Of a DNA stretch of 64,000 nucleotides, positions 1 through 64,000 are shown one piece after another. The first letter of the stretch is position 1; each line of letters starts with the position of its first letter. The DNA is taken from the NCBI GenBank assembly GCA_964057225.1, contig OZ059897.1, positions 7,316,001-7,380,000 on the forward strand. Reading direction: 5' to 3'. The translations under genes were made by a program, and so were the position numbers. The notes beneath the pieces were generated by a model. The model had not been told where the DNA came from, did no database searches, and was given only the letters and a program-made list of their open reading frames with translations. This DNA is from Auanema rhodensis. Taxonomy: Eukaryota > Animalia > Nematoda.

Positions 1-291
1 CAGGTAACATTCAGCAAATACCTTTAACCGAATTAAGACAATTACGAGTGACACAAGTGATTTATTGAAATATAAGATTGTATTTCATAGTTTCAGAAAA
101 TATTGTGGTTAAGAAAATACAATTTAAACATATTACATTGTTCACATTTTAAAATTAAAAAGTGGACTCTTATATATACAGAAGTACTTAAATACAAAAT
201 GGCAAAAGACATATGAAAACCAAGTTATAAAATTTGCAGCTTTAAAAAAACTCTTCAATTTTTTAATAAGAATTGAACAAAACAAAAACTT

Positions 292-364
292 AGCCCCGTA
301 GGGGGCTCGAACCCCTGACCGTTAGATTAAAAGTCTAACGCTCTACCAGCTGAGCTAACGAGGC
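292..364 (-). tRNA. tRNA-Lys(UUU)
   Basis: Reverse complement GCCTCGTTAGCTCAGCTGGTAGAGCGTTAGAC-TTT-TAATCTAACGGTCAGGGGTTCGAGCCCCCTACGGGGCT. It has an acceptor stem GCCTCGT/ACGGGGC, D-arm, anticodon TTT and T-loop GTTCGA, 73 nt, with a downstream T-run on the minus strand. Confidence 0.97.
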
Positions 365-515
365 TACGGACACATCTGATTTTGTTTCATTTGGTAATGT
401 TTTCAAACTGTTGCATCAACAGAAGTTTTGTATCTCTACAGTATTAGAAAGGCACATCGTCAATATGAATTAATACAGATCAACAAGTAAAAATGATTCT
501 ATACCATTACGATAT

Positions 516-532
516 GGGGGGGGGGGGGGGGG
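516..532 (+). repeat. G17 homopolymer (potential G-quadruplex)
   Basis: 17 consecutive G in an otherwise very AT-rich spacer. Confidence 0.9.
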
Positions 533-973
533 AGATAGCTGAAAACATAAGTACTAATAATTAAATAATTATAAGATCAAATATTCTTAATATTAATATA
601 TTTTGCTTATATATATATTTGCACTGATAACATAATGTATTGAAACCACCAATATATTAATTTCACACGATGCCTTGATCGTAAATTATTCGCATATTTC
701 TTAATTTTAAAAAATAATTAATATTTCATCTCAACATTTCTTTAACTACTCTTCGTTATTTTTAATGAAAATCTATTAATACAATTTAATTTGATTTGAT
801 TAATGGTTTTATAATGTACGATTCAATTAAAGAAACTATGGAGTTCAATATAACATTTGAGAGCAAACAAACGAAAGTTACATAGAACAACTGAAACATA
901 CCCGTCTGATATTGTACATAAAGCAATTTTGAAAGAGAAAATATCATAATATGATAGGTTTTTTGCATCAGCT

Positions 974-2674
974 TTAGAACTTTCGATCAAATCGATGTCT
1001 GCGTAATTCTGATGTCCAGGCAGCAAATTCAACAATATTCAGAATATCCGAAACTTCAATGTTATCCGTTGATAGAAATGTAATGTCCTAATGATATATT
1101 ATTGTATTTCATCAAATTTATCAAAATCTTACTGTAATTGCCGATACTAGAAGTGATATTTTAGCTATTCGTACTGCTACTTCTGCTTCACTTCTACCTT
1201 CTGAACAAGCATCTGACAACAGGCCAATATACTTATCACGAGCTTGATTAAGAATATGCAATGAGGTAGCACTCACAAAAGGAACATCTAAAGCTTTATT
1301 ATATAATTATTTCGTCATCATGAACAACTTGTCACTCACAATCAGCAAATATGACAAACACTGAGCCGACCATTATCTCTTCTTCTGTTAAATGCAATTT
1401 TTTTAAAGGACCCGCCAATGTTTCTAGTGATTTTTGGGAAACTCCTCTATAAATTTTATGAATTTTTCATAAAAACTTTAATATTGAAATCCTACGTATT
1501 ATCAGGAAATGCTTGTTCCGACTTTATAGCTGAATGATATGTTCCATTAGCATAGCAGACTCCATTACAATTCGATTTTGCTGTCCAATTAGTTACGAGC
1601 CACCAGTAAAAAGCTGCAAACCGGGATTTCGCAACATTCATCTGAAATATTGGGCACATTTTCTCTTAAAGCTTGATCAGCATTAAGCTCACTCTATCCT
1701 CTTCATCTAAAGCTAAAAATTCGGGCAAATGATTAAGAACATCAGAGAAGAGTACGAAATTTCTGTTAAAATCTCCGAGAACATCTTTGATTGTAGCTGG
1801 TCTTTCACCAGTTGGGTTTAACTAAAGAAAACTGAATTAGCTGCAAAGTTTACTTCATACTATTTACTTTTGTTCTTTGAGATACAATGTGAGGATTATA
1901 GAAAGCGACTTGAAAAGGATAGCTGGCATTTGAAGAATATTCAGCGATATCATCAGTTCGATTGAAAATATCACGAAGCATTTTACTAAACTCCGTCAGA
2001 TTCTAAAAAAATGATATCAACTATAACATTGAAAAAAAATATACGGACAACTAGATTTGACTTATTCTCAACAGAAAGTGATGGTGGACTTTGCACATCG
2101 CTTGTTTGACAATCCATATTTCTTCAAATCAAAATCAAAATTCAACAAAGAATCGTTTTAATACTCGAATATACCTTGTTTGAATCGCTTCTTCGTCTAC
2201 CTCATCGATCAGCAATGATGGAATTGTCACAGAATTAACCAAATCATCATAATTTTCACTTTGCACAGCTCTTGGATTCATTCCAACTCTGAGACAAACT
2301 GTTAAACGACATGCTCTACACGTATTTCTTTGTTCTAAAGGCATGTTCAACACATTATTCCACTAAGAAAGGAAAACAAGAAGAAATATACCTTTCTGTA
2401 TAGGGCAACTCCCACCAAATCTACAAGCATATGTCCTGTTTTTCCAAATGCTTCTGCGGAAAAATCCTTTGCATCCATTACAAGCATTAACTCCATAATG
2501 CTTTCCAAGAGCCTAAATAATATTTTTTCAATAAATAATTGAAACAAAAATACTTACAACATCTCCACAAACAGCACAAAATAGTTGAGCTTTGCGCTTT
2601 CTAGAGTTAGTTATATTTCCTCCTGATTCAATCGGCGAGACGGATGTTGATGGAACAGCATCTCCGCTGCTCAT
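974..2674 (-). CDS. Nuclear hormone receptor, HNF4-type (nematode supplementary NHR), multi-exon
   Basis: ATG at 2674 ([10 protein letters not shown]) follows a tttacag acceptor. The spliced C4 zinc-finger DBD reads [72 protein letters not shown] (P-box CNGCKG). LBD exons follow. The last exon [37 protein letters not shown] ends at TAA 976-974. Confidence 0.93.
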
Positions 2675-3699
2675 AAGAAAAGTCTGTAAATAGACTGTTT
2701 TTGAAGAAAAATTTGGCAGAAGAGAAAAAGAGAATTGAATTACAGTCTGCTTTTCGCGGAAAGTAGAAAACAAAAGCAACAATAGCCTAAAGGTGAGAGG
2801 AACGGCAGAAAAATCAAGGTGCGGGGGGGGGGGTTATCAGTTAAAACGAATGAAAACGAGTTTCGAAAGATATTAAAATAATTTATTATGCAGAAATTAA
2901 AAATATAAATGAAATAATTTGAAAAAAATGAATAAAAAACTATTCAAAGCAAGTGATATTGGTCCAAATGATATCAAATTAGATATGACTATAGTGACGA
3001 AAAATGGTTGCCTAGTTACGAGAAAACGAGAATAAGGAAATAAAGTCAAATCAAAGACTGTTTAGAATAAAAGAATCAAAACGTTTAGAAGCGAAAGTAG
3101 AAAATGGATCAATATTCTCAAATAGAGTGTGAGTCTTATCATCAGCTGATGATCAGTATGGCAATGTCATGAAGAAAAGATGCAAAAGAAAGGAAGTGGA
3201 AAAGGGCAACGTGATCGCAACCAATTCTTGTTTCAATATCACGGAATAGAAAACTAAAAACAAGAAAACGGAAATGTAGAATCAAAAGGTTTGTTCTAAG
3301 TTTCTTAAGAAACAATATCCAAAACCGACGTATATTGGTGCTTATAAGTATTGCATTGACGTAGAAATAACATTGCGTATTAGGATTTATTAAATCTTAT
3401 AAAGCGTGAGAAGAAAAGAAGATGAAGAAATAATCTAGAAAACAATCAATATATAGAAACTAGCTCATGCTATTTGACAAGAAAAAGTAGGCAAAAGATA
3501 GCAATAATGAGAGAGGGAGCAGGAAAACTGAGAAGGAGAAAGAATTCCGAGAGTGGCCCATGTGCTACTTATATTATAATTGAAGACACAGAGAATAACA
3601 GAGAACGAGGCATAACTCAGCTTCTTCAGAAAACAGAGAAGACCAACAAGGAAATGAAAGGAAGAAAAGGAGAGAAAAGGAGACAGAGAGAAGTAAAGG

Positions 3700-3702
<3 letters not shown>

Positions 3703-3756
<54 letters not shown>
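3703..3756 (+). repeat. (AG)n microsatellite
   Basis: Perfect AG dinucleotide run of about 27 units. Confidence 0.95.
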
Positions 3757-3764
<8 letters not shown>

Positions 3765-4861
3765 GGAGAAAAAGAGAGAAAAACTGAGTTACTGATCAAG
3801 AATTACTGAGACGGACTCTTAAAGTACATCTACCTAAACTACTGTTGATCAGCCGTACATGTTCATCATTTTCTAAAGAAAAAAGAGAAGTGGATTCCCG
3901 TCTCCCTTTCATAAGCAATATTCTCCCTTTTTAAATATTCCGTAGTTCAGGCTCATGCAGTTTGTTCGGATAGGTCAAAGAAGAAACATTATGTTTATCA
4001 TAGTTAGTCAAATGTAGTTTCAGCTGCCTCTCCTTCTCTTACTCTCTTCATCTCTCTTTATCTGCTTATGAGAGAGCAATACTCTCTTCAACAATTGAAA
4101 TGAGATTTCGTTAATATGAGAGCCAATACTCATGTAAGCGAATATGTTTCCCGAAGCTGAGAGAAGAAAAGAAAAAGGTGCGCCACTTAGTTTAGACAGA
4201 AGATAGCTGAAAAGAAAATAGAGGGTAAGACCTCCAGCCTTTCAATGATGATGTGAATATTGACCTTTGCTCTATACATCCATACTCGGTTCGCAAGCAC
4301 ACTTTTGCTTCTATTTGACGTCTGTTCAAACGGAAAAGGAAGAGCTACGTATAACACTAGATTTCTATGCCCTACTCCGTATCATTAATCTATGATTCGT
4401 TGTAATATTAACTCAACAACGAACAATTAATTAAGAATCAATTTATTAAAATTAGCTAATGAAAGAAGATGAATAAATTACTCTGAAAATACAAAACCAA
4501 CAAAACCGGCGATGTGAAAAACGAATACACAGAGAAAACCATTTACGAGATCACCTCTTGGTTGCTTCGAAAAAAAAAAGGAAAAAATAAAACTGCGTTA
4601 ATAGAAATTATGACCAAAAGCAAGTGCAAAAACTAACCTAATTACCCGTGATAATTAAACAATGTACAATAACGGATAAAGAGTAAAGCACAATCAGATC
4701 TAAGGTTATGCTAAAGAGGTGTATGGAATTGCACTGTCAAAGCTTATTAAATAATACAAGTTAGAATTTGAGCAGTTAAATATAACCTGAAAGAAAGCCA
4801 ATATGAACGTAAGCTAACACCTAATAACTGTGTTATGAGTCATGAGTCTTGAGTATATCAT

Positions 4862-7800
4862 TTAGATATGGCCACGCATCATCAAGCCTGGCGAATCATC
4901 CTCGTCATCTGTCTCAGTCTCACGACATGGACGTTTTCTTGGAAGAGGAGGTGGTAAAGGAAGATAGGTCTTACGGCCAGGCTGTACGTCGACTGGTGTA
5001 ACCTGCAAAATTGTTAATTAGAAAGATTTTCCTTAAAATGTCACTCACTTCTTGGGGTGGTCCTGCAATATATAGCAGGACTGGCAAGAGAATCAGTCCG
5101 TTGATGATACCAATGACGATCAAAGCAGACATGACAATGAAAAAGTATTTAACGACAAATTCGAACTCAGAGAAGCCGAGCATAAGAATTCCGAGAAGTG
5201 TTGAGAAGGCTCCGTGAATAACTGGAACGAAGACACGGTTGACAGCAGCAGCAGTACGCTCTGGTCGAGTTCCAAGCTGGGTCAAGAAAGCCAAAACGAC
5301 GTGAGCTGTGAATTCAACACCAATTCCTACAGCAGTAATGAGGGTTACAGCTGAAACTGGGTTCATTTTGATTCCAGCCCAGCCTAAGAATCCAGCTAGC
5401 TCAATGGTCATAGCTGAAATAATATGGATTAGATTATAGAAGAGCAAAACAAAAAACATACCAACTAAAATAGCTAAAATGCTTAAAGCAGCCCATGGGT
5501 TGAAGAGAAGTAGAGAGATAACAATGAATACAGCTAAGGCGATCGTAGCAATAGCACGGAGGAGATTGCCATTGAGATGGAGGTACTGCTCCCAGAATGT
5601 GAAAGCGATACCCTGAGGGAAGTTGGGCAAGCCACTAGCAGTGAAATTATCACAAGTCTTTCTGATCTCCTCAATCATAGTAACAATGACAGAAGTATCA
5701 GTTAATCCAGTCAAATAGAAAGGAATTTGAGAGTAGGCGAGTTTCTCTGCTGGTGGAACAAGTCCTGGATTACGTCTTTCCAAAGACCACTTGGGTGGAG
5801 TTGGATAAAAAGATGCTTGACTGACGTAATACCTGTAGAAATGGGGGTAAAAAGATTCTAAAAAATACGCCTTACATCATATTCTCCTGGTTGAACCAAG
5901 CGGTCAAACAGTTGTAAAAACCTTCGTCGTTGATGGTTCCGGTGGAATCGACAAGCTTTACTTTACCAACACGTCCATGACAGTTGTAGTTGTTTCCGTA
6001 ACTACATACCAAACGGAGACCAGTCATGGCATCATCAGAAATATTTCCAATAACGTTTCCATTATGATCAATTCTACAGGAAAATAATGAAAAACTGAAC
6101 AACTAGTTTAGATTACTCACCTTTTGCTCTCTACAGCGCTTTCATAGGTAGTTTGAATACTCCTAAGCCAATCTCTCATCATTTCAAGCCAATATTTCTC
6201 TGTTGGACGATTATTAACCTTAATAACAAAACGAGACGAGGCTGAAAAAAACAACAATATTAGCAGCAACTATCAACTTATCTTACCGATTGTGTTACGA
6301 TAGTCCTCAATCACATGCTGTTGACTAGCATAGTCGATATTAGGTCCTTTAAGCACAGCAAACATGGGATAGAAACTGAAAGCATAATACATGAATAACT
6401 AGGATTGTAAAAAATTTCCAATTACCTGAAGTATTTATCTCTAGCTTGAAGGAACTTGGCTGGAGCTGTATGCTCTGGGAGAACATCAGACAACTCAAGA
6501 CCAATACTAGCTTGATGAATACCAACAAAGGAAATAGCGATCAAGGCACATGTACCGAAGAGGACGAAAGACTAGAATTTTAATTTGTTAATGAAAAAGA
6601 TGAATAAAACACTTACTCTAAACCATCCTCTCTCAATGAGTGGTACATAATATGTCTTGATGAAAGCTTGAAGGTTGAAAGATTGTTCAGGTACCTCCTC
6701 AATCAAATCTTTGTAAGTCATAGGGATATCACGACAAGAGGAAGGTTCTCCGATAGTTCTCTTTTGCTACAACATAAATATTAGGTATATAAGCAATTTA
6801 AGACTCTTACCTGAATTTGAGGCTTAGAAATCATGGAATAATTCTCTTCCCGAGTATCTCCATATAAGCAACACAAAATGTCTCTTCTACCAGCTTTACG
6901 ACGACGAAGATCAATAGAGATGATAGCCTGAACAACAAAACACATAATGGGAAAAGAAAAATAAACCCTACAGGATATACGGTGAGAATAGCAATGAAGT
7001 TGAAAGTCAGCAAAATAGAACTTTGAGCACAGAAAGATCTGAGAGCAGGAATTGGTAACAAAGTTCCTGCAAAAAGTTGTAATATCAGAAACTGCTCCAG
7101 AGAAATTAGAACTTACCGGCAAGGAAAGACAAAATGTTATTGATAGAAGTGCACAACAAGCTCATACCAGTTTCACGGAGAAGAATTCCCATCTCATGAC
7201 GTCCAGTCATCAGAAGGTCATCGTGATAGTTGTGAAGAAGCATGAACATGTTATCAACACCAATACCAAGAGTAAGGAAAGGCACAATCTGGGTTGTTGC
7301 GGCGTTGAACTCAATACCGAACCATGTTGCCAAGCCAAGTCCAGAGACTGATGCAAAGGTAACAGTAAGGACTCCGGCAAGAGCTAATCCCATGCAAGAT
7401 TGGGAAGCTGGAAGACATCCCTCTCTCTTGAATTGAGTCATCATGGCATAAACAAGCTAAACGATAACATTGAAATACAATACAAACTCAAAAAATGCTT
7501 ACCATCAAACCATATCCTACAAAGATAATGGTATAATTGAATTGACAGAATTCTTCCAACATATCAGCAATTGAGGTGGAAGCTAGAGGATGAATAGTTC
7601 TTCTCTCTTGGCCATTAACGTCAAAGTTATCGTGATGCTTGTACATGCGGGAAGTAAAGTTTCTCTGCCAGGCTTGAATAACTTTAGCTGCCAACTCCTC
7701 ATTCCAAACAGCAAGGTTACGAGCGGACTTGAAGCTTTTACGTTGTTCAGCAGTCATGTTAACCTTAATTAACACTATAACAAGATAGATAAATCTTCTA

Positions 7801-10427
7801 GCTTACTCTATCCTTGAAACGAAGGAACACATCATTAGGACTGGCAACAAGGAAAACACTTTGCAAAGCATCAGCGAAGTTCAGATGATTATCTGTGTGA
7901 GATCTCTTGGTACCTCCAAGGATCATATCTTCTGGCCAGCGCAAGACAGATGGAGCAAATCCTGGGCATCCACCAGTCATAGTAGATCCGTAATTAGGGA
8001 ACTTAGGGAATTCATCCTAAAAATGTCATTCATAGACAATGAAATGCAAAATTCAGATACAAACCTCAGTAAGGAAGTTTACCCATTTTCCACGATTTTC
8101 TTGCATCCATTTCATCATTCCAGATCTCATCTTCTTACAAGAATTTGCTGAAGAATATAAATTACAACTCGAAGCGAATATTCAAACATACTTAATTTTG
8201 TGTTATTTTGTTCAGGTGCAACAGTGGTTGTAGTTGTTGTGGTTGGAAGTGCAGCAGGTGTGCCATCAGTATCTCTTTTCTTTCTGGCTCCAAGTAGAGA
8301 AAACAGTGAGTTCAAAAGATCTGGAGCTTCACCACTCTCCTCTTGCTCTTCTTCATATACAACGTGGATTCCATTTTGTTCGGTGTATTCAACAAATCTT
8401 TCCAAGTATGGACAGACATCGTAATAATTTGGTGCAAGCGTTGGACATTCGGGATCGAGAGGATTCATGCAGGGACGATCAAGGTAGCCATGACCGAGAC
8501 CAGCCTAAACAAGAAAATAAGAAACCATATTGAGAACAGAACTACTCACTCGTTCGAAGAAAGAGAAATGAGATCCTAGTGACATAATAGAGTTAATTTC
8601 CGTTACGACAGCAATGGGATCAAAATTAGTCCATTTAATTTTATTAGATTTAGGAAGTGAGTTCAATAATCCACCAATAACTCCGAGATCGCTGGAAAAT
8701 AATTTACAGTTTTCATAGACAAGACCGAAAATGCTCACTTCTTGGTTACAGGGGGGAAAGGACCTAATGCTTTTCCTCCTTCCCAGAAACAATCAATGGG
8801 GGTAATCCAAATGCAAGGAACAATTCTTTCAATTACATGTTCAAATGACTTGGCCATGGGGTCGTCTCCGAGCGGTGCAGCAGGTTTGAAACAGATATCA
8901 TGGAGAGTCCAATTGCTAAGAGGACAAAAAAATAGAATAATGAAACAACAAACATTCATACCTTCCGTGAACTTCAACTTTCATTGTTGCAATCTCTTCC
9001 ATAATTTTTACATGTTTCAGTAATCCGTCTAGTGATAAAGCATTCTGTCCCGGAAATTCTGGTGTTTGGATCACAACCTTCAATGATCAACATGAGAAAA
9101 CAGAAAACAACTGACTAAAGAATACCTGATACCCTCCACCTAGTCCGTTTTCTCGAACAATTTCCACACTTTCAGAATCATTGAATTTAAGATTTTGCTG
9201 CACATTGTTAAGGAAATTAAGTTCTTCGTCTAGTCGTCCACCCTCTTAAAAAAAACATTAAATTTGAAAATCTGAGAAATAGAACTTACGAGCTACCCAC
9301 AGCTTGACTATATCTGTCTCGATACGGACATACTGGAGACCATAACAGCAGATAGAGAACAAAATCAAAATAGTACATATAACTGTGGAAGCATTAGCTT
9401 GTACAAAATTTCCTAAGGAGAAGAGAAGTTTTTGGATAAAACTTCTTGAGTACAAAGCCCATTGGTTTCCAGTGGCTTTTCCCTGAAAAATTTAAATCGT
9501 CAGCATTTTTCTTCACAGGAATTCAAGAAATTTCATGGTTTCATCGATGAACAAATCGCAGATTACTTCAACAAGAATTAAAGACCTACGCGACATTAAC
9601 ACTTTTGGCCTTGAATTCAAACATTAAACTCAATAGCGCACTTTTGTATTTCCGTGTGGTCAGTGGAATGGAAATATAGTAAAAAAGTATTGTTAAAACC
9701 AATATTTTCGTTGAAAATCAACTTGAATACAATTTGAATCATCTTTTTCCCATTAGAAGATAATTTCAACTATAGCTTATATATGAAAAATGCAAATAAG
9801 GTCATTCATGCCACTCTAATAAAGACATTTGCTCTCTCTCATTCTCTCATAGTAATTTCGAAAACGCCATCTGGTGTCAGTAGAGACAACAGAATGAATA
9901 CTAAACAGAGAAAACACAGAAAAATCGCAGAACTACACACGTGTATACATATTGTGCATCAAAACGTAGTCATCGTATGAAAGTTACAGGTAAACAAGGG
10001 GAAATAAACAAAATACTCCAAGTTAAGAAGATAAGAAAACTCACTCTTTTGATTTGTTGCAGACAAAGATCTGCATCACACCAAGACGGCCGTTGCCTAA
10101 ATTCTTTTTTCCACCTGCTATTATATTCATCTGAGCTAGATTTCCAAACAAGGCAACGATCAAGGTACTGAATAACAATACATGAAATTAAAGAAAAAGA
10201 AAAAGAAATTTACATTTAGAAATGAATTCCTATTACCGCTTATCAGCTCATTTGGAATATCGTAATCAGTTTCGGCATCGAAATAATCGTCCTCGTCTGG
10301 CGCTAAACCAGAAACAGTTTCAGTCAATACACACCGAATACTCACCTAGGTTTAGTAAATGTTGAGCAGATCGATTTGAAGGCCCCTGGGAACGCTTTGC
10401 TCCTGGTGGTTCAAGAAGTGTTAGCAT
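4862..10427 (-). CDS. ptc-1: Patched family RND/sterol-sensing-domain protein, multi-exon
   Basis: The N-terminus MLTLLEPPGAKRS...SAQHLLNLG matches my recollection of C. elegans PTC-1. Other motifs: SWCDADLCLQQI, ETDIVKLWV, PCIWITPIDCFWEG, the SSD with FNAATTQIVPFLTLGIGVDNMF, the second RND repeat GIGVEFTAHV, and SEFEFVVKYFF. The last exon ends ...PGLMMRGHI* (TAA 4864-4862). Confidence 0.95.
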
Positions 10428-13400
10428 AGGATATGGAAAGGAAAGTGCCACAGAAGAGCTTGACGCTTCTGTCGACACAAGTCCTGAAAACAACAGAAAC
10501 GTTAAACAGGGAAGCACAAATTAGCCTTAGAATTGTATAAATATAGATTGTACGTTTATATATATAAACCTATATATAAATAGAACATCAAAGAGAAAAG
10601 TAAAATACTGATAAGATAAAATATTTCGAGAAATATGTGAATCATTTAAGCAAAAAAGCAACATGAGTCATTTAAACAGAAGTATAGGCAACTATAGGCA
10701 TAGAGACGAAGAGAGTATTCAAACGTTATTGCTTGCGAGCGGAGAGAGGAAGAGAAAGAGAAGGAGACAGAAGAGAGGGCGAGCGCATGTCGCCCGCGTT
10801 GTCGCCAGCGAATTATGGGATAGAATGACGATCGATACACAGGAGGAAAATGAGGTGAACGGCAGCCAGCCCGCCAGCCCGACGACTGCCGGCCTGCCAC
10901 AGCCATTCCACATAGGAGATACGAATGGAGGCAGAAAACGAGAGACATGGAAAGACAGAGAGAAAAGAGCCATTTCTGAAAAATCGATTCACACAAAAAA
11001 AGAACTTGCCCGTGGCATTCATCGAGCCAACAGCGACATTGCATAGAAGATTAAAAAAGAACATGCAATATAAAAAGTAAGAACAAGTAAGAACAAGTAA
11101 CAAACATCAGAAAAGGAACTGAATAGTTGGACATTATCCAAGCTGAAGTTACACCATATAATAAAGAGCAGGAGAAGATTACAAGTTTTATAGCAACTAA
11201 GGCGTCCGAAAGATATGCTACATAGTTACGATATTGAACGATATATACGCCATTAGCCCAGGTGTGTAGTACATGGTTTTGGCGGATAGTAGATCACAAT
11301 TGATCTATATCAGATCGTGATAACTACATCTTGCATCCAAATATCTATGTTTCTATATGAATGCATATATATTTACAAATAATACGTTGTGAAAGAAATG
11401 AATTATAGCCAAATTAGTGATAGAATGAGGAGAAGAATGAGCACGCGTAATCAGGTGATTTTACCAAACAAGAACAGTTCCCTGAGTTGTGGGTGTATGT
11501 ATCAGATGACAAGAAATCCATTGCGATCATGTGCCATCAAAATACAGCTATACCCTTATCAGAGGTTCGGATTAAAATGAAAAGTACAAACATAAACCTG
11601 TGTGCTTCAATGAAAAGTGATAGAAAAAACCCTGAGGATGGTCTTATTGAGGAACTCTCTAAGTTTGTCATTTCCTACTAAAAGGAGAAACGAATTTGGT
11701 GATTGAGCTCTTAAAAGATCATTGGGACAGATAGTTTCAGCAGTCTGGCCGTGTAGACATTCAAAGCTCCAGCGTACTATGAACATCTGGATAGGGTATC
11801 CAGAGGTTGTACGCACCCAGAATACAAACGTGTCCCAGGCATATGGGATTGAAAAAAAGCATAGAGGAAGAAAGATATTACATATAGTTAAAAGAACCAA
11901 GCAGTAAACGGAGTTATCATATTGAAAACGATAGATGATACAGATTAAACAGCGCAACTTCATGGATGGAATAGAATAAACAAAATCGGATGACGTCAGT
12001 ATTTGAAATATACCTCGTGAACGGTTGACATGAGGGACTAGGTAGTGAATGAGTTGACATGATAGTTGGCGAAAGCAAAGGGAAGAATACTCTTTGGCGT
12101 CGGTGGCAATGCCATCGCAATTTTAATCGCTTTGAAGCACTTTATGGGCAACAATCAAGTGAGTGCTCATGTGAGAAGGGCTCAATTTCTCAACAGGCTG
12201 AAGCCGATGTTGCAACGACACAGAAACCCGTCTTTGTCGTTCAGTCAGAACACAAAATCGCCGCAACTGAAGCAATCAGCTCATTTGCATAGTAAGAGGA
12301 GTAGATAAACAAAAAATTAGAACTCTTTTCCCAAAAAGTGCAAAGTGTAAGAAAAATGCTCAGCTACCACTTTATTCAAGGTAAAATAAGGCTTATTTTA
12401 GTCAACACCAGTACTACTGCCAACAGCTCGCTGTACTGGCTGGCTTAACAGACAACCAGACAGAAAACACGATGAAGGCACTCGCCAAAAACAGCTAGAG
12501 TGGCAGGGAACCCGATCGTTTGTGGCCTAATATTTGTCAAAAAGCAGTCAGAATATATTAGTGGTTAAGCCATCTTCGAAAAAGAACAAAAATGATTCAA
12601 TAGTTAGTTGAAAATAGTGGTTATTGCTTGTGAAAGGATATCTGAGCTCTACAAAGAAGTTAAGATAAGTAATAGGGTAACTGCTCGCAAATCTCAAAAA
12701 CAAAATGAAACAGGCGTGAGAGACACATACACACACATACACATCACAAAAACGTTGTGACGGCATATGTTGCTTGGAACTGAAGAACGGCCACACATCA
12801 TTTTCAAGCTGAGTTCATCGCTCAAAAAAATAGATTTTAGCGACAATCGGAGGAATGCAGGCTAAAGACAGCTGTGTCTTAAGGAATCGGTGAGAAAGAG
12901 GAAAAAGAGAAAGAATTGGGTGCATTACATCGCCAGCCTTTCAAGCACTGGAAAAAATGACGAACAAGAGCATAAAGAAAGATAAAATATCACAAAAATG
13001 AGAAGTAGTGACAGTGAAAATGATGAAAGAGACCAGAAGGAGAGAGGGAAAATAGCGATACACAGCAGCATTGTTTAGTGACAGCTTTTCATCATTGTGG
13101 TACGCAATCACGTAATCTTTTCAGTCTTTTAAAGTGCAAATATCAAAATGGATGTAAATTAATAGAGAAGTTCGGTAGTATGAGATACTAAAAGCAAGAT
13201 AATTGAACAAACAAGATAAGGTTGGAGAATTACAAAAAACAGCGTCCTTTAAAGCAATCACTAATGATAGAGCACGTGGCGCCAATTCAAATATGTGCTG
13301 CTGAAATTTAAATATTTTTTTTCAGAAGAGCAGACTTTCTGCAGATTGTGACGACGATTTGGCATTTTAAAGTTTTTCGTTTAAAAATAAGATGATGTAA

Positions 13401-16106
13401 TTGGTAAAAGTTACTTTTTTTATATAAAACTTCAATCAAATAGCATAATAATATGGAAAGCAAGCCGTTTTGTGCGATACAAAAACTCTAAAGAGTATAG
13501 ATTCGACGAAAAGTTTGAAAATGGCTTGGGCAAAAGGAAGAACATGGAGGCGGCTGAAAATAGTGACAATTGACATAAACGACGTCTTCTCACAATTGTT
13601 GCAATATAAAACATCGTCAATTGACAGAAAATAAATATACTTATTCAGTGTATGAAATAGTTGACACAGAACTGAGACCGGAAAGGTTAAGTAGGATAAT
13701 AAGCATTCTTAGCTCATTTTACGCAAACAGTTTTGAATGAGCATTACTCAATGAAACTATTCTGGTTTCGAAAACATGAATATTGAGCACAATGCTAGAA
13801 CAAGGAATATTCTTATTTTATAGTACAACACATAATGAAATAAAAAATAATGCCCTCGAGAAAAGGAGAGGGAACATTGTTAGATGACAGAGTTGAAGAA
13901 CTTTTTCAAGAGTTGGGGTAGCAATGAAGAAACATTGAAAACCCAGAGGACAAGAGAACGATTGAACAAAAAAAATGACGAAAGAACGTCTGGATAGCAA
14001 GTAAGCAGGATAAAACCAAAAAGTTTCAACGAATGTTAAAAGGAAATATGCTAGGAAAGGACCGGAAATGCAGAAAGTCAATATGATGAAAGCAAAAAAT
14101 ATGACGAGGAAGACGTCAAAAAAGTAAAAACTTCAGGAAATAATAATAATCAGTACGATAATCAAATATGCCATGAAGATGCTGGTGCAGACATGGAAGA
14201 GACGTACGGATAAACCAGTTCATATCATTTTCAGATAAAGAATGATAACTAACTATACGTGACTATATCACATCACGTACGTGGATTCTGGCTTTACTTG
14301 TAAGTCCGTTCGCTTTTGTTGTAATAAGCTAAAAACGATAAAAATAAAGCGAATGTAGATGGAATGTCTAAGCTTTGAAATGAAAGAAAAAAGAAGAAAA
14401 TGCTTTAGCTGTTTTTTGGGTGAAAACATAGCGCGTCCAGTCATTCTTTCCATCTATTCTTCTAGATCACTTCGTTTTTTGTGCCTATTAATCGACTAGA
14501 ACGGAATATAAAATAAAAAGAAGAAACATTCTTCTCAGATAAACTGAAAATCAAATTAATAGTAACCATATAGCAATATTCATATTCACATCAACTAACT
14601 ATATGGCCATATTATCAAGATATAATTCAAACATACGTCCTTTTGATGAAGACATGACTTCAAATGAAATGCTATTAACGAGGTTCATATGACCTTCAAA
14701 AATTATTCAAATGGAAAATGGATATGATGGTGTTGATGATGATGAGTTTATAGACAGATTTACTGCTAAAGATAGTCCTCTCTGTGTCAACTATGTAACT
14801 CATTCAATTCAGTTCAATTTTTTTATTTTCAAGAAATTTAGTTTATATAGCTATTTAGAAATTGAAACCAAGATCACAGAACATTTAGTTTGAAGAGTAC
14901 TGCGCCAATATACGAACAATTGATGTGGCCATGGTTTTTTTTTAATAAAAAAATACATTTTTGTATTCAATTACTAAGACTCAGCTGATCAGAATGTTTT
15001 AGAAACATTTTGAACAGAGGATGAAGAACATGACGATGATCATGATCATGATAAGGAGAAGAAGAAGAAGAAGATGATGATGATGAAGGAAAGGAGGAAC
15101 AAGATACGACGTATGTACGAAGAGTAACAATACGTTTGTATTTGATATTTTTAGAAAATATTTTAAAAATAATTTGTAAATGAATAAAACAGTGTGTGGA
15201 ATAGTCAAAAACGAGGGAGATTATGAGAAAACAAAGCAGTATCCTCCCGATCAACGGTCATTATATCTTTGAAATATTGTTGTTACAATGGGTTGAAGAT
15301 CAACATACTATTATATTATATATAAATAACAAGTTTAAAGTACATATTAAATTCAAAAAAAAAATCAAAATAACTGTCGATCTGTAGTTATTACCGTTGT
15401 TGGAAGGAAAATGTAATTTAAACACGGATGATTCTACTATTAAATATAAAAATCTTAATCAAACTATGACAGAATAGATGGTAAATAGCAGATATATCGC
15501 AACAACATGAAAACATTTTTTATTGGTTTGAGAACTTTGCTGCTATATGCTGTCTAGATAAGAGTTGCAACCAGCTCTGATTCGTAGAGCTGGAGGCAGA
15601 TGGAAAGAAGAAAAAGAACAAGAAGAACAAGAAGAAGAAAAACAAAACGAGAAACATGAAAGTATTCCATTTAAAACCTGAGTAAAACTTTGATAGTCTC
15701 TGGGGACTAGCGAACCTAAGTGTTCCAAGCAATTCAGCAGAACAAACTAAACAGACTTTAAGAAGACAAAGGATGATACGAAACATATTTTCGTTGTTCG
15801 AAAAATTCGTCAAAGAATTAAAGCTGAATAAGTTTTCTGGCTTGCGAACATTAATTTCTCTTATAAGCAATAAGACACTGAAAAGCGACGACGACGACGA
15901 CGACGATGTTGATGAAGAAGGAAGAACAGAGAGTAACTGATATAGAGTTGTCTGTTCAATCAGAAGCGGAAACAGGTTTAGAAAACGTTCGCTCGTTGAA
16001 AATGCCACAAGCACCAAAACCTCGAGAAAAAAAAGGTGGAAAATTCTTTAAAAAATCGGCCATAAAGTATGTATGGTTATCAATAACAAACTTTGAAACA
16101 ATACAT

Positions 16107-16679
16107 TGACCTCATGCTGATGAGAAGTTGTAGAAATAGGCTGCATGCACATAGATGATACAAGATGGGCATAGGACAGTGTCCTTCGATGAAAAACAAA
16201 TGAATTGAGATAGCAAAAACTATCTTTCAGCCTTATGGAGTTGTGGATTTGACCTCGGGACAAGGCGGCAGGGACAATTGACAATGATTTCAACAATCTA
16301 TTTCTCTCAGCCTCTGGTGGTGGTCGTGGATACTGGACAGAAGTGAACTGAGTAAATAGGAAAAAGCCGATACGATTGACCTCAAACACGAGCCACTGCG
16401 ATGAAATGTGGAACTTGGATTGAAGTGTAATTCTCAAGTTTCCAAATGGCAGCACACACTGACCGCAGTCCATTAGCATGAGAAGAAAGACGGGAGGAAC
16501 GAGATATGCGTACGGCAGTACGGAGGATGACAGAGATAAGCCATAATAGAAATTTGACCATTTCCGGTCAAACAGCAGCAATGCATCAGGAGAACAGACG
16601 GAAGTAATGTTTTCAATCGGACATGAATGACAAGAGATGGAAAGAAGAAGCCGTCTGGTTATCGCCATTTGATGACCTC
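16107..16679. promoter_or_regulatory. Cluster of four same-orientation TGACCTC (GAGGTCA) nuclear-receptor half-sites; candidate enhancer
   Basis: TGACCTC at 16107, 16250, 16377 and 16673 in a GC-richer island. AGGTCA is the canonical nuclear-receptor half-site. Confidence 0.4.
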
Positions 16680-18318
16680 GAGACGGTTTTGTATATGGTT
16701 GAGGAAGGAGAAAAGGAAAATGAAAATTAACTAAGAAGATCGTTCAGAAAGACAAGAAAGAGATAGCTGTAGAGATAGGGTAAATGAAAGAGAGAGAGAG
16801 AAAGTAGAAGAAGCCAATGTATAGTGAGACAGATGCAAATCCTATCTAAGCTTCGTGCTCTCGTCTATATAAGGCATATAGTGATGTCAGTTGGAAGAGA
16901 GGAAGTAGACAAGATGTCTGTTGGATGAGTACTCAGGGGGGGGGGGTAGGAAGAGAAGAAGAACTAAAAGATGGCAGTTCGAAATAAGGAGATAAAGAGA
17001 GAGAACACATAACTATGAGAGTAAAAGGAATAAAGAGAGAACAAAAAGAATAAGCTGGGTACTGAGAGAGGGTGGGGAAAGAGTCAGAGCCTAGAGGTTT
17101 TCTCGCATCATATAATGGAGTAGCAAACAATAAAATGAGAAAAATCAATGAACACTCTTTAGCTTCTTCCTTTTCATTGTCAGCGGCATCTTCTGATCCC
17201 AAGGATGCGCAGACAGAATTGGAAAAATTGAGATGGCCAAAAGAGAGCTACAAGTGTCAGCAATATTTTGATGGGTGGCTTTCGGAAAAAGGAAGAAATG
17301 AGTTGCGGAAAGCGAGTGAAAAAAAGTATCAAATAACCCTTGTGAAGACCCACAGTTAAAGAATATAGTGTGAGAATTTCATGAAGAAAATGAAGAAAAG
17401 AAGGAAGAGAAAGAGTGGAAGAATCAGAAAGAGGTCGCGCAGACTGTGGGACCGTCGCCGTTGTTGCGCCAGCATTTCTTTTATCTTCTTCAAAGCAGCA
17501 CTTGAAGGAATTGCAACATATAGAACGCCGGCATTCTGATTGGCAAACAGCTTCAGTATTGAATAAGCTTCGGAAAATATATTCATAAACTGTTCGTTTT
17601 GCAATTGAGGCTGTTCAGGACCTGATCCCGCGAACAATCTCATTCAGCTTAGGCTCGCAACATCGGCTAGCAAAATGGACTGGAAAAGCAGCGGCTATAT
17701 CGTACACATACACACACACACACAGACAACCACATCAACGAACCAAAACAACACGGAACAGGGAAGTAAGATGAATGTAAAGGTGAACATGCACACATGT
17801 ATATCTAAGCTATATATTATACATTGTTGACCAGAAAATGTAGTAAAATACAGCAGATAAAGGTCATTTCGAGGAAATATTCCGGTTGGTTAAAGCTGTA
17901 GCCACAGCTATTCTCTATCTAGAAATTATTATAATCTGGAGCAATGCCGAGAGCTGTTTCGTTATTTTCTTTGGAAGGCCACAAAAAAAATTTGAAGAGA
18001 CAAATCAATTATAATCAACTATACATGTATAACAAAAGTATTTTTATAAATGTCTTATATCACATGATGCTTTGATTTTGATTAGATTATATAGATATAG
18101 AGAGAAAGGAATATAATAAGGGAAATGTCTTTAGAAATATGTTATATGACGTTGAACTCTTTGGGGTTGAGCATCGGCTTATCTAACTCTGCAGTGAAAA
18201 CCACATAATAGAGAGACTTACTGATATGCGAATAAAGAAGAACAAGCTAGAAATCAAGGAGCCAACGAAAAACGACGGAAATAAAACAAAAAAAAAAATA
18301 AAAATAAAAAAAAATATT

Positions 18319-19646
18319 TTAGGAATGGAAACGAATAATCGTCATGACGCCAGCCTTGATGGCGAAATTGATTGCATCTTTTTCGAACGTAGTTGGACCG
18401 CAGACAGCAACCTAAAACAGAAAAAGCGTTGACATGAATATCGGACATTATATCGAACTGTTGAATGAGTGAAAAGGAAAAAAATGCCTTTAGGATTGAT
18501 TTTGAGGTATAGAACAGACTTAGTGACATGGAAAATGACTGTGAAAAGGGACAAAAGTGACCACCGCTGTATCGTCGTCACGGTGAGAATAGGAGTGATG
18601 TGAATAGGATAACAGACAACGTTTGAAAAGTTGCTGAGGGAGAAAAAGAGAGGAGACAGAGATACAAGAGGAATATGCTGATATAGAATAGAGAATGGTA
18701 AAGGTAGAAACAGCTATAGAAAAATGTAAAAAAGTATTCAAAGTGAGTGAGAGAAGAGAACATGACAGTGAAAGAGAGAAAAGTGAATAAGTGCGGGCGG
18801 GATGCATAGATGATTCAAAATCCTACTCATGTTATTTCAAAAAAAAAAAAAGAAAAAAGAAAAAAAGTTTCGAATGAAGACACAGCAAAATACACACAAA
18901 CACAGTTTGTTGTGTTTGTTTCAGAATGCGCTTGGCTTGGCTGTACATGAATCATGATGTAGCAGGAAGGGAGTAGAAATTAGAATATTATTGGATGTTT
19001 AGATGATTTCACGTGAACTTGAAAAAGACGCAAATCTTATCATTTTATAGACGTTATAAACGGTAGATTCCTCATAAAAATCTGATTGAAATGGGAAAAA
19101 AAAACGAAAGATAAAATATTTTTTCGGAAACGAAAGAAGAGCAATTAATCATATAGATAAAGAGCAAAATTTCAATGACGATTCTGAAGAAGATGTATGC
19201 ATGCAAGAAGAGGAAAAAGACAGAATGAGCAAGTAAAAAAAAAAAAAAACATTGCAAATGCGTTCAGCTGATGAAATATTTACCGTATTTGTAAGAGACA
19301 GTGTGTGTCATCACTTATAAGTCAGAGATTGAGTGTTGTCGTCAGCTGTTCGAAAAAATGTTAAATGGTTCAGAAAATGCGTTGAAAGAGCGGAACAATG
19401 AAGACGATAACCACAGCTGGACGTACTTAGTCCCGTAACGGAGGCAGAAGGATGACGGAAAAGCTTTCAGCTGCTTTCAACCTCTTTGTCATCGATAAAT
19501 AGATGGATAATAGAGGAGGAAAGAAAATAGAAGAAATGGAGAGGAGTAAGAAAATAAAAAGAAAAATGGCAGACTATGAATACGTAATAGGTTTAACTTG
19601 GGCAAAAAAATGAAATGAAAAGGTCACGATTACCAATGTCAGTATT

Positions 19647-19694
<48 letters not shown>

Positions 19695-21001
19695 ATATTA
19701 AATCATAATGCTATAATCTGATAGTAGAATGAAGAAATAGTAACATGGTCTAGACTCATATGCTACGTGTGCGTACGAGAGTTGTCTCATACTTATTTCA
19801 CTAATTTCGGTGCCGAAAGACCGCCCTCATCGAAATTCTTCGTGTTGCGACCTTTGTGGATGGGAGCGGAGTAGGGTGGGAGAAGGAATGAAGGATAGGG
19901 TGCAAAGGCAAAAAACTAAATATTTGCCATTGAAACGGACGTTTTCTTTCTTGATGTCTATCATGTTTCCCCATTTTGTAATCGTTAAACGGGGAATTTT
20001 TCTACTTACAAGCTCAGTTCACTACAGGTTTACACGGACTACGTCAGCGGAAAAAATAATGTACAGGAAGGTGAGAGAAAATTCGAGAAATTGCTGAAAA
20101 AAAAAAGACAGAGCATTTGCTTCTTAAATACGTGAAACTAGAGAACCTCGGAACTCCGGTTGGTATTAACGTTAACGGCAGGTGTATTCATAAATATTCC
20201 ACTGTAGACGACAACGCCATCCGCTGTCTGATGGTATACACAGGTAGAAGGAAAGAGAAGATGAGACCGATTTTACAGATAAGCACAGCAATTCATAGAA
20301 AAAAGCTTTTTATAGCTCGTTGGAAAAGCAAACAGTTGTAGAATTACAACTTCAGCTTGTGAATCTGTGAAATGAGGAAAAGGGAAAGAGAGAGAGAGGT
20401 AGAGAGAAAGAGGGAGGAAGAGAGAGGGAGCAGTTGAGGAGCATGCAACCAATGTGCTACATGGCTTAAAAAATAAAAAAAATAAATTTAAAATGAAAAC
20501 AGGTGACAACTTAATAGATGGGCAATGCAAAAAAAATAATTTTATAGCGAAAATTCGAAACATAAGAGCAGGAAGCGAATGAGAGAGAGAGAGGGAGAAA
20601 GGGAGAGAGCAAGGAAAACATCAACCGTTCTTATGCGTGCATATATGCGAAATGGAAAGAGATACATGTACTCCACGTGTACCTCACGTAAGAAGCCAGC
20701 GTCTGCGTGATATGCAAATATTAAGAAATGTTATTCAAGATCACATCTTGAATTCCGAAAATGTGAACAGAATTTCTTTTCTTTTATAAAAAAAAGAGCA
20801 AAACGGTTCAATAAATTTTTCCATAATATTTCAGCTTTTCCGTTATTCAACTTTGTATATGAACAACAAATTAGACTAGTCAAGCTAAAACGCGTATAAG
20901 CGTATAGAGAAAAAGATTGAGGTAGTCGAGAAAATTACTTAAAGATAGACAAAGATAGATAGAGAGATAGAGAGAAAGAAAAAAAGAGAGAAAGAGAGAG
21001 A

Positions 21002-21038
<37 letters not shown>

Positions 21039-21231
21039 GGAGGGAACAGATGAATGTACAGTGAGAAAATACGTCCATTAAGCTTACACAACCAGGTGAC
21101 CTGAATATCTAATTTGTGAAAAGATGATTATTCTAATAAACGTAATTCTGTTCACATGGATGTATGACTGATCGCTCTGTTGACTATAATGGTAAGAATA
21201 TGCTGGACACAACTGGAGATGTATATAGAAG

Positions 21232-21317
<86 letters not shown>

Positions 21318-24300
21318 TTATGCTTTCGATTGGGTCAGATTTAAAGCATTGATTAAGCTTAATCATAGCTTATACACTTAGCAATATTCTTACATTTCTC
21401 ATGGAAACTTATGTGCTTTGCACACGATTTATATATGCTTACTAGTTATTATAAGCTTATTATTTTTAACTAAACCCTAACAACATTCGTAATATATATA
21501 TATTATCTTTATACTATACGTAGTTTGAATAGCAATTTCCTATACATACATATACACATATAGTACTATTTTGAAATAATTCTATTTTAGTAAAACTGAC
21601 AGTCAAAATTTGCAAATAAATACAGGTTAGCGATGAGAAAAGACGATGGAATCTTTTTTGCCGTAAAAATATGTGAAAATCTAGAATTTGATGTAATTCA
21701 GCTCACATGTAACAGATGTATTTCAAAACTTGAAACAGAGAAAATACGGAGAATAAGCAAACATATTCTATTCAAATGATGAACTTAACAATCAGATGAA
21801 CAATCAAAGTGTATGAAAGATGGAAGAACTTTTCCGATATTCACAATCTTCCTGTTCATCATCTTTATCATCATCGTTGTCGTCGTCGTCGTCGTCGTCA
21901 TGTAAGCAGAGAACGTGTGCAGTGTGTAGTGTATGTATGAATGTGCCGACAAAAGATTAAAGCAAAAAAAGAGAAAAAATGTTTGAAAAAGGGGAATACA
22001 AGAGAAAGAAGAGTCTAATTGTTTTCTAAGAACTGAAGCAAAAAATAAATGCGTACGAAGAATGTACGAGGAAAAAAAAGCTCAAAATCTAAGACGATGT
22101 CAGTCCAACGATTCAGCGTGCGTGAAGAGATGCTATCTCGTCTCAAGTTCATGACGTTCGATTGAATTAAGCCAATTATAAATTTGTGACAACATAACCA
22201 GATGCTCTGAAGCATAATGAGCACAAGTTTCACAAAAACATTCTCTCAAATAAAGAATTTCCCAAAACGCTTCAACTCCTGACTCTAGCATCATGTTTGA
22301 GGAAAAGATTACGGGAATTTATCATTACGTAAGAAGAGCTTGGTGTCAAATGCTACAGTTCCTAAGAGGAAATGAAGAAAGAAAAAAAGATTTTTACAAA
22401 GATCTAGCTGAGTGCTGAGCAAATGGGCAGAAAGAGTTTATAGGAAATGAAAGAAAAAGGGAAAAAAATGAAACGACGATCACTGTAATGATCAAAGAAA
22501 AATTTTCTTCACAATCTGCTGTATGATTATTCTGCTTCAGGTGATTTTTGAGTGAATTAGCAATGAATTTAATATAATTATAGTAAATGATTAAAGTATA
22601 GAATATGAAAAAAAAAGATAAAAAAGAATCTTCAAACAGAAAATAAAATAAAATAAATTATATATTATACTTTTTTCTTTCTTTTTTTTTCTTGGTACTA
22701 TAGTTATTCTTAGAAAATAATTATTTTAAATTATGATAAAACAATAGAATATAAAAAAAATCTGAGATTATAGTATGAAAAGCTACAATGAAGATGAAAG
22801 AAAAGAAGACAAAGAATATAAAAATTATCGAATGAGGTCGAGGAGGACTCGCATACACTGAATGATGACGATGGAAGACAAAAAAAAAGATGAAAATCAA
22901 GCTGCTACACATATCGTCATACAAATGACCATCTAGGTTAGAACGATAGGCGTAAAATGGTCTGTTCTGAAGGGAAGCACACGATGAAAGAAACGAATAA
23001 CAAAAAGAGAAACTGAATCCGTTGACAAGGAAGAAGGAAGAGAAAGAGATGAACGAAGTTGTAGGGAGAGAGGTGAGAAGAAGAACAGTAAGGGACAGAC
23101 AGAGGTTAAATTAAAGACACATCAGGTTCAGCTACGGTCATTTTATGGACGACGTAACTATTTGGACTCGTGTAAGTCCTTTTATGTACAGCGAAAAACG
23201 AAGTTTTTTCTTCTTTTCATCTTGTCTTAGTCTCATTTTCAGGGAGCTGCGGTAGAATGTACTCAGTGGTAGTAGTTGAACAAAGTTGAAAATAGATGAT
23301 AAAATAGGAGAGTTTTAGTTAAAAACTACTGGCAAAACTGAGAAAAGAAAGATAGATGAAGAGAGAGGGAGAGAAAGACAGGGAGAAAGACAGGGAGAGA
23401 GAGAAAAAGAGAAAACAAAAGCTGAAGTAACGATAGTAAACGTACAAGAGCATAAATCAGAGAAAAGAAGGGAACATGACCATCACTAGAGATGTGGAGT
23501 AGTTTCCTTCATCATGATGAAGTATTAAGATGCAAATTGAACAAACTATAACAAGAACCATACAAGGAAAGATCACGCGGTCCACAACGTCATGGCGACC
23601 TTTGCGATAGACCCTCCCATTGCTTGTTATATCCTAATGGTAAAAAGAAAATATATAAGGAAGGAAAGAGATAGATCAGTAAGTTGCTGGACAATGCTTC
23701 AAGTCATAGATCTTCGTTCCGAGAGACGTTTCTCGAAATCTTTACATACTGAAGTAAGGGAGATGAAGAATTGCTTGATATTATTGCTGTGCAGACTCAT
23801 TCTTGATGATTCATCTCAAAAATATTTTAAATTTTATCCTGCTGATACATGATTAGAGGATAGCAAACGAGGTAAGGATGTAAAAGAATAAAGAGAGAAA
23901 GAGAAGGGAGGGGAGAGAAATGACCGATTTATTTAGAGAATAGGATTCTGAAGAGAGGAAAGGAGGAAAGTGTTCTAGACTGAATAAGACAAGACATTTA
24001 CTTGCCGTTCTATTGGGCTTCATCAATCAACCAGGAAACGGTACTGATGGCTACCGGAAAAGAGATTCAAGGAGCAAGATGCAAGACGTTATAAAGAAAG
24101 AGAAAGATAGCAAATTGAAGAGATAAATTCTAACCGCAAGATGACTAATGGGCTTTCACGCTTAGCAGGTGAATGAACACGAACATCATCATTATCATCT
24201 GTTTCACCAGGAAAACTAGCAAACGACTAGCTGATTTCAAAATGAAACAGAAGAAAGAGAAAATAGGAACATATATGAACATAGCTGCCATAGAAACAGC

Positions 24301-24869
24301 TTCAGAACTGAATTTTTCTGTTGAAAAAACATCCAAACAGAGATAATAGATATTTAAGTTTTCTGCTCGTACTGGTTTCCAAGGTAACGTGACTTGCGAA
24401 ATAATAATATTGAGATGGGAGAAAGAGAGAGAGAAAAAGACAGAAAGAGCGACAAACTAAACGTCTTTTATTCTATTTTAGAAAAAGACAGAACGTTTAT
24501 AACTCTTTAGAAGAGTTAGCTACTTGAGAGAGAAATGTATACACATTTAGAGAGGAAGAGAGAGAAAACCTTTTGAAGTGATGCCAAAGTATAGGATAAC
24601 TTAAAAAGAATACGAATAGAGAGAAAAATATATTCTCTTAGCTAACTGGGCTCAAAACAGAAATTCGTCAAAGAAAAAATGCTTAGTTCCGAGATTTACT
24701 AACTACTTATACAACTAGATGAAGGCGTTATACGTAACTATTCAGAAGTAGAAGGTGGAGGAGTTATCGTGAAAAGTAAATGGACGAGTCTTTCTTTCAT
24801 TATATGGTACACATAGTTGAAGATTGAAAAGTGTTAGTATTAGTAGTAGTAAGGGAAGACAAAAACGGT

Positions 24870-24945
<76 letters not shown>

Positions 24946-27900
24946 AAAGAGAGAGAAAAAATACAAGAAACGAGATTTGTGTATAAAAAGAGGAAAGTCG
25001 AGATGGAAGAGGAAGAAATGAGGAGAAGTAAGAGGAGGAGGAAAAGATTGAATCGACCCACATATTCGGGTTTATGATGAGTCATACCGGAATAACGCAA
25101 AGTACTCATGGAGATACAACGGCCATTGAGTAAGTACAAAACTATTTGAGAAAACTTATACGATGTATCATATATATATATATATATGTGATAAAGAATG
25201 GAGAAAAGAAGTTAAAAACAGAAAATGGCAATACAACAACATGTGATAGGAAGAAAGTGGAGTTGGAAAATGACAAATATTCAATATATAAATGTGAATG
25301 AGAGACAAAATTGAAAATATGGGGGAAACATAGCTATACCATATAGTCGACAAATTATTTCTTAGTTTGAAATCTATTCATTATGATCTTTTAAGCAAAA
25401 GAAGCAAGTGATATAACAGCAATATGAGAAAAGGTTGGGTAGGGGGGGGGTGGTTGAAGAGTGTGGAGGAGTGTTGATTGTGTATGAAAACTATACTGAG
25501 TCAGTCAAAGTTTTTTTAATGTTTAATGCTGCGTACACATATAATTCTATTTTTCTTCTTTAATAGAGTAGTCGTGTAGTGGCTCCATGTTGTCAATATC
25601 ACATTCGCATCATCATCATCATCACCATCCCCATCATCATCATCATCACCATCACCATCCCCATCATTATCAGTATGTTGATGGTAATATTTCAATTCAT
25701 ATGAGTTTAACAGAATAGACAGCACGATGGTAGACAACAGCAATGGTAGCAGGAGACACAAAGCGAAGAGAAAGGTTTTTCAAATCCAAAAATAGAGTAA
25801 TTATGAAAGACAATGTAAACGGAACGGAAAGATAGGGGAGAGGGGGGGGGGGTTCTAATTGGAAATTGAGTGGAAAATAGAATATGATGTCGTTGACAGA
25901 CTATGTGGATAACTTCAGCATTACACCGAAATGTTGTCACAACAAAGCTCAGCACTGCTAATCCTTCGTCGTCTGGCGTTTCAAGGATTTCAGCTGTATT
26001 ATGCTGGTGCAGCTAGTTTTTAGCGGCTAGCAAGAGGAAGAAGAAGAAAAATCAAAAAGAAAATCAAAGAAGATAAGTAAGAAGCATGAACAGATGTTGA
26101 GAGTGCGAGCAACAAACCTGTAGAGGACGTGAAAGAGGTGGGGAGTAGAGAAATGTGAAGTTGGGGTAGAGAGGTGGAGCTTGCTTAAAGCCCAGCACTA
26201 TAGATAATGAGCCAATGAGAGGATGAGAAAACAGGTAAAAGAAAGAGACAACGAATAAAATATGACTGAAACTCAAAAAAAATAATATTTTGAAATCGTT
26301 CAAAGCAGAGGGAGGGATGGCTGGCAGGAGAGAGGCAGGAAGCGATGGAGACAAGGAAGAAGCAAGCATTGGAAACATTATCGAAGTCTGCACACATGAT
26401 AGTTCAACAAGTTGTGTGTATGTGTGTGTATGTTATATGTCACCAATCAGCAATTATTGACTAAAGGTGTATTTCATTTCAAAAAAAAAGTGAAAAAGAG
26501 ACATAGGAGCATGGAAGAAACAAAAAATAAAATTCGTCAATTTATCAGTTCAGGTTTTTCAGTAATCTCTTTTACTAATTTCTCTAGCTTAATGTCTTAG
26601 GACTGCTCCAATATACCTCATTATAAGCTCTGACAGATGATGTCAAAGCAACAAAAGTGATGATGAACTTGAAAAAAGAAAAAAAAGCTTTTTCTTCCAG
26701 TCATAAGTCAATCGTTTATGGATGAACGGAAGATAAATATGACTCAAATTGAAAAAAAAAGAGAAAAACCATTGATTGATGTAGTATAGCTATCATGAGA
26801 TAGCATACGAATCATCATAACCAAAATGAATCATTGGATAAGGATGTTTAATCAAACTGATTCTAGAATAAACAGTATGACCTACCGTAATATTTTCATC
26901 GGATGTTCGTAGCTGTTTCAAATGCTTTTCCATAATTTCCTGACTTAGACGTCCGGCTTCAAATTTAACCAAATACGGAAGATTCTATAATGATGTTAAG
27001 TTTATAACAGTGAACTGATAGAACAAGAGAGGGGGGGGGATAAAGTGAGAGACAGGGATAGAGACAATTTTTGGTTAGACAATGAGAAAAAGGAAATGAT
27101 AATTGTGGGAAAGTGAAATATTAGATAAATGAAATGTAATAAATCAAAATGTACTATATAATACATGAATAATACAGTTAGATACTTAAATTCAATTAAT
27201 CAATTACATAATTCTATTTATACTTCTATTTAAAAAAAATAATTGTCTAAAGATGATTTTTGAATTCGAAAACTATGGCAGAGGGGTGGGTGAGGATATT
27301 ACGATTGCCAAATCCCTCTCAGAATCTGTTTTCAACACACAAAACGGTGGATTATTCATTCAGAATATGAACTGAAACTTCAAAATATGACGCAGATTAT
27401 TTTTTCTTTTTTGTAAAACTAGAATTAAAGATATGAATGCAACCGCATGCTAGCACTCATGAACAGAAAATGAAATTCACGTTTTTCCGTGGAAAGGAAG
27501 TGCACGCACAACGTGCTAGTCCTGTGCGGAAAGAGTTGGTTGGACGACGCACAGGGAGCTTTTCAGCCTAATCTCAGTAGACTACAGTGAAGTCAAGATC
27601 AAAGTAGGAAGTTAAACTACATATTAGTTCATGAACATATTTTCTGTTTATTTAGAATTGTATATGTAATCGTATTGTAAATGTTTATTTTCGAAAGAAA
27701 AATGCTAGGTTGCTTAATCTCATTAACAGCTTTTCTTTCACAGCCTTTTTTTCTTAAAACTCATTGAAATAGCTTGTAAGTTGCCTTAACGTTATCACCA
27801 CACCTACACTGACTATGTGATTGGTGATTACCTTGTTCAATTCGGTGACAAGGATTGCGAAAATCATAAGAAGCATTTCAGAAAAAAAAGAAACGCAAAT

Positions 27901-30900
27901 CCTTGCGTTAGAAGGAAGCAAAGACTTAAGGACAACAAATTCAGATAGACAACGTAAGTTTTCATTGAGGTATCTGATGTTATCAACGTTTGACTTGTTT
28001 CCTTTTTGTCTCTCCAAATTCAACTTTCCTCGTCTCGTTTACTCTCTTTTTCCATCCTCTCACACTGCTTCCCGCCGCCATTTTCTCGTTTTTAAAGAGT
28101 TTTCAACGCATTGTTAACATAAACGATTAGTTGAATAAGTAAGGATTGTAAAAGACGTTTTGTCGACGAATATTGGTAAATCAACATCAAATTTCAGTTG
28201 AGACGATAAAAAGGGAAGGGGGGGGAGGTTGCCAATTTCTCGCCTTTCTATTGTATCCGTTGTTTACTGATGAGCAAAAACTCCATATGATCGGGATAAG
28301 CAATTCGTAAGTCACAAGGTAATGAAATCAAAATCAGAAATCAAAAAAACAGAAGAAGAAGACGAAGAGGAAGAATTGAAAATGAAAGAGAACATCACCT
28401 TTGGTGCCATCTCGTCGGGAGCATGCTTGCTCAGCACGAGAGTAACTCGTGCATTCCATGATTGAGCCCATTCGGTCAACTGATTTGCAAAGATAACATC
28501 ATCTACTGTGCGTACACAATAAAGCAAGCAGATCCGACGAAGAGCAGAGTTGGAATTGTCTTCCGACAGTAAATGGTCCACAATTCGTACAAATGGTGCG
28601 ATTCCGGTTCCGGCTGCAGCAATGAGTAGGTGAGAAGCCTGAAAATGATGATGCAATAGAGTTGAAAGATCTCGAGAGATTTTCAGCAAGAGTATATGAG
28701 CAACGAAGCACTCCAAATACTCCAAAACGTCTCATGAGTATATCTTGGAGCACAACATAAGGTCAAATACATAAACCAGCACATATATCATTAAAATACA
28801 AACACATTTTGCTATATCGTAGTCAAAAAGAAAAATAAACAAGTGATTCAAAAGAAAATTCAAATGTAAATTGAAAATAAGAGCACAAGCTTTATGATGC
28901 TTTGAATTTTCATACACCAGCCTCATGAGCAGCTCTGAGAGCATTAAATGTAAATAGACTGTTTTCATTTGTTTTTTTGGCCCCTCATGTTTTGGCCTTC
29001 TGTCCATCATCATCAAGATTTCTTTATCTTTTCAATGCTTGATAAGAAAAGTCATGAGAATGAAAAGCTAATAAAGATTGAATTTCAAGAACTATTCCGT
29101 GTATATAGCCCATTCACTAGATACATACATCGACTGGCTCATGATTACGCATTCCACGTGAACGTCATTCTACACGAAGCAAGGGGTTGGGAGGGAGGGG
29201 GGCACAATTCGGCTGCTTTTTCATCTTTGTTACCGAATTTTCTTGTGTCATATTATCAAATCAAATGAGTAAAGTAGGAATAACATACGTTTTTCCAATC
29301 TTCTTCTTCAGTATACGGACCACGACACTCAATCATATCGCCGACTTGCCAATGACGAACTTGTGCTGATAATTGTCCATCCTTATAAACCTTAAAGGAT
29401 ATTTCGTTTAAAAATTAAACAGATGCTTGATAGTATTAAAGATTAATTCCCAACTCTTGGGCAGCTGCTACCTAGTCTCTGTTTATCTGTCTAGTTTCTC
29501 ATCACTTATCATCATGTTGTGGTCATTTGTGAATTTATCTGTTTTTTTTTGTTTTTTTTTAATAAAAAACAAAAATAAAAACATATTTCTTCTTCTTTTT
29601 CTTCAGAAAAAATATATAAACACGTATGATATGAGCATGTACATGTTGTTAAGTTGGCAAAAAAAGGTTTCAAGTATGTGTATACGCATGTTTGTACATG
29701 CTGAAGCTTTACCTCAACTCTCTAAATCATCATCACCCGTGACAACATCACTCAATTTCTCTTTCAATATTCATAATTTACCTTTATGGGAACTTCGAAA
29801 AATTCTTTTTCAACCCTTGTCGGAGTATACTGACGCGAAATGTAGTGATCATTCAAATTTAACCTACAAAAAAAATTATTTTAGCTGAAAATTTATTCTT
29901 TTTTTTTAATTTATTTATAATTCAAATTATTTTGTTTATGCACAGTTGCTAGTTCCTGAAAAAAAAGATTCAATTTGAAGACAGAAAAATTATTTTTTGA
30001 ATACAATCATAATAGAAATCTTTATTCTTATTTAGATAAATTATGAAGAAAAGTGCGCAGATGAAGATGGTAATACGGAGGAAAATAACATGAATTCTAG
30101 ATATTATTCTGCGTTAACTAGACAAATATTCAGATTAACTCATCTGAAATGTCTGAAATTTGATTTTCAGCATTAAAAAAGAAATGAAATTTGAGAATAA
30201 TTGAAGGTAGACGAACAACGAGACACTTTGTTTGCCCAAACTTCGTTCTATTGGCTTATTTTGGAGATCGTGAAGAAAAAATGCATAGGTCTAGGTGGAG
30301 GATGAGGGTGTTGGCAGAAAAAATTATTTAAAATAGTTTCTATCCTCTATTACTATGAATTACATAGTAATCATAAGGATATATCCCACAAGAGGCAAAT
30401 ATGGCTTTAAGAATGGACCAATAATTGGAGTCATTAGAATGTAATCAACAATCATCCAGTAAGCTTTAAATTGTAATCGACCCCATGATGGGAAAAAGCG
30501 GACATTCGTGTATGAGACATCAACTTTTCCCTGCTCCATACGCTTACGAGCCTGCTCAACCTGAAACAGTGAGATTATTTGAAGCTTAACTTAGTAATAC
30601 AGTATGTAAGAAAATACTCAAGAATTCGTCAAGTACAAACCTTTTGGAAGTTGCAGGTGCCATTGTTATCAGTGAAATGAAATCCGAATCTTCCAAGTTG
30701 CATTAGTTTAGATCCTCCATCAGTTTCACAATCAAGTTGGATGATATATGGAGGATTTTCTTGAGCAGTATACATCCATTCCCATGAGTGAGCAATTCTA
30801 TAAAAAATAAAGATAAATATATGAAATATATAGTTAATAATAGTTTGATATTTGATGATCCCCCCCCCCTCCCCTGTCTTTTTCTCTCTCTTTCTTTGTA

Positions 30901-33900
30901 GTTTGTACAAACAACATAGCCCAACTTAAAGAACTGAGACTTGTAGTTGTGAAATTTAACTGGCATACTTAGGTTAATAGACACTCACAAAACCAGAATA
31001 TAAAACTAAAAAAACATCGAAAAAAAATAAGACGTAATAATAGATTTAGAAAATACTTAAAAAGAAATTATAATGTGTGATTACACACTTCATCTCTTAA
31101 AAATGAACAAAAAACATGTAGCTAAGATAAGAAAATGAAAACACAACCGATCAGCAGGCATTACTATTATAAAATGAAATAATTTGCATAATTATTGTAC
31201 AATCAATCGATATTTGTACAAATAAATAATTTTTAATATTTTCTCCGGAATATCCAGTTTTCATAATATTTCCGTTTTTCTTCTTTATTTTTAATAAGTT
31301 GTCATGAAAATAACTTGCTTGTATCTTGTACTCTAGATGAACTTCATAGCTCATTGAGTAAGGTTAGAGAAGACTAGTGTATAATACGATTTCCAAGTAA
31401 AATATCGTCAAAATACGGTAAAAAACGATATTTAGATTGAAAATAACGAAAAATTGCAAAGTATACTGTATGTCTTCCAAGTGTTTTTCATGTGAAATTT
31501 CAGGAATAAAGAATTGAAGATCTTACTTGTGAGGAATGAATGCACATCGAGGTTTTTCCCAAGTATGGCATTGATGGATCATTACTCCCATATCTGGAGT
31601 ATACCAGTGAGCAAGTTTATCAGAAAGTCGTTCAAAGAATTCCAATGTATCATTGTTGGCACGGATGAAGAAGTTAGCTCCTGAAAATAATAGGAATAAC
31701 TGTTCTCAAATTAGTTCTTTTTTTCTAGTTTTGAGAGAAAGAGAGAGAGAGGATAGAGAGAGATTTCCTTTAAGATTAAAGAATTTCAGAAGTCGAGATG
31801 AAGAAACTATAATTCTTCACCAATTTCCCCAAACCCTCTCTTCTCACCAAACGCATTTTTTTTGAAAATCGTCCAGTTTCCTTCTGAACATTTCAACTAT
31901 TACATACCATAAATAGGCAGAAAATGATGATACATGGAAATAAAAGAAAGAAACTATTGAGAAATAAAAAAAACGACAAAAAACTCTATTTTCTATCTAT
32001 TCATCAGGTATTTTCAAGTTTAACAGCCTTATCTATTTTATATTGAAATGAAAATTCAAGCGTACCGTTTACCCATTCAGCCCTCATGCTGTTCTCATCG
32101 ATACCGATTTGATCAAAGATGGCATCATAAGACATATCATCTTCATATCCCAACTCAAAGAGATTTCTTCTCCAGAATGTATCTTGTTGCATCATCCAGA
32201 AAGATTTTCCTCTTCGAAGTAAAGCAACAGCCAAGTTGGATCGAAGTAAGTAGATTGTCTGATATGGTCCTTCAGCGAAACTGAATGGCTTCTGAAACAT
32301 CATATAGTCTTAATCTGATCACATTTCCGCTAATCTTTAACATTTTCATTAGTTCGCGAGAATTAAATTACTGAATCTTATTGGAATAACTTTCAAACTA
32401 CTTTGAAACAGTGAAATATTAGTATTCCCTTCTCAACTCTATCTAAGTATATTACTGTTTTTCGTTAACTCAATCACATTCCAAACTGTCAATTCTCTGT
32501 AACCTCCTGATTTGTCTAGAATTTCATGTTCTAATTCTGAATGAAATTTCATCACACATGACTGATTTTTCAATAATTCAAATATTATATTCGATGAATA
32601 ATGGTATATATCGAGAATTAACGTCGTCTACATACAGTCGAGCCATCATCATGAATGTCTATAAAAAGAAAAAAGTTTGGGAATGGGCTATGTGTAGACG
32701 ATAGACCTCTGCGAACAAGAGAACGATGATGAGGATGAAATGGATAACTTTCAAATGAACATATACAACATGAGGATGATGACGAACGATGACCTTGCAG
32801 GTTTGACATCCCTCACCTTTCGTCCTCCTAGTACCCTGCATACCATACTCCTGCACCTCATCCCATGCTTTACTCTCTTCGTCCCTCTTAAACTTGGTTT
32901 CGCATCATTTAACACATACGCCTACATTCACAGTCATACTACTCTAAATTTATCGGATTTGCTATTGATCACTTGACCGTCAGACCTTCCGGTAATCCGG
33001 AAAAGAGGAGAAACGTTCTGAAGATAATCGTTTACCAGACGGAATTAGACCAATCTTATCTTCTTTCGCTCCTTCTCTTACTAAATCTCCTTCAAATTTC
33101 CATTCTCTTAAACTCTCTTATAGTATTCTTAGTGGGCTTTCCTCTTAAGTATACGAAATAAGGACAAAAAAATGTTTAAGAAAATCCGAAGAACAATCTT
33201 TGAAGAACAAAAGTAAAATCGAATTTGAAATTGATGATGAATTTGCGTGATTGTCTCTACAAATCAAAAGATCATCTTTCATTTGTTTACGAAAATAAGA
33301 TTGTTCGATTAAATTTAATTAAAGTTGATAATTATGATTTCAATCCGCTTAATTATCGGAATAAATGAGCGAAAACACTTGAAAAAACCCTAAATCAGGA
33401 CACAAATTGTTTTGTGGGCTAAGACTCTGCTGCTTATTATGAACTAGTTTAAACATATTCGAACGAAAAATCGACACTCTTTTCCGGTTTAAACGTTTTT
33501 TTTTGGTAGAGGGGAGGGGGCTTTATCACACTTTATATTAAATATTTTCAGAAGCCAGAAAAAATTTTCCTTAAACAAACAGCAATTAATTTCAAAATCC
33601 CGAACATTCTCAGTTTTTATTTTTATGAAAAAAAAGAAGAAAACTCACATAGAGACTTGGTGTTGGCCAATGGAATTGACGAATTTGTGGCCAAGCTTTC
33701 TTCAATTCATCACGAGCAACTGTATCCAAAGTAACGAAGATGAGACGCTCGTGAACTCCATCGAGAGTGGCGGTGTTACACAAGAAGTTGTATGTCATGT
33801 TGAGAGCATACTGATTCAGAAGTAAAATTGCGGGAGGACGGGTGAATTCGGTATCTAATGTGTGAATGAGGTCTTCAAATTCGGGAGAATTCTCAATCAA

Positions 33901-36284
33901 ACGAATAGCTACGGAATCTCCGTGGCTCTTAACGTAGCGAACGGCGGCAATAGCATTTTGAGTTTTACGGAGAACCAGCAGACCGAATACGAACCAGAAT
34001 CCATAAAAACACAGCATGACAATACGTGAAATCCAGTGCCACTGACGTGGTGAGATCCAAACAACATCTTCAGTTTTACCCACAATTTTCTTCTGTGTAG
34101 TATTCTTAGGTTTCTGTTCTACAGCAGTAGAAGCAGATTTTTCATTCTTTTCACGTTCACTCTTGCTTGTCTGAACGTTACTACCAGCAGTCGAAGGAGA
34201 AATACGATGGCGCAAGCCTGTGCCTGTCGTCATCTGAAACAGACGGCAAATATGAGGATATGTAGAAAGAAGCAAAGCAAAAGTCGTGAAAAAAATGAAA
34301 TAAATGTTAAAACACGGAAAGCTGAAAAATGATTATGCAGGAATGAAATACGATCAGAAAGACAATGAATTAATAAAGAATTCTAATGAAAAATGAATTA
34401 GAAGAAAACAGAATCACATAATTAGGAACACTTATTAGAGCTGACGACTATTTCCGAGCAATACATAACAGCAAAATGACATTTTTTCTAGGAATTGATG
34501 TACAAATGATCTTATTGTTTGATGTTAAACTGTTCGCCAAACCAGTACAACAATTTCGAAGAGGAGGAGCCGAAGTTCATGTTCTATCAATAAGAGTTGG
34601 AAGCATGAAATTGATGAGAAGCAGCTAATGAAGGTGTGTATATGTGCTGACCATCCATGATAAAAATATTATGAACAGAGTAAAAGAGTTAAGTGAATAT
34701 TCTGAGAAAGAGAGAAAGATCGAATGAGAGATTCCTGATTCAGGTGCGAAATGGATGAAAGAAAAACGGTCAAGAAGCGAGACGACCCCTCGACAATACG
34801 TCAAGAAGTACTGATTGCGGTAGATACGAAGACTTGAACGAGAGATAGCAAGTTACGGACATTCTGACGCGTTTTTTTTCTCAAACATTTTCAGAAATAG
34901 TCCGTTCACTGGAATTAGGTTTGAAATGATTGCTGGACGTTGTTCAGAAATGCAGTAAATAGGAAAGGTTGGAAGAGTCTCCAACTGAGATCTGAAAGTC
35001 AGATTGAACATCTGCCTCCGAATTCTGTTCTCAATTTTTGATCAACCAAGTCGAATGAAATGAAAGATATTTCATAAATGATAGAGAATATGCTCGTAAG
35101 GCCAGAAAAATCTCGAAATATCCTATAAAGTAGTTATAAATCGATTTATCGGCTCAATAAAACTTCATCGAATGAACCTCATCGTTGGAACATCAGTCCG
35201 ACCATAGTCAGTAGGAACGATTCTGTTAGATCGATTGATCAGCAGAAGTACATACGCCCGACAAAGTTCAGACGGTAACGCTGACGTAGGCCTTCAACAT
35301 TCTATTCTAGATGAATAGACAACGATAAGTGTAGATGGCAGGCGATTAAGGAATTACTGGATTTTGAGCAGTCGAGTGATATCATCAGGTAAACAGATAC
35401 ATGTTCTCGAATCTCCCATTCTTCCAAGCTCGTCAATCACTTTTGAAAATCATTAACCTTCACATGGTTTAGTATTTTTTTATTTTAAAAAGTTTAAAGG
35501 CATTCGTAAGAAGAAGAAAACTAATGAAACAAACAAAACAAACTATTCAGAGAAACATGGTGCCAATACCAACTTCTACAGAAACTGTACATGTATGTGT
35601 GTGTGTGTGTGTGTGTGTATGTGGTAAACATGTAATATAGATGAGGATGTTTTGGGAAGCGAAAAGAAGTAATAGTTGAACACTTAGAAGAAAAAAAAGA
35701 AGTTCAAGTGAAAGAGAGAGAGAGCAAAAGAGAGAGAGGGACAGAGAGAAAGAGAGAGAGAGACAGGATGGGTAATACTTAGGCAAGAGAAGGAAATAGG
35801 AGAAGACAAGGAACGTATTTCAGGTAGTTTCCGGTTCCTTATGTCTAATTGTGGCGTCTCTGTCTATATATGATTGTCTTCTGTTATGAGCAGGTTGCTT
35901 CATCGAACAATAGCGACCAAGAGAATGTTGGTCATTATTAACAAGTTATCTTTCATAAACATTCTGAGAATGAGACACAGGAAAGAGAAAGAATTTAGGA
36001 TGCTATGCTGCAGGTTGATGATGAAACGAAATGATGATCGAGAGCAGGTTTGAAACATCGAAAGGAAGATTAAGGTAGACGGAAAAGCAAGCACAAAAAT
36101 ATCATAACAGACGTAGATATCAGTCAAGACGTGTATGGCAGTATTAAAGTAAAATCAGTAAAGATAACATCGATAGATCGGCCAAGGCTACCGCAAGTAA
36201 GGCTGGTGTACATTCAACCTTCAGCTATCTCATCCCCCAGGCCACAGGGGGTTGAAAGATAGTAGAGCCTAACGACATGGACAG

Positions 36285-36377
<93 letters not shown>

Positions 36378-39372
36378 AAGAGAAAAGGGAGAAAGAGCGA
36401 AAGGTAGAAGGCAATGATGAAACAGAGAAAAAGAGATTGAAAATGGAAATATAGATAGACAGCCCATAGTTTAGGGCTATGAAGGGAAATAGAGGTCAAC
36501 GTCAGGATGAGTATGACATCAAAGTGTTCCGTGAAAATCTCTAAATAACGAATGTTGAAAGCAAAAAACAGCATGTTTTCAGAAGCAAAAAACCATGTTT
36601 TTATGTGCTCATGGCTAATGCCACGAGAACAAACTAATTAATCTAGTACAATGTGAAGGTATTTCAGAATTGAAGAAGTTGCACAGTTGACGGCAGAAGG
36701 GATTATTGCAAAAAGTGGAGACAGCTAAAGCCTGTAAATGACCCAATTCAGTTCACAAGACCGGCCCAGTGATCCGGCACCCGCATGGTCGGTGGAAATC
36801 GTTGAGTCTCCAAACGTTCAGTGATAATCAGTGCAGCGTAAAAGTGATAAATTATATGCGAACGAGTCTGGCGCTGAATCTCATCCTGGGATGATAAAAT
36901 AGTTCTACTCTTCAAGTTTCAAGCCAAGGATATCGCACTTAAAGATAAAAAGAGAGAATGGACGTCCGAAAAGTTGAATAAGCGTATAATTATGACAAAG
37001 GAGATGAACAGTAGAATGATACTGAATACCATACATTCAAAGAATCTGGAGCAGATCATGACAGCGTTAGAACAATGACTAAAGGATGATTTGCACTAAG
37101 CGATCTGTAAAGGGTCAAAAAGGGACGGCGAGACGGAGGACGGATTGAATCGACAATCATCAAGATGACCTTGCACCCAACCAACTATGTGCTTGGTAAA
37201 GTTAAATTGGCTTGTAATCACGCTTTGTAACAAGAAATCATAGGATTAACCTTCCGATGTTGGGAACTCAAAAATAGCGTGGATGACATATATCAACCTA
37301 GATACAATTCATCAAGCAATTACGCTGAAAACAACAACTTAATGCTACGTTGCTAATATGCTAATATGCTAATTTGATGAACTAAAAATTATGAAAAAGC
37401 GAATTCATTTACACAAGCAATAATCTCTCATGCGGTTGCATTTTACGTTTACATCTTATCTTTTTTCAGCTTATTTTCCAAACATGGCAATTATTAACAT
37501 TTAAAACAACCATTGGATTATACCATGCTCCAAAGCTACGAATTAGCAATGGCGCAAACTACTGATCTATTGCTTAACTATACGGAATAAAGCGTTAGCT
37601 ATAAAGCGCTGTTTTAGTTCAATTTCTTTTTTTTTAAAGCTACTAATCTAATAGACATGAGTCGCCATCAACGACGATATGATGATCGCAGGCATTATCA
37701 ACCCAGGTCTGCTAAACGTGGGGGAGCTGTACCTGATAGGTGAGTAAATATTGTATTTACAACTCCGATTGTTTAATTTTCAGGTGGCTCCATTATGATG
37801 CTGTTGGAAAGGATATAGAAGGAACTAGATTTGTTCCATTTAAGACTCCTCTTCATCCTCATGTTTTCAACAACCCTAACTTGTATGATGATACGTTTCA
37901 TGTAGATATTCTTCTTCAATATGTAAGTTTTCGTTAAGATTGTTAAGTTATATCCATTGTATATAGGCTGCAGAGGCTGGACACTCTATTGGTCTTGTAA
38001 TTGATTTAACTAATACTGATAGATATTATGACAAAACACAATGGGAGAAACACGGAGTGTTGTACGAGTAAGTTGTTTCTGAAGTTAAAACATTGGTTGA
38101 TACACATTGGTTTCAGAAAAGTTCGTTGTCCTGGGCACGAAGTTCACGAAAGAGAAGATGTAGTGGCAAAATTTTTCGCAATTGTAGATAATTATTTCAA
38201 TACACGTAAAGACAGTAAGATTTAAGCTTCGAAACAAGTTTTAAAAAATTTCATTTTTTTCAGCTTCACTTATTGGAGTTCATTGTACACACGGGCTCAA
38301 TAGAACGGGTTATTTGATATGTCGATATTTAATTGAGCGCTTAGGATGGTCCGCTGATCAAGCAATAGCAAGTAAGTTTTCAAAATGCATATATTTTAAA
38401 ATTGTAGTTATGTAGGTTTCGAAGATGCTAGAGGACATCCAATAGAACGACCGCAATACAAAGAGAAGCTTCACGAAGTTGAAGCTCGAAAAGTAATAAT
38501 AGTACAATAGAACAACTAGAGCATATTTTTGAATTTCAGAAAAGTTCTGAGAAATTCGAACAAGTCGAACAAGGTGATGTAGGAAACTGCAATGTAATTG
38601 ATGATAAGGAAGAGGTGAAGTCTAACAATAGTCAAGCTGTACCAGACTTATGATGTCTCTTGTTACAAAAATTGTTGTTATATTGTTGTTTTGTTATGAA
38701 AATCCTACCAGCATTGTTAGAAGAATTGAGTAAAATTAAATATTCTAATTTTGACGGAACTTACGTGAACTAGCATTTTATTTATCAGAGAACTAGCAAC
38801 TGTGCAGGTTGGTTTCACTTTTGAATTTTGAAATATGGTAAATGAGCGCACCTTATTCTTATATGACTAGCGATTGGAATCAGAATTGGCTGTGGAGTTT
38901 TGAGTTTAACAAGCACTGTGTGATCGTTTAGATTTTCAATATGCGCGAGCTCTAATGGTCTGAAATAAAGTATTAGAAAGATCCCCTTAGACTATAAAAC
39001 CTAAATTCAGAAGAAAACCAGTCCTTAGATTCGTTTGTAGGTTCCGAGTCATCGAAAACATGCTCATATAAAGTTTTATCTTCTAAAGCAAGAAAGAAGT
39101 ATTCATAAGACTGTTAATATATACCATGCTTGATAAGTTTACTATATTCTTTTGCCCAGCGAACTACATCATCAAAGTGTATATCGAAAACACATGGTTT
39201 ACATGATTGACCACAACAATCCTGCTCGTTTAAGATAAATATTTGAAAGAGAGAGCAAATAAAAAACCTGAGGAAATGGTTCGTTAGGCTCTTCCTCATA
39301 TGTGTTCCCGCATTCAGTGACATGCTTCCGAACTAGGCGAACAATCTCATCGTCGGCTTTCTTCAGGTTCAT
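18319..39372 (-). CDS. NADH-cytochrome b5 reductase-like protein (CYB5RL-type: N-terminal oxidoreductase-like/OXLD1 Cys domain + FAD- and NAD-binding FNR fold), 9 exons, 335 aa
   Basis: Phase-consistent GT-AG exons: 39372-39268, 39221-39125 ([13 protein letters not shown]), 39082-39001, 38959-38852, 29863-29782 (ISRQYTP, the FAD RxYT motif), 29390-29289 (GQLS...GDMIECRGP), 28638-28399 ([12 protein letters not shown] binding), 26984-26886 (GRLSQEIM), 18411-18319 ([12 protein letters not shown]...RFHS*). They total 1008 nt with no internal stop. Confidence 0.93.
19650..19691 (+). repeat. (TC)n microsatellite
   Basis: Perfect TC run in the last CYB5RL intron. Confidence 0.95.
21235..21315 (+). 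repeat. (AG)n microsatellite
   Basis: About 40 perfect AG units; a further imperfect AG tract lies at ~20960-21035. Confidence 0.95.
24873..24938 (+). repeat. (GA)n microsatellite
   Basis: About 33 perfect GA units. Confidence 0.95.
30360..34233 (-). CDS. Nucleotide-diphospho-sugar transferase family protein (Nucleotid_trans-like, type II membrane), 5 exons, 440 aa, nested on the same strand in CYB5RL intron 4
   Basis: tttcag|ATG at 34233. Exons 34233-33649, 32291-32066, 31680-31527, 30797-30641 and 30560-30360 are all in phase. There is an N-terminal TM segment ([18 protein letters not shown]), then [38 protein letters not shown] and a hydrophobic C-terminus ending YILMITM*. Confidence 0.88.
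36290..36371 (+). repeat. (GA)n microsatellite
   Basis: About 41 perfect GA units. A short (TG)n also lies at ~35595-35618. Confidence 0.95.
37657..38653 (+). CDS. pir-1: RNA 5'-tri/diphosphatase, DUSP11/PIR1 family, 7 exons, nested antisense in CYB5RL intron 4
   Basis: MSRHQRR...VPDRWLHY...[10 protein letters not shown]...[14 protein letters not shown]...VRCPGH...[21 protein letters not shown]...[11 protein letters not shown]. The catalytic [10 protein letters not shown] motif is present. No guanylyltransferase domain follows (stop TGA 38651-38653), so this is not the capping enzyme. Confidence 0.93.
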
Positions 39373-39390
39373 CTAAATTTGGATATTACA

Positions 39391-39907
39391 ATGGCTTGTC
39401 CAAGACATCTAAATAATTTTGAATGTTGCGGAACACTTATAAAATGTCCCTATATAAAGGTAAATATTTGAAAATTTAAATTTGAAAATAGAAATAATTC
39501 TAGGAGCATCATGCTTCACCATTTCATATTGTAAATCACATTTTTCAATGTCGACAATATCATGGTAATACTGAATTGGTGAAGTAAATTGCTATGTTAG
39601 AAAACGAATGTTTATAATGAAAACATTAAGATGTGATTGTAATACAAAACATTTCTTTCCTGAAGCCGAAAGAACGTTTCATGATAAGTATTGCGACAAT
39701 CGAGGGTTTCAAGAGATTTTTAGAATATTATATACAAAACCTGCAACTGATAGTGGTGGAACTTACTTTAAGTTAACTAGAGTTATGATAAACTATTCAG
39801 ATACGGACGACTCTTCCAATATATCTACAGCTGATTTATCAATGGATTCTATGATAGAAGATCAAGGACACAACTTCTTTCTAGATGACTATTGTTCTGA
39901 AGCATAA
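39391..39907 (+). CDS. gtsf-1: Tandem CHHC (U11-48K-type) zinc-finger protein with acidic tail; gametocyte-specific factor 1 homolog
   Basis: ATG 39391; exons 39391-39459, 39504-39583 and 39631-39907 (a possible in-frame 45/48-nt intron ends at 39800). There are two exact C-x5-H-x9-H-x3-C fingers, CPYIKEH-HASPFHIVN-H-IFQ-C and CDCNTKH-FFPEAERTF-H-DKY-C, followed by a D/S-rich tail. This is the GTSF1 architecture. Confidence 0.82.
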
Positions 39908-40085
39908 GGTTACTCAACACGAGATGCGTCAAATGGCTAGTTATTCGGACGTGTCGTTACAGAAAAAAGAAAAAGAACAAGAAAAAAAGAAAAAAATTTA
40001 TTATTAAGCAATTCGCAGAGATCAATCATGTTGCAATCAGTATTGTTATCACCCTTATTACAAGCAGAGCAAAAGAAGCAGTATA

Positions 40086-43000
40086 TTAGAATCGTTTTTT
40101 GTTGTTTTTCTTTTTGTTCTTTTTCACCGAAGTAGAATTTTCGGAACCAGCTGAAACAAAATAAAATATATTGAAAATTTAAAAAAGAAACTACGTTGTG
40201 TAGCCGGAACTTCAGTTTTACTTGCCACAGGATGGTTTGCATTGTTCCCTTTTTTCGAATTTATATTAGCTTCAATGCGTCGTTCAGTCTGAACAGTATC
40301 ATCACTTTGCAGAGAAACAAGTTTGCACGGAAATAAGACTAATACCTGTGTTTTTATGGTTGGGTCACCAATTTGACTTGCAATCGACTGATAGCTGTGA
40401 CTAGCTGAAATGAAACATGAGCATTCGCTACGTAATACTAAATTAACTTGGCATCATAGAAAATCCGGAGCTTTCTATCTTAAATAAATGATTTTCAGCA
40501 GTGAGTAATGGCTTCTCGTCTTCAGATTTACCTGAAAAATGAACATACCTTCAAAGTTTACAACTAAAGTTACTCACATTCATTGTCTGTTTTTCCCTCA
40601 TTGACGGAAGCATAAGCATAGACTGTTTTTGGCTTAAACAACAAATATGGAATGGAATTTAGAGGAACTTTACCTTGATATAAGAAAGCTCGACATCATT
40701 TAAATAACGAGCTTTTTGTCGCTCATTTGTTTCCACAATGAAATCAGATAGAAGAGAAATTAATATACGTAATGAGGGAATAATTTCCTAGAATAGGAAT
40801 TGAAAAATATTTTAAAATTATTTCTCTTTGAAAACTTACGGTTTTTGACATCTGAGAGAACATAACCGCTTGACTGAATAAAACATTAAGCTGAATAGAT
40901 ACAACAGCAGGACGTTGATAGTTCAATCCTGTCATCACATGTTCGGAAGCACTGGAAAATTAAAGTTCTATGAAAATCATCAAAATTAAAGTTACCCAGT
41001 AATATTGGTAGACATGCACATCTTATTTCTTCGCAATAAAGTCATCTAGGAGTCATTTTACTTTACATTTGAAGAAAATTGAATCAGAATACCTCATTTT
41101 CCATATGAGCTCTAGCCAACTCGCAAAATCCTTGAAGTAACTCTTGAGCTATCAGCTTTGGTTCTGCAACTTTGTCCAGTGAACCTTCAAGAACTGGGGT
41201 ATCTTCGCCAACTTCAGGATTGAGAACCTATATATAAACAATCATTTAAGAAATAGCTGGTAGAATCATACTCTCAAATATGCCAACTGAGCTGCTTTCG
41301 CGACGATAAGTATAGGTTGGATAAATTGCAGTCCCCAGTAAGAAAATTCACTCAAATATTTAAGTGTATTACTACAGTGGAAAGGTCCCAGAAGCTTAAA
41401 AAACAAAAAGTTTGATAGAAACATGAACAAATCGAACCTCGATCAACCGATTAAGAAGTGGAGTAAGACTGGCAATTCGAACAGCAGCATACGATCTGCC
41501 TGTGCAATCAACCAAAGCTATAGCAATCTGCTCAACCAATAGATCAGGTAAAGGAGTAATCGCAATACCTAAATAAAGAGTTTAAATCACAAATCACTCT
41601 ACTAGCTAACCTTCTTTTAATAGATTGAGAGTCATGTCAACATCGAATAAGCCGAGTTCAAATAAAGACCGCAAGAAGCAGTTAACCGTGGCAGATTTGA
41701 AATCAACAACAATTTGCTCACATTTCTCTTGAACTGATAAAGGCAATGCTTGGAACAAACCACAAGGAATCTGAAACATATTGATTAATGACATTTCAAA
41801 AATTTGGAACACATTACCTGTTGTTTAGGATTTCCCAACGAGAATCCAAACCATTCGATAAGGCAGTATCTGACCCACCAAGGATTCTGTGACAATTTGT
41901 TAAGAATGAAAGCGGATGACTTTGCACAGAAAACAATCTTGTCGTCTAAAGGGGAAGTAATAAACTGTGAATGTTTTCAGAATCAATACCTCTAAGTTTG
42001 GTTCCCAAAGCTTTGAGAATCAATCTACATAGATTGGACATCTCTGGTTCGTTTTTCTCATATTGAGAGTAGAAGCAATGAATGAGTATAAGCAATTCAG
42101 GTGCAGGAACACTGTGACATTCTAAGAGAAAAAAATGCAAAACTTTGAGACAATAGAGCAAAATTTACTTTTCCAGTCACTACCAACACTATTGGTCCAC
42201 TTGAAAGATGTATCTTTAACTCCAAGACATTGAAGAATTCTGAAGATCAAATGTTACAAAATAAGGAAAAGTTTACTCCAACCTATGAACGATTTTCAAC
42301 AGAGTCATACGTTCCGGACTTGTGATTGAAGCGGACAATAGCTTAGGAAGAATGAAAAACTGGAGAATATCAGAACTATTCAACAAAGCTTCTTCTATAA
42401 CTTCACCAAAAACTTCACGGACAACTTGGCCTGTATTTTTCATAAAAATTACTTTAAATGCTTAGGAACTTACCATCAGGCCCCTTTTCTCGGATTAGGG
42501 CTAGTTTTCTTCGACAAATTGATGTTACAAGGTAGGTATAATTATCTCGGAACTCTACAGAGCCATGTCTAAAGGATAAAAATGGAATAAACCAGAAATA
42601 ATAACGATTAACCTGGTAGCTTCTTTTTCAAAAATCGACTTGAGGATTGTCACTAGGAGAGGTTCTTTAGTTCCTTCAGCGATGTTGAAAGAATAGGCAT
42701 ATAGAGAAGATGAAGCTTGTAAAATTTTCAAAACTCCAGGCACAACAGCCTTGTTATCAACCGAATAAAGAATAAGCTTTTCTGTTGTTTCATAAGGTGA
42801 CATAAGCAAGAAGAACAAGAGCTAAAAGGAAGTTTCTCTAAGGAAAAAATATTATGAATTACCTTATTTTGAATATTTGCAAACTTTTCAACATTTTGCT
42901 GCAAATCATTGTGATCGCCCAAAGAATTTAAATATTGAGTTAGCCGTGTGGAGTATTGCTGAATAAATAATCGATCATTTCTGATTTGAAGAAAGATAAA

Positions 43001-44335
43001 ACCTCAATAAAGCTTTGGTAACAATAAACTTTAGTTGATCCAAGTTTTTCCAATAACAGATGGAACAAAGCATTCTGAAATACAGAAAATATTAAGAAAT
43101 GATATTCTTTATAATTGAAAAAAACCTTGTCTTTTAACCCTGTTAAATCAAAAATTTTCTCCAGAACCTCAGAAAATACTTTAGCATTTGATTCATTTTT
43201 TTTACTGTATAAATTTGACCAATATGGAAGAAGCCTGAAAAAAAAACTTCAACTCAACCAAAGGAAGAACCTTGATACTTACAGTTTGAAAACAGTTTTC
43301 GATGAGTCCGTAGAAAGTTTGAAGTCTTCTGGTAATGAATCAGCAGAAATGCTTTTCATCAGCGCTACATCGTAGTCTTTCTTCTTCAGTTTTTCTTCCA
43401 ACTTAATACGAAAATCATAATATTCAATAATAAAATATTGTCGTACTTTTTTAATTTTTGAAACAAAGTTGTTTTCGGTATTTTCAGGTTCTTGATTAGA
43501 AGATCCAACAGTTACTTCTTCTCTTATGTATATTGGTTCAAGAGATTTTGAACTAGCTGATGAACCCTATAACTGGCTAAGTTAAAAGATGAAAACTATC
43601 AATATGGCAACCTTTTTCAAATGTTCTCTTAGAGGAAGAGGGAAATTATCAAATGACAAGTATACTAGAAAGATATAAATAAGTTGATCATTTACTACAT
43701 ATCTTACCCAGATTTTTCGTAACATTTTCAATTTGATCCATAGTTGTATCAAGTTCACATAACCCTGACATAGGTATCAAACCCTATATTCAATTATTTT
43801 TCCAATTTAAGCAATTCCGAAACATACCTCAATCGTACGACATTTGTATATTTCCCAGAACAATTTTATACGTTCAATTAGCAAGCATTCATCTTCTCTT
43901 GATAAACTAGAAGACAAAAAGAAATGTGAGCCGAAACAAGAGTGTCAACTAACCCCATCTTGATGGATCCTTTTTTGAATAAAGGAAACAAGTCATGTTC
44001 AACGAATTTAAGTAGTTTTATAACTATTGAGGAACATTCAGTTAAAATTTGTTTGTCTTTCGTAGCATTAGACAAAATGTCTGCAAGTAAATAAATAAGA
44101 TTAATGTGTAAAGTAAGAGATCAAGCAAATCTTTGTTAAAGTAAAGTAACTGACCAAGCAATTCTTTGTTATTTCCAAAACAATAATTTGAAAGAGCTTC
44201 AACATTATCATACAAATCTAATGCATACAGAACAGTATTCTCAAATTTGTTTAACTGAAATAGCAAATGCTGACATCAATATATGGATTATATACTTACT
44301 TCCCGCAGGCAGTTTTGAGCAATCACAGCGGCCAT
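40086..44335 (-). CDS. Large multi-exon alpha-helical protein of unknown function with a basic C-terminal NLS-like tail
   Basis: tttgcag-caATG at 44335 (MAAVIAQNCLRE). More than 20 short exons have canonical sites, and the 5' and 3' junctions I checked join in frame (e.g. LLMSPYETTEKLILYSVDNKAVVPGVLKIL). It ends ...KKNKKKNNKKRF* (TAA 40088-40086), with AATAAA at 40002-39997. Confidence 0.8.
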
Positions 44336-45439
44336 TGCTGCAAAGAAACAAATACAAAAATTAGCAACGATAGAAAGATTTGTGGAGAAGAATGACACAA
44401 AAAGAACAAGAACACAGGCAAATTGATAAATAATTCAGGCAGTACTCTGATAGAAATATTAGATATGCATTGCATATCTCTCATGATTCAGCAATAAATG
44501 CCACAGATGGTCAATATTAATTGTCTTAACTGTTGGCAAATGGTACGACATTACAGAAGCCATAAGCCAATATGCGATATGGATTGAAATAAATTATGCC
44601 CGGGTCTTCCTTCGATTTTCTTCTAACAGACCGAAGCAGACCACTGGGCAATTGAGTGTGCTAGCACCATTCACATTCACTGAACATACGTTCGCTCCAG
44701 TCCCATGGGTTAATGCAGAAGCCAATAGTCATTACTACTAACTAGTGAGTGTAATAGTTTAGGGTTTTCAATAAGAGTAATATGAGAAAAAAACAATTTT
44801 TTTCTAATTTTTGATAAATATAAAATAAACACAAATAACCATGAAGCTAGAAAGAGTCACAATTGCATTAAAAGTATTCAAATGAACTCGATTCGCACTC
44901 AATTCTCATTCAAAATGCATTAGAATGGTTTTCATTTAATGTTTGAGTTAATTAAATTAGAGCAAAAACAGTTTTATCACTTTGTATCAAGAAAGCTGAG
45001 AATATTGAAGACGATAGCACATCAATAAATTCAATATTTTCTAAAAAAAATCAACAAGCATTTCGTTATTCAAATTATCATAAGAATTTTGCAATAAACA
45101 GCATAATTAATTGCTGATACATGCTTTTTCAGGTTTTTATACTTCCAAATTAGGGTTTTATTAATATCCAATACTCTCTACCAGAAAGAAGAACGTGCTC
45201 TGCTGAGAAATAAAATGACCCAAGGCTAGATAAATTAACATGCTGAACAATATGTTCTAATTGGAAGCTTCAAGTTCTATTATCAAATTAAAATAAGATG
45301 TTTTCGTTTCAAATTCATGAAAAACGATTTATCCCCAGTTGTAATTTCAAACGTAACTGATTATTTTGCTCGTGAATGCCTTGTGAAGTGGTTGCATTTT
45401 GACTAGTTTGGCTTTCCTTATTAACTTCTTTAACTTCAG

Positions 45440-46617
45440 ATGTTTCGTACACCTCAATTGTACACACGAGGTCGTGGATTTTTATCCTTTATGAGCCCTA
45501 AACAGGGCAAGGAAACTACTGGACAATTGAGTCCTGAACAACAGGTTGTTAATGAGGCGTAGGTACTGTTAATCTCATTTTTCAGGATGCTCTTCGATCA
45601 GCCCTACCTAGCCTTCGTACTGATGCTCCTCGTCATAGTAGAAAAGTAGATGATTCTGATTCTGATTTCGATACTGATCTCATAATGGATAGCCAACTTA
45701 ATATGGATGCTATTAGAGCTAGGGGGTAAGATTTTAGTTTTGATTTTCGAGGATAATTGTGGCCTCTTTAGACAAATGAAATATGCGTACAACTATCAAC
45801 CTCCAGCAAATGTTAAGGATCTTATTCTTAAAGAAGTTGAATCTGTTTTACCTGATGTTTCATCTAAAGATTTATTGAGTTACTCTTTAGCTAATGACAA
45901 TAATGTTAAAGCAGAGGTGAGTAAAGGTTTTATGTTTTTTTCAACTTTCACTGTATTTTTAAAAAATTTTCTTTATTAAGATGATCATTAAAATTTCGTC
46001 AAAGTTCAATCATTATCCAACCAATTCTGTTTTAATGAAGCTTAAGTCTGTTCAAGATCTTATTGAATTCTTCAATACTCCAGTGGAAAATATCAATATT
46101 TATTCAAAGTAAGTTAATCTACGTTAAACAATTTTTGAAAAATGCTCTTAGGCTTGCTCGAACTGAAGATAAACCTTCTAATGTTCATGTTATTGAGCAA
46201 CCTGCTCGTTTCAATCCAAATGACACCGAAGCCTGGCATGGAGGTTAGTATATATTGCAGACTTTTTAATCTCCTGATGATCAATACGTTGCAGGTATCA
46301 CTGCTTTCCCAGGAACTGGTGGTGAGGTAATTAGTTTAAGGAATAAAAGATTGCTTCGTCAGTTTCAACCCAAAAAGGATTGGTTTGACTATGAAGACCA
46401 GGTATATTGTTTATACAAATCTTCTTTGATTTTCGATGTACTTTCAGACATTTGATTATACAAGACCTGAAAAGGACATGCCATGGGATACAGAAATTGC
46501 AAAGAAAATGGACAGGTTTCTTCAACTGTAACCTTTTTTTTTTAATTTACAAATGTTATTTTCAGACATCCTGATAAAAGATACAACTTGTCTACTAAGA
46601 CGTTTAAACGAGTGTGA
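45440..46617 (+). CDS. mrpl-50: Mitochondrial ribosomal protein mL50
   Basis: cttcag|ATG 45440 with a basic/hydroxylated presequence (MFRTPQLYTRGRGFLSFM). Then YNYQPP, H-x-PTNSVLMKLKSVQDLIEFFNTPV, KPSNVHVIEQPARFNPNDT and GGITAFPG. Stop TGA 46615-46617. Confidence 0.8.
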
Positions 46618-48384
46618 TAAAATAGGATAGCTAGTAGTAATTATTGTTATTATTTGTTTTCTTGTTGATATAAAGTTTATATATTCTATTCGATCTTTTG
46701 TTATTTCTCCGAATACTTCGCGATGGAGCTGTTTTCTGTCACTAACTCCGCCCACGATCGATAAGCTTTTTTGCTCGTGGCGTAAGGATTCGTCTGTGTT
46801 CCACAACGTCGTGCCGAGCTGCACATTGAGTTTGTAATTTAAAAAGTTTATGTTCTATTTCTATAATTTATCAATAGGCGTGTGAGTTCCCTCGTATGGT
46901 TTGAACACATTTTCCCACCAAACATGCTATAGCCGAATTAAAAAAAATAATCTTCAACTTGAAAACCTATTTAATCGTTTAACCTCATTGCGAATATTAC
47001 ATTCGGATGATGGTGATGGGAACACAGCTTTCGAAAAAGGATAGTTTCCATATTTCCATCATCGATTGATTTTTAAAATACCACGCTCGTATTAAGTTCG
47101 GTTTCCTTCTCTCTTCTATTTTAATAATACTCTTCTTTGTTGTGTAAAAACAAACTTTGTAGGATGATTATATGATCATCACCTTTCTATCTTATGTTGT
47201 TCTTCGGTCCCTGTCTACATAGTAGTCTGGAGGATGGAACACGATCTTCACTGTTCGATTTCTTAAGTCTTGGTCGTATCCTCATGTAGTTTGGGTTTGA
47301 TCTACTTCTTCCCATATTCTTATTTATTCCTTATCAGGCCCAGTGCATTCAGAAGCATCATAATTGAGACAGTTAGTATTCGTAATTTGCTTGTAATCGT
47401 GTGATTGAATTGTCCTTGAAAACTAATTTGTTACAGTGCTTTGATTTTCTAAGGTTTACCATGTATCAGAAGATCAGACCTTTATGTCAATCTAGTAGAG
47501 AAAACTTTTTCACTTATTTCATTCCCTGGACACAATTACGAATGTTTGTTCTAAACTGGTTGAGCTTTCTGCCCCCATGTTATTCAGAGGCCAACTGTTG
47601 CTGTTGATAATCAAAGCTATTGTTCAATGGTTCATGACCTATTGTCTATATCGTTTGTATTTTTTTCTTACTTTGTCCATATTAAGAATTTTATGCTCTA
47701 TAGTCTGATCACTTTCGAAGGCTTTACTCTGATTGTGAAGTTATTTTTGCCTCTTGTCCCTCTGGCAATCAATGTTAGCATATGAGATAGGCAAAGCCAA
47801 TTGACGAATGTCCAGTCTAGAGGCAACTCCGTTGAAAAATTCTCATGAAGCTCACGTAGTCACTGCGTGCCACTCGCCCCATTGCATTTCATTCTGCTCT
47901 CTATCCGACTTCGATTGCTTTCTAACTGCAGTTGCTGCTCAAAGAGCGCCTGGCTTCCCTCAAATCTCTTCCTTGTCTCTTGTTCAGAGTGTAATTCAGT
48001 CTATCAACCTGTGCCCCCAACTATCAGCACATTTTCCGCTCTCATTCTATTAGTTATATTTTCTGTTTTCAACGATAGATAGGCCGATTTGCTTTTATTG
48101 GCGTCGTTCTTTTTTAGGGGCGGATCCTTCTTAACGCCATAAACAGGACATCATCTGCTAGTTCTTATCGAGACCATTCTTTATGAAAACAGAACACCAT
48201 ATCTATACTTTTCTGGCATTCTGTTTATAAAACACATGGACCAGGCTAGGGTCAAGATTCTCTTTAGTCGTTATTTCTAACTCGCTTCTAGTCTTGTCTC
48301 AAGTCTCCTCTTTGCATTGATTTTTGTTTTTATGTTCTCGAATATTTTATTCTTTATTGATTTGTAATCTATTATTCTTTAGAC

Positions 48385-49960
<1,576 letters not shown>

Positions 49961-50091
49961 ATTCCCAACTGATAACACTTACAATCGTAGTATAGTTGCT
50001 CTTTATACCCAAGCAGCATGAACGATATAGTAAATTCATATATTTATTTTCTTGAGATCAATAAAAATGTTTTTTATGCAAGTTTTAATTC

Positions 50092-53000
50092 TTATTCACT
50101 AATATGAACCCGAAGAGATGCTTTTGTATCGGAGTACCATGTTTGCAAAGCTTTGCTGTCCGTGAACTCTACTGTGAATTCAATTTCGCAACTCTGAAGA
50201 ATAAACAAGAGAAACTTGAAGAAAAGTCAAAAAAAAATTTACTTGTTTGAACGCCAGTAGGAATTGAGCTTGGAAATACAAGCCTTCTTTTGGCTTCACA
50301 ACTTGAGAATACACAGTATTATTCTGAAAAAGCTTCGTGAAATACTATGTAAACATGGAAAAACTTACAGATTGGGCGATAAAATATTGTATATGAGCTT
50401 GAACCGTGATTGAATGAACAGGGCGGGAAAGATTTGAAGAGATAACACCGTCAATCTAAAAAGGAAAATTTTCCAATCACAACAAGATTCAAATATCAAA
50501 GTCCAACCTGAATTGGATAAAGATGGCCCGGCATAACAGAAACCTCGCCGTTATTTCCAGTTACAACAGCCAACTTGATCTTCATGGTATCTCCTTGTTG
50601 GAAGAAAAATCTTGGAATGAGTATACGTTGAGAACACAGTTGATTCAAAACAAGGAAAAAGTGATTAACAGACTGTAAGATAGAGATGAATGGAGTAATT
50701 TATAAATTAAATGAAACGTACAGATTCAGATAAAGGTTTCCCATTTATGAGCATCATCTGTTCATTAGCCCAATTGAGAAGGTTCAAACTTTTCTTCAAA
50801 GATGTAGTTTCAACACGTAAATTAGGAAGCACAGCAGCTCTAAGGTAGGAACATTACTCCTTTATAGAAATTTCATAGAACATACCTAGCTGAAGGACTA
50901 TTCATTAGACAAAGTAATCCATAGTTTATAATGGTATACATGCTTTGCAAGATGGCTATGTAATCATGAGTTTGACAATCTGCTCCATACGAAGATCGGA
51001 TCAACTTATTCCATGACGATATCACTAACTCTAATGTGTTGATTGCATTCATAATCTGTAGAATTTTACATCTGATTCTCTAATTTCAAACTGAAGTTAT
51101 ACCAATGCTCGTAAACGGGAGGTTGTGCCAGGCATCTTGTATTGTTCAGGCATTTTTTGGAAAGTAGAAAAGCCGCTAAGAATATCTAAAATTCCTCTAC
51201 ATGATACAATCAAGCAGTTAGTGAAATTTCGGGCGAAACGGAAGTCCGAAGCATCTTGAATTCCCGTTAACAAGACCTGGAAATTTGAAATTTGTCGAAG
51301 AATTGGAATCAAATATCATACATCAATTATAGATAAAGCATTAGTCAAATGAACTTTCTGTTGTTGATAGGCCTGCACTGACATATCTGATAACTGAGCT
51401 GATGCTAACTCTTGAAGGAAATTAATCCAACGAGCAGATGAGAACGATAGTCTCTGAAATTGAGGAATACCTCAGGAAAAAAAGATCATCAAACCGAAAC
51501 ATCAATGTTATTCAAATTCACTAACGCGGCCTCTCTCCAGTGGCCATTCCGGAAAGCAATTCGGGCTACTCGATATCTGAAGTAGAGGATGATATTCAGT
51601 TTACGAAAATTTATTTCAATACCTATCCCAATCAATACCCGGTATCACATTCTGAGGTGAATCTTGAACAACTACACCAGAAGCTAATAGAAGAAAAGCT
51701 ATGGATGAGTCAGATAACTCGTTTCCCTAAACAAAATTAATTATTTTTCCATAAAAAAACTATTAAACCGTACCAATGCTTGAACTGTTTCTTTAGCCCA
51801 GTCATGTATTACTTGTACCACAGGTGGTAAGTGATCAATTAAACGACAAAAAAGATCAATTCGAGGATATAATGTATCACGATAAGTAACTCTGCAAAGA
51901 CCTAGCAATGGTCCTAATAATTCAGCAATTTGATCTTCAGTCAGATGTCCACAACAGAAGAAGTCACCCAAAGCACGATAAAACTAAAGAACTACCATCA
52001 TAACAGATCTCATGACTAAAAAAACTACCTGTTTCAAAAGTTCAGGAGGATAACTCAAATAAAGAGATGCAACGAATGAATTCATGAGTTTTGCAGCAAA
52101 ACGTTCATTCGGCTGGCGGCAATAGACATTACAAGCAATGTGAAGATATGAAACTCTTTGTCGTGGATCGCTACTAGTACTAGTAGTTATCAATTCTGCT
52201 AATATATCTGGAAATTATATTTAATATACGGAATGTCTGAAAAAAAATCATACTATCGAAAAAGGTCATTTGATTAGGTCTGGCATGTTGAGAGAGAGCT
52301 ATTAGCAGTCGCAGAAATTTATTGAAAATGATCGAACGTTCTTCCAATTGTGGCTTTATATCCAGAACAATCTTAAGTTTAACGATTAAGTTTTTGAAAA
52401 ATACAAGGAACAATATTAATTTGAAAACCATGGTAATTTATTTCTCTTACGAAGCGTTGAAAGAGCGGTTGTATTCATAAAAAGCTTACTTGGAGGTGTT
52501 CATCCTTCCAAACATGGGAATGCTTCGCTAACCGACGAAGATCTTCCAAAGCTGATACTGCCAATGCCACATTGTCTTCTGCACGACAAAGAGCTGATAA
52601 CAAAATAGACAGCTAAAAATACATAAGTTTCAATAGAGAATTCAGAACATTGTTGTACTTGATCAGGAATGGCATATCGTGTTGCCTCAGCAAGTTGCGT
52701 CATAGCTTCAAGTAATGAACAAACCAGAGGAGTATGTGTACACGTTTCCAAGATTGAATGTGATAATGAGAATACTTTCTTAAACAAAAACTTTCTTGAA
52801 GTTTTAAAATAAAAATAACCTCAGTAGTTGATACCATGGCTTTCATGCCTCCGAACACAGGTATCAGAAGAGACTTTCGTTTTATAGATGTTTCTGATGA
52901 TTCTAGTAATGTCCACAGCTGAGGGATCACTGTATCAGAAAACTCCCTGGAAAAAACAACTTAGAAGAAACATAATAAATATGGTAACATACGCTGACAA

Positions 53001-53601
53001 CTTAGTAAACTCGGCCATAGCATGGCAAGCCGATTTGAACTCCAAATCACTCTCTGTCGACAATGTTTCAACAATTAAATGATGAACCTATTATTAAAAA
53101 TATATTATAATGCGGAAAGGATTCAGTTTCTACCTGTTTATTGTCTGGAAACACAGGAGCAAGACTAGCAAGAACTTGTAATGTTAAGGCACGAGCTTCG
53201 GGATCATTAGAATGGCTCACAATCATGATCTTCTTTAAAACTTCAGCTCTTGAGAATACAAGAGACAAGTGGGAATGACATTCTGATAAAACTCGGGACA
53301 CACATAAACGCAGCTCGTTTGATCTGGAGAAATAATTGAAAATAACATAATTATAAGTTTTCTTTACCCTTCTCGAAAAGCATCTGCTAATTTAACTACA
53401 ATTTGATTAACAAAAAGAGGAAAAGGATTATCATCTAATAACATAGAGGTATTCACAACCGTAGATAACTGGTCTCCTAGTGAACGGGAACGTAACCCTA
53501 AGCAAAGCATGGTGTGATCTAACTATCTAGACTATCAGGTCCTTACCTTTATCATAAGCCTGGAGATGATATGAAGAAGCAAGAGCAACGCTAACTGTCA
53601 T
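50092..53601 (-). CDS. ints-7: Integrator complex subunit 7
   Basis: attcag|ATG 53601. N-terminal DKGLRSRSLGDQ...NPFPLFVNQIVVKLADAFREGSNELRLCV...VSHSNDPEARALTLQVLASLA, then HWREAAL and IPRFFFQQ near the C-terminus. The last exon ends ...LRVHISE* (TAA 50094-50092). Confidence 0.92.
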
Positions 53602-53902
53602 CTGAATTTGCTACATCTTGCAAATGATGCCTTGAACCAACTGTAGTCATGTATTTCAAAAGAGTTAACCTTTCATCAGTGATATATAAAAAAAGAATTT
53701 CAAATATTTATTAAAACATAAGGCATAAGTTTGTGACCAGTATAAATTCGTACCAGAATATAATTTACAAGCTAACCCATATTTAACTGAGAATTCATGT
53801 TTTTTAACAAATTAAAAGATCTATCAATAATAGCAGACGTATTGTTGAATGGTTAAGTTTGTACACCTTAGAATTTCGATTCTTCATAAATAATATTAAA
53901 TA

Positions 53903-54141
53903 TTAGGTGTGCGCAAAAGTTCCTGGCCTTCTTCGGGTCCACATGCATTCACCTCATAACTTCATTTCAAAAAACAGCGAGATAAAGCAAAATTAAAAGA
54001 TGAAAAATGGAATTTTTTTAATAATTTCAATTAAAAATACTTAACAAATATAATTATGAATTTGGTTGATGGCTATTTTTAATTTTTAAATTTTTATTCA
54101 AATTTTAAGGCGGATGGCCAGAAACTTTTGCGAACACCTAA
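53903..54141. mobile_element. Non-autonomous Tc1/mariner-type MITE (239 bp)
   Basis: TA|TTAGGTGTGCGCAAAAGTTCCTGGCC ... GGCCAGAAACTTTTGCGAACACCTAA|TA: 26-bp terminal inverted repeats (24/26 match), TA target-site duplication, AT-rich non-coding interior. The TIR resembles mariner ends (TTAGGT...CAAAAGT). Confidence 0.93.
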
Positions 54142-54602
54142 TATATAGTTTATATATATATTACATCATTTACTTAAATTCTTTTTTTGGCTCTAGTGCA
54201 GTTCTTTCAACAAAGAAAATGCTATTAGATTTTTGCTAGAAAAGGGAATTCTTCGCGATGATGTGATGTGTAGCAACTTCAAAAAAGAACTGTAGAAGAG
54301 AGCAACAATAGAAAAAAAACATTTTTAGATGCATCCATTTAAGATACGCCTAATTTACATTAAATAGATTCTCATTCACCGTTCACAAATTTTAATCTTC
54401 TCACTTACTGTTGGACAAAGGAGTACACAACAATGCAGTTCGGCGAAGATGAGCTCGGAATAGGTTCAAGCCATACTGTTGTGGAATATAACAACTTTTT
54501 TCTTGTAGTCTGTGCCCTCGCTTTTGAAAAATCCCAATAAAATATGTGAATACTGTTTTGACTAGAGGATTGATGTTTAGAATAAAGATGAAATGAAAGC
54601 TA

Positions 54603-55277
54603 CTAAAGAATTGCTAATAAAACTTCCATAACTCTGAATATTAAATCCATGAGGTAATGTGGAAGAAGAGCCTCGATATCTTCCTCTTCAGTGTCAAGCA
54701 CATTGAAGCTCTCCCAGTTGTATATATGATCTGCCACAACGTTAAATTCTCCTATAGTGTAAGTAGAATTTTTCCCAAAATTAATTAACAGCCTCCAAGC
54801 TGAAGCATTATACGATGGATGTCCGTATATCTGAATATGAAGCATTAGAGATTAGTTATTTGTAGCTTGAATTACTGCTAAGTAAACTGGGCGAGGTGAA
54901 GCAGAGAGATCTATGTAGTCCAGCCCACAAGAAGTTGAACTGCCATTATGCTCATGTAACATGTAAGATACATTGCGATGATAGCCAACATAGAGATCCG
55001 CGTCGCCTAGAAAATATCAAGAAACTTCCTTTTATGAAAAAAGTAGGTACCTGATATAGACTGTACTACAATTCTCAAAGGTTGTGGTCTTTTAATTTCA
55101 ATTCTAGTGTATTCCCCAGCTTTCATAATACCTAGAGAAATTCATCTAAACAGATCAAACTCTACAAAATGTTCAACACAAACCTTCTGATATGTGGAAG
55201 TCTGATAATGAAAAATCATGACAATGAACAGCATACAGAAGAGAAAGAATATTTAAAATAGGGCCAATCCGCGTCAT
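54603..55277 (-). CDS. UPF0669 / C6orf120-like secreted or membrane-anchored protein
   Basis: Signal peptide MTRIGPILNILSLLYAVHC. Motifs SISGDADLYV, STSCGLDYIDL...RP and IYGHPSY; hydrophobic C-terminus LIFRVMEVLLAIL*. Confidence 0.82.
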
Positions 55278-55474
55278 CAGCAAAACTGGGAAAATACTAA
55301 GAACTTACAGAACAAGGATTTCAATCAATTGTATATATTTCATCGTGAAACATCATTTATTTAAAAAATCATAATGAGAGCAAACGTTTTATTAGGCTGG
55401 AATATCGATGCAAAAAATGCATAGTTGCTCAATCAACGCAATATATACACTATACATAAATGAAAAAAAAACGT

Positions 55475-58400
55475 TTAGTCAGGCCTTGGTTTATGCATTG
55501 TGAATATTTGCACTCTATCTTTATCATCTAGTTCACGAATTCCTTGTGGGGTGAAGAATATGAACTGATTATGCGGGAATTTTACAGTTGCCATCTCAAC
55601 TAGCAGGTTCATGATTATCTGAAAGAGTTGCATTTTAACAAGTTGAGTAGATAATAAGAACGACCTTTCGATTAATCATATCCATGAAAACATCAAACTC
55701 ATCCATGCATCGGAATGGATGGTCCATAATGGCCCAGAGAGCCATAATCAAACATGCTGTAGTGTAAGATCTTTCTCCTCCGGAAAGCCCTTTCATGTCT
55801 TTCAGAGCAGGTTGAGGTTTTCCATCTCCTTCTCTTCTACTGACTTTGATATCCAAACGTTTTCGTTTGGTATCAACATCAACTTCACCATTGAATTTAC
55901 TAAAAGAATAATAACAATAAAGAACGAAATAGATTTAAAACATACACATAACACATTAAATTTTTGAAAGTAGTTTGTAATCTCTGTATGATAACATGTT
56001 GTAACAATGGGAAAGTCTCTCGTCTTATGGCTAGTGAATCTCCTAGTTTCTAGAAAAAGTTATATTGATTTAGTATATGGAATTGTTTACAAACATTAGC
56101 GATTTCTTTGTTCTTCCTTATACTCTTTTTAAAACTTTTGAATTCGTCGTAATAACTCTTGAAAATAGTATCGTCGACAGCATCCTCACTGCGATCAGGC
56201 AGTTGATTACCCATTTCAGATCGACTAAACTCAACAATTTAACGCATTTTTAAAGATTTTAGCATACATCCTTTCTTCTGATTTGATTTCTTTCTCTAAT
56301 TTCTCGACTTCCTCTCGAATTATTCTACTTTCTGGTAAACAAGAAAAATCAGGGGGATTGGAATAACCTTCAGGTACGGGCAAGTCAGCTGCTGCCTTAC
56401 TCTGTAAAAAAATAAGTTTGAAATTCAAATTTTAGCACAATTATTACAAGTGTAGTGGCTTCAGTTCTTTGGCTTTCAAGTTCAGTTTTCTTAGTGAAGC
56501 AATCTTGAACTTCCTGAAATAAATTAATATAACATAAGTATAGCTATTAGCTGCTATTTCTAACGTTGTCAGCATTTTTAAGTGCATCTTCGGCCTCAAA
56601 ATATTTCATCCTCAACTGATGTGATTCATTCTTAATAGCATCGAATTGCTGCTGAAATTAATATATTATAGAATGTCTGTATATAGATATACTAACACGA
56701 ATAGCTGAAGTTTCCGATTCTCGAATACTTCTTTCCCTATCAATGTCTCTCCTCATATCTTCTATTTGCTGTTTCTCATCATCTAACTCGAGTTTCGCCT
56801 GAAAAAAAAAAGAAAAATCATAAACTAAAAGTGCGAAATACCTCTCTTAAAGATTCCCGCTTGTGGTTAATTTCCTTAATGAGTTCTTGATAAGATCTTA
56901 TCGATGTTCTCTGAAAGAATGTTTTACCATGTCATATACAATATATGTCTACCAGATTTTCAACTACTTCGTCTTGGTCGTCTTCACCCTCAAATTGATC
57001 GATCTGAAATAAACAAATCATTATTTAAAAACTATAAGTACTGGCTCACCATTCGTTGATATTTCTGAATTTTACTACGAATAGAATGCAAGTCTTCTTC
57101 TAAATGGTTTAACTTATCAGAGTAGCTCCGGAATTCTTGTTGTACTTGAGAAAATTCTTGCTCAACACTAGTTCTTGATTTTGCGCAAGATTGTAGCTGA
57201 TGTTGTAAATTTGTGATACTTTCACGCACAGCTCTGAACATTCAACAATGAATGGGAAATACCAAATGCTAATAGTGACCTAACGTTATAATTAACTTTT
57301 TCTTCCAAGATTGCAGCCTGCGCGGGGCGCTGACAAGCATAGAAACGGTACGGATGAGCAAATGCAGTACCACCAGTTGCTGTTACTGCTTTTATGGCAT
57401 TTCGAGGAGCCTGAAATGATATATCTTCAAATACAGAGAGCAAACACGCAAAAATACATTTCCATCCATGAGTCTTCGTGCTTCTTGATCAGATTCAAGT
57501 AAAATTACGGATTCTATACCGGAACAATCGATCAAAGTATTTCTAAATCAAATCAACAAATCAACAAAATAAAGCGCAACTTGTACCTAATGTCTATATC
57601 ATTAATATCTATCATTCGAAGAATTGTAAAATATTCCTCACTAGGTTCACTTTGTCGTACATCGTGTGAACGATCAGAAAAGCTGTAATCAAATCGCATA
57701 AGAAAGAAAGATTGAAGAAAAATCTTACGCAACAACGAAAGTGTTAGGAATTGGTATTCTATTTGCACTCAAAAGCTTTCGGAATGTATTTTGATCCCTT
57801 TTATTATCAATTACATACGATTTTAAATGATTGCGTATATATTCTTCTACAGCAAAAGTCCACCTCTTATCCTTCACATTAACATGCATACCTGGATGAG
57901 AGGAAATAAAAATAAGGAACAAGTAATAGAACAAACCAATAGGACCTTTCGGTAACTTCTCAAACTGATTCCTATTTCTGTTGATTAATTCTAAAATTTT
58001 GGCAGTGTGTTCACCGAATCTGTAAATGAAAATCAAGAAATATGGTAAAATAAAATATTAAGAAAAAACCTGAACATTTGGTTCTTTGCACGACCATCAC
58101 TTTCTCGTAAGATATTTTCTTGTTGCTTCAAATGTGCAGATAATTCTCTACCTTTTCCTAGCACCTAAAAAGTAAGAATGAAATAATACATCTGAGCAAC
58201 GCTTTACTTCATTAATTTCTTGTTCCTTTGTCCTCTTTTTAACTTCCAAAGCATTAAAATGCCTCTGAATTTGAACCTTTTCTTCAGCTTTTCGATTTTC
58301 CTTTAAAAAAATTATTATACTTAAACCAAAAGATTGGTTACCTGTTCGGCGAGTGTAGCTAAGGCTTGTGTTGCAACATTCAACTGCTGTAGTTTCTCAT

Positions 58401-60294
58401 TAGCACCTTCTCTTTGTTGTATATCGCGAATATTGTGTTCCATCTTCTCAATGTTTCTTATGTGCTGCCTATAAGATCATTAGATTACTATTTGAAAATA
58501 AGGTCTCCAACAACACACATTTCTTCATGCTTGCATTCCTTCTCTTGCCTATTGATATCTTCCAGTTTTGCTTTCAGAACCCTTAAGACTTTTACTAAAA
58601 TAAGGCCTTCAAACAACTTATACCTATGTGCATTCTCCCACTGCTTGTCTCGGTCAATTTCACTCTTAGAACTCTCCACAATTTTCTGAAGCTCCGCTGC
58701 TATTTTTTCTGCATCAGCCTCTCTTTCCTGTAAAATTGAATTTAAACATTTGGCTTTACTAACATTATTTCTTGTACAGCCGGATGCAACAGTGGTGAAA
58801 CAAAATGAAAAAAGAGGCTGACGTAAGTCACGTTTAAGAAAAAATAATTATGCTAATTTCAAGTAACCTTTTCCTCCCGTAGAATTTCCTTTATTCGTGA
58901 TTCCATTTGTTGTTTCTTCATTTCTTTCTTTTTTATACGACTTTCACAAAGTTTAATACCCTGTAAAAACAAATATTATATCTGAAATAAATGTATAAAT
59001 AATAAACAAACTTGCTCAACGTCACGTAATGGACCCCAACAAGAGAGCCAATGAAAACATTGCAAATTAGTTCGTAAAACCTTAACTTTCTGAACTTGAT
59101 TTCTCAGAGTTAAAATTCTACCAAATTCTCTGAAAATGATCGTAAACTAAAAATGAAGCCGTAAGAACATACTCTTTCTTTTCCTTAAGTAATTCACTGG
59201 CTAGGCCTTGATTAGTTTTCAAGTCCTTCAAAACGTTTTCTATTTCTTCATAAGCATTTAAAGCTAAACTCAATCCAGTTGATTCATAAAACATCTTAAA
59301 TAGATAAGAATGATCCGGATTATAGGCATAAACCCACATTAAACATTTTGTGTGCATCCCAACCCTGCAGGAATTGACGAGATCTATCTTGACTCATCCA
59401 AAATATTGGATTAGTTAATTGAATATTAAATCTACTGATAATGAGATCAAGATCACTTTTTTTCTGTGATATCACACGTTCTGCAAGTAATTATGTTGTT
59501 GAATTGGCACATGTAATTTATAATGTTACCTCTACAAACGGCACCATGGCCACCAGAAGTTTTTATTACATAGGTTGAAGAGGTTTGGTTAATACTTCGT
59601 TCAACGATAATGGTTTCTCCTACTTCTTCTGATCCTATTTTTTTTATAGCTCCTTGTCCACGGTTTGTTAAAGTTATTCTGATTTTGGCTCTCCTAAAAC
59701 ACAAATACAGTGCTTATCGGAGGATGCTCAGCATACTGTTTTCCAGATTTTATATATCCTTTTACAGAATTACCACGATCGTTCTGGCTACCTCTCCCAC
59801 CTAAGCCAAGGTTAAAAGCAGCAAATACTGCACTTTTGCCACCTAGAGAAAAACATGCTGATAGCATCATAATAATCAAGTACTTACTGCCATTAGAGCC
59901 TCCGATATAGAAACAATTCTTATTTTTCACATCAAAACTGATTTGTAAATTTCCGTGACACATAAAATTCTCAATTTCCATAGCAGCGATTCGGCCAGCA
60001 ACTTCAGTAGCAACTAATAAAAATAAATATGATATACACTTCAGTAATTAAAATCTTACAATCGCTTTCTTCTTTCGTACATGTTGACGCTGAAATGGAG
60101 CTAAACCTAGAACTGAAAGGATTTTTTTTTTCCTGAAACAATAAGCACTTTTTAAATAAATTTGCATGAAGCTTAGTAACCTTGTGAGGAATATTTGGTA
60201 AGTTTGTAATATCATCAGCTATGCGTTTGCGGGATGTGGTTGGCGCCTGATCATTTTCTAAAGGTTTAATATCTTCGTTATCGTTCCAATCCAT
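55475..60294 (-). CDS. smc-6: Structural maintenance of chromosomes protein 6
   Basis: IENFMCH, Walker A GSNGSGKSA, LGGRGS, WMSQDRSRQFL, long coiled coils, hinge PKGPIG, signature LSGGERSYTT, Walker B/D-loop PFRCMDEFDVFMDMINRK, and QFIFFTPQ. Stop TAA 55477-55475. Confidence 0.96.
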
Positions 60295-60431
60295 ATTCTA
60301 TTTTCATAAGTAACATTTACTCTAGAATAATATTAAAAAATTTATAGCAAAAACCAAAAAGAAAATAAAAACAAGAAAGAAATAAACCAACGCTAAACTA
60401 ATACAGTACAAACAGGCAAGTGCTATCAAAA

Positions 60432-60446
60432 TTTAAATTTTCGCGC
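60432..60446. promoter_or_regulatory. E2F/DREAM-like site (TTTTCGCGC) next to a CHR-like TTTAAA in the smc-6 upstream region
   Basis: TTTAAA-TTTTCGCGC lies about 140 bp upstream of the smc-6 ATG. It fits E2F-type motifs of germline/cell-cycle genes. Confidence 0.45.
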
Positions 60447-62188
60447 ACTTCCAAAAGAAACGAAACTGTGAACTGTGACGCTGGTCAGGTTGGGCAAACT
60501 GAAGCATTTTGCAAACTTGTGCTCAGCTTGAAAAAAATATAAATAAAAATACCAGAAAAAATATCTACGCAATATTGGAGTAAACGTGTGGTTCTTTTTG
60601 CCTCTTTGGAGGATGGGAATTATTGACTTATTTCAGCATCTGAGGCTATGTTCTAGTTATTAGGATTATTTTGATTCAACTTTCAAATATTGTTCAGAAT
60701 CAATAGTAATGAATGACTTTCAAAATAGTAAACTATGTAACAGATTTCTACCAACTTTGACTAAGTAAATGTCCATATTCATATTTAGTTGAACGTTGAA
60801 ATTTTATATTTGATAAACGTTTCGCAATAGTAAATCTTTCTTCATCCAGTTTTCATGATATCATTCTTTCAGAAAAAGTAATGAGAAAAATTTAATTAAT
60901 GAACTGTTATCCTGTGCTAATAGTATTATTTGTATTTCCTGTTTTTAATCACAATCGTTCTTCTTAACCAAGAAAATAATGTTTGAAAGAAAAATAATAT
61001 TTATTCAAAGTATATATATTTATTTTTCTTTTAATCACGACAATTTAAAACAAAATGGCATTATTCAAGCTGAATGTGTCTCTAGTCATATCAATTCAGG
61101 CGTATGACTACGAGAGACATCCAGGTTGATGTAATCCACGATTAAAAATGAAACAACATGTTGAAGATAGGAACACCATGGAACTGATAGTTTCAAAGTA
61201 TCACCGGAATAGTAGAAAAAAAATGAAGAAACGGTGTCATTAGGAGGACAGGAACGCGTACCGTGTGCAGCAGTTGTCTGCGGATTCTGATCAATGCAGG
61301 AATGAACTGTTGCCGCGACAGTAGTGAGCGCCAATAAACCATGTCAAGGACGATTTTAAATTTTTAAATTTGCCGCCAAAAACTCCTGAAAGACAGATGT
61401 CAGCCTGGAGCAGATGGCATTGCTGAAAATGTCATTAGAAATTAAAAAAAAAGATCATTGGCAATAACTAAGATGGGATCAGTGTCTCCGGAACCTGTCC
61501 GATTCCGTAGATTAGTGGATGGTCAGCACGATATGGCCCGCCCTGAATTTCAGTAGTCTATGCCATTTCAGACTATGACGCTTATTCTAGCGGGTGCTTC
61601 TTCTTCTGTGTGGTTCAGAAGCTTTCAAATCCATAATTAATCTGTATTGGCTTGTATTTTCTATTCGAAATTTATCTAAAAAGAATTCTGTCGTACGTTC
61701 CCGCCATGGCCGTTCATCGACTAATTTAGGTATAGTTTGAACGTTTCAATTTACAAAACTACGTACCTTTTACATCGATTTTCCGCGTTCAGAGACCAAA
61801 CGAGCACTGAATCCAGATAGGTACCAAACGTCGGTTATTCAGGTGAAGACGAGGTCGCATTTGTCCTTAGACGGGCAAGTAAACTCGATTCAAGTCCGGC
61901 TGGTAGTGCTGGTGGTTGTGGTATTGACGATCGATCGATTGACGTTGAACAAGGGGAGAGGGGGACACAGCATCACAAGAAGAAGGACGAGTTGTGTCAT
62001 GTCCTCCTTTAGCAAATAGTCTACACTAGTAGACAACATGTCTCCTCCTCTTTCTCCACCTCCTGTTCGCACCTCCCACCCTCGTTCTTCTTTTCTCTCA
62101 AATTTTCCTTTTCTTTCTTTATCTTTTCTTTAAAACGAGAAGAAAGACACGTTGATGACAACATGTTAGACCAAGTAAGAGATTAGAT

Positions 62189-62265
62189 GGATTTCCATGC
62201 ATGGATGCTGATCGCGTGGAAGAGAAATGCCCTTCACCGGGTCACCATCTATGCACGGAGATTCC
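62189..62265 (+). ncRNA. mir-35-family pre-miRNA (plus strand); mature ~62234-62255 UCACCGGGUCACCAUCUAUGCA
   Basis: Hairpin GGATTTCCATGCATGGATGCTGATCGCGTGGAAG-loop-CTTCACCGGGTCACCATCTATGCACGGAGATTCC. The 3' arm starts UCACCGGGU (mir-35/36/42 family seed CACCGGG). Confidence 0.85.
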
Positions 62266-62744
62266 TCTCCTGAAATGTCGTTATACTTCCTTATTTGGCA
62301 AATTCTGTAAAAAATTTGCAGGGAGAAAAGATGTTTTTCGCTGAAATCTGTCAAAACAATAGTTTTCTAAAGCCCACATCTACATGCTTCAGATTGAGAG
62401 TAGACCATACACACAACAGGATAATTGAAAGTCTCACCTCTTAAACTCACTTATCTCGTTCTTTCGAAAGGAATGGAGCATTTGACTACTCATTCATATT
62501 TGATGGATTCTTCCGCATTCTTAACGATGTATTATATCTTAAAGACCGAATAAGAAGTCAAGAGGAAGATCAAGATAAGGTCATTTGGAAGACTATAAAC
62601 TATGGTGGAACCTCGGCGGGAGGCAAATTACAAGGTACACCTCAACATCTAGGTATCAATCAAAGTAATCCTAACCCATAAACCGAATACGGATGAATGA
62701 TCAAATAGATATAGAAATATATTGTATAGATAAGATGAGTTGGA

Positions 62745-62823
62745 CTGTTAACCAAGCGTAAATGTTCACCCGGTGAAGGCTCTATTGCTTAACCGAGGGG
62801 AGCATTCACGATAGGTATACAGC
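62745..62823 (-). ncRNA. mir-35-family pre-miRNA; mature ~62776-62755 UCACCGGGUGAACAUUUACGCU
   Basis: Minus-strand hairpin CGTGAATGCTCCCCTCGGTTAAGC-loop-CTTCACCGGGTGAACATTTACG with the family seed on the 3' arm. Confidence 0.9.
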
Positions 62824-62880
62824 AAGTTTCAAAGAACTGAGAGGATAAGGGATCATGCGGGGGTAAGCTTGTAACGCTTT

Positions 62881-62951
62881 CCTCTCTGCTGAATGTGTCT
62901 CTAGTCATATGCAACTTGAAGCTATGACCAAGCAGGCACATCCAGAAGAGG
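62881..62951 (-). ncRNA. mir-44: mir-44/45 pre-miRNA; mature 62907-62887 UGACUAGAGACACAUUCAGCA
   Basis: The first 20 nt are identical to recalled C. elegans miR-44 (UGACUAGAGACACAUUCAGC). The 5' arm CUGGAUGUGCCUGCUUGGUCAUA also resembles the miR-44 star strand. Clean hairpin. Confidence 0.95.
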
Positions 62952-63003
62952 GGTAAGCAGCTTAAAGGGCAGGTTCTAGTCATGCAAAAGAAGCGAGTTA
63001 ACT

Positions 63004-63078
63004 GCTCTATGGATAGCAAGTAGACTGTGATATGAGCACGAGAGCCAGATCATCAGCTATTGCCATCAATAGAAGAGC
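63004..63078 (-). ncRNA. mir-43: mir-43 (mir-2 family) pre-miRNA; mature 63032-63011 UAUCACAGUCUACUUGCUAUCC
   Basis: Close to recalled miR-43 UAUCACAGUUUACUUGCUGUC. Hairpin GATGGCAATAGCTGATGAT...ATCACAGTCTACTTGCTATC. It sits between the mir-42-like and mir-44 hairpins. Confidence 0.92.
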
Positions 63079-63105
63079 CTCTGAGCTTCTCGAAGGGAAT
63101 AGGAA

Positions 63106-63201
63106 TGACAATCGGGAAGAATCCCTGGGTGGATGTATACCCGGTGAAGGTCACTAAGACTTCATCGTAGCATCACCCACCAAGGAAAACTTCCCTTGTC
63201 A
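63106..63201 (-). ncRNA. mir-42: mir-42-like (mir-35 family) pre-miRNA; mature 63147-63126 UCACCGGGUAUACAUCCACCCA
   Basis: Long hairpin with basal TGACAA/TTGTCA and GGGAAG/CTTCCC stems. The mature sequence resembles miR-42 (UCACCGGGUUAACAUCUAC). It is first in the 42-43-44 order. Confidence 0.9.
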
Positions 63202-63367
63202 GTGTGAACAGAGCAATGAGGAACATGAAAGGTAATAATAAAGGAATAAATAGTAGAAAACTAGTTGAAGAAGTAGAAGAGTGTAGTCCTGGATTAGTTC
63301 TGGTCGCCAACTGGAGAGCTGGAGCAGTTGATGTGCTTGTGCTGTTGAAATGACCTGGTCACCAGTC

Positions 63368-63374
63368 TTATATA
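63368..63374 (-). promoter_or_regulatory. TATA box (TATATAA) of the putative pri-mir-42/43/44 Pol II transcript
   Basis: Minus strand CTATATAAGA followed ~20-30 nt later by an Inr-like TCATTTC, about 170 nt upstream of the first hairpin. Upstream lie GC-rich motifs (GGGCGCCA, TTTGGCGG). Confidence 0.6.
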
Positions 63375-64000
63375 GTAGCCTGATTTGCCAGGAGCAGAGG
63401 CGGAGCTGACCTACTTACTCTGGCGCCCACTTTCTTCTCACAAATCCTTACCGCCAAATTTGGCAATCTGCCTTTTTTGCCATTGGCACGTATCCAATGG
63501 CTATTTTTATTAATAATTGTAATAATCTTATGAACATGACAAGAGGTACTGAGAAAAAGATAGAAATATATTGGTAAATAGGGTAGAAAAGTAGAAAAAG
63601 CTTACCTTTACAGTAGAAATATTAGGATTTTGAAATTTCATTCTATATTTTAGGTGTAATTGAGAACTGTATTCATGCTGATTTCCAAGCTTTAAAATTC
63701 TTTTCAGGATATTTCAATTATAAATCTCTTGATATCTATTTTGTTTTTCTTGTAACTTTCAATCATTTTCTCACATTTATCGTCAAGTAGGTCTTTGATT
63801 TCGGTTTTTGTTATATTCTTTGTCTGTTGATCATCAAATCCTATCATGATCTCTGTATTATATACAATGGGCGCTATCATCTTTTTCTAATGTTTCTTCA
63901 CACAATTTATACAATATAAATATTATAAATATGTACTTTTATGCGAAATATAATCAATAACAACAATTTTTTTTGGTTTAGAGTAGAGTTTACTTTCCAA

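Follow-up and report, generated by a model that had tools for sequence, protein, structure and literature searches.

The 335-residue oxidoreductase that the initial annotation had spread over 21 kb is very probably the product of a single gene. Nine minus-strand exons, running from 39372 to 18319 (∼21 kb) of the window (the whole 64,000-nt stretch of Auanema rhodensis DNA analyzed here, which contains no N), are predicted to encode a flavoprotein of the CYB5RL type (NADH-cytochrome b5 reductase-like). With the borders located by script, the coding sequence is 1008 nt long (335 codons and a TAA stop) and free of internal stops, the phases agree, and each of the eight introns begins with GT and ends with AG. 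The predicted protein carries an N-terminal four-cysteine Oxidored-like domain, an FNR-type FAD barrel (RQYTP) and an NAD(P)H-binding domain (GTGIAP and CGP). Phase, collinearity and domain continuity support the placement of all these domains on one polypeptide, which we infer would act as an NAD(P)H-dependent flavin reductase.

Exon 1 (39372-39268, 35 codons) was placed by its borders and phase, and a TTTAG acceptor-like site lies immediately 5' of the ATG at 39372. Exon 2 (39221-39125) contains the Oxidored-like domain with its CCGxxCxxC motif. Exon 3 (39082-39001) is a linker placed by splice sites and phase only, with no detectable homology, and exon 4 (38959-38852) encodes the first strands of the FAD-binding barrel and ends in phase 2. 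Beyond intron 4 (38851-29864) lie exon 5 (29863-29782) with the RQYTP FAD-binding motif, exon 6 (29390-29289) with the end of FAD_binding_6, exon 7 (28638-28399) with the first part of NAD_binding_1 and its GTGIAP motif, and exon 8 (26984-26886) with the variable middle part of the NAD domain. Intron 8 (26885-18412) separates these from exon 9 (18411-18319), which encodes the CGP motif (VAVCGP) and the C-terminus. The intron sizes, from 1 to 8, are 46, 42, 41, 8988, 391, 650, 1414, and 8474 nt. The script thus reproduced the sizes first given for introns 4 and 8 and the splitting of the codon AG|G by intron 4. The compact 41–46-nt introns described between exons 1 and 4 were also found, but introns 5–7 had gone unmentioned, and, given their sizes, a description as tiny introns and two giants is too simple. 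A stronger acceptor than that of exon 5 (TTTGTAG) is present 23 nt upstream (TTTTCAG), but its use would lead to an immediate stop. No canonical AATAAA was found within 700 nt 3' of the reductase stop codon.

Domain content was assessed by exon-by-exon scans and by homologue-to-window comparisons, not on the joined 335-aa product. Exon 2 matched Pfam PF09791 (Oxidored-like) at 1.8e-6 and 28 bits (cut-off 24), and its CCGQSCKPC motif supplies the four required cysteines. Exon 7 matched positions 3-64 of PF00175 (NAD_binding_1) with 37.7 bits (3.7e-9). Exon 6 aligned with positions 69-95 of the 99 in PF00970 (FAD_binding_6) at E 0.005, which is below the Pfam cut-off for a lone exon. We built one profile from 15 full-length non-nematode CYB5RL-type homologues and a second from seven nematode orthologues, and ran both on the 3318 six-frame segments of the window. 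The six best matches of the first were exons 7, 2, 6, 5, 4, and 9, and these are collinear, at adjoining profile positions: 19-49 for exon 2 (the second-best match, 33 bits), 68-110 for exon 4, and then 107-138, 133-165, 172-244, and 280-300. The five best matches of the nematode profile were exons 7, 6, 5, 9, and 8, with 25 bits for exon 5 and 20.1 bits for exon 9 (positions 173-202). Exon 8, weak against the non-nematode profile, matched the nematode one from position 140 to ∼171 with 9 bits (rank 5 of 3318). Taken individually, exons 1, 3, and 8 show little or no detectable homology. As collinear top matches of two independent homologue profiles, the predicted exons are far beyond chance.

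Other searches gave the same picture. Comparison by tblastn with full-length homologues found exon 9 at 53–60% identity, as well as exons 2, 6, and 7. By hhalign, exon 4 aligned with columns 75-111 (E 3.9e-4), exon 5 with columns 117-142 (E 6.7e-7), and exon 9 with columns 284-306 (E 2.4e-5). The placement of exons 4 and 5 shows that the FAD domain straddles intron 4; profile coverage is continuous across both long introns, and there is no gap between exons 4 and 5. The stop codon in exon 9 lies at the same distance past a conserved RF as in the orthologues.

A single CYB5RL-type gene crossing both long introns fits the domains that the exons encode, their order and phases, and the exact place of the C-terminal stop. 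Animal CYB5RL proteins (arthropod P0007 and P0044, 331–335 aa; XP_072941050.1 from Epargyreus clarus) are alike in length and in domain order, which runs from Oxidored-like (CCGxxCxxC) through FAD_binding_6 (RxYTP) and NAD_binding_1 (GTGIAP) to a C-terminal CG(P/T), and a cytochrome-b5 domain is absent from both. Identity is ∼32–51% within conserved exons, whereas the exon-8 region is divergent. The A. rhodensis gene differs in its structure, which extends across 21 kb and includes nested genes. Exons 7 and 9 each occur once in the 181-Mb genome, and exon 9 is the only CGP-exon candidate in the ∼13 kb downstream of exon 8. Only one other Oxidored-like locus is present in the genome, on C4, with no NAD_binding_1 match nearby. 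On these results, both a duplicate of the gene and a closer alternative last exon were rejected.

Two nested genes had been claimed, and both were recovered in intron 4, wholly between host exons 4 and 5, so that their nested status depends on this intron being real; none was recognizable in intron 8. On the plus strand, opposite to the host, a PIR-1/DUSP11-like RNA phosphatase gene spans 37657-38653 at most and encodes an 11-residue loop. On the host strand, a Nucleotid_trans (PF03407) glycosyltransferase gene with five coding exons occupies 34233-30360. A TTTCAG site precedes its ATG, and it is followed by AATAAA signals at 30026, 29915, and 29897. In a survey of Drosophila nested genes, 71% were antisense and 73% of the same-strand ones were single-exon (PMC3814207). 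The genes described here resemble those in being complete within a host intron, one antisense and one sense, and differ in that the guest on the host strand comprises five coding exons, with poly(A) signals just before the host acceptor.

The glycosyltransferase AATAAA signals lie 33–162 nt upstream of the exon-5 acceptor (29864), a geometry like that between the genes of an operon. Nematode operons are polycistronic, with ∼100 nt between cistrons and trans-splicing to SL2. The same strand and the short spacing are thus shared with operons, but the downstream "cistron" here would lack its own start codon and open in phase 2, inside a domain. This bears on whether the two halves of the reductase are functionally split, with exons 1–4 making a ∼142-residue Oxidored-like protein, exons 5–9 expressed as an operon-like cistron with or after the glycosyltransferase, and the halves never or rarely joined. 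Reading through beyond exon 4 meets a stop 12 codons on, with an AATAAA nearby at 38782, and the Oxidored-like locus on C4 stands alone. We consider such a split unlikely. It would sever the FAD-binding barrel after the third strand, ahead of the RxYTP motif. Exon 5 opens in phase 2 partway through the FAD domain, and the first in-frame ATG is not before exon 6. At this base composition, an AATAAA should also turn up roughly every 800 nt by chance alone (our own estimate). Within the single-gene model, the stop and the signal at 38782 make a short isoform ending after exon 4 possible.

A complete, polyadenylated gene on the same strand between the two halves could also suggest two distinct pre-mRNAs, one for each half, that are united by genic trans-splicing. 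Nematodes do have an active trans-splicing machinery, which together with this geometry is the whole case for such joining. Nothing specific points to it, a 9-kb intron needs no more than ordinary cis-splicing, and animals are known to have genes nested on the strand of their host (PMC3814207); we regard it as extremely improbable.

The closest sequences to the predicted reductase are nematode models named "cytochrome-b5 reductase," from Ancylostoma ceylanicum (EYC16840.1), Necator americanus (XP_064044628.1), Teladorsagia, Cooperia, Trichostrongylus, Caenorhabditis auriculariae, and C. angaria. Identity is 51–67% in exons 5, 6, 7, and 9 to the strongylid models P0001 and P0004 and ∼41% in exon 7 to C. 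auriculariae P0005, and the C-terminal end is shared. The best representative in a library-wide search with exon 7 was 54% identical. A literature search on CYB5RL in C. elegans found nothing useful. The N-terminal exons, with the Oxidored-like domain and the initial FAD strands, are missing from all nine public nematode models examined. In seven the break falls at intron 4: six strongylid models begin with the counterpart of exon 5, and that of C. angaria is fused at this point to the glycosyltransferase. The remaining two (P0005 and P0008) begin with the counterpart of exon 6. Together with the 54% identity and the word searches described below, which found no protein from this locus, these models indirectly support the expectation that automatic annotation breaks the gene. 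That the halves are joined in no public model examined would agree with a functional split, but conservation is lacking at the N-termini of the strongylid models, which is what invention by gene finders would be expected to give. The C. angaria protein CAI5441137.1 is collinear with the five glycosyltransferase exons and then with exons 5, 7, and 9; the same glycosyltransferase is fused to the 3' half of the reductase, which indicates that their adjacency is conserved.

We next consider intron 8 and the exon beyond it. The intron is unique, GA-microsatellite-rich DNA with 62% purine on the plus strand. A hidden gene was rejected on the ten longest frames, which had no Pfam match, and an RNA gene on the lack of any Rfam or tRNA match. 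A transposon or dispersed repeat was also rejected; GA microsatellites alone recur in the genome. A piRNA-type cluster did not hold up either: CTGTTTCA occurs 11 times in the whole window against 4.3 expected, and the copies are scattered, several of them sitting at splice or trans-splice acceptors. A 10-bp A/T periodicity showed up as a weak excess and was not marked. The isolated CGP-motif exon described after this intron was borne out by its orthologous stop position, its profile score and its single copy.

Exon 9 is a lone 93-nt island within a gene-poor ∼18 kb, which could be taken as a sign of a decaying or rearranged relic, or of an assembly artifact, whose exons have been separated by insertions or misassembly and have ceased to give a working mRNA. 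The public collections searched also yielded no protein from the locus: word searches with the exon-7 open frame (75–240-aa candidates) and with the exon-2 open frame returned neither a public protein nor a transcript-derived fragment of it. We nevertheless judge this explanation very unlikely. Nine exons with open frames, GT-AG borders and catalytic motifs end in a stop at the orthologous position, the window is free of N, and the adjacency of the glycosyltransferase to exon 5 is common to C. angaria.

Under the single-gene model, a pre-mRNA of at least 21 kb would begin near 39.4 kb, and SL trans-splicing would probably occur at the TTTAG right before the reductase ATG. Ordinary cis-splicing would then take out the eight introns at the predicted junctions. 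Intron 4 would leave together with the complete same-strand glycosyltransferase gene and the antisense PIR-1-like gene, for which the host transcript would have to run beyond the glycosyltransferase poly(A) signals; intron 8 would be simply long, low-complexity, unique DNA. A further reading, which we find doubtful, is that the same-strand nesting of a complete five-exon glycosyltransferase gene, itself trans-spliced and polyadenylated, just upstream of exon 5 may be ancient, being shared with C. angaria at least and with strongylid models breaking at the same intron, and may work like a switch. The host transcript would either end at the guest poly(A) site or read through and splice exon 4 to exon 5; alternatively, the reductase 3' half may be expressed alone as an operon-like downstream unit. 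If this were true, suppression of intronic polyadenylation would set the output of the reductase.

We concluded that the layout is real and misleads automatic annotation but is otherwise ordinary, and that neither a new mechanism nor a new protein family is indicated. The main value of the finding lies in annotation. This is apparently the first complete nematode CYB5RL-type gene model; the window supplies the exons 1–4 that are missing from the public nematode models, and the layout of the gene explains both their missing N-terminal exons and the common break at intron 4. The locus is also a clean case of the rarer type of nesting, a multi-exon guest on the strand of its host, and the arrangement could serve to study how a poly(A) site inside a nematode transcript is bypassed.

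The exon borders of the CYB5RL-type reductase gene were placed by script on the minus strand of the window (G000:C5:7316001-7380000), which is AT-rich nematode DNA (∼35% G+C) in an assembly totaling 181 Mb. Nine exons, all on the minus strand, were located: e1 (39372-39268, 105 nt), e2 (39221-39125, 97 nt), e3 (39082-39001, 82 nt), e4 (38959-38852, 108 nt), e5 (29863-29782, 82 nt), e6 (29390-29289, 102 nt), e7 (28638-28399, 240 nt), e8 (26984-26886, 99 nt), and e9 (18411-18319, 93 nt including TAA). They add up to 1008 nt (335 codons plus the stop), and the eight introns, all with GT..AG borders, measure 46, 42, 41, 8988, 391, 650, 1414, and 8474 nt in order. The initial annotation, which had described an oxidoreductase gene spread over 21 kb with two giant introns and nested genes, was confirmed; its figures for the host gene were all correct, as was the AG|G codon split by intron 4. 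Introns 5-7 are likewise well over 45 nt, a point absent from that annotation.

Exons were examined singly, and homologues were run against the window. Single-exon Pfam searches matched e2 to Oxidored-like (1.8e-6), e6 to FAD_binding_6 (positions 69-95 of 99), and e7 to NAD_binding_1 (positions 3-64 of 109). In a library-wide phmmer search, the sequences closest to e7 belonged to two Caenorhabditis species and to strongylid nematodes. Arthropods and other animals supplied full-length CYB5RL-type proteins (300-340 aa). A profile of 15 full-length non-nematode proteins was run against all 3318 six-frame segments of the window, and its top six matches were e7, e2, e6, e5, e4, and e9, all on the minus strand and collinear (profile positions 19-49, 68-110, 107-138, 133-165, 172-244, and 280-300), with a weak match to e8 at positions 251-281. 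With a profile of seven nematode orthologues the top five matches were e7, e6, e5, e9 (20.1 bits, positions 173-202), and e8 (9 bits, positions 140 to ∼171). In hhalign comparisons of single exons with 14 full-length proteins, e4 aligned to columns 75-111, e5 to columns 117-142, and e9 to columns 284-306. These positions indicate that the FAD-binding barrel opens in e4 and carries on in e5, and that the NAD domain passes from e8 to e9, with nothing missing at either junction; the spacing from the conserved RF to the host stop codon matches that in the orthologues. The earlier proposal of one gene is supported by single-exon Pfam, profile, and hhalign collinearity.

Separate expression of the two halves is the main rival reading. 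It could draw on a stop 12 codons past e4, an AATAAA at 38782, and an operon-like spacing before e5, but it would break the FAD barrel apart, with e5 lacking a start codon, and we consider it quite improbable. The e5 acceptor (TTTGTAG) is weaker than two consensus-like TTTTCAG acceptors lying 23 and ∼93 nt upstream (29864-29960); the nearer one, the only site frame-checked, puts a stop in the host frame after a single codon.

No other acceptor-preceded CGP frame besides e9 was found in the ∼13 kb downstream of e8, and e7 and e9 each occur once in the whole genome. One other Oxidored-like (PF09791) locus was detected genome-wide (G000:C4:6421052-6421153, minus strand). No NAD_binding_1 match was found near this locus, which therefore probably represents a stand-alone gene of the OXLD1-like type.

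Both nested genes reported initially are located in intron 4 (38851-29864). A Nucleotid_trans (PF03407) glycosyltransferase (CDS 34233-30360) lies on the minus strand, the same as the host; alignment of its C. angaria orthologue resolves it into five exons, with 59-87% identity. Its ATG is immediately 3' of a TTTCAG site, and AATAAA occurs at 30026, 29915, and 29897, 33-162 nt before the e5 acceptor (29864). A PIR-1/DUSP11-like phosphatase, spanning 37657 to 38653 at most on the plus strand, opposite to the host, bears a [10 protein letters not shown] loop and gave weak matches to solved PIR1 structures. Long introns and nested genes are common among animals. Same-strand multi-exon nesting, as here, is the rarer kind (PMC3814207).

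The N-terminal exons are absent from all nine public nematode models seen. Six strongylid "cytochrome-b5 reductase" models (P0001, P0077, P0078, P0079, P0004, and P0080) begin at the e5 equivalent, 7-8 residues before the SRPYTP motif, exactly at intron 4. These models lack the Oxidored-like domain, and their N-termini are unrelated and invented. The models P0005 (C. auriculariae) and P0008 (161 aa, in one 90%-identity cluster with the C. angaria model P0081) begin further in, at the e6 equivalent. The C. angaria protein CAI5441137.1 (P0081, 581 aa) joins a glycosyltransferase to the reductase 3' half that comes after it, and is collinear with the five glycosyltransferase exons of the window and then e5, e7, and e9. 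It looks like a gene-finder chimera, since the RxYTP arginine, lost through the join, and the first FAD strands are missing. Read as gene order, this model shows a same-strand glycosyltransferase directly upstream of e5 in C. angaria as well, which suggests that the nesting in the reductase gene is probably old.

Intron 8 (26885-18412) yielded no recognizable content: its ten longest frames gave no Pfam match, neither an Rfam family nor a tRNA was detected, and no sequence in it recurs elsewhere in the genome except GA microsatellites. Its plus strand is 62% purine. The plus strand is 60-62% purine across 10000-28000 and 34300-37600, with GC and AT skews each of ∼+0.2, and GA microsatellites account for only part of this bias, which runs on to ∼10 kb, past the 3' end of the host gene, into a gene-poor stretch. 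Long minus-strand open frames at 4971-8800, with the 5' end toward the gene-poor 10-18 kb stretch, look like a putative Patched/PTR-family membrane protein gene. A single tRNA-Lys(UUU) gene occupies 291-365 on the minus strand.

The locus is most likely transcribed into a single pre-mRNA of at least 21 kb that is cis-spliced to the reductase mRNA, and the host transcript would have to run past the glycosyltransferase poly(A) signals. The host ATG (39372; stretch 39372-39420) is immediately 3' of a TTTAG site, at which trans-splicing probably occurs. The predicted product is a soluble reductase that depends on FAD and NAD(P)H and carries a cysteine-rich domain at its N-terminus. The nesting is likely the reason for the frequent annotation failure at intron 4. 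The host locus represents no novel type of system; it provides a sound and useful gene model together with a modest comparative point.

Follow-up and report, generated by a model that had tools for sequence, protein, structure and literature searches.

Four expressed genes lie on alternating strands in the stretch of Auanema rhodensis DNA analysed here (64,000 nucleotides, hereafter the window): pir-1 on the plus strand, the 5' part of CYB5RL on the minus strand, gtsf-1 on the plus strand and a gene for an Edg1-type TPR protein on the minus strand (Table 1). The two inner genes stand head to head, with 18 bp between their start codons (39391 for gtsf-1, 39372 for CYB5RL). The pir-1 stop codon (38653) is separated from the gtsf-1 ATG by 737 bp, and exons 1-4 of CYB5RL occupy this gap. 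A preliminary description, made from the sequence alone, had placed these landmarks and the stop codon of the outer minus-strand gene at 40086. They hold to the base, and the exon coordinates bear out its account of the gap as largely CYB5RL coding sequence.

Table 1. Positions in the window of the genes, exons, introns and repeats at the locus.
Feature	Position	Strand	Remarks
pir-1 mRNA	37563-38740	+	contigs of 833-891 nt, four runs
pir-1 CDS exons	37657-37739, 37784-37922, 37967-38067, 38117-38214, 38264-38371, 38416-38492, 38540-38653	+	7 exons
gtsf-1 non-coding leader mini-exon	38789-38807	+	38795-38807 seen in RNA; 5' boundary predicted
gtsf-1 first intron	38808-39366	+	559 nt, GT..AG; CYB5RL exons 1-4 antisense within
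gtsf-1 exons	39367-39459 (ATG 39391), 39504-39583, 39631-39908 (stop 39905-39907)	+	gene model and depth
gtsf-1 3' UTR intron	39909-39962	+	54 nt, GT..AG; begins 2 nt past the stop codon
CYB5RL non-coding leader exon	39767-39897 (130 nt, 39896-39767)	-	depth arithmetic
CYB5RL first intron	39373-39766	-	394 nt; gtsf-1 exons 1-2 and start of exon 3 antisense within
CYB5RL coding exons 1-4	39372-39268, 39221-39125, 39082-39001, 38959-38852	-	loose ends 39267, 38850; depth to the nucleotide
CYB5RL intron 4	29864-38851	-	8,988 nt; loose end 38850 = window 29832-29861, all four runs
CYB5RL exons 5-7	29863-29782, 29390-29289, 28638-28399	-	gene model
CYB5RL exon 8 (probable)	near 26975-26877	-	
Inverted repeat, 5' box	38790-38806	-	17 nt, perfect; 45 nt past the CYB5RL intron 4 5' splice site
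Inverted repeat, partner box	29939-29955	-	75 nt before the CYB5RL intron 4 3' splice site
Edg1-type TPR-repeat gene	39981-44335	-	CDS 44335 to 40086; about 26 exons, about 1023 aa; 5' exons only modelled

We mapped spliced contigs from four public RNA runs (X1, X2, X3 and X4) onto the locus. Because the contigs are spliced, the runs represent RNA. Contigs carry no information on RNA starts, RNA ends or strand, and unstranded contigs merge overlapping sense and antisense RNAs; one X1 contig joins a minus-strand splice to a plus-strand splice. All junctions are canonical GT..AG, with a consistent strand and consensus flanks.

Judged by its predicted protein, pir-1 is a PIR-1/DUSP11-type RNA phosphatase gene. 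The 239-aa product matches the Pfam domain DSPc (PF00782, E=1.8e-19), and its DSP catalytic domain holds the active-site loop HCxxGxxRT. All six introns are GT..AG and are confirmed by RNA contigs in four runs; the contigs end at 37563-37627 on the left and at 38730-38740 on the right. The whole gene lies antisense inside intron 4 of CYB5RL.

GTSF1 (gametocyte-specific factor 1) is recognized as a small protein with two tandem CHHC (U11-48K-type) zinc fingers near the N-terminus and an acidic tail. The gtsf-1 product has this form, with 141 aa and two C-x5-H-x9-H-x3-C fingers. Its closest relative is GTSF-1 of Haemonchus contortus, whose exon breaks are identical. HMMER found 80 relatives; the top 10 all carry two PF05253 (zf-U11-48K) domains, and some are named GTSF1 homolog. 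The protein itself gave no Pfam match at E<=0.1.

Where does the gtsf-1 mRNA begin? The X2 contig has the loose end AGCAACTGTG in front of 39364; extended, it yields a 13-mer with a single occurrence in the window, at 38795-38807, where GT comes directly after it. The ATG exon is cis-spliced from a leader ending at 38807, through the acceptor 39366/39367 that the preliminary description had singled out. A single X2 contig, anchored by 13 nt at a depth of about 2.6, carries this leader; the X1 gtsf-1 contig begins at about 39367, without leader or extra letters. The predicted leader acceptor, ATTTATCAG/AG at 38788/38789, lies 48 nt past the pir-1 mRNA end (38740). Depth in X1 and X2 agrees with exon 1 (93 nt) and exon 2 (80 nt); the stretch 39631-39766 of exon 3 is without contig cover and is modelled. 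Behind 39908 the X1 loose end is window 39963-39982 (junction 39908->39963). The 3' UTR resumes at 39963 and runs to at least 39982, into an A-rich tract that carries the Edg1-like 3' end on its other strand.

CYB5RL likewise has a non-coding leader, antisense to gtsf-1 codons 96-139 (exon 3). An exact match to the depth tables requires that the CYB5RL contig include a further 131-143 nt, starting at 39767 and running upward. In X3 and X4, with three contigs only, it must carry 131 nt in bin 39700-39899; in X2 it carries 133 nt there, giving a left edge at 39767, and X1 also agrees. The left edge is exactly a GTAAGT donor (AAA/GTAAGT at 39766); in the two runs that lack gtsf-1 coverage, a CUUCAG acceptor is no more than 1 nt from the right edge. 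In X3 and X4 the contig stops at 39897. This 5' end coincides with the acceptor TTATGCTTCAG/AA (39897/39896), about 84 nt past the Edg1-like mRNA end (~39981). The leader is free of ATG, as are 6% of shuffles, and depth arithmetic suggests that it joins TTTAG/ATG at 39372. The acceptor 39373/39372, also put forward earlier, is real: the depth tables place exactly 73 nt of CYB5RL contig in bin 39300-39499.

Coding exons 1-4 encode an Oxidored-like domain (PF09791, E=2.6e-7) and the start of a FAD-binding domain. The preliminary description had these exons right and missed the gene's 9-kb leftward continuation, with pir-1 nested in intron 4. Joining exons 4-6 yields an intact FAD_binding_6 domain (PF00970, E=2e-14), and the exons downstream of intron 4 encode NAD_binding_1 (PF00175, E=3.7e-9). 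The order Oxidored-like, FAD_binding_6, NAD_binding_1 is identical in echinoderm and mollusc NADH-cytochrome b5 reductase-like proteins (about 31% identity), and the best matches are named CYB5RL.

Besides antisense pir-1, intron 4 contains the gtsf-1 leader and a same-strand Nucleotid_trans gene. Two complementary 17-nt boxes lie near its ends (duplex -36.5 kcal/mol); in 300 shuffles the longest match averaged 8.9 and reached at most 15. Complementary boxes at intron ends can form long-range RNA bridges that help splice long introns. The perfect 17-bp pairing so near both splice sites resembles such boxes, but it is absent in Caenorhabditis angaria, and one of the boxes serves on the opposite strand as the leader exon of gtsf-1.

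The outer minus-strand gene, previously called an unknown helical protein, can now be assigned to a family. Its product matches TPR_Edg1 (PF24293, E=2e-54, 185 bits against a cut-off of 27) and shares 41% identity with a protein of Angiostrongylus cantonensis. In four runs the gene is represented by contigs of about 3 kb with CT..AC joints. After the stop codon come AATAAA (40002-39997) and a U-rich tract, both as first described. The contigs end at about 40007, that of X1 26 letters further, in the tract after AATAAA, and the mRNA ends near 39981.

Both inner-gene ATG exons thus begin at a 3' splice site, and RNA contig rows and contig-table arithmetic place both leaders beyond the partner's coding exons. 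Each inner gene's primary transcript therefore runs antisense through its partner, whose exons are excised within an intron; this happens on both strands. Spliced contigs carry the gtsf-1 pre-mRNA from at least 38795 to 39908 and that of CYB5RL from at least 39897 leftwards, so that sense and antisense RNAs overlap by about 1.1 kb. The sense-antisense transcription foreseen for this locus is in this way supported. After splicing, the two mRNAs still share complementarity over 130 nt, between the CYB5RL leader and gtsf-1 exon 3. The plus junction 38807->39367 and the minus leader joint 39896-39767->39372 make the two genes a head-to-head cis-antisense pair, with spliced transcripts from opposite strands that overlap at their 5' ends. 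We hold this interlocked architecture, taken by itself, with high confidence.

Other head-to-head cis-natural antisense pairs (PMC1524920, PMC2330155) are also opposite-strand protein-coding genes with 5' transcript overlap and exon-exon complementarity in the mature RNAs. At our locus, in contrast, the 5' exon of either gene is reached only beyond the coding exons of its partner, directly next to the 3' end of a third or fourth gene, and the arrangement is conserved between distant rhabditids. CEOP3416 with F37C12.14 (PMC1657053) places an opposite-strand gene in an intron of a polycistronic-unit gene, as pir-1 lies in CYB5RL intron 4. The nesting of the inner genes differs in being reciprocal, each hosting the other's exons, and in involving only part of each gene.

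Why do the leaders lie where they do? Operons of the SL2 type are expected to hold same-strand genes with about 50-400 nt from the upstream 3' end to the downstream first acceptor. The spacings here are 48 nt on the plus strand (38740 to 38788/38789) and about 84 nt on the minus strand (~39981 to 39897/39896), as measured from contig ends and, on the plus strand, to a predicted acceptor. Because the leaders sit at consensus acceptors this close to the outer mRNA 3' ends, the inner genes most likely form the second cistrons of two antiparallel operons of two genes each. Transcription would read through from the outer into the inner gene, and the RNA would be cleaved and polyadenylated between the cistrons. 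A spliced leader would be added at the leader-exon acceptor of the downstream cistron, which would then be cis-spliced from its leader across the partner's coding exons. The preliminary description had put forward two readings, a pair of opposed operons and promoters buried within exons of the partner, with the caveat that ~600 nt from poly(A) site to acceptor is long for an operon. That caveat is removed because the leaders begin 48 and about 84 nt past the outer mRNA ends. Buried promoters are disfavoured, since both ATG-proximal acceptors are cis-spliced from leaders beyond the partner.

In C. angaria the order pir-1, antisense CYB5RL 5' exons, gtsf-1 recurs. There pir-1 is followed by AATAAA, about 90 nt, CTTCAG/A and the upstream exons of gtsf-1; the CYB5RL 5' exons lie antisense inside a gtsf-1 intron, with the finger exons after them. 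The C. angaria annotation fuses a nested glycosyltransferase-like gene to the CYB5RL 3' exons and leaves out the 5' exons, an example of how gene finders go wrong at this locus. In H. contortus, pir-1 and gtsf-1 share a strand 4.1 kb apart, and in A. ceylanicum the CYB5RL 5' exons face pir-1. The synteny comparison proposed earlier thus upholds the plus-strand pair, conserved in C. angaria and H. contortus, and not the minus-strand pair: the Edg1-like gene does not adjoin CYB5RL at the C. angaria (where a kinase gene stands), A. cantonensis or A. ceylanicum loci.

In C. elegans, gtsf-1 is the downstream gene of the lsy-13-gtsf-1 operon (10.1101/271270), and in Caenorhabditis sp. 36 an ING gene lies 298 nt upstream of it. 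It appears that gtsf-1 switched its upstream operon partner between lineages: it follows pir-1 in A. rhodensis, C. angaria and H. contortus, and lsy-13 in C. elegans. Our locus shares with SL2-type operons such as the latter the same-strand neighbours and a downstream first exon at a 3' splice site 50-100 nt past the upstream 3' end. It differs in its upstream partner, in that SL2 is not among the contig letters, and in a downstream first intron that carries opposite-strand coding exons, so that two units interlock.

The operon reading gains from the short spacers, the conserved pir-1->gtsf-1 order, the C. angaria AATAAA-to-acceptor distance and the C. elegans operon. The interlock is observed; the operons we infer. 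We put at roughly 55% the probability that the genes interlock in this way and that one pair, if not both, is an operon. Taken singly, pir-1->gtsf-1 is probably an operon and Edg1-like->CYB5RL only tentatively one; that both are is unlikely. The two opposed operons of the preliminary description thus fare well on the plus strand, through spacing, conservation and C. elegans gtsf-1, and less well on the minus strand, where the adjacency is not conserved; no spliced leader or bridging RNA was found in the contigs. Its overall interpretation is partly supported.

Could the four genes be independent units instead? The inner genes would then have their own compact promoters in the 50-90 nt after the outer poly(A) site or within the outer 3' end, the leaders would be ordinary capped first exons, and the closeness would reflect a very compact genome. 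Neither SL1 nor SL2 letters occur on any contig end in the four runs, though contigs often lose leaders. The contigs of the four runs include no pir-1/gtsf-1 bridging precursor (38741-38794 has no contig cover) and no Edg1-like/CYB5RL one (39898-39980 has none in X3 and X4); polycistronic precursors are rare in steady-state RNA. Independence would also suit the strong differences in contig depth between outer and inner genes, roughly 25-fold for pir-1 and gtsf-1, the variation between species in CYB5RL's minus-strand neighbour, and the contig end at 39897, which could be a transcription start. We nevertheless think it unlikely, given that both leader 5' boundaries match consensus 3' splice sites and not initiator-like sequence, that 48-90 nt after a poly(A) site is classic operon geometry, recurring in C. 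angaria, and that C. elegans has gtsf-1 as the downstream gene of an operon.

The leader forms might also be minor by-products of read-through, the main mRNA of gtsf-1, and perhaps of CYB5RL, being SL1 trans-spliced at 39367/39372 from promoters inside the partner. Of the two runs covering gtsf-1, one has the leader and the other, X1, begins at about the acceptor; contigs also leave out rare variants, and spliced leaders are often missing from them. This account is improbable, however: the CYB5RL leader is part of the main contig in all four runs, and the C. angaria gtsf-1 model likewise has exons upstream of the antisense CYB5RL exons. Still more remote is an artefact, in which misassembly or chimeric de Bruijn contigs of the merged sense-antisense kind seen in X1 create false junctions. 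Against it stand the canonical, strand-consistent junctions, the agreement of four runs, the intact FAD-binding domain of the spliced CYB5RL product and a gene order shared with C. angaria and, in part, with two strongylids. That recurring order also excludes an assembly join, as do individual RNA contigs that connect 29863, 38852-39372, 39767-39897/39908 and 39963-39982, and likewise 38795-38807 with 39367 onward. Spliced contigs likewise confirm that both inner genes are expressed.

PIR-1 and GTSF-1 are both components of the ERI complex and the 26G-RNA pathway (10.64898/2025.12.23.696163), and the plus-strand pair joins these two factors of one small-RNA complex. If the operon reading is right, nuclear sense-antisense RNA of about 1.1 kb would arise whenever both operons fire, together with a duplex of 130 bp between the two mRNAs. 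With two components of the 26G endo-siRNA (ERI) pathway among its products, the locus could monitor that pathway or feed back on it. The fullest version is speculative and rather improbable: two interdigitated antiparallel SL2 operons, each downstream gene spliced across the other's coding exons, with dsRNA when both fire, ERI-pathway self-sensing or feedback, and an interlock kept since the common ancestor with C. angaria. Full-text literature searches found no description of two interlocked antiparallel operons on the same 1.1 kb. Should the two pairs both be operons, both strands of that 1.1 kb would require coordination of polycistronic transcription with trans-splicing and cis-splicing. 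Transcriptional interference, and the ways in which nematodes escape or make use of endogenous dsRNA, can be studied here in a natural setting.

gtsf-1 and CYB5RL are interlocked: each has a non-coding first exon, or leader exon, that lies beyond the coding exons of its partner. All of the coordinates in the preliminary description hold after the four genes were rebuilt from sequence (see table). A dynamic-programming exon finder ran too far through low-complexity DNA, and the models were redone by hand with the help of RNA joints. The 47-nt gtsf-1 intron at 39584-39630 keeps the frame and agrees with Haemonchus contortus. A 36-nt intron at 39565-39600 breaks the frame and was ruled out; another at 39757-39800 is possible by sequence and unused in the RNA contigs.

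Gene features in the Auanema rhodensis window and at the Caenorhabditis angaria locus (L005)
Species	Feature	Position	Strand	Remarks
A. rhodensis	pir-1	37657-38653, 7 exons	+	239 aa, dual-specificity-phosphatase fold; Pfam DSPc E=1.8e-19
A. rhodensis	gtsf-1 CDS	39391-39459, 39504-39583, 39631-39907	+	141 aa, two C-x5-H-x9-H-x3-C fingers
A. rhodensis	CYB5RL exons 1-4	39372-39268, 39221-39125, 39082-39001, 38959-38852	-	fill the pir-1/gtsf-1 gap
A. rhodensis	Edg1-like (helical) gene	start 44335, stop 40086; AATAAA 40002-39997	-	rebuilt from sequence
C. angaria	Nucleotid_trans gene and CYB5RL 3' exons		-	first in order
C. angaria	pir-1	8847-9791	+	
C. angaria	AATAAA, ~90 nt, then CTTCAG/A	9904 (AATAAA)		between pir-1 and gtsf-1
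C. angaria	two gtsf-1 upstream exons	10001-10037, ~10090-10127	+	
C. angaria	CYB5RL 5' exons	10609-10106	-	inside next gtsf-1 intron
C. angaria	gtsf-1 finger exons	from 10694	+	

The gtsf-1 product has no exact-protein database match and a word-based search returned no relatives; an exhaustive search gave 80 HMMER matches, the best being a Haemonchus contortus protein (35% identity, E=4e-12). Two zf-U11-48K fingers are present in each of the top 10, several of which bear the name gametocyte-specific factor 1 homolog. The outer minus-strand gene, previously of unknown identity, matches Pfam TPR_Edg1 (E=2e-54) and is 41% identical to an Angiostrongylus protein; the ESM Atlas offered no useful name for it. 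C. elegans EDG-1 is an interactor of DEPS-1/PRG-1 (PMC7447803). A link of our protein to EDG-1/HERD-1 is only a candidate one, and the Pfam family may be named after EDG-1. The 305-aa CYB5RL model matches NADH-cytochrome b5 reductase-like proteins that share its domain order: in Pfam, a complete FAD_binding_6 (E=2e-14) spans exons 4-6 once these are joined, and NAD_binding_1 lies in exon 7. Rfam had no match in window 28000-46000.

Logan contigs from four public runs of one study (X1-X4) were aligned on 37500-43499. Introns are missing from the contigs, so the runs are RNA; as contigs, they do not reveal where an RNA starts or ends, its strand or its level. Each run confirms the full set of six pir-1 introns, by contigs extending from 37563 or 37627 to 38730 or 38740. 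Contigs of ~3 kb with CT..AC joints lie along the Edg1-like gene and end at ~40007, X1 going 26 letters further into a low-complexity tract; these ends place its mRNA end near 39981, ~16 nt past the AATAAA. Some contigs have loose ends, letters that continue past the aligned piece. At 38850, in four of four runs, these letters equal window 29832-29861; CYB5RL exon 4 is therefore spliced over 8,988 nt to an exon at 29863, and pir-1 is nested, antisense, inside this intron 4. The junction, together with the intact FAD_binding_6, excludes the reading of CYB5RL as a pseudogene, cut short or frameshifted, with its end near 38720 (the 'VRSFTIF' frame). The loose end at 39267 yields a junction that sets exon 2 at 39221.

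How does gtsf-1 begin? The X2 loose end at 39364 has 10 letters that grow to a window-unique 13-mer at 38795-38807, followed by GT. The ATG exon is thus cis-spliced from an upstream plus-strand exon ending at 38807, across a first intron of 559 nt within which CYB5RL exons 1-4 lie. A reverse-strand copy of the 10-mer (29941-29950) is excluded as the source, since the 13-mer and GT donor fit 38795-38807 only. The support for this leader is a single low-depth contig. Its 5' boundary is probably the acceptor ATTTATCAG/AG (38788/38789), making a 19-nt exon which, given that acceptor, lies 48 nt beyond the pir-1 mRNA end. gtsf-1 39631-39766 is covered by no contig in the four runs, which therefore show no complete mRNA of this gene. 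At the other end of the gene, the X1 letters behind 39908 equal window 39963-39982, revealing a GT..AG intron in the 3' UTR (39909-39962, plus strand, 54 nt) that opens 2 nt past the stop codon. The spliced UTR runs into the A-rich tract 39963-40006, the complement of the U-rich tract behind the Edg1-like poly(A) signal; the convergent 3' ends of the two genes therefore meet or overlap near 39981-39982.

The CYB5RL leader joint, not one of the 15 joints listed out of 33, comes from arithmetic on a depth table (one depth per contig). In X3 and X4, with three contigs aligned each, one bin supplies the depth of the CYB5RL contig, and this value reproduces the other bins within 0.2 nt, except for 39700-39899, where 131 more nt are needed at that depth. 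X2 needs 133 nt there and ~10 nt in the next bin; X1 fits 133 + 9 nt. Counted back from the end of the bin, 133 nt bring the left edge of the leader to 39767, where an AAA/GTAAGT donor of the minus strand follows directly, and the exactly 73 nt in bin 39300-39499 have the contig resume at 39372, right behind TTTAG/ATG. This arithmetic implies a CYB5RL mRNA whose leader exon is antisense to codons 96-139 of gtsf-1, in exon 3. The first CYB5RL intron, 394 nt by the inferred joint, would hold the first two gtsf-1 exons and the beginning of the third. Two runs have no gtsf-1 coverage; in these, the CYB5RL contig has its 5' end at 39897, at most 1 nt from a consensus acceptor, TTATGCTTCAG/AA. The 130-nt leader is free of ATG, as are 6% of shuffles, and starts ~84 nt beyond the Edg1-like mRNA end.

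Intron 4 of CYB5RL holds a perfect 17-nt inverted repeat (38790-38806 and 29939-29955), its boxes 45 nt past the 5' splice site and 75 nt before the 3' splice site; the longest match in shuffles averaged 8.9, with a maximum of 15. The predicted duplex on the pre-mRNA is -36.5 kcal/mol. Such pairing could bridge the intron ends, and might loop out pir-1 together with a nested same-strand gene. The 5' box doubles, on the plus strand, as the leader mini-exon of gtsf-1. The repeat has no conserved counterpart in C. angaria. The nested gene spans ~31500-34332 on the minus strand, with exon 32007-32309 matching Pfam Nucleotid_trans (E=7.5e-15); C. angaria keeps its nesting order. The region left of pir-1 is repeat-rich, with long introns and long (CT)n/(GA)n and (CA)n simple repeats at 35550-36480 and 24850-25080, whereas introns in 37600-44400 are compact (44-49 nt).

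The primary transcripts of gtsf-1 and CYB5RL overlap from ~38789 to 39897, and the mature mRNAs at 39367-39372 (6 nt) and 39767-39896 (130 nt). The preliminary description had proposed two opposed operons or promoters buried in the partner's exons, with the caveat that distances of ~600 nt exceed the typical ~100-nt spacer. That caveat is gone: the leader exons leave 48 nt on the plus strand and ~84 nt on the minus strand, which are ordinary operon spacers. Its interlock stands; its operons are only inferred, no spliced leader sequence and no RNA bridging outer and inner genes having been seen in the contigs of the four runs.

We put the probability that pir-1 and gtsf-1 form an operon at roughly 0.6, from their spacing, the coincidence of splice sites, conservation and C. 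elegans precedent. The case for Edg1-like and CYB5RL is weaker, and we regard that operon as possible and somewhat doubtful. Independent compact promoters for the inner genes, though on the unlikely side, are a serious rival to both. Over the four runs, depths were 75, 78.5, 35.5 and 33.5 for pir-1 (37563-38740) and ~3.5, ~2.6, 0 and 0 for gtsf-1 (39367-39583). The two move together, whereas CYB5RL (~6-7) and Edg1-like (20-31) do not; with four runs, and contig depth a poor measure of expression, this covariation is only a hint.

The gene order in C. angaria indicates that the zipper is conserved, and the geometry of its plus-strand pair is canonical for an operon. A kinase gene, rather than an Edg1-like one, comes next on the minus strand in that species. 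There, gtsf-1 exon 2 overlaps the end and donor of CYB5RL exon 4. The C. angaria annotation has a single 581-aa model (4951-7248) in which the Nucleotid_trans gene and the FAD/NAD exons of CYB5RL are merged, and it leaves the N-terminal CYB5RL exons (10106-10609), antisense inside annotated gtsf-1, without a model. H. contortus keeps the order pir-1, gtsf-1, 4.1 kb apart, with CYB5RL not between them. Its locus has extra gtsf-1-like fragments (12528-12653, 16664-16801) downstream of the main copy, and the annotation has two near-identical gtsf-1 loci (V3C99_011559 and V3C99_011579), which suggests that the gene was duplicated locally in Haemonchus. In A. ceylanicum the CYB5RL 5' exons face pir-1; gtsf-1 was not found beside CYB5RL in this gapped locus, where the only match was weak (E=0.7). 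In A. cantonensis there is no gtsf-1, CYB5RL or pir-1 within 10 kb of the Edg1-like gene. In A. costaricensis gtsf-1 is followed by a HAD-hydrolase gene on the other strand, and the 2.5 kb of contig that precede gtsf-1 contain no pir-1; in Caenorhabditis sp. 36 an ING gene lies 298 nt before gtsf-1. An operon of C. elegans pir-1 with sec-5 was considered and is wrong; the two are neighbours sharing a promoter region.

PIR-1 and GTSF-1 are both parts of the ERI/26G-RNA machinery (10.64898/2025.12.23.696163). Three kinds of arrangement are already known one by one: operons, head-to-head antisense pairs and nested genes. Two candidate operons that interlock reciprocally are a variation on these, and no description of such a case turned up in a full-text literature search.

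Follow-up and report, generated by a model that had tools for sequence, protein, structure and literature searches.

Two real, unrelated protein-coding genes of a strongylid-type nematode, a CYB5RL-type gene on the minus strand and a GTSF1-like gene on the plus strand, were found head to head in the window (the whole 64,000-nucleotide stretch of DNA that was analysed). Only 18 bp (39373-39390) separate their ATGs, and the first coding exon of each opens at a 3' splice acceptor lying within the first exon or leader of its partner. Both gene models contain introns, and in each the frame is maintained across the splices. On balance we lean towards the explanation that the primary transcript behind each gene's mRNA begins a good way upstream and passes through the partner in antisense orientation, that both mRNAs are trans-spliced, and that both genes stand downstream in operon-like units; such antisense RNA was observed on the plus strand and would have its counterpart on the minus strand. 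The locus is a tidy example of known nematode gene packing and involves no new mechanism. The start codons and acceptors that define it are the following.

39370-39372, minus strand: ATG of the CYB5RL-type gene, the sole in-frame ATG of its exon 1, with an in-frame TAG (39375-39373) immediately 5'
39391-39393, plus strand: ATG of the GTSF1-like gene, read from the sequence
39373-39380, minus strand: candidate trans-splice acceptor aaatttag, immediately 5' of the CYB5RL ATG (sequence, and a contig end in run X4)
39409-39416, minus strand: second candidate acceptor, ttatttag, in GTSF1-like coding exon 1 (sequence only)
39358-39366, plus strand: GTSF1-like acceptor tttcttcag (AG at 39365-39366), in CYB5RL exon 1, used in cis from donors 38808 and 39279

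The positions given in the earlier note for both ATGs, the 18-bp spacer and the three acceptor motifs all hold when checked against the sequence. Its view that there is no room for a shared promoter was likewise confirmed, and a shared intergenic promoter was excluded, given the 18-bp distance between the start codons and the overlap of the first exons at 39367-39372, where GTSF1-like exon 1 covers 6 bp of the CYB5RL coding sequence. Since chance alone would be expected to place an AG just 5' of an ATG, the motifs by themselves carry little weight; the plus-strand acceptor is more than chance because RNA contigs show it to be used in two independent junction forms. The RNA evidence consists of assembled spliced contigs from four public runs (X1-X4), all of one study, and these contigs carry neither strand nor end information. 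Their GT..AG joints show that the runs are RNA, the run type being otherwise a guess.

The 5' part of the CYB5RL-type gene was delimited as follows.

39268-39372, minus strand: exon 1, 35 codons, phase 0 (donor CAG/GT at 39268/39267)
39125-39221, minus strand: exon 2, with the Oxidored-like domain (splice sites; Pfam PF09791)
39001-39082, minus strand: exon 3 (splice sites)
38852-38959, minus strand: exon 4 (splice sites; contigs)

Splicing of intron 1 was seen in a loose end of run X2, ACCACAACAAT, which corresponds to 39211-39221, and contigs join exon 4 (38852) to 29863 and, in X4, also to 34233. Exon 2 matched PF09791 (Oxidored-like; cut-off 24 bits) with 28 bits, a downstream exon matched NAD_binding_1 (PF00175) with 36 bits, and the RxYTP exon at 29767-29856 resembles that of relatives. 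With an N-terminal Oxidored-like domain and FAD- and NAD-binding reductase domains on one transcript, the gene is identified as CYB5RL. Furthermore, the CCGxGC motif lies 20-31 residues from the N terminus in the full-length relatives P0007 and P0011 and 35 residues from it here, which fits the ATG at 39372 as the true start.

On the opposite strand the exons of the GTSF1-like gene are these.

39367-39459, plus strand: exon 1 (contigs and splice sites)
39504-39583, plus strand: exon 2, holding the rest of the first CHHC finger (letter count of X1 record 2 and bin depth; splice sites)
39631-39755, plus strand: exon 3, with the second CHHC finger (contigs, splice sites)
39801-39908, plus strand: exon 4, with the stop TAA at 39905-39907 (contig pieces, X2 loose end at 39908, splice sites)
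39909-39962, plus strand: 3' UTR intron (contigs, splice sites)

By depth bookkeeping, this exon model gives the X1 bin depths to within rounding, and the frame is unbroken over three coding introns. The earlier note had called the gene gtsf-1. The spacing of the zinc fingers fits that name, as the small protein carries two tandem CHHC fingers near its N terminus, both exactly C-X5-H-X9-H-X3-C when the exon translations are read by eye; the Pfam, sequence and PDB searches gave no confirmation. Spliced gene models were searched exon by exon, and in this form the ORF had no Pfam match; an intron interrupts the first finger, so that tests on single exons are handicapped. A search of the whole genome with PF05253 gave nothing at this locus, matching only one TRM13-like locus and, spuriously, two further sites, and the ORF had neither a homologue by word search nor a match in a PDB search. 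The sole lead to the GTSF1 family was an Atlas cluster with zf-U11-48K (score 0.85).

The evidence for antisense transcription concerns the plus strand between the GTSF1-like gene and its upstream neighbor, and the features needed to follow it, together with the neighbor on the other side, are listed below.

37611-38740, plus strand: pir-1/DUSP11-type phosphatase gene, upstream neighbor of the GTSF1-like gene (spliced contigs; DSPc, PF00782, 39 bits)
38795-38807, plus strand: end of a further upstream exon (donor CAG/GT at 38807/38808; contigs, splice sites)
39011-39278, plus strand: non-coding leader exon, antisense to CYB5RL exons 1-3 (X1 records 1 and 2, splice sites)
39981-40150, minus strand: last exon and 3' end of an Edg1-type TPR gene (AATAAA at 40002-39997; contig ends)

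In X1 record 2 the acceptor AG at 39366 is joined to a donor at 39278/39279, as confirmed by depth bookkeeping, and in X3 a loose end, AGCAACTGTG, corresponding to 38795-38804, joins the same acceptor to a donor at 38807/38808; at this match CAG/GT follows and the strand is correct. The same 10 letters also match the minus strand at 29941-29950, a placement that was ruled out because a strand switch would be needed. As 31-letter words span the first of these junctions, at least 39249-39278 must be plus-strand RNA. The RNA at 38795-38807 lies about 55-65 nt beyond the pir-1-like 3' end, its donor being 67 nt past the end of the pir-1-like contigs (38712-38740), and in the contigs no continuity is visible between the exon ending at 38807 and the last pir-1-like exon. 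Plus-strand RNA from the pir-1-like direction is antisense to CYB5RL exons 1-4; it crosses these from exon 4 to exon 1, and splicing links its cryptic donors at 38808 and 39279 to the acceptor of the GTSF1-like gene. Among the joints listed, every one that uses AG 39366 is a cis-splice from an upstream plus-strand exon; the use of an acceptor within CYB5RL exon 1, as earlier proposed, is thus borne out, while its role in trans-splicing found no support among these joints. Spliced-leader letters were seen in none of the contigs of either gene. The assembler probably prunes short leader tips if a longer path exists, so that this absence says little.

The leader exon at 39011-39278 ends in an in-frame ATG (39276-39278) that would add 9 residues. 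This is the sole candidate for a more distant start, confined to one leader isoform, and neither protein begins in a distant upstream exon, in keeping with the earlier note. Four upstream ATGs (39060, 39126, 39194, 39203) and a reading frame stop at 39231 make the leader exon a poor translation template. Like the cis-spliced retained outrons of C. elegans, a described class (PMC10516052), these forms join a donor in normally discarded RNA to the acceptor of the first coding exon and generate novel leader exons, whose upstream ATGs include one that is in frame. Unlike in C. elegans, the new exons are antisense to the coding exons of another gene and the acceptor is a putative trans-splice site, whereas the definition of retained outrons drew on sites annotated for trans-splicing, for the most part in a mett-10 mutant (PMC10516052). 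Here cis-spliced outron forms arise without a mutant background.

For the CYB5RL acceptors the evidence comes from run X4, in which depth is zero at 39410-39605 and the bin 39214-39409 holds 113 letters, or the 105 of exon 1 and 8 more. This places the end of the X4 contig at 39372, the AG/ATG site, provided that there is one spliced contig, as an end at 39326 with intron 1 retained would give the same depth. An end at this site fits trans-splicing without proving it. The earlier note had placed the acceptors of this gene in the leader or coding sequence of the GTSF1-like gene; both motifs are indeed there and the contig ends at the first, no RNA contig supporting the second, ttatttag. In X2 one contig may extend from CYB5RL exon 1 as far as about 39477, and across the GTSF1-like gene none of the listed junctions or contigs of X1-X4 shows minus-strand RNA. 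A single X3 contig covering the CYB5RL exons and the 3' part of the GTSF1-like gene was considered and ruled out, as canonical minus-strand splice sites are lacking.

It had also been proposed that the mature mRNAs overlap at their 5' ends and that the outrons are fully antisense to the partner's exons. The first is true of the cis-spliced plus-strand forms, which share a much larger overlap with CYB5RL exons 1-3, and in their minimal forms the two mRNAs are predicted to share only 6 bp of genome-encoded sequence (39367-39372). The second stands on the plus strand, with RNA through CYB5RL exons 1-4; a minus-strand outron across the GTSF1-like gene would be its mirror image.

Of the readings considered, two interleaved operon-like units have the highest probability. 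Trans-splicing of a spliced leader at AG 39366 (plus) and AG 39373 (minus) would produce the 5' ends of the main mRNAs, the GTSF1-like gene following the pir-1-like gene on the plus strand and CYB5RL following the Edg1-like gene on the minus strand, and the minus-strand precursor would cross the whole GTSF1-like gene. The Edg1-type contigs are about 3.06 kb long and end at about 39981, and an upstream exon of this gene matched PF24293 with 48 bits. From the pir-1-like end (about 38740) to AG 39366 there are about 626 nt, and from the Edg1-like end (about 39981) to AG 39373 about 608 nt, each on the same strand; the median operon spacer of Haemonchus contortus is 621 bp (PMC4054779). As in that species, each gene has an upstream neighbor on its own strand at a distance of about 0.6 kb, and the genome carries SL1 and SL2 genes (across the whole genome the canonical SL1 22-mer has more than 3,400 matches that are exact or differ at one position, and four SL2 matches exceed the Rfam gathering score). 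Unlike in Haemonchus operons, the spacer here would hold the first exons of the opposite-strand gene or that gene as a whole, and the units would interleave.

A less probable explanation, which still deserves some weight, dispenses with operons and gives each gene its own promoter in or beyond the body of its partner, the overlapping outrons being trimmed by trans-splicing. Spacers of about 610-630 nt are long enough for internal promoters, and the exon ending at 38807 has no demonstrated join to the last pir-1-like exon. Contig depth, a poor measure of expression, was 75-108 for the pir-1-like gene and about 3-10 for the GTSF1-like gene in X2-X4, and this order was reversed in X1 (3.4 versus 7.0), hinting at separate control. 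Plus-strand RNA is, however, already present at 38795-38807, just past the pir-1-like 3' end, and the spacing matches that of strongylid operons, both of which argue against this explanation.

It seems rather unlikely that the GTSF1-like gene is not trans-spliced at all, its mRNA being the cis-spliced long-leader or read-through form that begins in the pir-1-like 3' region or earlier. The cis-splices are the sole junctions listed at AG 39366, and the X1 contig, which has the best coverage of the gene, takes this path; against it stand the poor quality of the leader exon as a translation template and the small weight of the missing leader letters, given the probable pruning of short tips. Very improbable is the suggestion that one ATG is false, for example with CYB5RL as a downstream continuation of the Edg1-like gene, or with a non-coding antisense RNA in place of a GTSF1-like coding gene. 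The AG/ATG at 39373/39372 could take an upstream exon in phase 0 and the searches found no homologue of the GTSF1-like ORF, yet the Edg1-like gene has its own AATAAA with contigs ending near 39981, the X4 CYB5RL contig stops at 39372, and the Oxidored-like domain lies at the extreme N terminus across the CYB5RL family. Nor would a non-coding RNA agree with a frame kept across three coding introns and two exact CHHC fingers.

Processed RNAs of opposite strands share exon sequence at this locus, which makes it a head-to-head cis-natural antisense pair. The shared sequence involves CYB5RL exons on one side and, on the other, 39367-39459 and the plus-strand exon whose 3' end is at 39278 (39249-39278 at the least, and probably 39011-39278 in full). 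Like other divergent (5'-5') overlapping pairs, the genes lie on opposite strands with overlapping 5' exons, the plus-strand leader exons being complementary to CYB5RL exons 1-3; unlike in those, the overlap depends on acceptors embedded in the partner's first exon and the coding starts are 18 bp apart. Partial antiparallel overlaps are reportedly strongly depleted in C. elegans (PMC2330155). With bidirectional-promoter pairs the locus shares the head-to-head orientation, and it differs from them in that the exons overlap and no promoter-sized space lies between the genes. No description of reciprocal acceptors in a head-to-head pair was found in the literature searched, and an Rfam scan of 36000-45000 found no structured RNAs.

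If the interleaved operons are real, the spacer of each is the downstream gene of the other. PIR-1 and GTSF-1 act in a small-RNA pathway. It is doubtful that the two antiparallel operons go so far that each downstream mRNA requires its partner's antisense, the genes being mutually exclusive or their double-stranded RNA feeding the small-RNA pathway. The pair offers a compact natural case in which the choice of splice acceptor, rather than promoter position, sets the 5' ends of two opposed genes, and a defined locus for studying how a nematode copes with coding exons that must be transcribed in both sense and antisense. For annotation, gene finders that require an intergenic promoter or bar exon overlap will mis-model such pairs.

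In related genomes the corresponding loci were reached via CYB5RL and via a nested Nucleotid_trans gene. Pir-1-like, CYB5RL 5' and GTSF1-like exons were found at none of the three strongylid loci (in the upstream 10 kb of L008 and L009 and about 1.1 kb of L007), and the C. brenneri locus (L010) showed no synteny. The Nucleotid_trans gene was present at all three strongylid loci and lay upstream of the CYB5RL 3' exons in two of them (L007, L008).

A CYB5RL-type reductase gene on the minus strand and a GTSF1-like gene on the plus strand lie head-to-head in the window, and the sequence coordinates agree with the earlier note in placing their opposed start codons (39372 and 39391) 18 bp apart.

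Features of the locus, with start codons and acceptor read from sequence
37611-38740, plus, pir-1-like phosphatase gene (DSPc, 39 bits)
38959-38852, minus, CYB5RL exon 4
39082-39001, minus, CYB5RL exon 3
39221-39125, minus, CYB5RL exon 2, Oxidored-like domain
39372-39268, minus, CYB5RL exon 1, 35 codons, spliced to exon 2
39372-39370, minus, CYB5RL ATG (aaatttag/ATG, in-frame TAG immediately 5')
ending at 39366, plus, acceptor tttcttcag
39367-39459, plus, GTSF1-like exon 1
39391-39393, plus, GTSF1-like ATG
39504-39583, plus, GTSF1-like exon 2
39631-39755, plus, GTSF1-like exon 3
39801-39908, plus, GTSF1-like exon 4, stop 39905-07
40002-39997, minus, AATAAA at the 3' end of an Edg1-type TPR gene; contigs stop near 39981

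Logan contigs covering the stretch were taken from four runs of one study (X1 to X4), which are RNA since they hold many GT..AG and CT..AC joints; such contigs carry no strand, start or abundance information. Binned depth, given by contig depth x letters covered / 196, was checked on pir-1-like and upstream-gene contigs and matches every X1 bin from 38822 to 39997 to within rounding. The plus acceptor is genuine and, as previously claimed, located within CYB5RL exon 1, with contigs spliced onto 39367. It was also proposed that the two genes have mutually overlapping trans-splice acceptors and outrons antisense to the partner's exons. Use of the plus acceptor, a 6-bp overlap of GTSF1-like exon 1 with CYB5RL coding sequence, and plus-strand RNA antisense through CYB5RL exons 4 to 1 were all upheld; leader addition was not, as the contigs of all four runs hold no spliced-leader-like loose ends and the joints listed at the plus acceptor are cis. 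Thus the observation is confirmed and its interpretation partly supported.

Part of the antisense RNA is processed into cis-joined leader exons. A 919-nt contig (X1 record 2) runs through 39125-39278, 39367-39459, 39504-39583, 39631-39755, 39801-39908 and ~39963-40150 before continuing, and between 39278 and 39367 it skips an 88-nt GT..AG intron of the plus strand. The same contig is chimeric, with introns from both strands. An X3 contig starts at the 39366 acceptor with ten loose letters matching 38795-38804, directly followed in the genome by CAG/GT, which makes 38808-39366 another plus-strand intron; a further plus-strand acceptor, at 39010/39011, comes from X1 record 1. Leader exon 39011-39278 holds four upstream ATGs and, at its end (39276-78), a fifth that reads without a stop into the GTSF1-like ATG in the same frame and would add nine residues in that isoform. 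Leader-exon forms are probably poorly translated by-products, yet the assembler took the leader path in X1. They match the "cis-spliced retained outron" class of C. elegans (PMC10516052).

The minus-strand gene is CYB5RL-type, with its ATG where expected. The Oxidored-like domain scores 28 bits against a Pfam cut-off of 24, 38852 is spliced in RNA contigs to an exon ending at 29863, and RxYTP and NAD_binding_1 (PF00175, 36 bits) exons lie further downstream. The domain order is shared by two full-length relatives (P0007 and P0011), in which the CCGxGC motif lies 20-31 residues from the N terminus as against 35 here. Intron 1 is spliced, as seen from an X2 loose end at 39267. X4 depth is zero over 39410-39605, and, with depth set from the adjoining bin, bin 39214-39409 contains 113 letters; because 113 equals 8 + 105, the X4 contig would stop on the A of the ATG (39372), a good but not unique solution, as an intron 1-retained contig ending at 39326 gives an equal figure. 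X4 also joins the exon 4 donor (38852) to 34204-34233 (minus), the ATG-bearing first exon of a Nucleotid_trans gene nested within CYB5RL's 9-kb intron, at tctgtttcag/ATG. This is a second local case of a probable trans-splice acceptor being taken in cis by a read-through transcript.

The plus-strand product has ~125 residues, an acidic tail and two fingers spaced exactly C-X5-H-X9-H-X3-C. Profile and sequence searches with this gene did not confirm GTSF1 identity, hence the name "GTSF1-like"; an Atlas cluster with zf-U11-48K at 0.85 is a lead only. A 54-nt intron (39909-39962) starts one base past the stop codon, and the 3' UTR (39963-40150) shares sequence with the final exon of the Edg1-like gene, which converges on it. 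X2 and X3 each have a separate contig limited to 39722-39754 and 39800-39908 (plus), and X4 a similar piece at depth ~10 with exons 1-2 at none; more than one upstream partner may be spliced to a strong internal acceptor here, gatttttag/AATATT (AG 39722-23).

The pir-1-like gene ends ~626 nt before the plus acceptor and the Edg1-type gene ~608 nt before the minus AG/ATG, close to the 621 bp median spacer of conserved Haemonchus contortus operons (PMC4054779). The most economical reading is therefore that the pair belongs to two interleaved operon-like units, for which we infer, rather than see, polycistronic RNA and SL2 use. Promoters embedded in the partner gene, instead of operons, are a serious rival. 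There is precedent for divergent overlapping pairs, for long outrons (PMC3687364) and for cis-spliced outrons; in C. elegans, strong depletion of partial antiparallel overlaps has been reported (PMC2330155). The locus is a real, neat example of known nematode gene packing; it would be of greater interest if the two units were interleaved, mutually excluding operons, of which the chance is modest.

The 181 Mb genome (112 contigs), to which this nematode DNA belongs, holds SL2 RNA genes scoring over the Rfam cut-off, and the canonical SL1 22-mer matches it at >3,400 places with one mismatch at most. Most of these places lie in tandem arrays. The arrays are very long, with periods of ~252 bp and ~341 bp (G000:C3:6741531-6766485; C3:14134320 onward), and differ from the roughly 1-kb SL1/5S unit of C. 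elegans. The nested gene (33613-34275, minus) has 79-80% identity to a Trichostrongylus colubriformis protein, followed by other strongylids, and was found in all three strongylid loci (L007, L008, L009), with CYB5RL 3' exons downstream in L007 and L008. CYB5RL 5' exons, pir-1-like and GTSF1-like genes were absent from the upstream sequence (10 kb in L008 and L009, ~1.1 kb in L007). In L007 (GCA_000402015.1) the FAD and NAD exons occur twice, inverted (9818-10302 and 10830-11302), likely an assembly palindrome or recent inverted duplication. The pir-1/DUSP11-type RNA phosphatase and GTSF1-like genes are same-strand neighbours (37611-39907, plus); in C. elegans proteins of both types act in endogenous small-RNA pathways. 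The large CYB5RL intron contains long (CT/GA)n and (CA/TG)n microsatellites (35547-35810 and 36214-36470).

Follow-up and report, generated by a model that had tools for sequence, protein, structure and literature searches.

We have identified an adjacent pair of small-RNA genes, pir-1 and gtsf-1, in a 64,000-nucleotide stretch of the Auanema rhodensis genome (the window, in whose positions all coordinates are given), and show that their linkage is conserved in other clade V nematodes and that a fused mRNA of the two occurs in a further lineage. Both genes lie on the plus strand, and 737 bp separate the pir-1 stop codon from the gtsf-1 ATG (39391-38653-1), in agreement with an initial annotation that had described them as consecutive genes at this distance. 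The pair is interleaved with a CYB5RL-type gene on the opposite strand. The pir-1, gtsf-1 and CYB5RL genes of the window were all searched exon by exon.

The pir-1 orthologue is an expressed, seven-exon gene of the PIR-1/DUSP11 type, with an mRNA at 37563-38740 and a coding sequence at 37657-38653 on the plus strand (exons 37657-37739, 37784-37922, 37967-38067, 38117-38214, 38264-38371, 38416-38492 and 38540-38653). Spliced RNA contigs of 833-891 nt, present in each of four runs, confirm all six introns by their GT..AG joints. Contigs from the four runs also place the mRNA 3' end at 38730-38740, giving a 3'UTR of about 85 nt behind the stop codon at 38651-38653. The exon at 38264-38371 carries the cysteine-phosphatase P-loop HCxxGxxR(S/T) of the RNA triphosphatase subgroup and, used alone as a query, matches Pfam DSPc at 39 bits; its best PDB matches are a capping-enzyme triphosphatase, baculovirus BVP and DUSP11. 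The complete spliced mRNA contig encodes a stand-alone phosphatase in which the guanylyltransferase domain is absent, unlike the capping enzyme CEL-1. Compared exon by exon, the gene is 55% identical to the PIR-1 of Auanema sp. JU1783 and 47% to C. elegans PIR-1, and only 37-38% to F54C8.4-type paralogues. Additionally, in a tree that used the syntenic JU1783 protein P0001 as a stand-in for the window gene, P0001 joined the PIR-1 proteins of C. elegans and Brugia and stayed apart from the F54C8.4 clade, which had 100/100 support. The domain matches, the identities and the stand-in tree bear out the PIR-1 identity proposed in the initial annotation, and by sequence the window gene very probably groups with PIR-1, apart from the nematode paralogue F54C8.4.

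The gtsf-1 orthologue occupies 39367-39908 on the plus strand and was recognized by its CHHC fingers, tblastn matches and a finger-2 profile. Its 5'UTR spans 39367-39390, and the modelled coding exons are 39391-39459, 39504-39583 and 39631-39907, with the stop codon at 39905-39907; both coding introns are predicted, and are absent among the RNA-contig joints listed. Near the N-terminus the protein has two CHHC fingers (C-X5-H-X9-H-X3-C) with 11 residues between them, the first spanning the exon 1/2 junction (CPYIK|EH...H...C) and the second encoded at 39632-39694. A strict tandem-CHHC pattern was found once per genomic locus, only downstream of pir-1. In run X2, a loose end behind 39908 is identical to 39963-39982, which gives a GT..AG 3'UTR intron at 39909-39962 and a 3'UTR exon from 39963 (39909-39982, plus strand) that extends into the 3' end of a convergent minus-strand gene.

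In tblastn, the gtsf-1 exons align as three collinear segments with the GTSF portion of P0023, the protein of an intron-less mRNA (summed E 3e-8), and P0023, a syntenic orthologue, aligns with both fingers of mouse GTSF1 (E 3.4e-8) and matches Pfam zf-U11-48K at 33 bits. Together with the canonical tandem fingers, these matches uphold the GTSF-1 identity that had been suggested. As single exons of the window gene gave no Pfam or PDB match above threshold, a finger-2 profile was built from references instead; with the window sequence included, it retrieved only GTSF1, GTSF1 and U11-48K from the PDB, the top match being GTSF1 (E 0.0045). Word-index protein searches, with the last gtsf-1 exon and the C. 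auriculariae GTSF-like tail as queries, found no relatives. The empty single-exon and word searches would suit a paralogue, or a different kind of CHHC protein (U11-48K or TRM13 type), and we consider such an identity highly improbable. U11-48K and TRM13 carry a single CHHC finger each; two tandem, N-terminal, canonical fingers in a protein of about 140 residues constitute the GTSF1 architecture, and the syntenic P0023 aligns with both mouse fingers. Moreover, the first finger of the Pristionchus neighbour lies about 120 codons (introns included) past its called start, a position that fits the published zinc-finger region of Ppa-GTSF-1 (residues 110-194) in a genus reported to be single-copy. 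C. elegans, C. briggsae and P. pacificus are each reported to have a single GTSF1 orthologue, which binds RRF-3 (PMC13650160). Key residues of C. elegans GTSF-1 for contact with the RRF-3 N-terminal domain are W39 and R42. From architecture, synteny and the reported single copy, the window gene is probably the one-to-one orthologue of C. elegans gtsf-1 (T06A10.3).

The CYB5RL-type gene matches Oxidored-like (PF09791, 28 bits, cut-off 24) and NAD_binding_1 (PF00175, 36 bits, cut-off 22). Its coding exons 1-4 (39372-39268, 39221-39125, 39082-39001 and 38959-38852; 38852-39372, minus strand) all lie within the gtsf-1 5' intron on the opposite strand, so placed that the CYB5RL ATG at 39372 is 18 nt from that of gtsf-1. 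The intron 1 joint is present in RNA contigs, bin depths fit the exon sizes, exon 2 is the Oxidored-like match, and these exons are 57-88% identical to those of Auanema sp. JU1783. A 279-nt contig (X2 record 6) consists of 39210-39220, 39267-39372, 39767-39908 and 39963-39982 (11+106+142+20 nt). Because this contig resolves exactly, we conclude that 39767-39908 (minus strand) is a cis-spliced 5'UTR exon of CYB5RL, joined (CT..AC, 39373-39766 skipped) to an acceptor just before the CYB5RL ATG and antisense to the final 141 nt of the gtsf-1 coding sequence. This conclusion combines the RNA contig with arithmetic from the record lengths and the depth per bin: the bins of runs X3 and X4 are accounted for by a single contig of constant depth, with nothing at 39455-39651. 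By the same arithmetic, which assigns the 39767-39908 piece to the CYB5RL contig, we rejected it as gtsf-1 coverage. The initial annotation was thus mistaken in placing gtsf-1 in an antisense outron of CYB5RL; the actual arrangement is a cis-spliced 5'UTR intron with an overlapping 5'UTR exon.

Further along CYB5RL, RNA contigs join the exon ending at 38852 to 29832-29861, where a 255-nt loose end at 38850 maps uniquely. The intervening intron of about 9 kb (29862-38851, minus strand) holds pir-1 on the opposite strand, as previously claimed, and a nested gene on the same strand. Downstream exons (28315-29861, minus strand) were assigned from open reading frame content and include the RxYTP flavin motif and the NAD-binding domain: the frame at 29764-29856 contains RQYTP, and that at 28315-28725 is the NAD_binding_1 match. 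On the other side of the locus, the 3' part of an upstream minus-strand gene (40007-42400) converges on gtsf-1; it is represented in all four runs by a 3.0-kb spliced contig with CT..AC joints that ends at 40007. By synteny it is probably an Edg1-TPR-like gene, as its JU1783 counterpart is annotated TPR_Edg1 and homologous open reading frames occur in both. An Rfam scan returned one tRNA and nothing else.

The space between the two plus-strand genes contains an upstream non-coding exon of gtsf-1, of which the last 13 nt (38795-38807, plus strand) are seen in one contig. This low-depth contig, from run X1, opens with AGCAACTGTG and resumes from 39364, and its only canonical reading is a plus-strand GT..AG intron at 38808-39366. 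The resulting joint, 38807|39367, puts the acceptor 24 nt before the gtsf-1 ATG and occurs, among the joints listed, in one contig from one of the four runs. The leader exon lies about 50-70 nt past the pir-1 3' end, with its donor at 38807|38808, and an acceptor-like TTTATTTATCAG at 38777-38788 would make it 19 nt long. The joint is compatible with co-transcription of pir-1 and gtsf-1 and suggests it, short of proof. The same joint would arise if gtsf-1 had a promoter of its own within the roughly 60 nt that follow the pir-1 3' end.

Neither SL1 nor SL2 was found at the contig ends listed (assembled contigs rarely keep leaders), and none of the pieces listed bridges the pir-1 coding sequence and gtsf-1. 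Because pir-1 is fully assembled in all four runs and gtsf-1 appears, among the pieces listed, as low-depth fragments in two, tight co-expression is not evident. Contig depth, a poor measure, is 33-78 for pir-1 versus about 3 for the gtsf-1 fragments. The 38807|39367 joint is compatible with the co-regulated operon put forward in the initial annotation; the contigs listed, with no spliced leader, no bridging piece and unequal coverage, count against it.

Linkage of the two genes extends well beyond Auanema rhodensis. Five further clade V genomes (loci L001, L002, L006, L007 and L008), those of Auanema sp. JU1783, C. angaria, C. auriculariae, Diploscapter pachys and Pristionchus mayeri, also have a CHHC gene downstream of pir-1 on the same strand, and with a fused mRNA in a sixth lineage the arrangement is not unique to this assembly. 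For C. elegans, Ancylostoma ceylanicum, Dirofilaria and Steinernema, no CHHC gene turned up at 10 kb or less from pir-1. The C. elegans neighbourhood holds neither a CHHC gene nor CYB5RL, consistent with the statement in the initial annotation that the two genes are not adjacent there, and in A. ceylanicum pir-1 is still nested in CYB5RL with the CHHC gene absent. The gap between the genes is 210-500 bp in C. angaria, Pristionchus and Diploscapter; in C. angaria the first CHHC exon of gtsf-1 has no ATG, and the called first exon of that gene follows pir-1 by 210 bp. In C. auriculariae the two are predicted as one fused gene. Both of these cases favour co-transcription. Auanema sp. JU1783, C. 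angaria and C. auriculariae retain the interleaving with CYB5RL, and Diploscapter and Pristionchus keep the pair at an operon-like spacing of 341-500 bp with no CYB5RL exons between the genes. We came across no report of this linkage in the literature searched.

In a metastrongyloid-like worm, one transcript contig (L003) encodes a fusion protein in which the PIR-1 catalytic domain runs on in frame into GTSF-1 from its Met1. In this contig the penultimate pir-1 exon is joined to the first gtsf-1 coding exon (...KRILKK|MTCPRH...; junction ...CTAAAGAAG|ATGACCTGT..., run SRR12213817). The fusion is represented by one assembled contig in one public run, and with its own 5'UTR and AATAAA this contig has the appearance of a complete mRNA rather than of a fragment. 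We considered whether assembly might have produced a chimera at a low-complexity run, and rejected this because the junction sequence is not of low complexity.

We favour, with somewhat better than even confidence, the view that the locus holds an ancient pair of pir-1 and gtsf-1 orthologues, interleaved with the antisense CYB5RL gene and most likely at least partly co-transcribed in an operon-like manner. The pair would be older than the divergence of Pristionchus, Auanema, Diploscapter, basal Caenorhabditis and at least one strongylid lineage, and would have been broken up in the lineage leading to C. elegans. It is because gtsf-1 transcription appears to start at, or directly behind, the pir-1 3' end that we take partial co-transcription, at the least, to be most likely, and in the metastrongyloid-like worm the same read-through would be spliced into an mRNA for a PIR-1::GTSF-1 fusion protein. 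We infer that one promoter serves both genes and that the shared role of their products in the RRF-3/Dicer (ERI) pathway is what has kept them linked. It is less likely that the genes have separate promoters and no shared regulation, and that what persists is inherited synteny which CYB5RL interleaving makes hard to break; the joint would then be a gtsf-1 first exon that happens to adjoin pir-1, and the fused mRNA rare read-through noise. The discrete pir-1 3' end in all four runs, the very unequal contig depths and the lack of SL2 at the contig ends listed fit such independence, as do the nesting of pir-1 in CYB5RL that persists in A. ceylanicum without gtsf-1 and the fact that C. elegans functions with the genes unlinked. 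However, the pair persists in Diploscapter and Pristionchus without intervening CYB5RL exons, and thus locking by CYB5RL is not the sole cause of linkage; the resemblance of the fused transcript to a complete mRNA also argues against noise.

We regard as improbable the proposal that the locus is a dsRNA-generating device, whose sense and antisense transcripts would pair and feed Dicer, with small-RNA feedback on both ERI genes. The physical sense/antisense overlap itself is plain. In the mature mRNAs, the 3' coding sequence of gtsf-1 is complementary to the 5'UTR exon of CYB5RL over at least 142 nt. Convergent transcription makes the 3' ends of gtsf-1 and of the upstream minus-strand gene overlap, and before splicing the whole of pir-1 is antisense to an intron of CYB5RL, in an interleaving that recurs in Auanema sp. 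JU1783, C. angaria and C. auriculariae. Yet antisense gene overlaps are commonplace in compact nematode genomes, and the Diploscapter and Pristionchus pairs lack the antisense exons.

PIR-1 and GTSF-1 are both required for 26G RNAs; GTSF-1 binds the RdRP RRF-3, and PIR-1 co-purifies with Dicer/ERI complexes. PIR-1/DUSP11 polyphosphatases strip ppp-RNA of its beta and gamma phosphates. Linkage across Pristionchus, Auanema, Diploscapter and basal Caenorhabditis is guilt-by-association evidence for joint action of the two proteins, a case strengthened by the natural in-frame fusion. Tentatively, we suggest that pir-1 and gtsf-1 may form an ancient clade V operon whose products are a physical unit, with GTSF-1 tethering PIR-1 to RRF-3. 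If so, triphosphorylated RRF-3 products would be trimmed on the spot for Dicer, and some strongylids would have hard-wired the unit as a PIR-1::GTSF-1 fusion protein. Contact between PIR-1 and GTSF-1, and a functional fusion protein, are testable predictions. The locus also offers a case for studying how an operon-like pair coexists with an antisense host gene.

Like C. elegans PIR-1 (T23G7.5), a DUSP11-family RNA 5' polyphosphatase, the product of the window pir-1 is a single-domain protein of about 240 residues, with the HCxxGxNR P-loop and, at its N-terminus, the PDRW...GTRF.PFKTPL motif. The genomic context is different: C. elegans pir-1 is flanked on chromosome II by sec-5 and an RRM gene, whereas that of the window lies in a CYB5RL intron, with gtsf-1 behind it. 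The host gene has the Oxidored-like CCGxxCxxCVF, the RxYTP motif and the NAD_binding_1 domain in common with human CYB5RL (NADH-cytochrome b5 reductase-like). We know of no link between CYB5RL and small RNAs, and here its role is only that of host and antisense partner of pir-1 and gtsf-1.

The window gtsf-1 has the tandem N-terminal C-X5-H-X9-H-X3-C fingers of nematode GTSF-1 (PMC13650160) and mouse GTSF1 (PDB 6x46), and the GTSF1-type linker of 11-13 residues followed by an acidic tail of about 75-100 residues. In contrast to known GTSF1 proteins it is highly divergent, with individual exons below the Pfam zf-U11-48K threshold, and it adjoins pir-1, a linkage unmentioned in published nematode GTSF-1 work. 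Like nematode SL2-type operons, the pir-1/gtsf-1 pair combines same-strand genes, related function, a short gap (about 50-70 nt) and conservation across genera; unlike them, gtsf-1 carries a leader exon joined by cis-splicing, and within its 559-nt intron lie four exons of a gene on the opposite strand. The in-frame exon joining in the metastrongyloid-like transcript matches the way in which read-through fusions of functionally linked neighbours arise, as in conjoined genes and Rosetta-stone fusions.

The RNA polyphosphatase gene pir-1 and a tandem-CHHC (GTSF1-type) gene, gtsf-1, are linked on one strand in several nematodes, and this linkage is ancient. In the window the pair stands as the initial annotation had it, with the gtsf-1 ATG (39391) 737 bp downstream of the pir-1 stop (38651-38653). 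Scanning PIR-1 gene contexts with a strict CHHC pattern, tblastn or both, we found a same-strand CHHC gene downstream of pir-1 in five further genomes, so the arrangement is no oddity of this assembly. In Auanema sp. JU1783 (L001) the gap is again 737 bp and the ATG of the antisense reductase-like gene CYB5RL lies 10 nt from that of gtsf-1, while the gaps in Diploscapter pachys (L008) and Pristionchus mayeri (L007) are 500 bp and 341 bp. The called gene in C. angaria (L006; 199 aa, weak zf-U11-48K match) starts 210 bp past pir-1 and, having no ATG in its first CHHC exon, needs an upstream exon; in C. auriculariae (L002) both genes are predicted as a single fused 461-aa protein (P0012). The 5' exons of CYB5RL separate pir-1 from gtsf-1 in the two Auanema and the two Caenorhabditis species; Diploscapter and Pristionchus have none there. 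Up to 10 kb from pir-1, we detected no CHHC gene in C. elegans (chromosome II, where pir-1 adjoins sec-5 and dpl-1), which agrees with the initial annotation's statement of non-adjacency there, and none in A. ceylanicum, which retains pir-1 beside CYB5RL, Dirofilaria immitis or Steinernema carpocapsae; absence in these last three weighs less than presence elsewhere, as exons that are short and split may escape detection. Neither the linkage nor a PIR-1::GTSF-1 fusion was mentioned in the literature searched.

Several features of these loci deserve separate record. The stop-to-ATG gap has the same length in both Auanema (window 38653-39391; L001 11011-11749) even though indels directly follow the stop and PIR-1 protein identity is only 55%; it consists mostly of opposite-strand CYB5RL coding exons. 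The C. auriculariae GTSF-like fingers (L002 14574-15532) do not follow the canonical pattern: finger 2 is C-X4-C-X9-H-X3-C, and the predicted finger 1 carries extra residues. The cause is either true divergence or a splicing error in the gene model. In A. ceylanicum (L011 10001-16610), pir-1 remains together with the Oxidored-like exons of CYB5RL, and the ~900 bp from the CYB5RL start to the next gene show no detectable CHHC exon; thus, gtsf-1 seems to have departed from the hookworm locus. A minus-strand Nucleotid_trans (PF03407) gene lies upstream of pir-1 in the window (29864-37600), JU1783 (L001 4390-7414), C. auriculariae (L002 2349-7524), C. angaria (L006 6105-8402) and even Dirofilaria (L009 1-4311). 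In the Auanema and Caenorhabditis loci it is flanked by the NAD-binding exons of CYB5RL and by pir-1, which makes it a same-strand nested gene, predicted in C. angaria as fused with the NAD-binding part. Steinernema carpocapsae (L010) carries PIR-1-type DSPc genes at 7443-8155 (-) and 10001-11303 (+), on opposite strands 1.8 kb apart; the maximum-likelihood tree puts the Steinernema proteins in a long-branched clade of their own. The sole gathering-level Rfam match in the window is a tRNA gene (292-364, - strand; 69.7 bits).

Identification of the window phosphatase gene as pir-1 is well supported. In a window with 35.5% G+C, introns of 44-49 nt and TTTCAG acceptors, its CDS spans seven exons on the + strand from the ATG at 37657, and all six introns are GT..AG joints in one spliced contig per run (four RNA runs; 833-891 nt, 5' ends at 37563-37627, 3' ends at 38730-38740). 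This RNA evidence comprises assembled contigs from one study rather than reads, mapped with the (GA)n microsatellite at 36280-36420 excluded; on both strands that long repeat creates pseudo-ORFs of Glu-Arg and Leu-Ser. In exon-by-exon database searches, exon 38264-38371 matched Pfam DSPc (39 bits) and, in the PDB, a capping-enzyme triphosphatase domain, baculovirus BVP and human DUSP11, and the mRNA stops before any guanylyltransferase domain. All 16 proteins returned by phmmer for the second exon (46 residues) were PIR-1-like. The closest protein relative, P0001 from the syntenic JU1783 gene, retrieved nematode PIR-1 proteins in a word search, including C. elegans PIR-1 and BMA-PIR-1, together with another group of nematode proteins that takes its name from F54C8.4. 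Exon-wise, the window gene shares 55% identity with P0001, 47% with C. elegans PIR-1 and 37-38% with proteins of the F54C8.4 type, and a maximum-likelihood tree whose PIR-1 group is weakly supported at its base places P0001 among PIR-1 proteins, outside the F54C8.4 clade (support 100/100). The contig starts differ by run (37563, 37581, 37611 and 37627). All precede the acceptor-like TTTTTTTAAAG at 37639 and none of the four carries a leader sequence, so pir-1 may not be trans-spliced.

The initial annotation also proposed an operon, and co-transcription of the two genes is plausible but unproven. A low-depth contig in run X1 starts with AGCAACTGTG (38795-38804) and resumes from 39364, its sole canonical reading being a + strand intron at 38808-39366. 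This joint gives gtsf-1 a leader exon ending at 38807, ~70 nt beyond the pir-1 3' end, which is non-coding since an in-frame TGA (38766-38768) is followed by no ATG; the first intron thereby houses CYB5RL exons 1-4. Such a leader fits read-through from pir-1, also fits a spliced-leader-accepting mini-exon preceded by the acceptor-like TTTATTTATCAG at 38777-38788, and equally fits transcription from a separate promoter squeezed into ~60 nt. Among the contig pieces listed for the four runs, no spliced leader was seen and none joins the pir-1 CDS to that of gtsf-1; cover of gtsf-1 is limited to fragments of depth ~3 in two of the four runs, compared with depths of 33-78 over pir-1.

A fused mRNA from another nematode bears on the read-through reading. 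L003, a 1172-nt Logan contig from run SRR12213817, has a 44-nt 5'UTR, a single ORF encoding the 337-aa P0023 and, close to its end, an AATAAA. This ORF joins a complete PIR-1 catalytic domain, minus only the non-conserved tail, in frame to GTSF-1 Met1 (...KRILKK/MTCPRH...), as a spliced pir-1 to gtsf-1 read-through transcript would. We rejected an assembly chimera at a low-complexity run, because the junction sequence has no such character. In its PIR-1 half, P0023 shares 77-79% identity with Angiostrongylus and Parelaphostrongylus proteins, which places its source among metastrongyloid-like strongylids, and it alone among 132 retrieved proteins carries CHHC fingers.

On the opposite strand, the first four CYB5RL coding exons run from an ATG at 39372, 18 nt from that of gtsf-1, to 38852, with an Oxidored-like match in exon 2. 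RNA contigs join 38852 to sequence mapping uniquely at 29832-29861, beyond which lie an RQYTP motif and a NAD_binding_1 exon; pir-1 thus sits inside a ~9-kb CYB5RL intron, as had been claimed. The accompanying claim that gtsf-1 lies in a CYB5RL antisense outron gives way to a cis-spliced 5'UTR exon. Record 6 of run X2 (279 nt) consists of exactly four pieces, 39210-39220 (11 nt), 39267-39372 (106 nt), 39767-39908 (142 nt) and 39963-39982 (20 nt), and the skipped stretch 39373-39766 has CT at its start and AC at its end. A constant contig depth in X3 and X4 (6.1 and 5.9) arithmetically accounts for every bin across 38864-39908, with zero cover at 39455-39651. Together these place a minus-strand 5'UTR exon at 39767-39908, which is antisense to the gtsf-1 CDS over its final 141 nt and is spliced onto an acceptor directly before the CYB5RL ATG. 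As joint 39908/39963 is GT..AG on the + strand, record 6 mixes both strands, and we take the joint to mark an intron in the gtsf-1 3'UTR; the exon that follows enters the 3' end (~39981-40007) of the upstream gene on the minus strand, which converges on gtsf-1. These 3' ends meet in A-rich low complexity (AAAAAG repeats, 39956-40006), which read mapping masks, so their exact positions and overlap are uncertain. Structural overlap is the only point in favour of the proposed dsRNA feedback.

That the CHHC gene is gtsf-1 is reasonably supported by sequence comparison. Its three-exon model (39391-39459, 39504-39583 and 39631-39907, + strand) is linked to GTSF1 transitively, because single exons fell below thresholds against Pfam and the PDB, and word searches with the last exon and the C. 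auriculariae GTSF-like tail found no relatives. The exons match the C-terminal half of P0023 in order (tblastn, summed E 3e-8); the same half aligns with the two fingers of mouse GTSF1 (6x46; E 3.4e-8) and with Pfam zf-U11-48K (33 bits, two stretches). Searched against the whole PDB, a finger-2 profile from six syntenic genes returned only GTSF1, GTSF1 and U11-48K. According to a 2026 study (PMC13650160), P. pacificus, C. briggsae and C. elegans each have a single GTSF1 orthologue, which binds RRF-3 and is required for 26G RNAs. The window gene, with finger 1 (C-PYIKE-H-HASPFHIVN-H-IFQ-C) across the first predicted intron and finger 2 (C-DCNTK-H-FFPEAERTF-H-DKY-C) after an 11-residue linker, has the same tandem CHHC architecture as GTSF1.
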